A stretch of 64,000 bases of DNA from assembly GCA_030141605.1 (NCBI GenBank), contig JAQGDQ010000442.1, positions 131,706 through 195,705 on the forward strand, in the 5' to 3' direction. This document shows positions 1 through 64,000 of the stretch, piece after piece (within the stretch, counting starts at the first letter, position 1; every line of letters starts with the position of its first letter). Made by a program: the position numbers and the translations under genes. Source of the stretch: Tubiluchus corallicola (taxonomy: Eukaryota; Animalia; Priapulida). The notes beneath the pieces were generated by a model, which saw nothing but the letters and a program-made list of their open reading frames with translations, did no database searches and was not told the DNA's origin.

Positions 1-2694
1 TGATGTGCGCAACTACGGTGCTGAATATTGACTGCTCACATGGCCAATTCAGAAACCTTCAGAGACGTGCTGCGCTTTGCATACTGTCACATGGTACGTG
101 CTCAAGACATGTTCTACTCAAAGGGAAATTTTTATATGTATTTACTGCTGTCAACTTAGTAGTGATATGTAGGGTCTGCTTGCCGTAGTCTCATTCTGTA
201 CTTATCTTTTCTTTTTAGCTGCTGAACTTTGTGTGTCTTTACTACAGCATGGCGAAGGTGAAGCAATGTTCAGGTTACAAGGTACAAATTTGTATTTTTT
301 AATTTATACCTATTTCTCTCACCACTTCAGAGGAACTATATAAATAAACACTCTAGTTAACAGACTCTTGATTCAAATGCAAAAAATTTCTCTTTTCAGC
401 AACTAGTGTTGGATTTAGGTCGTATAACGCCTCTTCACTGGACGGTGCTTTTCACAAAGGATTTAAAACAAATGCCGGATACTTGTCCCATACTGCCAAG
501 TTTCCACTGTTAGCATCAGCGTATGTGCGTGAAGAGTTTGGACTTCACTTCTACTGCAAGGGAAAGAACATTATGAATGAAATAACAAAGAAGTACGATG
601 AAGTGCTGGAGAAGTATGATGTCATCGTCATGCCAACGGTTAATCACTTGCCGCCGAAGATACCAACTGAAGATGTTTCTATCACAGGTACCATTTACAT
701 TGTTGCCTTGTCAGTTTATGATTTCTGCTTGTTGTCTGTATATAAAACAACAAGTGTATAATGTTAGGGATCAGTGGCAGCTCGTAGCTAAAATTACTGG
801 GGTGCTGATTAAGAAAATTTTTAGCCATTGTTTAAATACTGTGTAAAACAGATCAAACATATGTAATTTTAATGTTGTAATTTGTAATTGTAATTTTAAA
901 TAAACAAACATACAAAAGCTTATACGTAAACTGTACTAATAACCTAAATTGTCGCAGTCCGAGCTTGATCTATTCACGGTAAGCATGTGATAACTGACAA
1001 GAAACTGTGTGAGCGACAGTACTTTCTCTACCTGAGCTCAACACCACGTTGCTGGAGCGCACTGTGCTGGGCTGTGAAGCAAACAGTACTAACCTCACGT
1101 GCTTTGGTTCCATACAAGTATAAAGAAAGAACTAAAGAAAAAAGACTTATATTGAATATTATCGAGAATATGGAGTGAAAATAGATGGTATTGCAGTTCC
1201 ACAGTACTTATACACTAGTCACCACTGTTAGGGATGTTAAATGATACAAATCTGGCTAAATAATAATGGTACAATACTTTTTCCTAACAATATGATATTG
1301 ATAATCTGGTTTTTAAGCTACACAGTACAACACAATAAATTATTTCGAACAATAAATGCAATATTGAACATGTAGTTAGTTACTATGCAAGGTGCCTCAG
1401 GATAACGCAACGTGTTCTTGTAGATTATTTCTGGATGAAACGTATAAATGACAAAATTTTCTTCTTTCTTTAGTAATATGTGACCTGCGACAGATAAATA
1501 TATCACGCATATAGATTTATTACTACGTGTGTTTATATGTATGCTGCATTGCCTGTGCAAAACTAGGAGAGTACCTCTAAAAATACCACACTTGGCATCC
1601 GTGTGCTATTATACTGACTGAAGACAGCCGCTATTGCTGGAAGAAAATACAAAATTTTTCAAACAACCTTACAAATAAATGACTTTAAATTTTTTTGCTT
1701 AATTCCAATGCATAAAGTGAATGGATTTATAAATAAGCACCAAATTCGATACGGCAGTGATATACCTTGAATAACATGAATACGATAATTACAGTAATAA
1801 TTACTGACACAATAATTATCAAAATGTATCATTATTGTTAACATCTTTATATTTAGTTTCAAAAACTAAATCAGTGCACAGTGAAATGTCTGTATACAGT
1901 AAAGATGAATTATTAATCTTTAACAGAGAACGTTACAATAAATGTCAATGTCAGAAATATGTTAGAAAATTGTGCTTTCCAATTGTACAGTGAATGGCAA
2001 GTAAAACAACATAATTAACCCTTTCAGTCCCAAATTATTTTTTTAATAAGAAAAATTTTTTTGGCTTGGTACTTTTGTTCCCAATGTATTCTGTGGGATA
2101 CACAACATTCGTCACATGCAAAAAAACAAAGTCCGACTTTTTAAAAACATAGCAAAAGCAAAAAATGTGCTTCATTTTGCGACTGCTGATAATTTTTTAA
2201 GTATTTAAGACATTTAGTATGCATGCTATGCTGATCTGTACAAAGTCATCTCTAAAGTACTGTACCTTGCACAATTTTTATGCTACGTAGATTTTTTAGT
2301 TTGCCATTTTATCACTATTTTTAGTCTATTGTTATTGGCTTAAAAAAAAACTATTAACAGATCAAATAACTGTCAATTTTAAAATTTTATTAATTTTAAA
2401 GGCAGAAAATATTCTTGTATCCCATGGGATACAACGGGTATGAAAGGGTTAAGTTTCTTTTAATTTTCAGAGTATGTAAGAATCACGACAGCAGGGCTTA
2501 AAAACACAACACCATTTAACTTTACTGGACATCCAGCTCTCTCCATCAATGCTGGCTTCTCAAAAGAAGATCATCTCCCCATTGGTGTCATGATAACTGG
2601 AAAACACTTTGACGAAGCCACCATTTTCAAAATCGCACGCGGATTTGAGACAATCAGAGATGACACCATTTTGAGAAAGTCATGGCTTTGCTGA
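1..2694 (+). CDS. Amidase signature family protein, 3' part (5' end lies outside the window)
   Basis: Exons <1..93 (weak), 219..281, 400..687, 2471..2694, joined in frame by GT-AG introns. Translation includes YDEVLEKYDVIVMPT and NTTPFNFTGHPALSINAG...LPIGVMITGKHFDEATIFKIARGFE, typical of an amidase C-terminus. Stop TGA 2692-2694; AATAAA at 2903-2908. Confidence 0.88.
2019..2448. mobile_element. piggyBac-like MITE
   Basis: TTAA on both sides (2015-2018, 2449-2452). 13-bp TIRs CCCTTTCAGTCCC / GGGTATGAAAGGG (2 mismatches). Subterminal palindrome TTGTATCCCATGGGATACAA. Confidence 0.75.
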
Positions 2695-3473
2695 TAATTG
2701 TTTGTAATTGTGTTTATTAAATATTAATACCTAGACATTTAACTAAAAACTAGAATTGTGAAGATGAATTTTTGTTTTCTTGTACTGAATTTTATCTTTC
2801 CCATGTTAACATTTAACATTGTTTACTTTTTTATGAAAACGCTCAAATCAAATGTTTTATTTAAATGTTATGTTTTATTTAATTAAAATAGTGCAACATT
2901 TTAATAAAGAAACTTAGAAAGCATAAAAATAAATTGCTTAAATATGAAAATATTCAACGATGAATTTTTAACAATGCCGCACATTACAACAGCAGCAACG
3001 ATATTACTCTATGAAACCAAATTGTAGACTAACTTCAAGTCTGTTTCAAAGTTTACTCAACATCTTGTAGTCAAAGGCTAATAAACTTGTTACTAGTGCA
3101 CTTTAACAACAACCTAAGCAAAGGCAAACTTATAATTTGCAAAAAGCGTGTAATTACATTGGTAGGTACAAGATTTAATTATCAGTCACTATCCATCAAT
3201 CTAAAAATACTTACTAAAAGGAAAAGATTTAAAGAAATAAATGTCACCGGTTTAATGAACTAAGCGATACAAAAAAAATGAACTCCCACTTTCATGTTAA
3301 TAATTGCATTTCAAAATACGACCCCATGTAACAACAATTTACTGACCAAATTTTGAAATGATTAGATAATGCAAGTTTTAAAATAAATCAACCACTTCGG
3401 TAACGTATAACAAACGTTTTGTTGTGTACCTGCCCTGATTCTATCGCGCTCTTAGTATTTACTGCTTAACTAC

Positions 3474-6400
3474 TTATTGGGTCTTTTTCATAGATGCACT
3501 TTTCCCTTTGTACAGTTCATTTTTGAATTTGGCAAGATCGTTCCACAGGTTTCGATTGAGAACTTTTGAGACGCACAGCACGGCTCCGGAAAGAGCTCCT
3601 GCAAACCCACAGCTGGTAATATCTTGGCCTGAAATGCATCACAACTTATAGTTACTTACTGCAAAGGAATTTTTCGAATAACTGGATAAATTTAATCTAA
3701 TATGCAAAAGTTGTAATAACCCCCTCATTATGGAGCTATTTTAACACGCGGAAAGTAACAATATTCAAGTGGAAAGTAACTACAGTGAAAAACCACTAAA
3801 CCACAATGATTTCCTTCTTTAAAATTGTATGCTATTTCAGATGCTATTTATATGCTAAGATTATTATAAAAGCATGAATGGATATTAAGATTTTTCCATT
3901 AGCATGAGCTATAATGGTGCAAATGCTGCACCTCACGTGTACAACGTAACGTAACAATGCTCAGCTCTGCTAATTTTAGGTCGAAATCATTGCAACATGG
4001 AATTTTAAAATGAATTTAGCAGAGTAACCTAAATCTCAATTATATCGAAGCAGCTGAAAGTTACCTAAACTGTTTAATAGCATTATAACAATTTACTGCT
4101 TTAGCTCTTGTAGTACGTTAAAGAAAAGGTTATATCTCCTTTCTATGAAGCAACTTCGCTCCCAGGGCCTGGCAAGTAAGATGACAATATACAAACTCAA
4201 AGATGTACATTAAGTTAGCTTACATGCACACGTGTTGTGCCAAACATTAGCGGGCAAATAGGTGCCTAATGTTTTAGCATCAGTCACAGCATCCCACCTT
4301 TCCATAACGGACAAGGTAAGAAGTTTTCTGAAACAGTTTGAGAATCCCTACTTAGCAAGTTGATTTTTAAAAGTTTTTTTCGAGATATCGCAGCTGCCGC
4401 TACTTACCAGTCAAAAGCAGACCCGGTATGTCTGTATCTGGCCTCAAGTTGATAAGGACGTCGGGATCAGAAAATCGGGCAAGATCGTGATCAGCACCAT
4501 AGATTTCTCCTTTCATAGATCCCAAATAATAATTATTACTCAGAGGTGAACCAATGTCAAAGTACTCAACCTATATAAAATACTGTATATAAAGTACTGC
4601 CAAAATTCATGAAAGCATAGTGAAAGAAAGCATGGTAAGACATGTACGTGCATACGTGTATGTGCAAAAATATATAGACAAGTGAATATGGCAATGATGA
4701 ATAATTTTTCATCAAAATTATTGTGCATTGTAATTTGAAAGCCTAGTGAATGTGCTATTGCAACTGTATATGCTAGCTGTATTGCAACTGTAAGATGTAG
4801 TGTGGAAATGAATAAACTCTTGAAATGCATGAAAAAAAAGAAATTGCAAGAAAAGAAAGTATAAAAAATAAAAACCAAATTTTCAGTTTTATATCTACAC
4901 CTTTTCCTAAAATATTTTTATTTTTTGCTTCATGTAATCGGGCATAATATTGAATGTGTGTATTCATATTGGTAAGGAAATTACTGAGAATGTTTTGAGG
5001 AACTTTTGTGATCGGACTGAGAAAGATGATAACATTTTTAGAAAGAATAAAAGTGTTCACTACATTGAGAAATCTCTTGTACCAATTCTGCTAAATGGTT
5101 GCCCATCTGCATTTACCTTAAGGACTATACCCTAGCGAAATTGAACACAAATAAATTCTTTGATGAAAGCGTAAAGGTTCAGGTAGTTTCAGGTTCGGTA
5201 AATGTGAGTTTAGGGAAATATTATGTTATGGTATTTACACACTTATAGTAGATTACCCATTGATAATGATAATTATCAGAAACTTAGGCAAAATAAAGAT
5301 CTAGGCAAAATGCAACTTTATTGCACCAGTAGCATATGAATTAATGTCATGTACACTCCAAGCATGACAGAATGTCGCCCGTAGCTGGCACAAACTTTGG
5401 AACATAATAATAATAATAATAATAATATTTATCTTGTAACACACGCACAGTTATAATACAATTAATTTGGAAACAAAAATGTGAAGAAAGGGCAGCGAAA
5501 GACCAATTGGTCATCTAGTCAGCTGCCCTTTGGTTAGTGGTGAACATTTTTATAAGCGCTATGCTACAGTGTATTAGTGTTAGTACTGCTTATAATAAAA
5601 ATTTAATTGTTACGAATGAGATTAAATTGATAGGCTTATAATGTGTTAGCACAATTCATACACAGTAATAATAAGTGCATAATACAAAAAATCAAACTGA
5701 AAATAACTGAAATAAACCTGAACTGAAATAAGAACCTGACAACAGAAACATAATAACAATGGCAACTGAAATATACTTTATAACACAAGCATAAGTAAAG
5801 TAGACACACAGCCAACAAGGCCTTACTTCTATATGATAAGTCAATTAATGCTACCTTTTCTAAGGACTAAGAAAATTAAAACTGAAAAGTAGATAAGGTG
5901 CATTTATTGGTCAAGAGGTACTTAAATAACCACGCTAACTGTCAATAAAAAAAAGCATTTCAGACCTTGTCTTCTAGTTGCGGAAAAATTTTCAGTGTCT
6001 GTTCCCACATGTGGTGGCCTATTGCTTTCTTTATAGCATCATAATCATCACCTCGCTTCATCACACGATTGTCTTTCCACTGATAGAACCAGTTCCAGTT
6101 ACCAAGAGTCACTACTGTGCACACTGACTTGCCTAAAAAGTCAAGTAATTAAAGATAAAATAACAATATTTTCAGAAGTTTTCTCATTTAAAAACACTAG
6201 TCATGCCTTAACATTGTTACTAATTTCATTACATTATGGAATTGTTCGTAAAGTACAAGAAAACACTCTTCATAAATAAATCCTAAAAAATTCGTCTTGA
6301 AATTTCATATCACCTACGTGCTGTCTTATTGCATAGGAGGCTTGCATTAGCAGCAACACTGTATAAAACTTGTAATTTAAACACTGGTGACGACCGTGGC

Positions 6401-9400
6401 CATTTTAACAATAAGTCATTTGAAACAAATTTAGATGGCATTGAGTAAAGTTTGAAAAATAATGAGGGCATTCCTAACACAAATAAAACTCTTTGCTAAT
6501 TAAACAAAAGTACAAACAACTGTACATTGTCAATAAGCTCAACAATGTGTTTTTGGTGAATCGTTTGTGCACACTAAGATGACGATGGAGTGACGTTTTA
6601 CACGGTGACACGAATTCTCTTTCCAATTACATAAGTCTTTAAAAACAGGTAAGCGTAAAGCTAAGAAATTTACAAAAATTTTTTGCGACGTACTTTAAAA
6701 TTCTTCTCCTTTAAGAGAAATCATCTTTAAAATTATTCAACCGAGATACTTAGAATGATTTTGCTCGGAAAAGCACAGACTTGACATTACTTGTTCACAA
6801 TGGTTGCTTAGTAATGGCGGAGTACAAGTAGGTTTTTTGACAACTACAGTAGTACCACTGTTTAACGCCATAATTCGTTCCTCAAAGGTGTTTGAAAACC
6901 GATATGGTTGAGTACCGAATCATTTATTCTCATAAGAAATAATGTAAAAGCAAATAATCCGTTCTCAAGTACCAAATGAACACTAAAGTATTACTTAAAC
7001 GAAATATAATAATGCAAAAATGTTTATTCAAACAGTAGATATGATATAATTGATAAGAAAAACATAAAAAAATACTTTGAAAGAAAAACATAATTGTTAA
7101 AGCATGGCTAGGAAGTGGCATGCCATCACTGGCCCAATTAAGGTTTGCCTTTATGCCAGTATTACCAGAATGAGCCGTAATAAAGCCAGAACTGGCCCAT
7201 AGCTACTAAATTGTGGACCTCTCTTTTTTCACAAGAAATATCAACAACTCTGTCTACATGTACAAAAAAGCAAATACCACTTGAATGTAATGCACTCGGC
7301 CAACTAGACAGCTAAAATCGATACACAATAACACATCTTGATCCTTTTTCTTATTTCTGGTTCTTTAATCGAAACTAAATCTAATCACTGACATGATTTG
7401 ACAGATGTTGTGTGAGAAAAATTCCCCGAGCATAGAAGCTTATCACACGCTCAACCTTTCTGCTGGGCTGTATAACAATGTTTGGTATTGTTCTTATCAA
7501 TTCAAAATCCTAATAGTGTAATCCACACTCTACTGCCAGATACGTATACTCATAGATCAGTGGTTCCCAACCTTTTCCTTGCCAAGTACCCCTTCTAAAT
7601 GTGGCGATCTTCAGCGTACCCCCACCTGATATTTTTCAACAAATCGTTTGAAAAACCAGTTTCCAGAAAACAACGATTAATATTATCGACATTTTTTTAT
7701 TTTAACTTTTTTTGAAAACATGAATTTTATCACTGATTATTAAGAAATACGCAATTTGAACAACTTTCTCAAATATGAAAACATCAATACAAGGAAACGC
7801 GATCTTCACAGCAGTCATAATTAATGATCACGCTGTTCTTGATGATTATCAACAAGTTTTTTGATATCAGGTTTAATTGTTGATATTGCGACTCGCATGT
7901 CGCTCCTCAAATCCAAACGGTTTCTTGCCTACGTCTTCAAATGTAGCATTGCACTGAAGCCTAGTTCACATTTGTATGTTGTCACAAATGGAACCAACAG
8001 CTCGAAAGCCGCAATTTTCAGTCCATTGAAGTCTGCACCTAGCTGTGTCCAGAACTTCTCTAGTGACGTGGTCTTGAACTTCATCTATATCGCGATGCAA
8101 CAACTTGGTGTATTTTACCCTTTTCACCGGCTACAGAAAGAAAAAAATGTGTCGATCTGACACACCTTCTGCGTACCCCTGGCATTGCTGTTGCGTACCC
8201 CCCGGTTGGGAACCACTGTCATAGACATAGTACTCGCCACCATCGAAAACACCCCTTACATAAATACAGAACTGAGATACAAAAACAGTTCTACTCGAAT
8301 TGGTTTATTTATCTTCATCTACTTCTAAATTTATCCCGTTGTACCTTTTTCACAATGTTTTTACCTGGAAAACGTTGTTCATATGTAGCATCTCTGGCAG
8401 AAGGAAACGATATGAACAGCAACGGTACTTCAGCGTCTACAACTTGTTCTCCGGTCAAGTTTAGATAGTCTTTGCTTATGTTATCTATATCATTGCCTGA
8501 AAAAAACAACAAACCCTGAGAATTAGCACACAGAATGGGAGAAAACGGAAAGTGCAAAGAATAGACAGAGCAATCTCATAGATTTCATTCTCATACACAA
8601 ACAAACTATCATTCTGAAAAATGCTAAAATCAGTCATTAGGTATAAAGATTAGACAACGACCCAAGTTTCACTAGAGGCAAAACTTTGTCATTTCAAATG
8701 CAGAGGATCAAACAATCTCACTAAAACCTGTAGAATAATGAAAATCATTTCAATGACTACCATTTCTATTTACAGTGTTTCACACAACCAAATGAACAGT
8801 AGTAAAAATTAAAAAAAATTATATTATTACAAAAAAATTTATTGAATCACATAAGGTAATTTAAAAAACAACATAATCGTATAACTACCAAAGTTAGTCT
8901 AAAATAGTTTGAGGATATGAAAAGAGAATGTTTAACTATGATTAGCAAGATTAACAGACCTGAGTTAATTAGCTACATGCTCTCTGGTACAGGAAAATGG
9001 AATTTGATGCATATGCAAAGAGATTTTGAGTTACAAAAGCTTAAATTTGTTTTGAATCAAAACACTGGTTGGAGCAGATTTTGTAGACGGAATGTCGGTT
9101 CTGCTTCTCGGGTTTTCCCACTCATTTTGAGTCATTGCTGGTGCATTATAGAAAGTCAGCTCTACTGAGTCAACCTCATCTTCGATATCTGCTTAAAACT
9201 GACGGAATTCTTATATATTCACTTGTTTACATAATAAATAAATGAAATTCGATTATGAAATAATGAAACAAATAAGACTTACGCATGAGTAAGTAATGAA
9301 CAAAGTAAGGCTTATATACGAGTCTTGACAAACATTATATTATGATAAAAAACAAATGTTTTATTTATATCTTACTAGTAAATGCCCAAATGTTGTTGGC

Positions 9401-12400
9401 TTTTAAACCCAGTTCTTCCTTTGTTCCTCGCAGACCCACAAACAATGACATGGCACCAACTCCGCTTTTCACTTTCTTCCGTTTAATTAAAGGATAAATA
9501 CCTGCATAAATCAAAACAGTTTGAACAGTATTGATTAAAGATAACGCACTTGAGTTGCCGCTTGAACTTGCAAGATTTTTAGCCTGCCTTGTAACTGTGC
9601 GTCTCAACACAACTTCACTTGAAAAGGCGAATGCCTCAATGGTGTAATGGATAGCACAGGTGAAATAAACCAGCAAAAAGCTGAAGGTATTACTATTAAG
9701 TTCATGTCTCAACAGAGGTCAAAATTTTTCACGCACAGCTGAAATAATCCAGCAAAAAACTGAAGATATTACTATTAAGTTCATGTTTCAACAGAGGTCA
9801 AAATTTTTCAGGCTTGTAATTTAATATTGCTTGTGTGTGTTTATAGGATTGATGAAGTAAATAACAAAAATTAGTACGGTGACTGAAACTGCTGGCCTCC
9901 TTTAGTCAATTTCTTTTCTCAAAGCACCATATTCTGAATTAACTCGTATCTGAGGCTTGCATACCATCAAACGTATTACATTCTAAAATTCAAGTCTTCG
10001 TTTTACAAAGTGAAAAAAAATTTAACCTGTATCAATAATGTGCTTAAAGTAACACCTTAGACAGCCTATTTATCTCAATGATGTTACCATCCTTGTCTTC
10101 TCTTATGTAATTTTCTAAGAACGTCATACTACATAATTTTCTAAGTACGTCATAGTACGTAATTTTCTAAGTACGTCATAGTACGTAATTTTCTAAGTAC
10201 GTCATAATACGTAATTTTCTAAGTACGTCATAGTATGTAATTTTCTAAGTACATCATAGTATGTAATTTTCTAAGTATGTCATAGTACGTGATTTTCTAA
10301 GTATGTCATAGTATGTAATTTTTTAAGTACGTCATAGTACGTAATTTTCTAAGTACATCATAGTACGTAATTTTCTAAGTATGTCATAGTACGTAATTTT
10401 CTAAGTACGTCATAGTACGTAATTTTCTAAGTACATCATAGTATGTGATTTTCTAAGTAAGTCATAGTAAGTAATTTTCTAAGTATGTCACAGTACGTAA
10501 TTTTCTAAGTACGTCATAGTACGTAATTTTCTAAGTACGTCATAGTACGTAATTTTCTAAGTACGTCACAGTACGTAATTTTTTAAGTATGTCACAGTAC
10601 GTAATTTTCTAAGTACGTCATAGTACGTAATTTTCTAAGTACGTCACAGTACGTAATTTTCTAAGTACGTCACAGTACGTAATTTTCTAAGTATGTCATA
10701 GTACGTAATTTTCTAAGTACGTCAAAATACATAATTTTCTAAGTACGTCGTAATACGTAATTTTCTAAGTACGAAAAATGGAGGAAGTTGATGGCTCATC
10801 ATTGTTAATGTTTGTGATTATATGAACTGCAAGCTCACAGCAAAATTTTTACTGTATCATTCCAAATCACATGTATGTGACGATATGTTACTACTCTGGT
10901 AATATCTTCCGCGAGTTTTAATCTATGTTGGTCTGTACGACGTTTATTTTTTATAGTAAAATTAGATGTAACAAGTGAAAAAATAAACGTACTGGTTTTG
11001 CTTGCGATCTCAACAGGTAAAAGTCTTTGGAATGTGTTGAAGACGCCCGCATCTGAGATGACAAGAGGCGCGAAGATGTCAATATGTCCGCTCGTCTTCT
11101 TCACCTTCACGCCTGAAAATATTCACAGTTAGTAAGTGAGATGCAGTAATTTACGATGAAGCACTATTATTTTAATGAAGCCTTCTGTGGTTGAGCTAAT
11201 CCTGCATTTTTTACGATGGTGTATGTTTTATGGCATAGCTTTTATTATTTTACTAAATTATCCGTGTTTTTATTATTTTCCCTTTTTTGTCATGTGCAAT
11301 GCACTTTTAATCAATCAATGTGCCATGGCCTTATATATCTTACGAATTAACTTTTTTGTAATTTTGATGACCCTTTACTTGTAAGATGTAGTTGATCATC
11401 ACGTAAAATGCCTTTAAAATATTCAAAAAATTAATGTTATTGTTATTATTATTGCCAGTTAACCTAGCTACACATATGTAATGCAACACAGCTACACCTT
11501 TGTACTACCTTTGTTGAAAGTCGTAAATGAGGGAAAAGGTACAACTGGTATTAAACTTTTGCTTAATTAGTGAAGAGTGAGCTACCAATATTCTGTTAGA
11601 TTATTATAATTTTCCTTGTCTGGTTATATAATTTCCTTTAAATCTGGATAGAGGTACTTGACCTGGTGATGATTAACTCATGGCTTGACATTGCTTCATT
11701 TTTTCGCTTCTTATGTTGGTTTGAGTTCTTGATTTATATGTAATTATTAGTTTTGTTTTTGATGAGTTTAAATTTTCCGTTTTGTTTGCTAATTTGAATT
11801 TCGTCTCTTCTCATTGCCAAATTTATTTACTGTTTCTAAATCTAAACTCATTTGAACTTGTTGACTTATTTATTTATTTTTTTTATTTTGTTTAGTTGCT
11901 GATTATTTTTATTTGTACATACCTTACTTGACAGGTCACTTAATTTTCTTCAGTTTGGATAGGGGTGGTTGACTTGGTGACCCTTGGTCTTTTCGACACC
12001 CCGTCTCTTTTCCGTCTTTATTTTAGTTTTTAGCTTTTGTTTATCTTTATTTTGTAACATTCAGAGACAAATAAATTTTTTTACTTACTTACTTACTTAC
12101 TGTTTATTTTTCAAAATTCTGCAAAATGTTATCTAAGTTTGTTTCAATGGACTTACTGTTAAACTTGCTGCATCTAACGGTCATCGCAGGAGTTTAAATT
12201 TACAAATTTTATCCAGTCTTTTGCTTACGCAAGGCCTGTGTGCAATAAGACAACATGTAAGTGATATAAAATTTAAAAACTATTTTTAAGCTTTATTTAT
12301 GAAGAGTGTTTTCTTGTGTTTTAAAATAATGTGTCTCAGAAAAATTGTCGGATTCTCAAAGGAAATAAAGATCAAATACAAATTAAGCCATGTCTCTATA

Positions 12401-15400
12401 AGAAGAAAAAAACGCAAAATTTTGATGGGCTTCATGCAAACTTGTGTGTAAATATTGTAAAAATACAGGTGAAAACGAGTTTCTGCTCTATCGTTATGCT
12501 GGACAAAAATAAATACAATAAACAAGTAACGTGGTACTACTGTATGGCAGTGGTTTCCAAGCTTTTTGGGTCCACAGCCCAGTTGCCTTTCTGAATAAAA
12601 TGCTCTGTCCCCATTTCAAACTGCAGTCTGCCTTGGCCAAAAATCTACGTGCATGACTTTTGGTAAAAGATAAAATATAAAGGAACAAAAATTTTACAGA
12701 AATGGTGTTTTTGTTAGAAAACTTTAATAGTTCTTTGTACAAATCACGTTCCACTTTTTGACAAAATCTTCACTTAATTCACAAGACAGGTATACGAAAA
12801 AATGATTCTCTCAGCACGCTACACGGTCCATTTGGAGAGTATGCCATAGCTCACTGGTTGAGAACCACTGCTGCATAGAGTAAACAATAAATAATAATGC
12901 AAACAACAACCACATTAACACATTACTCACCCACTGCTTTGCCATTTTTGATCAATATCTGAGACACGGGAGCTCGAACCATCACCTTGCCACCAGCGCG
13001 CTCTATGCTTGGGATGATGTGGAATGCGATTTCGCTAGCTCCGCCTCTCGGATAGGAGGCACCGTAAAGAAAATGGTTGATTAGACCCGTGTGCAAGATG
13101 AAACTAACCTCGGATGGCATGGATCCTAAACAATAAGAAAGGATTAAAATTTTTGGCATTTTGCTGAAAAATATTACAAAGAAACAAGCAGTAATAAACA
13201 GTAGGAATTTTTTTCTTACAGATTGGGACACTGCAAGCTGGGATTAGCACTCACCAACAATGTTTACCTAATGTACTGATGGTGGCAGGACCAGAACCTG
13301 TCTTATTATCAAGGGTAATTCTCTATAATGAGGCAGTGAGTGAGGTAATACAACTGTCTAGAAGTACAGAACAAGGTGGCCACGCGTCCATTTGATGACC
13401 AGACATGGCATTGCATAACTTTGATTAGTGAGCACACACAGTAACCACATGACTATTCACATCTCTTAAATTTGCTTGAAAAATTAAAACAAAAGTAAGA
13501 CCTGCTCTTACGGAGCGACTAGCAAATGGTACATTTCGGACTAATAAAATTGCAAAAATTTTGCCAAGTGAATTATGAGTGGGTCGATAAAATAAAAACA
13601 GTTGTGCGTGTTCGTATGGCTGCAAGGAAATGACTTTACCAACCAAAAGATGCGGCTTCTTTGCAAACAAATAAATAGCAGCAGAAAAAATATATAATCA
13701 CGATTACACGATATTCAACTGTCCCACTTATTTCATTTTTAGACACAGACTTTTGACCAGTCACCTCCATACATGACAAATAAGGAAGCAGGGTTCCTAC
13801 ATAATTTTAAAATAAATTGCCCTGACTTTTCCTTGACCAAATATTGATTTTCCATGACCAAGATAAGCAGAAATTGTATTACCAGTATACAAATTCATAC
13901 ATTTTTGTGTATGGACATTCATACATATACTAATATATAATGCGTCAGCCAATCATTATGTTTGGAACAGAAATCGAAACTGGGAGCCTGCCATAGCAAA
14001 ATTTTATATGAACAAATATATTGAACAAACAAAAATATGCTTGGAAAAATATCGGCTCACGGTGATTATTTTTGCAACCCTTTCCAATTTCCTTTACTTT
14101 TCGCCCCATTTTCATCATTTTCCCTGACTTTTCCATGACTTACCAGGATAGTCTGTGTTTTCAAGCATTTTCCCTGACCGTGGGAACCTGATGAATTCAC
14201 CCTGTAGTCACGGTAGCAGAAACAGCTAGGAGGTTTTGAATAAAAATATACGCAAGTAAACTCACCATAATCTCCAAAACAGTAAGCAAGAACTGCCTGA
14301 AGGTCTTTATTATCGGTCACTTCATTCAGCACTTCGCCCAGTGATTTATTAGCATATTTAAAGTAACTGGTGAACCAGTTCATAATTCCCAATCCCATAA
14401 ATATTCTTGCTAAGTATTTAGGCAAAAATTTCAATATCATCCCACCGGCAAAGCTCTTACGGCAAATCTGCAAAGCAGAATAATTGCTCATGTCAGTAAA
14501 AATAAAAATGTTCGGCGAATACTATGTACTCTTAGATATTGATTGCATTAACCCTTTCACTAGGGAAGGTGGCACACTGCTGCCTGCTTTTCATGCAAGG
14601 GACGGAAGGCGGTAGACTGCCGTCCAAGCTCAGCACCAAGCACAGTCACCTACGTCTGTTTATTTCACTGCTACGGCCCAGCAAAACATTGTAGAAAAGT
14701 TTAAGAGCCGTGGGATTGGGGTTGCTTTGCAACAATGCTAGCCAGCCAATCAGTGTCTGAAGTCAGGTGCATTCCACAATACTCTACTGCATGGTATGTT
14801 ACCATGCATAATCACTTGTAGATCGTTGATGATTTCTATTCATATACATATTCTACGATAACATATACATGCACTCATGCGCGCGCACACACACACACAC
14901 ACATACACACACAAACACACACACACGCACGTGCATATCCTCATAAATACCATAAATAAGCATGTATACCTATATTTAGAAACCACTTTAATGCAATATA
15001 TAATATGCAATATGTTTAGCTGACTGGTCTGCATTCTTATAAAATGATTGCATATTATGGATTAGTACTATATCTTTTGTGAAAACTGGTTTCTAAATAC
15101 AAGTATACATGCTTATTTATGAGGACCTGCACGTGTGTGTGTGTGTGTGCACATGAGTGCATGTATATGTGATCGTATGAGTAGAAATAAAACAAGTATT
15201 TAATATTATTACTCAATAGCGAACAACTATTTGGTTATTTACAACATTCTATTTTGGTAGCACACCACAAAAAGTTATTGTCAAATGTGCAAAAGTCAAT
15301 GTGGTCCAGTTAAAAAGGAACTACATAGAGAAAGGGTTAAGCCATGACAAGTTAGTGATCCAAATATGCGTGCTGTTTCATTCATTGAACTAATGCTAAT

Positions 15401-18400
15401 CTGTGGCTTTAGCCTATATGATAAAACAAACAGGAAATAAAAACTTTTAATGTACATAATGGAATAAAACTGCTTCCGATTCGATGTGCAATAGCTTCTT
15501 AAGTATGTCACTATGCAATGTGTTGTTGATGTCGTTTTTGCCACTTTTTTCTTGCTTTGCTGTACCCGGTGTTGTTGTCATTGTTGCTGCTGCCGCTATA
15601 CTGAACTGCTGCCCTGCTGCTGCTGTTACCAAAGCCACTGTCATCACTAGCAAAAGCACCATATGTTCACTGCAACTACCAAAACTAATACCTTTAGTAA
15701 ATCCATCCACTTTTCTATGGCTGCTTTCTCATCTGGAAAACTCTCAAGCAGAGAATTCCGGTAGGCATCTTTTGGACCGTTCCTCAAAGGGAAGAAACGA
15801 GATTTTCCCGGCGGTCCTAAAGCAACCTGGAAAAGGGTAAAAATGTAAGTCATTCTACGTTTCTCTAAGAAACTCGATATTTTCTCAAACTATTGAATCA
15901 GTTTATTCACTTTTGATTTATAGGGGCAAATCTAGTGTGTGCCGAGACCAAATCAAGTCTAGCCTGCAACTGTGTTTCTAACAATTATATTAAGTTGCTT
16001 TACTTTGTTGATTTTGCTCACCATAAACTTCAAAATATCTGTAAACTGGTTAATCTCATTTGCGCAAACTTAGTTATTGGCTCGTCAGGCAATATTAAAT
16101 CCACAACACATGGTAGCACAAATAATAGACATAACATATTCGTATTATTAAATTTAAAAGAGCTGTGGTATCTAAAAATAACATATTTATACAGAGGTGG
16201 CTGTTCGATGACCACTGGTCTTTCGCCAACCCGTCTCTATTTTGTTAATATAATTTACTAACTATAATTTCGAACCCTTTGTAACCCACTGAGAGAGACA
16301 AATAAAAATTTGGAATTGAATTGAATAGCCTGGCATTTCCAACAGGTATAGACCACGTACGGACTCAGAACTGGATTTGGTACGGACTCAGGCACTACTA
16401 TGCAGCCGGTGTGCAAATTTAGTAGCAAAAACAATCAGAAAAAAATGAAGAAAAAATTGCATGTGCACACACACACTTTCCATAAGAGCCAATGTAGCAA
16501 AAAACAAGAAATAATACAAAAAATAACACAAGAATGAAATAGCAAAACAACATATGAATGAAATAAGTGTAAAAAGAAGCTTAGCACAAGCAGGAAAATA
16601 GTTTGGGTTACGTTAACGTTATCCATTACTCAGCATATATTCAATACTTATGTACATAAACTTGTGTGCACAAACATAAATTTATGCATAACATTATAAC
16701 TGTGCCAGCAGTGATTTTGTTTTAATACAAGTATTGATACCACAACTTACAGTGTCATAATTATCGTCCAGGTCAGACCATTTTAATTGGCCGTCGGTGA
16801 TCGAGTCCATGAGAGCTCGAAGCATTGTATCAGAGCGCATTTCTCCAATGTAGTGAATGCCTAAATACAAATAGCCATTTTATTTTTTGTAAGAATTACG
16901 AAATAAATTTATTTACTCATCACACTCATTTAAAATATTTCAGTTTGCTTAACTACTAAGTCATGAATTTCTTTGGAGCAAAGGTTATTTCAACAGCCGA
17001 TACAAAACATAGATTTTATTGCCTTTAATGATAATATTTGACAATTATTACACATTAGCTTAGAAATTCAATTAAATGCTCGTAAATGCAAACAAAAAAT
17101 ACGACGCCACTGCATGACTGTAAATATGGAACACAAATTCTAGACACCAAAGAGAATGATGTTGGCAAAAATATTATAGGTGATGAGTATCTTGGTCATT
17201 CCTATAAACCAGCCGTTAAGTTTGTATATCTGTAACTATGTAAAACATGAAGCAAGTCGTCTCATGAATCTTAATTACAAATCAATTATGTAGGCTATAC
17301 GGTGAACTTGATACTATATCAAATTATCAGTAGCATCACATTTCAGAAACATGCCAGATAATGGACATTATCAACTGGATAATAGTTATTAGACACTGGA
17401 TGCTGGATATTGCACGCTAGGTACAGCATATTACATACCGGATACTATTGGATGCTGGATATTGAACGCTAGGTACAGCATATTACATACCGGATACTAT
17501 TGGATGCTGGATATTGAATGCTGGATACCTGTGTCAGAATATTTCCTTACCTACGTCGAACTCAAAACCTTTCTCTATGAATGTATGGCAGCAACCACCA
17601 GCTTGGTCGTGTTGTTCTAGAACCAGCACTTTTTTCCCAGCTCGAGCCATGAGCGACGCGGCCGCCAGACCGCCTATACCACTGCCTATGACAATCGCAT
17701 CAAGTTGCTCTGGTACCTTATCTCTCTTAAAACCTAGAATAAATTTTTTAATTAAGTATAATGAAACTCTAGGCAATAAAGTCACTCTCTTATTTTAATT
17801 ACCTTAAAGTGATCTAAATGTATTTTCATAAAGGCAACAGTTCCAATCACATGGCCATTTAAAAATCACTTAGCAATATATTTTTTCATGAATTTTATTT
17901 CATAACGTAATAAATCCAGTCCATCATAAAGTGCATTACTAACTGAATTATTAAAGTTTATTTAGAATATCAGGTGTCTCAAACGTTACTATATACATTG
18001 ATTTTCATGTTTCAAGATTATCTACTTGTCCACACAGCTAACCTCAACCCTGTTTATTATCTGATAATATTAAGTAGCCACTGGCTAGTTACTGCTGGAT
18101 ACTAGATGCTGCATACTGAATGTGTGATTACTGGAAGCTGAATATTGAATACCGGATACTAAATACTGGATGCTGAATACTGAATGTCTGATTCTGGATA
18201 TTGGATGCTGAATGCTTGATTCTGGATATTGGATGCTGAATATTGAATACTGGATACTAGACGTCGGATGCTGGATTCTGGATGGTGGATACTAGATTTT
18301 AAATGTTGGATAATGCATACTGAACACTGAATGCTGGATGCTAAATGATGGGCACTGGATGAGCACTAGCTACTGAATGCATAGGTTGTGAATGCCAGAT

Positions 18401-20871
18401 AATGGATATTACATACTGGATGATAGATATTGGATACTGGATGCTGGATATTGAATGCTGGGTGCAGCATATTACATACCGAATACTATTGGATGCTGAA
18501 CACTGAATACTGGATACTAGATATTAGATGCTGGATGCTGGATAATAAGTGCTGGGTTATGGATGCTGGACTTTGCATATTACATACTGGATGCTGGATA
18601 CTGGCTTGCAGCATGTGAAAAATGCTTTTTACCCGAGTTTTAAGAACTAGTTCTAATCATGTCCAAATGATCAACATTGAGTACCTGTATTACAATGCGT
18701 CAGCTACACTTGATCAGATGTACAACTTACACATATGACTTTTTTATTAATTATAGCTGTATTAAGTACAGTCTGTACATTTGATTTTCAGTACTTCATA
18801 ACTACTGTAATGCTACAGGCTCATTTCTAAAGTTTAAGAAAGCAACTACTGTAAGAGGAAACATAGTCCACATAATGCATAGCTATCATGAAACTCTTAT
18901 ATCAGAAACTATCTGCAGTCAAAAGTTGCATTTCCTGAAATATACAATTTCTCATCATACAGTGATACCTCCGTTTTCGAACATCTCCGTACTCGTACAA
19001 ATCGGTTTTCGACAGAAAATATTGGATAATGCGTACTGAACATTGAATGCTGGATACTGGATGCTAAATTGTCTCCGTTCTCGACAAGAATTTCGGTATT
19101 CGACAAACACGTGATGAACACATGCGTGGCGAGCCGAGCATAACCGACCGCGCCCGAGAGTAGTCACGCACAACATTTGAATCGCCTAACGTCGCTAAGT
19201 GCTTTCTATGCTTATTTTTTTTCCGCTTTTTCATGCAGGAACAAATATGTTTTTCTTTCTAAGTAATTCTATTGTTTTTCTTATCAATTGTATCATATCA
19301 TCTGTTTGAATAAACATTTTTGCATTATTATATTTCGTTTTAGTAATACTTTACAGTTCATTTGGTAATTGAGAATGGATTATTTGCTTTTACAATATTT
19401 CTTATGGGAATAAATGATTCAGTTCTCAACCAAATCGGTTTTCAAACACTTCTTAGGAACGAATTATGGTCGAAAACAGAGGTATGAATGTATATTATGT
19501 TGGCAAAATTATAACATATTCGATATATATTAATTAGAATATATAATAAATTATGTATAATAGGCTACAATGTTAATGATGTCCACAAGACCTACTCAAT
19601 TCAAATTGGAGATGAAATGATAAAGCAATCAAGCTGTCAATATTAAATCATGCACAGAGTACATGTCAACAAGTTCTACAGCTGGTCAGTAGTAGAACTA
19701 CACTATTTGCAATCACTGAACTTTGGACCAATAGCACACTGACAGTTTTTGACATACAAAGTGCATCTAATCAGTAACTTATCACAATCCATCACCAATA
19801 TATTAAGACTTTATTAATTTTTATGTAAAAACAGTGACAATTGAATTTTGGAATAAGGAATAAATCATTGTTCAATACAAATTGTCCAAGCTTGTGTTAG
19901 ACTGCTAAAACTATTAATTTACTAAATCACAGTGAATTTGTTCAAAAAAATATAACAAGCATCATGTAAGATAATGTTAACAGTCGATTAAATTTGCTGT
20001 TTATCAATACTGACTGAAAACTGTTAAATACTATGAAAACTATCATTCTTCCTTGACCATACCAGATGATATCACTAAACGTCATTTTATGATATAATAC
20101 GGTCATAAATTAAGAAGCATTAAAATTATGTCCATACTGTAGCTCAGTTAGTTTTAATGACAAATTCAAACGTTTCTGGCAAGTAAGCGGATATCATTTT
20201 ACCAAAAGAACAGACAAAGCGATAGACACTGATTAGGCCCATTTCTTTCACAGATTGCCAGTGATTATCATAAACCAGCGGTATGTGTTCGCTGCACAGC
20301 GGACCTACTTAGTCAACGGTACTGACTATGCTAATACAGCAGCATGATCATTTAGCATTTACATTGCAAGAGCAGCTCAAATGCAGCATACCCTATTTTC
20401 TATGAAGGAGATTGTGACTGACCCACAACCATACTTACAAACTGTTATTGCTGGATATTCGAAAACGTCTAACTTTATTAGCGGAACAATCTGATTAAAG
20501 TAAACTATCAATAATTGTTATCACACAAAAAAATGTATAGCATCTGTACATAACAAGCACTCTTTAATAATTTTTCAATCTCTCTCTTCCCATTTTAGTA
20601 AATTAATTAAATCTACACCTTATAAGTGTCACTTGCTGGTCAAACAATGATTACCTTGTTTTATCACCTTGTCTCTTTCATTCTGATCAATGACAAGTGG
20701 TTTCGGAGGACGCACAGAACCAACGCGAAATGGAGTTCTTGCAGGTTCGGTATCATACATAAGTAACGCAAGTAAACCAATAAACACTGCTATCAGCAGA
20801 AGTGCTAGTAACAGAGGCCAATTATCGTCTACAAACGTATACAACATGTCAAACAATTTAAAAACGGACAT
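3474..20871 (-). CDS. RETSAT: All-trans-retinol 13,14-reductase-like protein (retinol saturase, CrtISO/phytoene desaturase superfamily), paralogue 1, ~634 aa
   Basis: 12 exons: 20871-20655, 17733-17551, 16860-16751, 15826-15692, 14467-14266, 13125-12931, 11112-10993, 9501-9376, 8496-8365, 6132-5966, 4570-4408, 3628-3474. All GT-AG, total 1905 nt in frame. N-terminal hydrophobic anchor; [13 protein letters not shown]...[29 protein letters not shown]; [14 protein letters not shown]; FISFPSARD; [13 protein letters not shown]. Confidence 0.95.
5405..5532 (-). mobile_element. 3' end fragment of a LINE/SINE family (stem-loop plus simple-repeat tail)
   Basis: Minus-strand hairpin GGGCAGCTGACTAGATGACCAATTGGTCTTTCGCTGCCC followed by a (TTA)n tail. 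Related hairpins at ~11962-12005 (+), ~16194-16238 (+) and ~53041-53083 (-). Confidence 0.5.
6847..7092 (-). mobile_element. Truncated copy of the Tc1/mariner (Tigger-like) MITE at 18960-19490
   Basis: Reverse complement of the right ~245 bp of the 18960-19490 element; begins TA-CAGTAGTACC. Confidence 0.65.
7558..8218 (-). mobile_element. Non-autonomous hAT (Charlie/Buster-type) element, deletion derivative A
   Basis: TIRs CAGTGGTTCCCAACC / GGTTGGGAACCACTG; 8-bp TSD TCATAGAT/TCATAGAC. Internal minus-strand transposase C-terminus [49 protein letters not shown]. Confidence 0.9.
9653..9811. repeat. Tandem duplication of ~80 bp
   Basis: GCACAG(G/C)TGAAATAA...CAACAGAGGTCAAAATTTTTCA occurs twice in direct orientation. 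Confidence 0.85.
10105..10773. repeat. 26-bp minisatellite, ~25 copies
   Basis: Unit CTAAGTACGTCATAGTACGTAATTTT read directly, inside a RETSAT-1 intron. Confidence 0.97.
12100..12330 (+). repeat. Interspersed repeat shared with ~41680-41900
   Basis: Shared core CAAAATGTTATCTAA...TCTAACGGTCATCGC(A/G)GGAGTTTAAATTTAC; family not identified. Confidence 0.6.
12548..12870. mobile_element. hAT-type MITE
   Basis: Ends CAGTGGTTTCCAA / TTGAGAACCACTG; degenerate 8-bp TSD CTGTATGG/CTGCATAG. Confidence 0.6.
13789..14190. mobile_element. hAT-like MITE
   Basis: Ends CAGGGTTCCTAC / GTGGGAACCTG with repeated subterminal TTTCC(C/A/T)TGAC motifs; no clear TSD. Confidence 0.55.
14552..15336. mobile_element. 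piggyBac-like MITE containing a nested foldback element (~14830-15190)
   Basis: TTAA flanks at 14548-14551 and 15337-15340; TIRs CCCTTTCACTAGG / CATAGAGAAAGGG. Internal inverted arms of ~100-150 bp carry (CA)n and (TG)n. Confidence 0.65.
17350..18610. repeat. Degenerate 7-bp-period satellite (CTGGATR)n in two blocks (~17350-17530, ~18090-18610) flanking RETSAT-1 exon 2
   Basis: Repeated CTGGATA/CTGGATG/CTGAATA units. A ~52-bp higher unit is duplicated at 17398-17501 and recurs at ~18438-18490. Confidence 0.85.
18960..19490. mobile_element. Tc1/mariner (pogo/Tigger-like) MITE
   Basis: TA flanks; ~23-bp TIRs CAGTGATACCTCCGTTTTCGAAC / GGTCGAAAACAGAGGTATGAATG. Confidence 0.8.
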
Positions 20872-22034
20872 TTCGTTTTAATAATTCTAGCAAGACGTAA
20901 GCTCTACGGATCCAGCGCCAACATTCACTACTGTACCACCAATCTACACTACCTAGCTCACCGCGAGACGAGTTTATTGCAGTACAAAGTTGCAAACCTG
21001 ATAGCGCAGAACGCATACCAAGACAATATATAACATCGCACGTAGATAAATGCATATGGTCAGTCAGAGATACAGGAAAGATAATAATAATAATAATAAT
21101 AATAATTAGCACAAGGCACAATGTATCAAGACACATTGATCTGGAGTAATCAAACACGGACTTGAGAAACTGTCATATCGAATTATAGATCATTTAGTAA
21201 CAATGTAAAATGTTTTTGATTGACATCTGTAGAGTAGCAGCATAATACTGATTCTATCAGTATTGCTCTCTTTTTCTTTCTTTCTTTTTTAAAGTATTTT
21301 GCATTTTTTAATATGTTCTGCATGAAAGTATAATTTTGTTTTCACGAATATTTGTTAAAAAAGAACGCTAATGATTTAAATAATTCTAATTTGGAAATTT
21401 GACATTTGTTTTGAATAAAATTTTGTCAGAAGTAAAACATGGACACTGTTGATTTAGATAATTATATATAAATGTTTATCAAATCTCTCATTAATAATTT
21501 ATTTTCTTGTACATTATGTGAGTTATTACAATACATATAATATACAGTTTATATATTATTATAAATGTTATTATTATATTATAATATTATTATTTGCATG
21601 AAATTTGAAATAATTCCGTTGCTTGGTTCTTTTTATCTTTTATTGCTTGCTTGCATTATTGCAATTGCAATTTCATTTTCATTTGTTTTTTATGTTGGCG
21701 TTATATCGATTTGTTATGATTTTGCTTGCTTAAAATTCGTTTTAGTTAAGTTTCATTTTATAAATATTCTCAAGTATACAACTGTCTTAATTTTTTTACT
21801 TGGCATTTTTTATAAAGTTAATAACCATCATAATAGTACTATTGTAAATTAATCATCAGAGCATAGGATGACAGCAATGATGATGGCGTTTTTTCCATTC
21901 TGTCTTGGAAATTATATTTGAACATCGTTGTGATTTGTGTACATGACCTGTAGAGACAAGACGACAAAGAGAGGGAGAGGGAGAGGGAGAGACAGGATTG
22001 AGAGAAAAAGAGAGAGAAAGAGTGAGGGAGAACA

Positions 22035-22360
<326 letters not shown>

Positions 22361-22959
22361 CTAGAGAGAGAGGGGGGAGAGAAGAGAAAGGGGGAGCGAG
22401 AGAAAGAAAAAAGGGGGAAACTAGAGAAAAATGAAGAGAAAGGACTGTGCAAAATTAAGCAGTAACCATAACTGAAATGACATGCGAGTGAACAGTTATG
22501 AAGAAGTCAATTTGAAAAGCTCGCTGGATTTTGCTATAGTTGGGAGCGGAACTGATGTCGTATCCTACAATCGTGATGATCAAGGATTAAGATCATTTGT
22601 CTTCTAGGGTGTGTTCTGCAATCACAAGCTGATGGTACATTTTTATAGTCAACATCATCAGTTTCTGCATCGAACTAGGTTGCGTCAACGCATGTACATG
22701 GATGAAGAAATTCAAAAGAAATGTAAAAAAAATATGTGATATATGAGACTCAGAAAAGTTCGCACATAGTAAACCATTACTCTAAGTCTACATAATGAAG
22801 GACCACAGCAATAAGCGTTAGAACAATAAAACAAAAACTTTCACTTTCTTTTGCCTTGTTTTATTATTCTAACTTTCTAACTCTATAATCGCCGTGGTCG
22901 TTCGTTATGTAGACTTGGCGTATGTTAGTCAAGATTGGCTATTTTGTTGCAGCGCAATT

Positions 22960-25900
22960 ATGGCTGCTGCACTAAAACTTTTGAGTTTTTTTGCATCGAT
23001 ATTTGATAGCATACCTTTGTTTTTCTTAATATTATTGACGTTGGTTATTGGTGTATTATTTTGGATTTACTACAGAGCAACAACAGGAATATATTCTTTA
23101 ACTAATATTAAAAATCCAGCTGAATTTGTCGCTGATCAACGTCTGCGGGATAAGGTGCTTAAACAAGGTAAATTAGGTTGTATGACGCGGAGTACGCCGC
23201 TAGGCGAAGCAGAACACTTCCGTTAAAGCGCTTGTCCTAAATTTGCGGAAAAACAGTGTTTTACATGGGCAGCCTAAGTAGAGCTCTGGCGATTTCCGCC
23301 GAGAATCGAGAATTATGACATAATAAAAAAAAACTCGGGCACTGTAGCTCGCTGGCCCGTTTACTATTTGTCCAAGAAGTAGTGAAACGTATCATCTGTC
23401 TGTGCAGCGAGACAATAAAAAATGATATACCTTAAGCAAATGTTGGAATTGCCTAAAAAGCTTATTTTACTTCATAAAGATTAATATCGAAGCCAAATTT
23501 AGTATTGCCTATTGGCCATTCTACTAGCTCAGAATAAAATTCTTTTGTTTTATCAGATGTATAATAAATTATTCAACATGTATTGAATAATTTTCAACGT
23601 TTTCAATCATTATTATTAAATAAACATTGGCAATTGATGCTGCCAGTAGGGTTAACGACTCGATTTGTGACTTGTCTGTAGTGTCCTACTTGGGCAACCC
23701 ATGTACGACGCGCCCTACTTTGGCTAGCTCATGTACGATGTGTCCTACTTGGGCTAGCCCATGTACGACGCGTCCTACTTGGGCTCGCCCTGTATGCCAA
23801 TTGTCTTACTTTGGCTAGTGTCCTACTCTGCTCCCAACAAGGTAACTTGAGAGTTGTTATAAAACATTTACTTTCTCTAAAAAGCGGATTTCAGTATTAT
23901 GAGATTTCGTTATTTCAGTATTTTTGTCGTTTTGTTTCAGGTTTTGCTACCAAGAAGTTGCCAAGCAATTTAGATGCTATAGTGATTGGCAGCGGTGTCG
24001 GAGGATTAACCACCGCTGCATTCTTAGCGAAGCATGGAAAGCGAGTTCTAGTCTTGGAACAGCATGACCAAGCTGGTGGTTGTTGTCACACATTCATCGA
24101 AAATGGCTATGAGTTTGATGTTGGTGCGTGAAGTTTTACTCTTTAGAGCGATGTTATGGGATGAAAAAAACTTGCTTTGAACGATTAGTAGGACGGAACT
24201 ATTGGTTTTAATTCCCCTTTGGTTCTGTGAAAGTTTCCCCGATTCTTTGCAGTTGTCATGAAACTATCTACAAGACTGTTAAATACAAAACCATGTGTAA
24301 AATCGTGCCTATAATTTATAAAATGGTTTGTACAATATTTTGGAACAATAACTTTATGATCATTTTCTTAGTGAATCTCCAAATTAACGATTTGTCATTT
24401 AGTTTTTCTAAAATCATAATCGTTGAGTGTATCTATACTGCACCCCACCACATTATTAGAAGTGTTGAAATTGCATCAAAATGGAATTTATTGCCGACTA
24501 GTTTTGAACAAACTGTTCATTGTCAAGGCATCTAAAACAAAGAAATTTAACAGTCAGTACCATTCAGTAGTTAGATAGACAAGAGGTATATGATATAACA
24601 TTATATAGATAATTTAACAATTCCTTACAGATTACATATCTTGATTGGTATGAAATTATTCTACTCTCTACAAACAAACAAACAAATATGTTAGTAGTTA
24701 TATTTTGATGTAGTTACCTCTATTTGCCATATATGGATAATTCAAGTGTTGAAATTGATTGAACTTTGCTGTCATAGAAAGCAATAACAATATTTTGTCA
24801 TTTTTAAAACTCTGTTTCAGTCCAATACTGGTTATGTTCGTAACTACTGTGGTTTTAATTAAATCTAGTTGTTTTTGTGTACATTTACCTTTTCGTTTGC
24901 TATTTAGGCATACATTATGTAGGAGAAATGGCACCGGGAACTCAAAACTTTGAAATGCTTAATCAGTTGACCAATGGACAGTTGGTGTGGACAAAACTGA
25001 GCAAAGATTTCGATTCGGTAACTTTTGTAGTTTATCTTTTATGAACTATGTATTAATGCAGGCGTGGTTGCATTTTGTTACGGTATTTGATGAAAACTTT
25101 GAAACTATACTGTCATTGAATTTGCATGTTATATAGCTGTGTATTGTTTGTGCAGATTTTCATGTTTATGGTAAGAGAAAATAAATTTTACTAATTGCTG
25201 AAAAACTATTTATAAACCTAGTTACTAGTTGTACTTTGCTTGTATATTATTGATTTCCAGATATTCAAACTGAAATCTTATTTATTCATTCATTTACCAA
25301 TCTATTTATTCCTTCATTTTTTATCTATTTTTGTTTTTCTTTTTATTTTAATTTTCTTTTTATTTTAATATTGACTGTTAAAGCTACCAGTTTGTGCAGA
25401 GTGAGGTTTTTTTGCATTGCTATTGAAAGCTGTGTTATCATGAAACTATCTGAAATTTGAACTATGTGGGTGTAGGATTAATGGTGGAGTGATTGCTGTG
25501 TGTGCTTAGGCTTAGCAGTACAAGTTAAGCAATGCTGAGCCTAATACGCAACCGGTGGGTGATTTTCTTGTTTAATGTAAGAAAGTGTCATCATCAAGTG
25601 TGTGAAAAACGATACAGTATTGATTAATTGATCATCAAGTTGTTTCTTCTCTAATTAATGAAATGAAAAAAATGATAAAATGATGAATACCAGCTAGTTG
25701 TACTGCAAAATTCAGATAATAACAAAACTGAAATAAAAGAGAAGAAATATAGGTGAACAAAATATAAAATGAAAATTATGTAATGAGATTTCGTATTGTA
25801 GCTACGATGATATGTTTTCATAAATACTTTCCTTAGTTGTGAATAGAAAAAGTAAAGTTATGCAGTATAACAAAAACTATTGTTTGGCATTATATTGTTA

Positions 25901-28900
25901 ATTAATTAGCACAAGCAGAAATGATAAAATTGATTCGTAAGATTTATTCAATAAATCACCAATAACAACAGCTTACTAAGGCGTCATTATAATAATTCAT
26001 TTAGCAATTAAAAACATAAACAAGTTGTTTTTGTCGCAGTTTAGATATTGTTTTAGTGTTTACATATTTTGTTGTTTTTCTTACCGTCTTGTAGGTGGTA
26101 CTTGGACGGCAACGTATTCCAATTTGCTCACCAAAGTGCGAATTCAAGAAGCAGCTGCTTGAAAGATTTCCTGCTGAAAAAGATGCCATCGAAAGATTTT
26201 GTCGCTACCTAGGTGTAAGTATAACTGCACAATGGAAAATTGGAAAGCAGTTATTGCGACATAGTCCTCTCTCATATTTGAATCAGTCGCTTTTATAATA
26301 ACCATAATATATAGCAAAAGTGGGAGGTGAACATATTTGCTAAAACATTTATGTTGCTGTTGTCTTTTTAATACTAATGCTTGCAACATTCTGTATAAGC
26401 TTTTTAAAGACAGTTAATGTACCACAGTTCACGACCAGAATTTCGAAGCGAATCCTAGAATCCATTCGCCTAAACATTCGCACCAATGCCTGTTATTGGG
26501 ATTCACACAGACTTTACCTAAGTGTTAAAAAAATAAAGATAATATTCTCACTAATCGGCCTCTTACACCTTTTGCCTTGTGCTAGCACACATGCTGATAT
26601 ATTGTTCTTATGAATTTACAATGTTACTTCCCAAGTGTCTTTGGTGCGCTGTTTTTCATTCAGTGTTGCATAGAGAAATCATAGGGTATCTGTGCTCGTT
26701 GCGAAGCCAGCAAGACCACAAATGTGTGTCCAGAGTGTATGAAGTTTGATAGCGGTCGATTTGTCAAATTACCACTAAAATTTTGCGTAAATATAGAGCA
26801 ATTCTTGTTTCACATACTTGCGATACATTTTTTGATGAAGGAAATGACGATTTTGGTTCAATGACAAAGAGAATAATTAACAAAATACCTAATTGGCTTG
26901 GAGACTGAATCAAGAAAGTTAGGTCTCGTTGTAAAAAAGATGCTAGCACTAATAGTGATTAATTCTTATAATAATCCAACTTTAATTGAAATTCAATCTT
27001 TGCTGTTTCAGTAATTATAATTCATCGTACTTGAACTATATAATTTTGACCTCGATTCTCTGGATTCTCGTAAAATGTCACGGCGAGAATCAGCTTAGAT
27101 TTTGGCGAAATATAACAAAATTCTGGCCATGTAATTATATAGACAGGTACCCTTAAACATGTCCTGAATTAGTGGGATACAGTTTGATAGGGGTTTAGAG
27201 ATGCTTCGCCGTATTTTGTATTCTGTTACGGATTCTGATAGACGGTGGTTAGTGATAGTCGGCAGTTTGTAATGGTGTGGCAGGATTGACGGAGAAGTGG
27301 CATGGAGACGTGCTGTGGTGCAGATTCATGACAAGTTGAGGCTGAGAGGGTTGCAGTGGTTTCGTCACGTAGCGAGGGCAGAGGAAGGGAATTCGCTGGG
27401 GGAGGTGGGAAGGGAAGGGAAAGACATCGTGGAAAGGGTGTGTGTAGGATAGCTTGAGGTTCGATGAGAAAGGAAGGAGATGGTACAGGATAAAGTGTTC
27501 TGACTGTCCGTCTGACCTCTCAGTGAGAAGATGAAGGCATATAAGTGAAAATGATAACAAAATAAATGAATATTAAAGGCTGCTTAAGATTATGCTGTAT
27601 TTTTTCAGAGGATTGCTATACAAGGCTACGGATTAGCTTTGCCAAAGTTTCTGCCATTGACAGCTGCCAAGTTTCTACTAAAAACCGGCATTCTTAGATG
27701 GCTTACTAGGTATGTTGTCATCAAGTTTTATCTAACTACACAAGTTAATTCTTAGTGTGGTTATGATAAATGTATAGCTTTTTGTTGTGCTAGAGTAAAA
27801 AATCCTTCAGATAGATAGAGGGGTTTATCCTAGTTCATCCAAAGAATGTGACCTCTGCTTATCCTCAGTGATTCTCATCTTCAACTTCTTGGGATGTCGA
27901 AACTCCCAGTAAACAAAGCCATCCTTTTCGGTGGCTTCATTATGACAAATAACAACAAAACAGGTGACAATCTGTAAGTAATTTATTTATATTTCCATTA
28001 TTGCGGTTGTCAAATCTGAAAATGTGGTATTTATCGCTATTTTTGCCTAATAAATTTAATTTGAAAAATTCTTTGAAAATTGGTAAAGTCTGCCTGTTTG
28101 TGGTGTGTAGTTCTAGACATAATTTGTTGTCAATGTTAAATTACATATTAAAAATACTATTGTAGATACACAAGTTTTGTTGGTGTACAATAATTAACTA
28201 AGTGTTAGTTCCATATTTTAAACTTTTTAACACTGGAAACTTGAATTTTGTCCTGTTTGTACTTGCCTTCTAAATGAGCAGTGTTTTTGTTTATCTTGCG
28301 GAAAACTGACCATCTTATTATTCGTAGTTGTTAAGATTTTCTTTTATTTTTGTGAAGTTAATAACTCACTATATGCTAACTTTCTACAGTATTTTTCTGT
28401 TAAATTTTTAATTTTTGTTAATTTATTAAAGAAATTCAAACTTCAAATGTTTAACTTTGTTCATGCAATATTACCAAGCTTTTCATTAGTAAATATTTAA
28501 GTTTTTGCAATTGTTGTTTCTATGCGTGTGTGCATCTGGCTATTCTGTATGTTAAAACTCATTCTTCACAACTCTAGCTTTTACGCATACAATGACATGA
28601 ATCTTCTGGACACGGTCAAGCAGTTGACCAATGACCCATGCCTGCAGGCCATCATGTGCTACAATTTTGGTGATTACGGTGAGATGACACATGCTATTTA
28701 CTAATAAGCATGTTCGCTAGTTCAGCACGGTGCATGTTGGGCAGGCAAACTAGAAATTAACTCGAACTGCACGACGTCCTTGGTGTACTGTTGCAACTTA
28801 CCATAAGTTTTTATTTGTTAATAAATTACCTTAAATTATAAACGTGACGCTTATTACGAACTAACCATGTCACCAGGGGCCAGTAGTGTTGTGGAACACA

Positions 28901-31900
28901 AGATGCTTCATTATTCCTGCTTATTAACCTCTCACAAATAAGTAAATATAACATGCAGACTCATGTCTAGTTCTGAGTAACAGAGCCTGTTTAATGTGGC
29001 CAGTTGTGCAATGACTGGAATCTGTCCTATCAGGGACAATCTTCTGAGAGACTGAACCAGCAGAGGTGTCTCTGTCATTTTAGAATGTGAGTACATCCTC
29101 CGTCAAAGAAGAGGATGTGATTTTGCCATATTTTTGTTTGGAATTCAGGTGTTTGATTGGCAGTGGATTGTACATATGATAATTGTACTTCTTGCTGTAC
29201 ATACTAACGTGCCACTTGGTGTAAAGTATAGAATTCAGTACAGCAGGCATACTTCTGCATTGTTTTTTTAAATTTGTTTATAATGAGTAGAGACGTTTTT
29301 GGAATGCTTGCAATAAATATTGTGCCTTGATAACTCATTAACATGCATTTTAATTTTTGTTAACTTTTTAGTTTGTTAACAAAAATCACCAATGTAGATT
29401 TCTAGGTCTAGATAACAAATTAGATTTATTGTATATTTTATGTAGATGTGCTTGGTTTGTTATGATTGTTAATTGATAACATTTTAGCTAACCTGTTTTC
29501 GCTATAATTGTGTTTGAATATTATTTTCAGATTTAAGTACTAATTATGAATTACAGTTTACGCTAACAAGTTAAATTGCTTTCACTAAGTTACTTTTGCA
29601 GGCACCAAATAACTTGTTGTTTAGTTAGCTATTTAACAAGCTTAGCTACTGTTATAGGCAACGTGTTTCAATATTTTAAAGTTATGGCGATCTGGACTAA
29701 TCATTACGTTTACCAGGTTATGTACGTTTTGTAACACTTTTACCTCCACAGACTCTGGAAGCTCAATACATAATTTTATACCACATGCTGCATGCATTTC
29801 ACAATTCACGTTCATTTTAATGATTGTCATTTGTGCATGCTACACATGTGCGTTGTGATCACAAGTTGTGCATGCTACACATGTGCGTTGTGATCACAAT
29901 TTGTCCATGCTACACATGTGCGTTGTGATCACAATTTGTCCACGCTACACATGTGCGTTGTGATCACAAATGTCAAGAGTTTTTTTAATTCAGAAAGAAT
30001 TTGTAATTTGTCTCTTATAAGTGAGTTAAAGGCATTTCTTAATGTTGATGTTCAAGCCTTTTTATTCACGTCTTAAATGTGCCTCTTGTTTAAATTGTAA
30101 ATTTCCAACAAATGACACTGTGTGTGCTCGTGCGTGCATGTATTCAAAATATAGTAACATGTTACTAGTAGCGGATATGTGGTTCTGATTAATGTGTGTT
30201 ACTAGGATAAGAATTCAGACCACCTTTGCTATGCTAGGCCATTAACTTAAATGGTTAGTTCAACCTGTCGTGTAAGCAGGGAGGTGCTGGGGTCGAATTC
30301 TGGTTGATACACAATTTTTAATGCTTCCTTCTTGAAAAAATCAGCAGTTAGGGTAATTGTTGTAAGCATGCTTTGTTTATTCATGTGTTTTTGTCGTAGA
30401 AAGTGTCTGTGTGAGCATGGGCGCCAGTGTAAGAATGAATGGCATGCAGTTCAGTAATTGTTGTGTCATTTTTCTGCTAGCAGACATTGTGATCTATAGT
30501 AGTAAGCTCAATTCACTTTCACGATGTAATATTTCTCACTTGTAGGTGCATTGCCAAGTGAAAGTAGCTTTGGCATGCAGTGTTTGATTCTGAATCATTT
30601 CTTGATGTTCGGTGCTTTTTACCCACGAGGTGGAGCCAGCGAGGTTGCTTTCCATCTTATACCAACTATTGAAGAAGCTGGAGGGCGAGTTTTGGTGCGA
30701 GCACCTGTGACGCAAATACTGGTCAATGCAAAAGGCGAAGCTGAGGGTGAGAGGAAGGCCTTTGTTTATTTCAAAAGCAGGATCTGTTTTTGTATTTCTT
30801 CATTCAAAAATGTATTGTCTGCCTGCTATTCAGTGAGTTTTCTTAGATCAGTGATTCAAAAGCTAAGAGACACTTGACTCCCAGGAGAGCAATCCTAAGG
30901 GGAGGAATTTTTGCCAGGGGAAGCATTGGCAAGGAATTTAAACATTAGGTTTAACTCTATTTTGGGGAAAGAATATGTCTGGTGCAATGTGTCTGTCAGT
31001 TGAAATACTAGTACACAGTGTTGGTATCTCTGCATTCGGCTAATAAGAAGGTTAAAATGGAAGCTTTCTTTGTTATTGTCAACTTTTTCTGAGAAGTTTG
31101 AACATTGTTAGAGCATGTAGGAACTAATACTGAATTGCAAATCAAAACAAAAAAAAAATGATCATGCGTAATTGTGAGATTATGATATTTTAGACTTGTG
31201 TTATTTATGACAATGATACTTATTATTGTATTTATTAGGTGTTCGTGTAAGAAAGGGTGACAGTGACATAGATATACATGCACCTATAATCGTATCTACT
31301 GCTGGAGTGACGAACACATTTAACCGCTTGTTGCCAGAAGAGATCGCAGAGAAGTCAGGTAAAAAGGAACTACTGTTAGTAGAATGATCTACCAAAAAAT
31401 TAATCTAAACTGAAAGTGCTACAAAATGATGCAAATTTTGTCAAGTAGTTTTTTTGTCAAATGAAGAAGTTTAATAAATTCGCAGCAAATTTGTTAGTTT
31501 AAATGTTTCTGCTGCATACCTTAAGATCTGTGAGTTAGGCTAATTAACATTGGCATGTCCAGGTTATTTTTTAAAATTTTTCAAACAACCAGTATACTTA
31601 CAAAAAACAATAATTGAGGATTTCTTCACAACTTCCGGAGTCAAGCAGTTAAGTCACGTAAATGTCCTATACTAACTCATGGAGGTTGGTTGCTAAATTT
31701 GGCTGAACATTGCAGAGAGTATATAGGGAGCTTATAGACAGAATAAAGAATGTTGGTCAGTTACGTAAAGGATATAATCGGTCTAGTTATATTAGGTTTG
31801 AGTATGTCTGGTATTAGTTATTGTACATATTATAATTATTTTGAACTGCAGTTACGTCCACCTTATTATCTTAGTGACACAACATTGCCATGACATTGTG

Positions 31901-34900
31901 AATGTTTGTGTCACAAATGTTTTGTTATAAATACAATATGTTATTCTGCTTCATTAATCTTAAAAAAAACTACTTTTGAAATATTTTTCACCATTTAGTT
32001 CAAATCAAATTCCAGACAATTTGCAATATTTCCATGGCTAGTTAAGAACAGTTTGTGTACAAAATTGTTGTTGTTGGCATCTTTCTGTCTCGGAAGACAA
32101 TGGAGTGTGCGCCAAGAGAGTCAGTTATTGATCACATTGATGGAGCTGCAGCATCGACTGTGGCTGGGCAATCCAAACCTTGAACTACTGGAGTGGCACA
32201 GGGCGCACGTCTGGGCAAGGTGTATGGAGATGCTGAGTTGCCCAGGCAACAGGAACCCCCTCTCTTCCTCCCTGGTGTAGTCCAAAGGAAAGCGGAGCGA
32301 TAGGTTTGGCACTAGGTTGGCTGCAGGAGCTGCCGGAGTCAATGAGCATGCTGCACTGGTCCGCCTTTGGGGCTCCACTCCTGATTTGGAAGCGTCCTAC
32401 ACATGGCCGTTGGGTCACTTGACCTGCTTCGCCCTCTAGCCGGTGGCTGCTTGTGCAGCTCCTCCGCCTAGTGTCGAGATACAGTGTGGGCATCCCGCAA
32501 GCCTACAGCACCTGGTATTCCTAGGCGGTCACCCATCTAAGTACTAACCAGGCTCTACGTTGCTTAACTTCGGTGATCAGACGAGAACTCGTGTTTTCAA
32601 CGTGATATGGCCGTACAAAATTGTAGATTACAAATATAAGCATTTCTTGAAGCACTGCACCTCAAGTCAAACTTTTCCCCAAGAAATGCTTTTCAACATT
32701 TCTGTTTGAAAAGTTGCAAACAATGTCACAATTTTTTGAAAGAGTTGTACGCAGCTGAAATACCTATGTAAATAGCTATTTTTTATTTTAGTATATCATC
32801 TTATTTTTTATTTGTGTACATTGTAGGGTTTCATGGCATGATTCCTCACAGTGGAGTTCGGCCGGGTATTGCTTGCATACAGCTGTTTGTTGGTTTGAAC
32901 GGAACGACAGAATCGCTGCACCTGCAGGCACAGAACACGTGGTACTTCCCCGACGAATCCTTTGATTTAACAGGCGCCATGCAGAAGTACTATGCGTTAA
33001 GCGTACATGAAGCATCCGAATCTCCTGTGCCCTGTACGTTCATTTCTTTTCCGTCAGCGAAAGATCCTACATGGCAGAGCAGATATCCAGGTGTGTTTTC
33101 CTTTCTTGTCTTATTTAAGAAAGTCCAATGACATTTATCTGGCTTAAAGAAAGTGGGCAGAGCCGTAGGTTGGTGCCTCAATATTCTGTTTTGTATTTAG
33201 AGATCTGTGAATGATTGGTTTTCTTATTTCTTTAAATGTGAATGCTCAGATTATTATTAAAATCAAACAAACACATTTTTACATTAATATTTTCCTTTGC
33301 ATGGATAGTACTACCTGTGGAAATAGGTGCGTCTATTCTCCTTTCTCTTTCATTGTTTTCTACAAGTGTCGTCGTCTCCGAGAGGATCAGAAACAAATTT
33401 CTTAATTTTTTATTATTTGGTTGTATTTATGGTAGACTTTATTACAGCTGAACAATCTGCTTAGTGGTCAAAGTGCATTCATAGAAGCAAACATACTTTT
33501 ACCCACTACGGAAGAAATATTTAAGTTTGGAGTTCAGAAATGATTGCCAATTTTCCACATGTGCAAAAATATACAGAGTCAGTGTCACCAATAGCATTCT
33601 AGGGTTCTAGGGATCACAATTCTATTGATAACATTTTTTTCCCATTTTTTATTTTTACTTTTGTTTGCAAAAAGCAACATCATAACTGCACTTGTGGATG
33701 GCTAAATAAACTTAAATATGTTTATATGTCTTGATGCTTCTTAGAGAGATACTTGTACAAATCTGGGTGCTTACATGCATTTCAGGCAAAAGTGCAGCAA
33801 TAGTCATCACGCTTTGTCCATACGAGTGGTTTGAACCATGGGAAAACGAAAGAGTTAAGAATCGCGGTGAAGAATACGAGGCGTTAAAGGCGGGTTTTGA
33901 ACGACAGTTGTTGCGTCGCACGTTCGAACTCTACCCCCATCTAGAGGAACACGTGAGTGACAAGTTTTCTTTTATCCGGGTAGTGAGTTAATATTTGTAT
34001 GTAGATGTATAACAGACAGTCGTAACGGATGTAAAACGACAGAAGTGGCAAAGTCTCCAAACATCTTGGAGATCTTTGTTTAAATTTACGTAAGTGATTT
34101 GCAAAGCAGTTTTGAATTAAATATGCCAGTATGATGATGATTGCAAATTAGTAATTTGTTATTTTATGGTCAGTATTCTGTAGTGTTCCTCCGGATACAC
34201 TTTTTTGCCGGATGTCATCGAATATTTCCTCAAACTTACTTTCGGGTTCGGATTATAACCGGATAGGTTAGCTAAGTTTGGATCGAATATGCGGATCAGT
34301 TCGGATAATGAAAAATTAGTAATGTTTGCAAACTTTAGAGTTTTCATTTAATCTATCACCTTAAAGGACCTAGCCCGAAGATATACCATACACACACACA
34401 AATGAAAAAAGATGTGTGTAAAATTTTCATCTTGAAAACACAAACGTAGGCTAAAACAATCTCAAAAGTTTTTTTGGTAATATTTTAAATACTTATTTTT
34501 CAAATTATTCAAAAACTGTTTGCAGTTGCACATTACGAAAACCGGATAGCGAATATCAAATTTTTATAACTACCGGATAATATCGGATACGAATACCTGC
34601 AAAATCTTGTGAATTTCACCATTTTCGGATACGAATCGGACATGAGGAGCAACACTAGTGTTCTCGTGCTTACTGGAAAAGTTTTTGTTTGTGACTTGTC
34701 TAAATGCCATGTTTTTTAGTGTCTTGATAAGTTTCAATGTTATGAGCAATCTGCATAACACGCTTCAGGTTACAGACAAATAGGTTCATATTATTATGTT
34801 GTTCGATGCAGGTGGAGTATAAAGTTTTGGGCACACCAGTATCACACGCTTATTACGTTGGCTGGAATCGTGGTGAAATGTATGGACTGGACCACCATCT

Positions 34901-35492
34901 TCAGCGGTTTGGTCCTCATGCCAATACGATACTACATCCTCAAACGATGATTCCCAATTTGTATATCAGTGGTAAGTATCTTTTGTCCAAGTTTTTGAAT
35001 GTTGTTATTTTCCTATTTTGTTAAGAGTCATCTTATTATTCATGATAAACAGGTTTTCTTTTCAGCTTCTAGTTCGGGCAGCCACTAGGCATTCAAGCTA
35101 GAGGCTGAGAAAAGTAAGTTCAGGTAATTACCCTTATATAATTCGGCACTGTTATTTATATTTGATGTATTTTTTGGTTTTTTATTTTTCAAACAGGACA
35201 AGACATATTCACCGGAGGACTGTGTGGGGCACTAATGGCAGGAGCTCTGACAGCGTCATCCATTTTGAAACGAAATCAATTCATCGATGTTCTCTGTTTC
35301 CAAGCGAAAAATTTCGTCACTGACTGTTTCTCACGAAACACGAAAAAGGCGTTGGATGATGACGGCGATGACGTGAAAAAGTCGGAGGCAGTTGCAAATG
35401 GTAGACCCAGTTCAGACAATGCTTGCAACAGTCCGTTCAATGGACATGTTCAATCAGAAATGAATGGTTGCACTACTGTTTTAAACGGGTAG
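22960..35492 (+). CDS. RETSAT: All-trans-retinol 13,14-reductase-like protein, paralogue 2, ~676 aa
   Basis: 12 exons: 22960-23167, 23941-24123, 24908-25017, 26095-26214, 27609-27709, 28578-28678, 30546-30746, 31239-31358, 32827-33090, 33786-33952, 34812-34971, 35197-35492. All GT-AG, total 2031 nt in frame. Motifs [13 protein letters not shown]...[29 protein letters not shown]; [14 protein letters not shown]; [10 protein letters not shown]; GQDIFTGG. Confidence 0.95.
23178..23840. mobile_element. MITE with imperfect ~40-bp TIRs and 30-bp subterminal tandem repeats, copy 1
   Basis: Colinear similarity with 49604-50967; repeat unit GTCCTACTTGGGCTAGCCCATGTACGACGC near the right end. Confidence 0.7.
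27230..27530 (+). mobile_element. Decayed RTE-clade LINE 3' remnant
   Basis: GC-rich island translating to [22 protein letters not shown], which resembles the RLxWFGHVxR motif of RTE ORF C-termini, followed by a GR..KTSW-like segment. Confidence 0.6.
29836..29969. repeat. 35-bp tandem repeat, ~4 copies
   Basis: Unit CATGCTACACATGTGCGTTGTGATCACAATTTGTC, containing the palindromes CACATGTG and TTGTGATCACAA. Confidence 0.92.
30237..30310 (+). mobile_element. Degenerate tRNA-derived SINE head or tRNA pseudogene
   Basis: A-box-like TAACTTAAATGG and B-box-like GGTCGAATTC at tRNA-like spacing; no intact cloverleaf. Confidence 0.35.
32069..32615 (-). mobile_element. 5S rRNA-derived SINE (SINE3) with RTE-derived body and (AAC)n tail
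   Basis: 5S head at 32615-32499, ~430-bp GC-rich body, tail ...GAGACAGAAAGATGCCAACAACAAC. Perfect 12-bp TSD GTACAAAATTGT at 32057-32068 and 32613-32624. Confidence 0.9.
32499..32615 (-). pseudogene. 5S rRNA sequence serving as SINE head (not a functional rDNA unit)
   Basis: TACGGCCATATCACGTTGAAAACACGAGTTCTCGTCTGATCACCGAAGTTAAGCAACGTAGAGCCTGGTTAGTACTTAGATGGGTGACCGCCTAGGAATACCAGGTGCTGTAGGCTT is a near full-length metazoan 5S sequence. The first ~3 nt and the oligo-T terminator are missing. Confidence 0.93.
34181..34657. mobile_element. hAT-like MITE with subterminal CGGATA repeats
   Basis: Ends TAGTGTT / AACACTA; degenerate TSD GTATTCTG/GTGTTCTC; many CGGATA motifs near both ends. Confidence 0.6.
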
Positions 35493-35518
35493 TCTTGTAG
35501 AACAGAGAATAGTTAGAC

Positions 35519-35925
35519 CAGGGGTGTGCAAATTATCTGACTAGCCGGGCAACATTAAACATTCCCGCAATTCCTGTCTGCCACATGCAGTTTGGTCAAG
35601 GAGCCAAGTACAGTAGGACCTAATAACAATTTTTTTGCATCCGATTTGTGCACATCATTACTACTACACTCAAGAAACTATTTTAGAAGTTATTAAAATT
35701 TATATTAAAAACCATATATTTCATCATGTCCGACAGTGATATTAAGTGACAACGGTCTTGTAAGGGTTAATGCCATCCGATCTAGAGGAAAAAACTACCC
35801 GCACTATCTTTGCGATATTGGTGCAGATTTCAGCTGGATTGCATGGGCCGCACTTTCATTACGTTGACAAACCTCTTCGCGGGCTGCACAAGATCTCTCG
35901 GCGGGCTGCACTTTGCACACCCCTG
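35519..35925. mobile_element. hAT-type MITE in the RETSAT-2 3' UTR region
   Basis: TIRs CAGGGGTGTGCAAA / TTTGCACACCCCTG; 8-bp TSD AGTTAGAC/AGCTAGAC; starts 26 bp after the stop codon. Confidence 0.85.
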
Positions 35926-36263
35926 AGCTAGACCTTAAACTTTTAATTTTTGTCTGAGCACTAGATGAGATTGTCAAAAATGTCAGCTTGATCCAGATTT
36001 TTAGATGTTCAGTCATGTTTGTTATCCTGGATATTAATGATAATGGAATTATTATTGTTGTCTGTTAAAGTATGATGCCACTTGTAAGCCCCAAGCAATG
36101 CAATGCGGCAGGACCCCTACCCTGTGCAATCTTGGAGACAAAAAAGTGAAGGTTTCTGAAATTAACCCTCCAATTGAAAATTTGGTATTTCTAACATTTT
36201 CAGTTTTTAAACAGGGAATGTGCTGTAAAGTGTGGATTAATCAGCACAAAGTTTTAAACATTA

Positions 36264-36702
36264 CACTCATATCTGGGTTTGCTGGACAAAAACGGGGAGA
36301 AGTCGGTCACAGTTTGTCGAATGTCTGTATTTTCAGATACTATGCTAATACAGTAGATACCGTGTATTAGACTAGCCGTAATGCAGAATCATGTGCCTAA
36401 TTGTCTCAAAAACGTCCAGTATGGGCCGCTTCTATGCAAGTGTATATAAAAATTTTCGCAATTGACTCAAATATCTCCGCTTAATTACTCTAAACCACTT
36501 GCACACGCTAATTAAACCACATAAACACGCTGACATACAACCTACATACATGTCGTTACATGCTGATTGCATGTAAACAAAGTGACGGTCCGCCAACTAG
36601 CAGTCACCTCACAAAACAGTGGACTGTGTCTGTAGCATGCGGGATTTTTTAGTCCAGATTTTGCCAGATTCTTCCGATATCCGGCAAACCGAGATATGAG
36701 TG
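36264..36702. mobile_element. TA-flanked MITE, copy 1
   Basis: TIRs CACTCATATCTGGGTTTGCTGGA / TCCGGCAAACCGAGATATGAGTG; internal similarity to 39961-40313. Confidence 0.78.
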
Positions 36703-37671
36703 TATATAGATGCAAGTCTCGGAAAGAGCAACTATTTTAATTCGCCCATGTGCCCACACTTTAAGACAACAATTGAGTTTGTTCCATTTTCTTAATATTG
36801 GCAATGAAGACGAAAATTAAAAGTTTGTGAATTTTAATTATAATTTATAGTAACTTTTAAAAGTAGTCGGGGGGGGGGGGGTCTTCTGTAGATTTATGTT
36901 GCCAAACACCACCATTTCTTCCATAAAAATTCTGTTTTGTGTTTACAAAACAGAAGCCAAATTTTCCATTTCTTGTTTGTTTATGACTTCGAAGCATATT
37001 TCTCAGCACTTAGCATGACGTATTATGTCGTCCACTGTTCTGCATTATGAAATTGCAATCGTGCCATGACATGGTTTTCCGAATCTCTGTTTACTCTATA
37101 TTATTTTTTGTAATGACTTAAAACACCTAGATGATTAGTATAAATTTATTATTGAAGATGAGTTATGTTAGTAAACAATTCAGATTTCACTATGTGGTTT
37201 TGATTTTTCGTAACATTAAATTTGTTGTGTCGTCACTGTCATAAGCAATTTTTTGTTTGTCTATAATAGTGCAATAATAATGTAAATGTGCAACAGTTGC
37301 ACTCAATGACTACCCCTGTCGATATGTTGTGTTGTTGATAGAACATAGAAAAGAGGGGTATGATTAATAGGGAATCTCGTTTGCTTGCTTCTGGTAGAAT
37401 ACCTCATGACGTCAGCTATGAATCGTGCTTACTTGTGTAGATCCGCAGTGTAAATGCTAATGCAAACATGGAACATCAGCTGTTATGTTCTACATCAATT
37501 TTGAATGTTGTATGTTGTTGTTCCATCCTGAAGGATGATGCTTTTGTTTCTAAGTGAATTCTTGATGTAGATCTTATCAGCTATGATAGCCTATGTAAAA
37601 TACTATTTAGCAATACAGCAAACACAGCAAAAGACTTAGTTAGCTACTTGTTGCTAGGAGTGGTGCTAATA

Positions 37672-38241
37672 TAGGGTTACCATACATCCGGGTTTCCCCG
37701 GACACCTCCTCTTTTTGCGCCTCTGTCCGGGCGGGTTTTCAAAAAATCGGCTGTTTGTCCGGGTTTTGCCTCAATCCGAAAGTATGTACGGATGTTGCCA
37801 ACTGCAGAGGCGTACGAGACAAAGAAAAGCTCGTTAATTTTCAATACATGATGTTGCTAGCATCTCAAAATGCAACCCTGTGTAAAAGCTTATGTAGTGT
37901 ACATATTTACTGAACAAAAGTAAGCGATGCGCACATCTCTGTGGGTCGCACAACTCACACCGCTGTCAATACTCGTCGTATTCGCTAACGACATAAAATG
38001 ACGTCAGCTTCCAGGAGCCATTTTGTTTGTTTTTATGTGAATTTCTTTAAATTTGTACAGTTTCACTGTTTTGAGCAAGTGGTAAAAGTTAATTAACAAG
38101 TAGCAATGCCGAAACGACAGTGTGCATTTACAGATGAAATGAATGCTAAGTACCCGCGTTTTCGTGCAGGTCGATATTACTGGGAAGCCGAATGCTCGAC
38201 ATGTGGTCCTCTTTTTCAACTCAGACAATATGGTAACCCTA
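37672..38241 (+). mobile_element. Non-autonomous hAT (Blackjack-like) element retaining the transposase N-terminus
   Basis: Perfect 13-bp TIRs TAGGGTTACCATA / TATGGTAACCCTA; perfect 8-bp TSD TGCTAATA. ORF at 38106, MPKRQCAFTDEMNAKYPRFRAGRYYWEAECSTC, resembles hAT transposase N-termini. Confidence 0.88.
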
Positions 38242-39036
38242 TGCTAATAGAACTAAGATTTTTGTGTAAGCTCATATTCACTACAAGTTTGCTGCACCAT
38301 GCTGACTGAGCATCTGCAGGTTTAAACGTTTATTATTCCTAAAAGCTGTAATGCCAAAGTCTGTTTATTTTTTGTCGTTAATCTGCTATTGCTCAACACG
38401 TAGGTAACCTTAATGATGTTAAAAACTTGGGGCTAGTTTAGTCTTAACCTTAATGTATAATTTTTTATAACTGTAGTTGCTGCAGTAGGCTGATATTAAA
38501 CTTATTTTGTTAAACTCACCAGTCATCATGAATTTCACTATCTGATACTGGCAATTTGTATTTATGTTTACTTGTGAGACAATAAATGATTCCAAAGAAC
38601 TTGATGTTATCGAATATTTGTTATAGTATTCTAGATACTATTAGTAAATTCATGCAGTAGTTGCATGTTTAATGTACCATTATTATCTTAATCAGCAATT
38701 ATTTATAATTGCATTCATTTCCGTGTTCTATTTAGTATAACTATGAGAAGTGCTGACAATTTGAATACGTAATATAGCAATAAATATAAAACATTCACAA
38801 CAATTGCATAGAAAAAGGATAACATGAATGAATTGACACTAAATTATTATTATGGGTCACTACAATAGTTAAGAGTGAAGAAATAATGTAAAAACGAGAC
38901 TTCATAAAATATTTGTTTATCAAGTAAATATGTGTGAAAAACTATGACATGTTCTCTTGGTAATAAACTGCTATAAGAAATAATTATATGTACGTAGTTG
39001 TACCCGTTTCTCTCAACAGATGCCGCGACAATCGCC

Positions 39037-42000
39037 ATGTGCGTTCGCCGGTGAGACAGTCATGCCTCAACCATGTATTGATTTCTTGCTGTAACCGGTA
39101 TTTTCTAACTTCTTACGTATTATGTTAGATTGGACGAGGTTTCATTCGTTTCTCTTCGTCCAATAGTTATGAGGCTTCCTTCATCCACAATACGTCTGTT
39201 CAGGAAAGTGGGTGTGACTGCATTGGACAGCAATAATCTCTGTCGCCAACATAAAAAGTCAGTAATCTTTTGTTTCGTTGAACTAATAAGTACGCCGTTC
39301 TGTTTCTGCTGGTTTCATTGCATTTTTCTGATGTAAACACATTAATCTACTTTATTTGTTGATCTTATTTAAAGGTTCCTTCATATGACAATGGCTGCTA
39401 TGGGTGAACACATGGAACGTACGAGTGGATCATTCAGAGCAGAAGTGAGTTTGTTTAGGATAGTCATGTGTTATTATTATTATTATTATAGTTAACATGT
39501 GCAGGCCGCAGGCAGGATGTACTTGATTCAGTTTGAAAAGAAAAACACATTTGTCTAAAATGACAGTTACATTTTTATGACACTTAAGTTTTCATTACTC
39601 GACTTTCTATAAAATGTGAATCATCAGTATTTTATTTTGTCTGTATCTGAAATATAACTTATCATATTGATTAACTATACTTCACCATGATTCCAGCCAA
39701 TATAATGTATGTGTGGCACTGTTGCGTAAACTACATTTTCTGTTTCAGTCAAGCTCTAAAGCAACAGTGATATCGGTAACTAATGCTTCCGAGAATGTTA
39801 AATCCTTGACGCTAAAAGTGGAGAATCCTAATTTAACATTCAAAGCCGGTCAGTGGTAGGTTGAAATTAACCAATTTTTAATGAAAAAATAATTTTGTAA
39901 ACGTAAATATGACAGTTAACAGGTCCCAAAACAACTCAATTAATTATGTTTTAACACTTACACTCATATCTGTTTGCTGGACAAACGTGGAATCGGTCCG
40001 AATTTGCCGATTGTCTATATTTACCGATACTAACCTAATTGTCACAAAAACGTCTAGTACGGGCCACTCCAATGCAAAAGTATGTAAAAACTGTCGGCAA
40101 TTGTCTCAAATAACTCCACATGGTTGACTCTATATTTTTATACATAGAGATATACATGTGGTTACACTGATGTAATGATGTAAACAAAGTGACGGCCGGC
40201 CAACTAGCGGTCAACTCGCGAAACAACGGACTGTATCCGTAGTATGCGGGACTTTATGGTTCAATTTTTCCGACAACTGTAGAAGGGTGGTTCGGCAAAC
40301 TGAGATACGGGTGTATTTGCTATATTCTTTAATCGCCAACTTGATGAAACTACGACACATTAAGTGGTGCCATCTAATGGCAATACTTGTAATTAAAGAG
40401 TTTTGCATTTTTAGGGTAGATTTTCGTACTCCCGAAGTTAGTGAAGTTGGTGGATTTTCAATTTGTTCCTCACCCCTAAAACTTCAATTGATGAACTTAA
40501 TAGAATTGGCTGTAAAATCCAGTGATGCAGCACCAGCAACATGGGTGCACGAAAAGGTACAATTTCAAGTCAAGTTATTTTGCAATGTTTATATAAGTGT
40601 TCTAATGTGTAGCTGTCATTTGTTCATTCAAGCGTTTGGCTTGAAAGTAAGTTTTATTACTGCTGCTGATATCACACCGTAAAAATTGATTTTCTGACTT
40701 ATTTTGCAGTGCCATTTAGGTAGTGAAGTTACTGTACGTGTGGGAGGAGATTTCTTCTATGACCCCCTACCAACGGATACCAAGTCTGATTTACTGTTAA
40801 TTGCTGGAGGCATTGGCATCAACCCGCTGTATTCTATGATTCAACATGCAGCTGAGTTGATTCAGTCTGCAGCTGCAGGTGATAGCGTCACACCAATAGG
40901 ATCCATACTTTTACTATACAGTGCTGAGACAAAGGGAGACCTTATACATAAAGTAAGAATTCATAACATATGCTTAGTCCAAAGATACTTACTGTTATGA
41001 TTATTTGACAGTTTTCAGTTTTTATGCTTTAGAATTCTGCTGAAACTTACAAAATGCTAGATGGCTAAATGATAAGAGTGATAGAGATGATTTTATCATG
41101 CTTGTACAATAAATAAATAGTTTTTGTTACAAGTTGAAACAAAAATTGTAAATATACAATGTGCAAGTGACAGTTTTCAAAGTGCTTGTCCAGGTTCGGC
41201 ACTTTAATTTAGAGGACAAGAAAAGGGGTACCTAAAGTAGGTTTCAGAAAAATCGCCTTAAAAAATTATATTACTTTATAGCAATTATAGCGTATATCTT
41301 ACTCGCACTGAAAGGAATTTTAGTTTGTTTTCATTTTAAATCTCCCGCAATACTGTTCCGAAGTCGCCATTACATGACGTCATGTGCCAAACGTAAATCA
41401 AGGGAAGAAAGAGCAATACTAAATTATATCTCAAAAGAATTTCCGTGCAAATCTATATTACTTAGATTTTCGCTTACCTGCTAGAAAGACTTATGTAACT
41501 AGAAAAGAAAATTATTAATTATTTAAAATGTTTTCACCAATTGGTAAAATGTAGCTGACTCACCCTACAGGGTGCACCACTCACTAACCAAAAAACGTAT
41601 TTTTAATCTTATTGACAAGATACAGTAATTTTAAATTTTATTTAGTTAGTGACTTGTGCGCTACGAATGCTCTGATTATTTTTTCAAACTATACAAAATG
41701 TTATCTAAACTTGTTTCAAATGACCTGTCGTGAAAATGGCTGCGTCTAACGGTCATCGCGGGAGTTTAAATTTACATGTTTTATACAGCGTGACTGCTGA
41801 TTGAAGTCCTGCATGCAAAAAGGCAGTATGTAAGTGAAATAAAATTTCAAAACGAATTTTTCAACCTTTATGTTTATGAAGGGTTTTCTTGTGCTTTAAG
41901 TCTTAAAGATTGTATTTCGCTTAAAATAAATTTCAGGTGACTAAAAAAATCAGAAGAAATATGACATTTATCCCAGTCCTTGTTCCTTATGTAATTTCTG

Positions 42001-42917
42001 CTAATTCATGCTCTGTCATCATAATGTAATGATTTCAAAGAAATAGAAATACTTGCACTTCTTTTTTATGCCATAAATATATTCCTGATCAACAATTCAT
42101 GAAATAATCCATGCAATAGTATAGCATTCATGCAGTAGATGGTGAATGGTGGTTAATTGGCTTTATTTATTTCGTAATGTGAATCAGTTTCTCTGCAAAT
42201 TGTGTGATCGAATTTAGATCACTGTGAAGTGACCGGTTTTTTCGATTTTCCTCTTTCAGAAAACGCTAATGATGTTAGCAGAAGAATTTTCAAATATCAA
42301 AGTCAAGCTATATACAACCAAATCTGAAGATGGCCAAACTTCTGATGTGGAAGGTAATAGATTGAGTCATATCAGAATGCTCAAGTATTAATTGGAAGTG
42401 GTATTTTAAACTAAGGTAGCGCAAAATTGATTGTAAAACAGAATGAAGTCTTTATTAATTCTTCAAATTTTTAATTCATTTGTGTCGAGTCATTCAAACG
42501 TCGTGTCATGGCAACAGGTTGGGTTTCTCTTAGAGCTTCGTTTTAATGTGATGACTACAGTAGACATAAAAGTGCTCTAAAAAGTTACTAAGTTAGTGCT
42601 TTGTGAGTGTTACACTTACAAATTTTTAATAACATCATTTGCAAATTGTCAGAAATTCAATATCGGCATCTAGTAGGAAATCTATCAGGAATCAATCAGT
42701 TTAGATATTCAAATGAGTTTTGGAATTAATAGACGTTGCCATTTTTCCAGTTGGAAGAATTGATGAGGAAAAGCTGAAGACAGCTTTGAGCAATTTGGAT
42801 ATGGCTACTACACAGTGTTATATATGTGGACCTCTACCCATGATTGAAAGCATGCAATCATACCTATTAAAACTGGGTTTGAAAGACAGCCAAATAAAAT
42901 TTGAAAAATGGGCATGA
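39037..42917 (+). CDS. OXNAD1: Oxidoreductase NAD-binding domain-containing protein 1 (FNR-like), ~321 aa
   Basis: Exons 39037-39050 and 39129-39257 (both tentative), 39375-39444, 39749-39855, 40415-40556, 40710-40952, 42260-42353, 42751-42917; total 966 nt in frame. Motifs [54 protein letters not shown]. Confidence 0.92.
39961..40313. mobile_element. TA-flanked MITE, copy 2 (shorter)
   Basis: Same TIRs and internal GTAAACAAAGTGACGG core as 36264-36702. Confidence 0.75.
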
Positions 42918-44822
42918 GCAAGTTGAAGCCAATTCCAACCGACGGGCGTGAGCAAATTGAGGTCATTCCCGATCTGTGATGTAAGTGACAAGTATGGTGG
43001 TGCTGGTGAAAGCCATATACAACATTGGCCAGTGCATTTCAAAAAAAAAGTAAACGTGTCATATTGGAGTACTACGCTTTCTGCCATCTTATAATGGACA
43101 TGTTTGTTCAGTTGGTAGGTCTTTGTATTGGACATCATTTGATGGCAAATGGACAACTTATAAAAAAACTCACGACTAGTGAAACTGTGATGCTGTGACG
43201 TACACGTATGAATAATCCAAAGTGTGTAAGCTGTTCTGCAGTAATTTCACCTGATTTTGCAATCAAAATACGAGTGATCAATGATAAAATAAGTGTATAT
43301 TAATAAAAAAGTGGAATGTTGCAGCATTCACAAAATGTAGACTGTATCAAAATCACGAATAATTTCAAAAATTAATCACACTGTGGAGTCATGTTATTAT
43401 TTATCTCAGCTTTTTCCAAGCGCATTTCAAGAAATGTTTGCTTAACACAAATAACGTCAGACAAAAACAAATAACTGTTTAAAAGTATGCAACTTTAATT
43501 TTACTGAAGTCTGCACAAAGAAAAGTGACATTAAATTTTTAATATTTTAAAAACTGTACAAGCTAGAAAGTGTAATACAGTTATTGCAAATAAATGTACA
43601 TTATCAATACACAATAATTTTTATAAATAATTTTGTGATGATGCTGTGCAAGACTTCTTACATAATTTAACAGTAAAATTACAAAAAGTAGGCTTATAAT
43701 TCCGTAGTTAATAAAAAAGTTATTATAGAATAACAGTAGCAGAATTAATGAACTGTTGTGGAGATCCACTAGAATTAAATAGAATATTTTAAAATGTTCT
43801 ATAGTATAGTAGAACAATCTTCTTACCTTGTAGAAGTGTCGAGAACTTTCTGCACTGAATATATAAGGCGGAGCTGGCCGCTGGAGTTTATTCTCTTGTA
43901 ACCTCGTATTCTCAGATACGCTTTCTCGCTTTCACATTTCCAGATTATCATATCACATTTACTGTAAACATTTCACATTCTTTCATACTTTTGTGTTGTA
44001 GAATTCTCGTATAACAAACAGTTTAATTTGACGACGTGTTTTCTGGTTTTCTCTACGAGCTTTCCGAGAGAAACAAAACACAACATGAAGATAAGTTAAC
44101 AGCTGAAATCCGAATCCTAGTCGGATTAGTGCAGTTGCGTGTGGTGTAGATGGGGCGGGTAGCTTTAATGATCTATGGTTGTTTTTTTACCATAGCGGCT
44201 CGGTTTTTTTTCAATTGTCAATGGTAAACTCAATACATAGTCTAGCTAGCATTATCACGGGGAGTAATCACTGTAATAACTACTGCATAACCATTACATC
44301 GGTCAGTGGAAATCTTAAAAGTTTTGAAGACAATGCCACTGTCTTCTGATGGAGATGCTTTATGATCCATTAAGCTTAATTAAGTTGCTGTTGTGGTGGT
44401 TATACAAGTAAAAAGGTAAAATTGAAAACAAGAGAAAGGTGTAACAAGGACTTATCGTGTATAGGTAAAAAAATAGGTAATTTAAATTTATTATAACGTT
44501 ATATGCAAATATGAATTTTGCTTGAAAAACTTTTTAATCTACGCATTTCTAAATGCATTTAAGCAACATTCTTGATGTCATATATTGAAAAAAATCTTAA
44601 GAAAGAAAATATTTTCAAGGTAGTTTGTATAACGTGTGAAGGGAAAATGCATTTACTGCAATCTCACATTACTGTTGAAAACTCAGGTTTCCAATTAAGC
44701 TTCATAAAAAGCTTAAACAGTCTGACCTTTTCCTCCTCATCTTCTGAGCTCAGATCTACGCGCATCAGTTTTTCTTCATGCTTTGTCCAGTTCAAGCAGC
44801 CAAAACGAACGTGATATCATTT

Positions 44823-47800
44823 CTATCTTGAATCATCTACTTGTACCAGATCAAACTGGTCAATTGTAGACATGACCAACATCAAGTGGTCCAAGAAGGA
44901 GTTGATGCTAACCCTGAGAATCCGAGCTTCGCTTGCCTGGATTTTGCTGTAAAAGAAACAATTTGGATGATTGCAATATATTTACAGCAGCGCCTTTCCA
45001 GCTGAACTCCAGTCGGTTTATTTCTACAGTCGACCTAGCCGGAAACCCAGCTTTAGTCGCGCCAGTCCCTTAGTGATGGGTGTCGAGCTAGCTGATATTT
45101 TTGCCAGCTGCAAAGGTTTTCGCTCGTGATAATCGTGTGACACTGTAAACTACTGGTTGAAATATGGCAAACGCATTGTGGATTCGTGGTCAGATTGTGC
45201 ATGTGCTGGCAGAGATACTAAATTTAGAAATTTTTGTATGCGAAAGCTGGTCAATTTTATATAGGCAAATATACACAAATAGGCAACGTTAGTCACACGT
45301 ATGGGATTATTTTGGTGTTTTGGTATCGATTCGTCAGTTATCAAGATAAGCCTTGCCAACAGTTGGATTTAAATTATATTTACAATAAATCCACTGCTTT
45401 TTTATAATAATAAAAAATTGATTTTTAATGCATTATTTGAATTTGTACATTTTTCTGTGTATAAGCAACATTAATTATTTAAAAAATTTGTCTCCATAAT
45501 TTAACAGTTTACTAACAATTTATCATTTATTTAGTTAACAAAAACTCGTAGCTTCAGCTGACTTAACTAATGAGTCAGTTAACCTCAACCGAGCTAGCTG
45601 ATTTACCGTGTGAGTCAGCTGATGCATTAGCAACTGACTCAGCTTCAGCCGAGCTAGCTAATTTACAGTGTGAGTCAGCTGATGCATTAGCAACTGACTC
45701 AGCTTTAGCCGAGCTAGCTAATTTACTGTGTGAGTCAGCTGATGCATTAGCAGTTGACTCAGTTTCAGCCGAGCTAGCTGTTTTACTGTGTGAATCAGCT
45801 GATGCATTAGCAATTGACTCAGTTTCAGCCAAGCTAGCTGTTTTACTGTGTGAATCAGCTGATGCATTAGCAATTGACTCAGTTTCAGCCGAGCTAGCTG
45901 TTTTACTGTGTGAATCAGCTGATGCATTAGCAGTTGACTCAGCTTCAGCCGAGCTGTTTTACTGTGTGAATCAGCTGATGCATTAGCAAATGACTCAGCT
46001 TCAGCCTCTAAAAGAAGAGCAAAAAGGCTTTGTGATGCTGCACTTATTTCCAGTATTCAAGAACACAATCAGTTCACTGCTTCAATTCACTAATTTTGCA
46101 TTACCAATTTATATAAAATTTCCCGTTTTCTTTTAAACAAAGCATTGCGAAAATTTGTTTTGATGAAAAACAATCAAAACAAAAGTGAAGCTGTGTACAT
46201 GAGCCTTATTAATTAATTACTTTTATAAGAACTTTATTGTACTGAACATTGTTCTGTTTATACATTCTAAAAAGTTACTGGGTGATGGATAGGTGTTGTG
46301 CTAAGGTGTAGGTAGTGAGGTGTGGGTGGTGTAAGGTGAGTGGTGTGCCAGGTTGGCATCGTGTGGAGGGGGTTGTTGTGAGTTTATGCACAAAATTCTT
46401 TTTGCGGTGTTTGGCTAGTCTTATATATTCCGAGGACAGCACCATTCATGGAGATCTATAAATCAAATGAAAGGTCTCAATCTAGTGTCATCTCATTGGG
46501 GGTTTATTTTTTGAATTGGGCCCATCGGTATGAACGGGGGGCGTAGGGGAAAGCTCCAATCATCATTGTCTGCATCACCATCATCACGTGATGTAGTGTG
46601 GTATAGTGGATGCAGCAAGTATGCTGTGGTGTGGTATAGAGTGGGGGATGTGGCACAGTGCAGGTGGCGTGATGTGGTTGACGTGGTGTGGTGTGGGGGT
46701 AGGTGTTATGGTATGGTGTTTGTGGTGTGGTGAGGGTGGTGGGTGCTGTGGCGTGGGTTGTCGTTGTGGGTTTATGTGCAAAATTCGTTATTCGGGCCTT
46801 GGCTAGTAATCATATTAATTTATCAATACTGGTACATGATTCTGCAAAATTTAATGTAATATGAAAGTAAGACAGTTTAATGTTTAAAGATTTGAAAATA
46901 TTTTTTCATCTAACTTTACTTTGATAAGCGCGTAAAACATTTTTTACACCTTTGTAGAGTTTGGTGTCAATTTTTCTTTTAATATTTTTGTATAATAATA
47001 CCAGAGGTCGCCTGTAGAAAAATTGTTTACAACTTGACTGTGACAAACGACAAATGTCTATGTATCACTCTTATTTTTACATTAAGGATTTACTATCAAT
47101 ATTTTGAAAGCTACTGCCATCTCACCTATGACCTAATGAGCTATCAGTATAAGTGACTATGAATCGAAATCAGCATCAAACTATGCCGCCTGGTCCCAAA
47201 GTCAGCATTAAAAGGAGTCCACAAGTGCAGTCGTTTTAACAATGGCAAATCAATTTATCAACAATCTCTTACATTTCTGCATATACGTACACTGTTAATA
47301 TGTTAGAACTAACTTCTAGTTCTTTATGACAATGTGCTTTCCGTGGCTCCCGGTCGACAATTAAACTGTTGCGGGCAATTTCAGCATGTCTACTTGTTAG
47401 GAAAGGTATCGTCATTTCACTAAAAAGAAATTAGGTTTGGTTAACATAAAAGCTAATATAAAAAAGCATATATCTTATAAAATCTCAAGTGCAGATTTCA
47501 TTAATATTGTGAAAGTCATTTGAAGTTGTTGTTCACTCACTTTATTATGATTGAGTTTAGGCACAGAAGTATGAATAAGAATAAAAAACCTATAATACAT
47601 ATTTGCACTGCACACAACAGAAAAGTGTTTATTAAAACTATAGAAACATGAGTAGCACAACTGCTGCACTGAACACTGAGAGAGAGAGTGACTAGAAAGC
47701 AAAAACAGTCAGTATATATAGGTATAAGACTTGATCTATGCAGACTTGCACAGGCTTCACAACAACCACTACTTTAAAATAAGGAGAGAACCAGTGAATA

Positions 47801-50800
47801 TGCATTCACTGGACCATACAATTATACTGGGGGTAAGTCAGCTGGTAGAATGTAACAGGAGTAGCCCATAGATGGCAGCACCTAATTATAATGTACAATT
47901 CCAACTTCCACAAATATCAAGGTAAACTAAAATTATTTAAATATTTAATATTATCATTTAACACATTAAATCTTTTAATGACATAAGTGTAAGTACAGTA
48001 TGGAAACAAGTAGCAAAACTTAGCAAATATAAACATCATGCCATGCATGTGTCCTACACATGCTGGTGACTGTTTATTTTTCTAACTGACTACATGACTA
48101 AATGGTATATCTTCTACTTAAGAAGACTACTTGGGTATAAGATGTACTGCCGAATAACGTGCTTTCTGTCAGTTGGATATCAGCAGTGACCAGTGCCTCC
48201 TTGAGATGTTACAAATCAATAAATTGTTAACAATTATTTTGATCCAAAAAACTGCTATCCTACCAGTGTTGCTTTCAATATTTTGTCCTTTCATCAATTT
48301 CTCTGCTTAGCTTGACGGAGACAGATTTTGAAAAATATTCATCAATGACATGTAAGTGGTGATGACGAATAAAAGTATAGTCATGAACTGGTAATAAATA
48401 TATTTTTTGTATTTAAAGTCATTTGGTAAATTTTGGATGTATTCTTATACTTCTGCTTCTGCTTGATAGTGCTGAAACATATTTGTATTTGATCCAAACA
48501 CAAATTATAGTACTTGACTCCAAACCTAACTGTCAATAAGGCACGGGTATTTCATAATCACAGTCTCCTCAATCATATCAATAAAAAAATTCAGCTCACG
48601 CAAAGCTCATTCTTTTACTATTCATATGGAGAAAGAGAAATGCCATTAACGTACTGAGTGCCGTTCCAAGTTGACCTGCTCAAGTTCTAAATTTTCATAT
48701 AGTTCAAATGCAAATTATGCAACAACAATAGTATTGTAGGTGCTGTAGTCTTTATCTGAATCGTTTAATACAAATTCAGTAAATGTGTGGGCAGAGCTGT
48801 GACGGAGCTGTTAAATTGACAAATTAATTGGTTATTTCATGCCTATAAAGGCTAGACTGAGATGTAAAAATGCCAAGTTAGCTGAATATCCAATATGGGC
48901 AGTACTAGCGATACGGGAGATCTTCGCATTTGTTGCAGAAAGTCGTCAGTTGCTTCCACTATAAATGTGCAATGCCAGTGTGATGGCCAGCCCGACCTAA
49001 ATATTTCTGAACATATATCTGGCATTGTCTGTACCCATCGCATATATCGCAAAGTTTTCGAGGTTAGTACATTATAAGAAAATTCATGTAAGTGCTATAG
49101 ACGTATAAATGTGTATGTACCATATTGCTAAATAAGTTTTAACACCTAAGTCTGACTTGGAAATAGGATTCAACACTCAAGTTTCACTTAGAAAGAACTA
49201 AAATTTAATAAGATTTAACACTGAAATCTGGCTTGGAAAGGTTATCCAAAAATTCTTAAACGATGACTGGTACATGTGGGGTCATACGCACTTGCTCGAC
49301 ATCCACGTGCACTAGGACACCGCACAAGACCTCGCCATGTACTGTGGTGCATGGCAGCACATGGGAATGTTCAGCGAGCTTGCAACAAATGTCTCCCATG
49401 TAGTGTTCTGTCATTTGTAGAATTATCAAAAGTTCTATTCTAAGTGAATGTACGGTAAATACTTATGATAATAACTAGAACAGCATTTTAATCCGTGAAA
49501 ATATGTATAAAGTTCTGTACTGGCAATCAATGTTTAATTTTACGAAAGCCAGTGAATTAATTATGAAAGTCTTGAATGTCGAGTAGAAGCACGAACATCA
49601 TAATTGTAAGGCACAGAGTATGCCACTAGCCGAAGCAGGACACTTCCGCTAAAGTGCATGTGCTAAATTTGCGGAAAAGCAGTATCACACATGGGCAACT
49701 GAGTATGCAGCCCTCGAAAGGCACTAGCGATTTCTGTCGAGAATTATGAGATAAAACTTAAAACTAAATTTGTTTTAGAAAAACAGCAACTTTATAATAA
49801 TGATGGATAGTCCTTGACAATTTACAAAAGTATTTTTCACAATAATACAGTGGTTCCCAACCTTTTCCTTGCCAAGTACCCCTTCTAAATGTGGCGATCT
49901 TCAGCGTACCCCCACCTGATATTTTTCAACAAATCGTTTGAAAGCTGATAATTTTTCGTGAGCCTCGACAATGTTCATGTTGTTTCCTTGAATTGAAATA
50001 TTCAACTCATTCAAGACAGAAAAAATGTCTGCCAACTAAGCAAGCTTCAGAATGAAGTTCATGTCTTCGAAGAGGTCAGCCAAGTCGTCCATCTGCATTT
50101 CTCGAAAGAGCGAGAAAGCGACAAAATAAAAGCTTTTCGTGGGCGGGTAAAAGTATTTTCTAGCACACTGCGCAGGAATGATATTGTTTGTGAAATGGTG
50201 TATTTTACCCTTTTCACTGGCTACAGAAAGAAAAAAATGTGTCGATCTGACACACCTTCTGCGTACCCCTGGTATTGCTGTTGCGTACCCCCAGGGGGTA
50301 CGCGGGAACCACTGCAATAATATCATCATTAATTAGCTCCGTTAGTATCTTCATAACGTTAAACGAAGTATTTGATGTTTTACAGAGAGAAACTAGAAAC
50401 AATGTAGAGCACATAGCTCACTAGCCCATTTACTTAGCAGAAAAAAACTATTTGTCCAAGAAGTAGTGAAACTGATCACCTATCTGTGAAGCGAGACAAA
50501 ATAAAAAATGATATACCTTAAGCAAATCTTGGAATTGCCTAAAAAGTGGACTTATTTCATATCAAAAAGATTAATATCTACGGCAAATTTTATATACTGG
50601 CCGTTCTCTAGCTCAGAAGAAGATTCGTTTAGGCGCTACTACACTTTCGCACCTCCTACTTTTTTCTGGCTTATTGTCTGTCTTTACGTCTGTAGGCCCT
50701 AAAGCAGACCAACAGGCATAATATACACCATATTCCCATAGTATTATAGGTTTTTAGGCGTTATATTATTCAACGTGTATTGACACTTTCAATTATTATT

Positions 50801-51153
50801 ATTAAATGAACAAAGACATCAGATGCTGCGAGTCCGGTTAACGACTCAATTCATGAAATGTCTCTAGTGTCCTACTTGGGCAGCCCATCTACGACACATC
50901 CTACTTGGACTAGCCCATGTACGCCAATAGTCCTACTTCGCCTAGTGTACTATTCCGCTCCCAACAATAACTTAGAAAGTCCAATCGATCGAGTACATGT
51001 AGTGCATAATGTGTGTACACGAACAGAATGAATTCTGTGAACTTTAATGTTTCCATTAATTTGCTAGTCAATGAACGTATACTATAAAATAAATAAATGA
51101 ACTTAAAAATAGTGTTACACGTGCAACTGCCCATCTTTAACAGGAATAGACAT
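44823..51153 (-). CDS. LAGE3: EKC/KEOPS complex subunit PCC1/LAGE3, ~95 aa
   Basis: Firm exons 47419-47291 (EMTIPFLTSRHAEIARNSLIVDREPRKAHCHKELEVSSNILTV) and 44946-44823 (KIQASEARILRVSINSFLDHLMLVMSTIDQFD...stop) match the Pcc1 pattern. The first coding exon is uncertain: best candidate 51153-51119 (MSIPVKDGQLHV), alternative 48610-48600 (MSFA). Confidence 0.85.
45588..46006. repeat. 60-bp minisatellite, 7 copies, with hairpin-forming units
   Basis: Unit GAGTCAGCTGATGCATTAGCAACTGACTCAGCTTCAGCCGAGCTAGCTGTTTTACTGTGT, inside the last PCC1 coding intron. Confidence 0.96.
46280..46807 (+). repeat. GT-rich low-complexity repeat with two related ends terminating in GGCTAGT (possible Helitron-like 3' ends)
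   Basis: 46372-46419 resembles 46760-46807 and both end in TTGGCTAGT; the family assignment is tentative. Confidence 0.35.
49604..50967. mobile_element. Copy 2 of the MITE at 23178-23840, interrupted by a hAT insertion
   Basis: 49604-49750 and 50410-50967 align with 23178-23840. Confidence 0.72.
49848..50314 (-). mobile_element. Non-autonomous hAT (Charlie/Buster-type) element, deletion derivative B
   Basis: Ends nearly identical to 7558-8218; perfect 8-bp TSD CAATAATA. Internal minus-strand fragment FILKLA*LADIFSVLNELNISIQGNNMNIVEAHEKLSAFK. Confidence 0.9.
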
Positions 51154-51479
51154 CTTTTTAACTATTGTATTTCATTTATCGTTCACTTATAACTGCATTT
51201 AGATTTACTGTTACCACCACACAGTCACGTGTAGCTGTCAACTCAGTTATTTCATTTTGATTTTGTTTCCCTTACTATATTTACATTTAGATGGATTATG
51301 TTTTTGTTAAATTTACAACATAAAATATGTCATGTATGACAAAAAGATCACAGATAACGTGGCAGGCACTGCCAAAAGATAATTGTATCAGTATGATAAA
51401 TAATTACTGATTTTCAACCAAGCACCGGTGCCAGGTGCCAGGATGGAACATCGCCAACATTCGTACTTTTGCAAAAACC

Positions 51480-52199
51480 ATGGCTGCTATGAATGACGTG
51501 GATCCATCGAAATTGTCTGATTTTACCTTATTAGACAATGATTTAAACTTAGAAGGGGATATTGCGGCGGCAAGTACTTCGGAGACTGAATATGAAACTG
51601 AAAACAGTACGTTGAACGAACCTATCAGGACTACAATTCTGAGAGACTTGAATGCTGTTAGTGTCAAATTCAAGCATGTGTTTTATCCAAAGCAAAATGA
51701 AGTTTTGTTGAAAGAGTGGGATTTATGGGGACCATTGGTACTCTGTCTAATATTGTCAACGCTATTACAGTCAAGCTCATCAAATAACAAAGACCACAAA
51801 GACGACACAAAAGAAGTTCACTTTGCAGAAATATTTGTCTTGGTTTGGGTCGGTGCAATTCTAGTTACACTCAATTCCAAATTGCTTGGTGGAACACTTT
51901 CGTTCTTTCAGAGTGTTTGTGTGCTTGGTTACTGTTTGTTTCCACTAACGTTAGCATCCGTTATTAACGCAATCATTTTGCTGGCAGCCCCCCATCCTGA
52001 TGATCCGAGTCAAAAAGGTGCTGGGCTTTTTGCAGTTAGAGTAATTGTAGTTCTTTCTGCTTTTGGATGGTCTACATTTGCTTCTACAGCATTTTTGGCA
52101 GACAGTCAGCCTCCACGGCGAAAGTCACTTGCAGTTTATCCAATATTTTTGTTTTATTTTGTAATAAGTTGGCTCATCATATCACATTCTGGTGGTTAA
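51480..52199 (+). CDS. YIPF6: Yip1 domain family member 6, 239 aa, intronless CDS
   Basis: Single ORF with STLNEPIRTTILRDL, LLKEWDLWGPLVLC, VTLNSKLLGGTLSFFQSVCVLGYC and RKSLAVYPIFLFYFVISWLI; ATG at 51480 in ACCATGG context. Confidence 0.95.
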   Translation: MAAMNDVDPSKLSDFTLLDNDLNLEGDIAAASTSETEYETENSTLNEPIRTTILRDLNAVSVKFKHVFYPKQNEVLLKEWDLWGPLVLCLILSTLLQSSSSNNKDHKDDTKEVHFAEIFVLVWVGAILVTLNSKLLGGTLSFFQSVCVLGYCLFPLTLASVINAIILLAAPHPDDPSQKGAGLFAVRVIVVLSAFGWSTFASTAFLADSQPPRRKSLAVYPIFLFYFVISWLIISHSGG

Positions 52200-53747
52200 T
52201 CTCAATTTAAAATAAAAGTGATTGTTTGTGCAGTTTTTATAAATTATATTTTGAAACTCACAAATAAATTAATGTGGTGTTATTAGTTTTTGTATTCAGA
52301 TTTAATATATAAATTTTTTAAATTTAAAGAAGTTCATTTGTTTATCGGGTTTCATATTACACCTATATGTGTCAGCATTATACACTTCTTGCTTGTTGAA
52401 ATATATAATTTAGTTGTCTGTTTGTGAGGTTAAAAAGATTAACACAAGTTACTGTTGGCTTATTGCTGTAAGTTTGATACGTTTATGACTTGCATCTCTT
52501 TCACATCTCAAAGCTAAACTTGGTAAAAAACTAATAATATAATTTGTGAAGTCGGAAAGCCTCTTGCTTATTATATAATTTGCAGTAAATTAAACTGCAA
52601 CCTAATCCTTGAATTTTATTGATTGCAGTAAATCCATTGTTTGTTGGAGAAATTACTTTAATTGTTGCAAACTTCTGTACATTTTGAGGTTTGTTGTTTC
52701 TTTTAATGCATATTTGATTGACAGGGATTCAACTTTGTTGTATAAACGGAATGGATTATATGCACTAACGAAATTTAGGTATATGTATGTATATGTATAT
52801 CTTTTTTGCATTTCAATTTCATTTATTACAACTTTTATTTACTCGAACACAACTAACTTCGGTTCTGGCGATCATCAGGTCCCTGTAAACAAAACAAATA
52901 TTTTATATAAATACACAAAGCTCACGTTAGCAATTAAGTTAGTAAAAATAGTACAATTCAATTTAAGATTTTTGTCTCTTTTTTTAGAAAGATTACAAAG
53001 GTAAAAGTTATAGTTAATATTTTATATTAACAAAATAGAGGAGGGTGGTGAAAGACTAGGGGTCATGAAGCAGCCACCCCTCTATGATTTTTAGATACCA
53101 CGGTTTTTATGTAATAATATAATACATATACATATACTTATATATATATGTTATGTTGCCTGTGTCAAATAGTTGTGCATACTGTGCTGCTGATTTTACT
53201 TGCCTGACAAAAAAATTTTAATTATGCTAATGATATTAATCAGTTTAGGGATTTTTGAAGTTTATGGTGGACAAAATCAAGCAACGTAATAAAATTAAAA
53301 GAAATATAATTACATGATACGCAATATCAATTGACCTAATGTAAGACTAATTAAATGAACTAAACAACAAAAAACAGAAATCAACTGAAACCATTTGTTT
53401 CGATCACCTGTTTATAGTTTGAAAGTAAAAATAATAATAAAACTGAAATAAAGAGTATACATACATACCTACACATACATAAACACACCACATATATTTA
53501 TATATATACATATGCGTGTATACCCACACATATACATATACACATATATTTGCACGTATATTCACACATATACACGTTTACATGTGTGTAAGGAGGATAA
53601 GAGAGATTTATCATAAAAGAAATGAGAAATGGTGGTTTTTTATCTTGGAGTTAATGAGTTAAAGTAATCTGAATAGAAAAAAGAATATGAAGACGCCATA
53701 CAACTGTTGAGTTTAGTTTAAGAGTAAATGTATTAATAGTTGCTAAT

Positions 53748-54665
53748 TAAGTGATTACAAAATAGTTTAACCCAGTTTTAAGCGGTTACATAATAGTTTG
53801 ACCGCAGTTTTAAGTGATTACAAAATAGTTTAACCACAGTTTTAAGTGATTACATAATAGTTTAACCCAGTTGTAAGTGATTACAAAATAGTTTAAGCCA
53901 GTTTTAAGTGATTACAAAATAGTTTAACCGCAGTTTTAAGTGATTACAAAATATTTTAATCGTAGTTTTAATTGATTGCAAAATAGTTTAACCTAGTTTT
54001 AAGTGATTACACAATAGTTTAACCGCAGTTTTAGGTCATTACAAAATAGTTTAACCCAGTTTTAAGTGATTACAAAATAGTTTAACCACAGTTTTAAGTG
54101 ATTACACAATAGTTTAACCGCAGTTTTAAGTGATTACAAAATAGTTTAACCACAGTTTTAAGTGATTACACAATAGTTTAACCGCAGTTTTAAGTGATTA
54201 CAAAATAGTTTAACCACAGTTTTACGTGATTACACAATAGTTTAACCGCAGTTTTAAGTGATTACAAAATAGTTTAACCACAGTATTAAGTGATTACAAA
54301 ATAGTTTAACCGCAGTTTTAAGTGATTACAAAATAGTTTAACCCAGTTTTACGTGATTACACAATAGTTTAACACAGTTTTAAGTGATTACACAATAGTT
54401 TAACCCAGTTTTAAGTGATTACACAATAGTTTAACCGCAGTTTTAAGTGAATACAAAATAGTTTAACCCAGTTTTCAGTGATTACAAAATAGTTTAACCC
54501 AGTTTTAAATGATTACAAAATAGTTTAACTGCAGTTTTAAGTGATTACACAATAGTTTAACCCAGTTTTAAGTGATTACAAAACAGTTTAACCCAGTTTT
54601 AAGTGATTACAAAATAGTTTAACCACAGTTTTAAGTGATTACAAAATAGTTTAACCGCAGTTTTA
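53748..54665. repeat. 31-32-bp minisatellite, ~29 copies
   Basis: Unit CAGTTTTAAGTGATTACA(A/C)AATAGTTTAACC(G/A/-), between the convergent YIPF6 and fucosyltransferase 3' ends. Confidence 0.97.
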
Positions 54666-55073
54666 CACGAGGTAGGGATATTAAAAATATGCAATAATAA
54701 CTATATCAATTACTAATCTTATAATTCATAACACTTAGTTCTGAACTCTGGATTTTTTTACATGAATAACAGGGAATGGCATAAATTTTCTTTTCCCATA
54801 CCTTTCATCTTTTTCAAAATCTAGATTTGACAGACTTTGATTGTACATAGATTTACAGTCGTGCAGAAAAAAATTAAATTTGATGTTATTTTTTTAGTAA
54901 ATTTATATTATTTTTATAAAAGACGTTACAAACTATAGATTTCAGGCTATTAAATTACTGGCTATCTAATTACCGAATCTGCATGTTAGCTTTTTCGGTG
55001 CCCAATACTGAGTGTCACAAAATCTTTTGCGCACAGAACTACACCAAAAAGAGCAAAACAACAGACTTCTGAT

Positions 55074-56285
55074 TCAGGTTCTTCTGATGCAGTTGGCTTT
55101 GTTCACCCACCATTTCACTAAATCTGAGTGATACGTTACACTGGACGAATCAGAGTTCAGTCTTTCACAAAGATCACAGAAGGCGCTGTGATCTTCTATA
55201 ATATAGTTGTCTTTCCAGTCAAAATATTTTCTGTATATCTGATCATGTGAATTCAAATAATGAAGGTAGTTGGCCAGATGTTTTGGCGATGTGAAATCAT
55301 TCACATTTATGACAGAGTGCGGCGGTGTTATTTCTGTATAATTTGAACCACCCATTACAATTGGCACTATGTTGTATCGTAAAGTTCTGTACAGTTTTTC
55401 CGTAGCATAATCTCGGCAAACTGAATTTTCAAAAGCCAAATAGAACTTGTATTTTTCTTCCATCATGTGATAGCAGTTGTTATTACGACTGCAATTTAGT
55501 GGTCCACATTTTCCGTAAACATCCACATTAACGTGTTTTTTAAGTTCTTTTACATAATTCTCTCGCTGGCTTGATGTGTAGCAATTGCTTACAAGCCAAG
55601 CAACAAGTTTACTTTTTCCACGCAAGATTTGCTCTCTTTCTGCCATGTCTGTTAAGTCATCTGAGTCCCTTTTCGGACGCAGCCAGCCATGTCTGACTGC
55701 AAATTCTGAATCGAATCTGTAAGTCATAGTCCAGTGAAACATTGCTCGTATTGATTTTAAACGTTTAGCACCATCAGGCCCCAAATGAACAGGTGATTCA
55801 CGAAGGTAAAAAACCCATTTCTGCCCAGGTTTAGTGACATTTGGAATGGGCTCGAAAGGGTTTCTAAAGTGGACAATTACAGCATCAGCCTTGTCCAGCA
55901 ATGTTTTATTATTGGTGGTTACACAGTTTTTATACTTGTAGTTTTTTGTACAATATCTGACAAACGCTTCTGTGCCTAAACCAAAATTGAAATCCACGGT
56001 TTTAAAAAATTTGTTCCAGAAAAGAATGATTTTCTGCTTTCCTGATTTTACCCTGCTAATTTCTGAGTATCCAGAGTTCTTCACATTTTTTTTGTATGCA
56101 GACGTACCAATTCGTGCTTCATCATTGTATTTCACTAATCTGTCACTATAATAATATCTTTGACGGGTTTGAGTTTGCAGAACAATCACTAAATAAAATT
56201 TGTAGTATAGCATTAACATCGTCGTAATAGCAATCAATGCTGTTAAAACGAAACGTGGAATTGTGTTAAAATTCAGTTCCAACAT
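55074..56285 (-). CDS. Alpha-1,3/4-fucosyltransferase (GT10), 403 aa, intronless CDS
   Basis: Type II membrane anchor; KIILFW, ADAVIVH, FYLRESP, FHWTMTYRFDS, VAWLVSNC, VDVYGKCG and the GT10 signature YKFYLAFENSVCRDYATEKLY. Confidence 0.95.
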   Translation of the reverse strand: MLELNFNTIPRFVLTALIAITTMLMLYYKFYLVIVLQTQTRQRYYYSDRLVKYNDEARIGTSAYKKNVKNSGYSEISRVKSGKQKIILFWNKFFKTVDFNFGLGTEAFVRYCTKNYKYKNCVTTNNKTLLDKADAVIVHFRNPFEPIPNVTKPGQKWVFYLRESPVHLGPDGAKRLKSIRAMFHWTMTYRFDSEFAVRHGWLRPKRDSDDLTDMAEREQILRGKSKLVAWLVSNCYTSSQRENYVKELKKHVNVDVYGKCGPLNCSRNNNCYHMMEEKYKFYLAFENSVCRDYATEKLYRTLRYNIVPIVMGGSNYTEITPPHSVINVNDFTSPKHLANYLHYLNSHDQIYRKYFDWKDNYIIEDHSAFCDLCERLNSDSSSVTYHSDLVKWWVNKANCIRRT

Positions 56286-56734
56286 CGTATAAAATAACTG
56301 CTTGTTCAGTGACTATTTTGTCGCTTTGAAAGTAAATTTAAAATTCACATAGAGTTATAATTCTAAGTTACTGCAACACTTCACTACCACCAGACAGACA
56401 AGGTTGTATATTGTTTTCTGCAGTTGTGGCCGAGGGTGAATCGAAACATTTTCACGTGCCTATTGTTTGAGGTCTCCGTTAATACAATGTCGTTGGAAAC
56501 AAGATCAATTAACATTCGCTATTATAGTCTCTAGACAGCAGGGTATTATGCTAGGGTATGGTATGATTAGAAGTCCTTTGCATACTACCGATTGAAGCTA
56601 AGCAACTGAAGCTGATCAACAAAGCCATGCAATCGAAAATGTTTCCTATTCCCATACACCCCTTATTACACTTCCAATACTCAACCTATTATTGAAGTAG
56701 AATCTCACAAACATATTACTGTTTTGTAAATGCG

Positions 56735-57705
56735 CATTGCTCTGACCATATTAATGAAATTATTAGTAAGGCCAAAAACAGACTCGATATCATACGCAGT
56801 TTTATGTACATTCTTGATTGAATGTCTCTAAATACTTGAGTTTCATTTGACCTGTTCTTGAATATGCTTGCTGCGTTTGGCACAACTGTAATGTGATGCA
56901 GTTAAATGAACTCGAGGATATTCAACTCGACGCAGCAAGAATAATAAAGCATGCTATTCCTTGTACCGGTCACCTTCGTTTATATTGTAACTGATTCGGG
57001 TCCTTTCCAGGCACCGGTCCGTCTCCTCAGAATGTATAGAGCGGCATACAAGTTATGAAATACTTTACAGCAGACGAGAAAAGTAAAATGAATACGAATG
57101 TAAAATAAACTTTAATGCACAACCAGTAGCTCCATGACATGTGAACAGACTTTTGCATAAAAATCAGCAAACATACAGCATTCACCCTTACAGACAGAAA
57201 GGCCAGGTTGGAATCGTCAAATTACAGCATGCGTTCTGTTTTATACAGGTACATTTGCATTACTGGGCTTCTCAACCATACCCATTACTAACATTAGGGG
57301 GTTGGTCATAATCTGCCTTCGTAACAATATTATGAGTTGTGATTGCTTTTTCTATGCAACAAACGCATGCGGTATAAACTTAAACAATTATGCAAAATGT
57401 TCAGCGGCCATGCTCCTTCATACCTAGAAAATTTGTTACCACACAAAGTTGGAATGATCACAGGGAATCATGCACGTTGCAATAGAACTAGTCTTTGCCG
57501 TTGCATACAAGTGCAACAACCCAAGCCTGGAACAGTTTGCCCTATGATATTAGAAATGCCACTTCGCTTACTCAATTTAAACATAAGCTGGACAACTTAG
57601 ATGAGTTTGATAAAGTTAATAAGCCATCACCTCATTTTGCTCACCGGTGCTAGGTTTGGGCAGATTTGTATGGCACGGATGAGAATAAATTGCAGTTTAT
57701 TAAAA
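56735..57705 (+). mobile_element. Decayed CR1/L2-type LINE ORF2 3' remnant with a ~350-bp internal insertion (~56987-57340)
   Basis: Fragments DHINEIISKAKNRLDIIR, PVLEYACCVWHNC, LEDIQLDAARII, KMFSGHAPSYLENLLP and AWNSLPYDIRNATSLTQFK, with stops and frameshifts. Confidence 0.78.
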
Positions 57706-58278
57706 GCACTCGTTCTAATTTCATTGATATTTTTTCTGTTTATGCATGCAAGATAATTGTTACTGTGTTATAAAATAAATAGCACCAAATATAAACGATT
57801 CAATAATGTGACCTTTGCAGGACTAAGAAACATAAAAATCATGCAGGTTGTTTATCTAGGCCAAGATAATTATCTAGGCCACCTGTTGTCTCTCACGAAA
57901 ATAATCACATATTTGTCTTTACGAAGCATTAGCAGTTTATTAGAGCAGCTTTGTGTCCATTTTCTTTTGCGCTATGCGGATTATTAACACGTAATCTTCT
58001 AGGGATTGTTTAATTGTTTAATTGTAAAAATTGTTTTATCATAACAAATGGCTGTGTCGGCCTACAAATTTACAAATTTTCTAATTTATTTAGCGTGTAG
58101 TTAGAAAAAATAAAATGTTCCCATCTGCAAATAAGTAACCGTTGTATTTTACCATGTAATTTCAAGCCACCAATTTCACGTTAATATTTACGTGCAAATT
58201 ATAGAGAATTAGTGAGGTTAATAAAGAATTATTGCAGGATAATATTAATAACAGTTCTTCTTCTTCTTCTTCTTCTCA

Positions 58279-58309
58279 TTATTATTATTATGATTATGAT
58301 TATTATTAC

Positions 58310-58389
<80 letters not shown>
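58279..58389. repeat. (ATT)n microsatellite
   Basis: Read directly. Confidence 0.97.
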
Positions 58390-58775
58390 GCCGTCATTTT
58401 ATGGTACATTGATTTCACAAATTAATTCCTGTGTCTAAGCTTTTCATATATGAAACTAATTTGTAGCAATATGCGGTTTTATAATAAATGTGCAATGACA
58501 ATTAAAATCAAGATTTCTAAAAAAACAGCAACAAGAACTGATTTAATAAGCAGAAAGCATAAGTTTATTTACCAAAATATTACAGAAAAGGAAACTAAAA
58601 TCGAGAGTAGAAGTTAAGGTACTCCAAGAATAAAGTAGTTAACATTTTTTTGATAGAAACAGGAAAGATATGACGAAGAACATGATCGTAACAGGTTTCG
58701 CCATCTGTCGGGTGTTACTGACAATTATACGCGGGCTACTCCCGTTACAACTTCAAACATCTTGCAAGAAGCTGT

Positions 58776-60128
58776 TTAGATCTTGCCCTTGTACTTGAAG
58801 TCAGTGCCCTTGATGTGCCTGACGAGCCTGAAAAAAAGAAGAAGATTACTGACTGCTAGCAATGACGAAAACAATCTTTCGCAATTTTTACTAGATCGTC
58901 AAGCAAAGTTTTCTGATGGCTCACTTTATGTGTTGAGATAAAACAGATACCAGTCCAAAAACATAAATATAGGTCAAGATAAACAAACTCTTGCAACTAC
59001 TGCGCATGCGACAAGTGATATCTACATCTTGTAACAAGTGAAGTTGTAGTTAATACAACAAGTAAATAATTTTCAGGTAAAGAATTCCGCAAACAAGAAG
59101 CTCGAAGGAAAACTTATATGAGAAGTGGAGGAATACAATCAAACTATCGCCTTTTAGGAACCAATTACGTGAGGTCACATAGCCTGACAATTGAACTAAA
59201 ACGCTGTACTGAAAAGAATTGTAAATCTTACCAGTCCTTTGCGTAGTCAATCTCTTCCTGGTCGACAGGGGTGCTCACGAGCCTCAGCCTGGCCAAGAAA
59301 GCTTCGTGCTGGGTCTTGTGGGGGGTGTAGTCAGCGAAGTTGGACTTCAGCATCATAGCCTAAAACATCAAATTTCAAATTGAAATGTTTGAAAGTTAGA
59401 TAATAAAATTAAAAGAAATATATAATGCAACAAAGTTAAAATAGTTAGATTAACCGTTAGAAACCAGTTCATTGCCAGAGAAGATATATAAGAAACTGAA
59501 GAAAATGCTGATTAAAACAACGAGTGGGGAATTAATTTGACAGATTATGACAAAAGCTATGAAAATTTTTATTAGTCAATGAATTCAGTTTTTTCATAAT
59601 TGAAAATTAAAAATTAAAATTAACGGCTTGAAAATTAAAATTTGTTAAAATATGCAAGTGTTTCCATGGTCTTACCTCCTCATGGGCGAAGTGAAGTTCG
59701 CAGACCCTGTACAAATCCTTGATGAAGACATTGCTGTTCCTGTCGCGGGACATGTTGAAGATGCCGTTGAAGAGGAGCTTGTGCTCATCATCAATGCGCT
59801 CATACTGAAACCAAATAAATACATAAATACCAAAAACAAGAACAACATGAGACAGCAAATGAACTGCAGAGAAAGCGTAAGAAAAATACTGTTTTTAGGA
59901 ATCAGTGTTGGTTAACAGAACTGTACAGTAAACAAAATAGAATCGAACATTTATACTCTGCAGAATTTTTTCGTCAAAACGCAAAAGATAACCGAATACA
60001 AATCATGCTAACATACGCAGAATTTAGTATCAAAAACTTGGAAGTTCAGTTCAGAAATTTGTTGAATTACTTACGAAAGTCCTGAAGGACTCGTCCCAAA
60101 CGAATGGTTCTGGAATGGAGAAAGGCAT
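58776..60128 (-). CDS. Myohemerythrin (non-heme di-iron O2-binding protein), 120 aa
   Basis: Exons 60128-60075, 59804-59676, 59359-59232, 58827-58776 give [120 protein letters not shown]. All seven iron ligands are present (H, HxxxE, HxxxH, HxxxxD), and the long loop before the last helix marks the myo-type. Minus-strand AATAAA at 58569-58564. Confidence 0.97.
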
Positions 60129-60220
60129 TTTGCTTGACTTCTGGAATCTGTACCGGAGTCTTCGAGCTGACTGAAACTTTTAGAGCAAATACTCTGTGCC
60201 GAATGAGGGAAACGGCCTCC

Positions 60221-60373
60221 TTTTATACAATTTCATAAGAGTTGCACTGGCACACGTTACGTGCACATTTTAGCGTTATGAGTTCACCTCTTGCACCATA
60301 GAGCGGCCCGGGCAACGAAAAAAATCATGGGATGATTAGGTCTTCAATCACGCCACCAACTACGTGCTACGTG
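60221..60373 (-). promoter_or_regulatory. Myohemerythrin promoter: TATA box and clustered RCGTG (HRE-like) motifs
   Basis: TATAAAA at 60227-60221 (-). ACGTG cores at 60253-60257 (-) and TACGTG at 60258-60263, 60361-60366 and 60368-60373 (+). Confidence 0.65.
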
Positions 60374-60562
60374 GCCTACCAAACGTAGTTTTTTGCTCTT
60401 AAATTTTTCTAAAGTAAAATTCTGCTAGATGTACTTATTGCTAATAGTTATGCAGTTGAACAACTATTAGTTGAGTCATTAATTACTTCTGAGGAGCATT
60501 AAATAAAATTGTTAAATAAAAAGCTGTAGATCTCACAAACTGGAAACATGTTAAAGTTAAGC

Positions 60563-61503
60563 CTTTCAAAAACAAGAACGAAAGATTTCAGTTTTATATT
60601 AAAGAAACAAAAAACAAACGATTTCAGTTTTGTTTTTAAAAAGCAAGAGCAAAAGATTTCAGTTTAGTTTTTAAAATGCAGGATCAAAAGATTTCAGTTT
60701 AGTATTCAAAATGCAGGAGTAACAGTTTCAATATAGTATTCAAAAAGCAAGAACGAAAAATTCAGTTTCGACTTCAAAAAGCATGAGCAAAAGATTTCAG
60801 TTTAGTATTAAAAAGGCGAGCAACAGATTTCAAATTAGAATTCAAAAAGTATGAGCCAAAGATTTCATTTTAGTATTCAAAATGCAAGAGAGAAAAATTT
60901 CAGTTTAGTATTCGAAAAACAAGGGAAAAGATTTCAGTTTGGCATTCAAAAAGCATCAGCAAAGGTTCGTATTTAGTATTCAAATAGTAAGAACAAAAGA
61001 ATTCAGTTTAGTTTTCAAAAAGCAAGAACGAAAGATTTCAATTTAGTATTCAAAAAGCAAGAGCAAATGATTTCAATTTGGTATTCAAAAAACAAGAGGG
61101 AAAGATCTCAGTTTAATATTCAAAATTAAAGAGAGAAAGATTTCAGTTTGACTTTCAAAAAGCATCAGCAAAGGTTCGTATTTAGTATTCAAATAGTAAG
61201 AACAAAAGATTTCAGTTTAGTTTTCAAAAAGCAAGAGCGAATGATTTCAATTTGGTATTCAAAAAAACAAGAACAAAAGATTTCAGTTTAGTACTCAAAA
61301 AGCAAGAGCGAAAGATTTCAGTTTAGTATTCAAAAAGCAAGAGTGAAAGATTTGAGTTTAGTATTCCGAATACAAGGATAAAGATTTCAGTTTGGCATTC
61401 AAAAAGCATCACCAAAGGTTTGAATTTACCAGTTAAGTAGTAAGAACAAAAGAATTCAGTGTAGTTTTCAAAATGCAAAAGTAAAAAATTTCAGTTTAGT
61501 TTT
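60563..61503. repeat. Degenerate 35-bp minisatellite, ~26 copies
   Basis: Unit approximately AAAGATTTCAGTTTAGTATTCAAAAAGCAAGAGCA. Confidence 0.93.
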
Positions 61504-62098
61504 CTAAAATAAAAAACACAAAAAGACAACATTGATTTGCCGTATCTCATTAACAGACAACATTAGCACTGAGCGACTTATGGCTTTAATAGGGACATCA
61601 ATACAGGTAGGGACACTACAGTCAAACATGTGAGGTATATGCCCTGCCCTGGCGTTAGCATCTGTGGCCGGATTAATGTACTGCACTTACGACAGTTCGT
61701 TGTCTCAAGTGGGGTTTAGCCGCGCGGAGATATTTGCATCGAATTCTTGTAGACGTCTTATCTCCTTAGTCGCGTACAAGAGATCTGCGTGTTTACATTT
61801 GTCATCAGGGGAGTGAGATCGTGTAATTCGTTCTGTGCCGACCCCTTTGTAACTAATTTATAGTTTATTCAAGTAGATTTACTAGCTGTTATCATTCATT
61901 TGCTTTCATACTTATGTATGGGTAAGTCAGTTCATATAGATTAAAGTTTGCGTTGTTAAATTGTAGACGTTGTATTAGAAGCGAGTAAGTGGACCGGCGT
62001 TTGTAAAACACAGCGGCTACCAACATTGCCTGTTGTTGCTGATTCATTCAGTCTTATTATCATTTTGTGAGTTACAGCTCTCGTGATTTGCTAAAGCT

Positions 62099-62612
<514 letters not shown>

Positions 62613-63524
62613 ATTCAGTATCTTTAGTTTATTTTACTGTTATCACTTAGACTTGGAAAATATAACGTAAGACAATGCACTAAAGCTATGACGCGTACAT
62701 GATTCTGGGAACAAGTTTAGAATTCAAGACTGCAGCCACTATGTGTGTCTACAATCTGTAGATTACATCATCCGGACATCAAACGTGATCATTTTTGACA
62801 CTCTAGAATATGAACAACTGCCTGAACGCATAGTGTCGCTGCAGTCACAGGGCGACATAGTGGGCCACAATCCCAAGTTGGACTTAAATCCGAGTCACCG
62901 CGAGTACTCGACTAACTTTTTTGTTTTTTGTACTTTAACGCCCGATGTCTTGACCGTCGAGTTTATCCACAATTGAGCTGTCTTATATCAGTCTTTAGAA
63001 AGAAAATAGGTGATAAATTCAGAAAAAAGCTGAAGCTGTTTGTTTTTCAAAAGTCAGTTTTATCACTTATTTAATATCTCAAAACTATCATGCATTGTGT
63101 TCGTGTAATCATCTAATTCGCTTATCAAAATTATTTGCCGCCGCAGGTGAAGTGTTAAAAGAGTTGAGAAAGTTAAAAAATATGGAAAGCAAAAAACCAT
63201 CCAGACAACGCAGACCGCAGGATATTATTTAGACATTCCAAGGAAGTTTCCAGCGAAACTTAATGTAACTTCCTTTAGTTCAACACGTACGTGTGAAAAT
63301 ACACAAACGATTTGACTCTTTCAACTTTTAAACTTGCAGAAACTGCTTTTCAGCTTTTTTAAATTTCACAAATAGGCAAGTTCTATTCATGTATTAGAAC
63401 TTCATTAAGTCATGGAAATGTGCATAGATGAAAGAAAATGGTAAATGTGCTAATAGGAAAATATTTTACTGTTCAAGTAAAAGGTTTTGTATTTATAATA
63501 ATTATTATGTTGGATAATAAGTCA

Positions 63525-64000
<476 letters not shown>

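What the first reader, a model, noticed from the sequence alone, without database searches (positions are those of the whole stretch)
32057..32624. Intact 5S rRNA-headed SINE with a bipartite RTE-derived body: candidate new SINE3 family
Seen (minus strand): a near full-length 5S rRNA with internal promoter boxes (AGTTAAGCAACG; TTAGATGGGTGACCGCC) but no oligo-T terminator. It is fused to ~430 bp of GC-rich sequence ending CCATTGTCTTCCGAGACAGAAAGATGCC(AAC)n, and the unit is bounded by a perfect 12-bp TSD. The last ~120 bp translate as [14 protein letters not shown], resembling the CHSRIGLxSHxRxC C-terminus of RTE LINE ORFs. The middle (~32186-32498) looks, from memory, like an RTE 5' UTR. Known: 5S-derived SINEs are much rarer than tRNA SINEs (zebrafish SINE3, springhare Ped-1), and SINEs mobilised by RTE often carry both LINE ends. 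Inference: an independently arisen, recently active 5S-RTE SINE in an invertebrate, convergent on the Ped-1 architecture.
Basis: partly seen in the sequence, partly recalled or inferred. Interest (0 to 1): 0.85.

Follow-up and report, generated by a model that had tools for sequence, protein, structure and literature searches.

The report
Abundant 5S-headed SINE with RTE-type ends
This 560-base insertion is one aged copy of a very abundant short jumping element in an invertebrate genome (likely a priapulid worm or a relative); it joins an almost complete 5S ribosomal RNA gene to the front and back ends of a LINE retrotransposon that likely copies it, a known design that here probably arose independently.

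Summary
Real, and a family rather than a one-off chimera. The minus strand carries a 5S rRNA head (Rfam model 1-120, 99 bits), a body, an (AAC) tail and a 12-bp target duplication, inside an intron. The body matches a full-length single-ORF endonuclease/reverse-transcriptase LINE from a metagenome (L006) in two pieces: 5' UTR (78%, E 4e-70) and 3' end (72%, E 2e-12). In public-run contigs the whole element, head included, is about 7,000-10,000 times deeper than its flanks (not a copy number; likely thousands of copies). Copies share one head-body junction and have unrelated flanks. Pieces of related LINE coding sequence occur at low depth in the same runs. Corrections: this copy is not pristine (at least 16 substitutions and two indel sites against the family majority, one in box C; it lacks 5S nt 1-3). 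The design is known from Ped-1, CoeSINE5, SINE-1_Pmo and the moth HaSE3. New here: the lineage, the LINE donor and the whole 5S head. The scan holds no look-alike of this sequence but noted analogous SINEs in sharks and a planarian. Repbase/Dfam, transcription and RTE phylogeny were not testable.

The parts
32613..32624 (-). 5' copy of the 12-bp target site duplication; its last 3 bases double as 5S nt 4-6
   Evidence: loose ends at 32615
32499..32615 (-). 5S rRNA-derived head, 5S nt 4-120, ending in two T only
   Evidence: Rfam RF00001 99 bits, 32618-32500
32555..32569 (-). Box A of the type 1 Pol III promoter (5S nt 50-64; box limits recalled)
   Evidence: sequence and Rfam register
32522..32539 (-). 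Box C (5S nt 80-97; limits recalled). At 32538 (5S nt 81) this copy has A where 99% of the laid depth has G
32495..32498 (-). 4-nt joint between the 5S end and the LINE-aligned body, the same in the loose-end consensus of three runs
   Evidence: loose ends before L006:191 in 12, 10 and 8 contigs of X1, X2, X4
32187..32494 (-). Body part 1: internal piece of a LINE 5' UTR (L006 191-512)
   Evidence: 250/322 identities, E 4e-70; best of 100 shuffled bodies 28.3 bits against 251
32121..32185 (-). Body part 2a: last codons and stop of the LINE ORF (SRIGLxSH-type zinc-knuckle end)
   Evidence: part of the 80/111 match to L006 3927-4028; 97 tblastn hits from the C-termini of 120 homologues
32076..32120 (-). 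Body part 2b: LINE 3' UTR, the likely recognition site for the LINE protein
   Evidence: role inferred
32069..32075 (-). Short (AAC) tail running into the duplication
   Evidence: heterogeneous loose ends after the repeat at 32065/32073
32057..32068 (-). 3' copy of the target duplication, holding the first T4 run downstream of the head
31361..32825 (+). Host intron (approximate limits) of an FAD-dependent oxidoreductase gene (retinol saturase-like; name recalled); the element is antisense to it
   Evidence: exons at about 31238-31360 and 32826-32948 mapped from the neighbouring paralogue; Pfam NAD_binding_8 on an upstream exon

Best explanation
This is one aged copy of a high-copy SINE that fuses a whole 5S rRNA head to a 5' UTR piece and the 3' end of a LINE (likely RTE clade), and it is likely transcribed by RNA polymerase III and likely copied by the protein of a low-copy LINE in the same genome. 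Shown: the three-part anatomy, the target duplication and tail, high depth along the whole unit, one head-body junction with unrelated flanks, and related LINE coding pieces in the same runs. Inferred steps: (1) an internal deletion of the LINE left a two-ended non-autonomous form; (2) a template switch to 5S rRNA during reverse transcription added the head; (3) boxes A and C drive Pol III, which reads through the two-T 5S end and a body with no T4 run, and stops at the first flanking T run; (4) the LINE protein binds the 3' end, nicks AT-rich DNA and primes on the (AAC) tail, which explains the overlap between tail and duplication. At least two deletion joints exist (L006 500 in the majority; 512-513 in this copy and one other contig), so this copy likely belongs to a minor subfamily, and its box C change likely weakens it as a source.
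For: Head. Duplication and its chance rate. Body = L006 5' UTR (78%) + 3' end (72%), shuffles at most 28.3 bits. L006 has one 1082-aa ORF with Pfam RVT_1 and Exo_endo_phos. Median summed depth over the 14 element bins against the flank: 10,387x (X1), 8,194x (X2), 6,703x (X3); head/body 0.99, 1.13, 0.90, with no dip at the junction. 5' loose ends at 32615 in 71, 62 and 30 contigs share 3 letters and then disagree (agreement 0.41-0.43); 3' loose ends in 35 (X1) and 35+28 (X2) contigs behave alike. Loose ends before L006:191 read the 5S 3' end in X1, X2 and X4. LINE ORF pieces at about 80-85% identity cover 15, 17 and 17 of 24 ORF bins in X1, X2, X4; the two longest listed X1 pieces have depth 56 and 159 against a flank of 11; an 88-base X2 contig crosses the majority joint at L006:500 into LINE-only UTR. 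At 13 of 15 aligned sites where this copy differs from the majority, L006 has the majority base, at 0 the copy's, at 2 neither. The template-switch model and precedents are in PMC5786205 and PMC7245038.
Against: No transcript evidence of any kind. The tool warns that summed contig depth is no copy number; short overlapping contigs inflate it. X1-X3 are one sample. X4 (second study) has a head/body ratio of 0.59 and only partial flank cover, so it may hold more headless copies or be another species. No whole second copy with its own duplication was seen, since contigs break inside the repeat. L006 is a relative from another organism; the host's LINE is seen only in pieces, which may belong to several families and need not be intact. 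The RTE label was not tested by a tree with named references. The 3' hairpin is no more stable than shuffles (z -0.62).
Confidence: 0.85

Rival explanations
1. The mobile unit is a two-ended non-autonomous LINE read by Pol II or by host read-through, and the 5S head rides along without serving as promoter.
For: No transcript data. Type 1 promoters are thought to depend on upstream signals and to be weak when retroposed (as relayed in PMC3272025 and PMC8010984, passages). X4 shows head depth at 0.59 of body; some loose ends at L006:211 run into non-5S sequence.
Against: Copies begin at 5S nt 1 with unrelated sequence upstream, as a Pol III start predicts. Head depth equals body depth in X1-X3. 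The body lacks the LINE's upstream UTR (no cover of L006 1-138) and has no T4 run.
Confidence: 0.06
2. The copies are independent template-switch chimeras of 5S rRNA and a LINE-derived RNA, or a 5S pseudogene beside a separate insertion, not a replicating SINE.
For: Only one copy in the window. The head is nearly whole, as in a retroposed 5S rRNA.
Against: The same junction in three runs of two studies; equal head and body depth thousands of times the flank; one duplication encloses both parts.
Confidence: 0.02
3. The unit spread at the DNA level, as a 5S rDNA repeat whose spacer holds LINE remnants, or by a LINE that targets the 3' end of 5S genes.
For: TEs inside 5S arrays are common (PMC10946416, passages). 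True 5S genes could not be separated from heads in the contigs.
Against: Sequence upstream of the head is heterogeneous (agreement 0.41-0.43), not a shared spacer. This copy is solitary in an intron, with a tail and a duplication around the whole unit.
Confidence: 0.03
4. It is a SINE3, but the donor LINE belongs to a neighbouring single-ORF clade rather than RTE proper.
For: None of the 120 listed homologues of the L006 ORF carries an RTE label, and no tree against named clades was possible. Vingi also supplies two-ended bodies (PMC5786205).
Against: Single ORF of about 1050-1080 aa, long 5' UTR, C-terminal zinc knuckle (108 of 120 homologues), like the octopus RTE-2_OV (PMC9115989, passages). 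By eye the L006 UTR (about 365-512) and 3' end are colinear with the RTE-11_AMi lines printed.
Confidence: 0.04

Closest known systems
CoeSINE5 (coelacanth) and SINE-1_Pmo (python): 5S - RTE 5' - RTE 3' (PMC5786205, text and supplement)
   Same: Same three-part layout with no unknown middle; CoeSINE5 also ends in an (AAC)-type repeat.
   Different: Much shorter (225 and 241 bp), heads match only part of the 5S reference (18-89 at 84%; 29-116 at 76%), and the bodies come from other RTE lineages. No body similarity was seen by eye.
Ped-1 (springhare), partner BovB_Pca (table in PMC3747384; listed as bipartite in PMC5786205)
   Same: 5S head on a two-ended RTE body.
   Different: Mammalian and BovB-derived. 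Its sequence was not seen here.
HaSE3 and other lepidopteran SINE3 (PMC3272025, PMC8010984, PMC5786205)
   Same: Invertebrate 5S-headed SINE with RTE 5' and 3' pieces.
   Different: HaSE3 has an unknown body between head and RTE parts and arose from a tRNA SINE; the related moth PxSE4/5 heads are about 63% identical to 5S. Here the head is whole and sits 4 nt from the LINE UTR.
SINE2_Gav (crocodilians; tRNA head + RTE-11_AMi 5' and 3' parts)
   Same: By eye its donor's UTR segment and 3' end are homologous to the segments used here, and its 5' part ends at about the same place in the UTR.
   Different: tRNA-Gly head, shorter UTR piece (146 against 308 nt). The comparison was not scored.
L006, full-length LINE from a metagenome contig
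   Same: Supplies both body segments at 78% and 72%.
   Different: From another organism: a relative of the donor, not the partner itself.

Membership tests
SINE3 (5S rRNA-derived SINE) | 5' head derived from 5S rRNA with box A, IE and box C | tested here: met
   Rfam 1-120, 99 bits; box limits recalled; box C has one private change in this copy
SINE3 (5S rRNA-derived SINE) | Many interspersed copies of uniform composite structure | tested here: met
   Depth, uniform junction, heterogeneous flanks at both ends; from contigs only, no exact count
SINE3 (5S rRNA-derived SINE) | Target site duplication and simple-repeat tail | tested here: met
   Met for this copy; duplications of other copies could not be paired
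SINE3 (5S rRNA-derived SINE) | Short, non-coding, no internal Pol III terminator | tested here: met
   About 550 nt, stops in all three sense frames, no T4 inside
SINE3 (5S rRNA-derived SINE) | Transcribed by Pol III from the head | not testable with these tools
   No RNA holder listed
Bipartite RTE-derived SINE | Body = 5' UTR piece + 3' end of one LINE | tested here: met
Bipartite RTE-derived SINE | Donor belongs to the RTE clade by RT phylogeny | tested here: inconclusive
   Architecture fits and a by-eye match to RTE-11_AMi; no named RTE reference among stored proteins, so no tree
Bipartite RTE-derived SINE | Autonomous partner in the same genome | tested here: inconclusive
   Related ORF pieces and a UTR-continuing contig in the same runs; intactness and single-family status unknown
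Named families (Ped-1, CoeSINE5, SINE-1_Pmo, HaSE3) | Body sequence shared with the named family | tested here: not met
   Not met by eye for CoeSINE5, SINE-1_Pmo and HaSE3; 5 of 5 short body or L006-UTR words absent from the supplement (weak, gaps and line ends break words). Ped-1 not seen.
Any Repbase or Dfam entry | Sequence match to a deposited consensus | not testable with these tools
   Neither library is offered

The most novel reading that the evidence does not exclude
A young, independently born SINE3 in an animal group with none reported, still carrying the whole 5S rRNA at thousands of loci, whose LINE part begins exactly where the donor's predicted self-cleaving ribozyme ends. It would be a direct test case for two standing ideas: that ribozymes at RTE 5' ends are purged when a SINE is born, and that 5S promoters are too weak outside their array to drive abundant SINEs.
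Probability: 0.2. Interest if true: 0.55.

Novelty: new member of a known kind. Interest (0 to 1): 0.35.

Why it matters
It adds a likely independent origin of the 5S + two-ended RTE design and extends SINE3 beyond the vertebrates and insects named in two reviews (PMC7245038, PMC10946416), if the host placement holds. Its whole head and high abundance make it useful for asking how well a 5S promoter works when dispersed. Practically, thousands of near-complete 5S copies will confuse rRNA annotation in this genome and offer presence/absence markers. It does not change how SINEs are understood: SINE3 is already said to have arisen several times (PMC10886601).

Tried and rejected
No genome is held and L006's record is not held, so no copy count, duplication census or upstream LINE sequence. 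No second copy or RT fragment in the window. Motif scans found nothing in viral contigs or prokaryote genomes; LINE protein scans there found no relative. The metagenome scan gave 9 loci: 1 full LINE (L006), 8 short 3' remnants or chance-length matches, none with a 5S head. Empty site: none among the 15 joints listed of 48, and one contig each in X1, X2 and X3 runs from the left flank into the element; not a test of polymorphism. No duplication found around L006 within the 260 bases searched. The 3' hairpin and the head do not fold better than shuffles. Rfam found no ribozyme in L006 1-900 or the element; my strict HDV-like descriptor found none. A role for 5S nt 81 in TFIIIA binding is recalled; the search for it returned 0 papers. 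The reading C-H-S just before the peptide in this copy is coincidental: those bases align to the LINE 5' UTR. The fucosyltransferase search did not place the host (best 46% among long matches). PDB and atlas searches did not name the LINE clade.

Full report
Observation. On the minus strand, window 32618-32500 matches Rfam 5S rRNA over the whole model (99 bits, E 2.2e-20), the only Rfam hit in the window. The unit is bounded by an exact 12-bp repeat at 32624-32613 and 32068-32057, found nowhere else in the window; 14 of 2000 random pairs of 30-nt zones at that spacing share 12 bp or more. The 5S part ends in two T, and no T4 run occurs until the 3' duplication. The element lies antisense in an intron between exons at about 31238-31360 and 32826-32948 of an FAD-dependent oxidoreductase gene ('retinol saturase-like' is my recalled name). 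There is no second copy in the window.

Origin of the body. One scan of metagenome contigs with the element's 3' motif gave 9 loci. One, L006, is a full LINE with a single 1082-aa ORF (nt 734-3982) carrying endonuclease and reverse transcriptase domains; the other 8 hold only short 3' matches. The element's nt 131-438 (window 32494-32187) match L006 191-512, inside the 5' UTR, at 250/322 (E 4e-70). Its nt 440-549 (32185-32076) match the ORF end and 3' UTR at 80/111 (E 2e-12). The best of 100 shuffled bodies scored 28.3 bits. The body is therefore entirely two-ended LINE, 4 nt behind the head. L006 looks like RTE: one ORF, a long 5' UTR, and a C-terminal zinc knuckle in 108 of 120 homologues, like RTE-2_OV (PMC9115989, passages). 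By eye its UTR and 3' end are colinear with RTE-11_AMi as printed in Kojima's supplement. None of the 120 listed homologues is labelled RTE, so the clade was not tested by a tree.

Is it a family? No assembly is held, so I laid contigs of four public runs on window 31741-32940 (X1-X3 one sample, X4 a second study). Summed depth is flat at 11.4, 188.8 and 6.8 in the left flank of X1-X3 and has medians 10,387, 8,194 and 6,703 times higher over the 14 element bins. The tool states that this is no copy number, and overlapping short contigs inflate it; I read it as thousands of copies. Head over body depth is 0.99, 1.13 and 0.90 in X1-X3 but 0.59 in X4. At the 5' boundary 71, 62 and 30 contigs run on with three shared letters, completing 5S nt 1-3, and then unrelated AT-rich sequence (agreement 0.41-0.43). 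At the 3' boundary they run on after the tail in the same way. Laid on L006 1-4140 (X1, X2, X4, X6), loose ends before position 191 read the 5S 3' end in 12, 10 and 8 contigs. This excludes a one-off chimera and a tandem 5S array with a shared spacer. Whole copies with paired duplications were not seen, because contigs break inside the repeat.

Partner. In one search, contigs about 80-85% like L006 cover 15, 17 and 17 of 24 ORF bins in X1, X2 and X4, and none in X6. The two longest listed X1 pieces have depth 56 and 159 against a flank of 11, far below the SINE-shared UTR. An 88-base X2 contig (450-533) crosses the majority joint at 500 into LINE-only UTR. A low-copy LINE of this type is thus in the same DNA, but the pieces may be several families and need not be intact.

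This copy is aged. One search lists 40 difference rows and hides 40. I took 17 well-covered rows into and left out the low-depth rows near 32168-32201 and 32393-32395 and most minor variants. At 16 of the 17 the majority differs from the window copy (at least 3% of the element); of the 15 that align to L006, L006 has the majority base at 13, the copy's at 0, neither at 2. There are also two indel sites (near 32392-32397 and 32170-32200). One change, at 32538, is 5S nt 81 in box C; that this base matters for TFIIIA binding is recalled, and a search found no paper. The majority joins the two LINE parts at L006:500 (13 contigs in X1); this copy keeps UTR to 512, and one X1 contig of depth 57.8 shows a joint at 513, so a minor subfamily likely exists. 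Recent activity of the family is plausible but not dated.

Host. The window's YIPF6 is at most 61% identical to any of the 120 listed proteins. A careful tree of 30 rows left it unplaced on a long branch. One gene, a simpler model and a hypothesis taken from a note: 'likely priapulid or relative' is tentative.

Mechanism. Shown: anatomy, uniform junction, dispersion, LINE homology. Inferred from established SINE biology and Kojima's model (PMC5786205): internal deletion of the LINE, template switch to 5S rRNA, Pol III transcription from the head with termination in the flank, and target-primed reverse transcription by the LINE protein. The overlaps of the duplication with the tail (4 nt) and the head (3 nt) fit priming and 5' joining by microhomology. 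A side lead: L006 126-191 can form the nested pairings of an HDV-like ribozyme and ends where the SINE's LINE part starts; 0 of 1000 shuffles match with the loop rule and 46 of 1000 without. The descriptor was tuned after I saw the candidate, the catalytic-base rule failed, and Rfam found nothing. It is a lead only.

Comparison with what is known. PMC5786205 (main text parts 1-4 of 5; supplement part 2 of 15 and passages from two searches) lists Ped-1 as bipartite and gives CoeSINE5 and SINE-1_Pmo as 5S-RTE5'-RTE3' and HaSE3 as 5S-unknown-RTE5'-RTE3'. PMC7245038, PMC10946416, PMC10886601, PMC8010984, PMC3272025, PMC3747384 and PMC4824008 were read as passages. Two of them place SINE3 in vertebrates and insects only; 5S-related SINEs in Aspergillus were seen only in a listing (PMC5063351). 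The original Ped-1, SINE3 and RTE-ribozyme papers were not read. Paper searches showed no 5S-RTE SINE from a non-insect invertebrate; the library is partial, unread supplements may list more, and Repbase and Dfam could not be searched. The scan's index has no look-alike of the sequence and no such note in this genome, but holds unchecked notes on 5S-headed two-ended SINEs in sharks and a planarian.

Verdict. A real, abundant SINE3 with a two-ended, probably RTE-derived body: a new member of a known kind, likely of independent origin. Its distinctive traits are the whole 5S head, the long LINE-derived body and the host lineage. Interest 0.35.

Noticed in passing
L006:126-191: Nested pairings resembling an HDV-like ribozyme end where the SINE's LINE part begins; post hoc descriptor, catalytic-base rule not met, no Rfam hit.
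   Followed up: partly
window about 3500-17800 (-) and 22900-35300 (+): Two divergently oriented paralogues of an FAD-dependent oxidoreductase (retinol saturase-like, name recalled) with matching exon series.
   Followed up: partly
window 51480-52199 (+): YIPF6 is encoded in one uninterrupted reading frame and sits on a long branch.
   Followed up: partly
window 55074-56312 (-): Uninterrupted alpha-1,3-fucosyltransferase-like ORF, at most 46% identical over long matches.
   Followed up: partly
window 62397-62586 and 63606-63795: 190-bp inverted repeats at 98% identity about 1 kb apart; possibly a young DNA transposon.
   Followed up: no
window 6845-7106 / 19232-19492, 6249-6554 / 12100-12324 / 41591-41899, 16000-16323 / 52954-53289, 7558-7653 / 49848-49943: Other interspersed repeats, one pair 100% identical over 96 bp.
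   Followed up: no
window 10104-10773, 45554-46006, 53726-54666, 60555-61524, 21840-22500: Minisatellite and microsatellite arrays.
   Followed up: no
window 32781-32820: Small depth rise (51 against about 10 in X1; 274 against about 165 in X2) just past the element; perhaps another short repeat.
   Followed up: no
L006:394 (X1) and joints: Some contigs seem to end in an (AAC) run in mid-body, and many carry internal deletions; there may be shorter derivatives of the family.
   Followed up: no
run X4: A second study holds the same family with the same majority bases, partial flank cover and fewer heads per body; same species or a relative is unresolved.
   Followed up: partly
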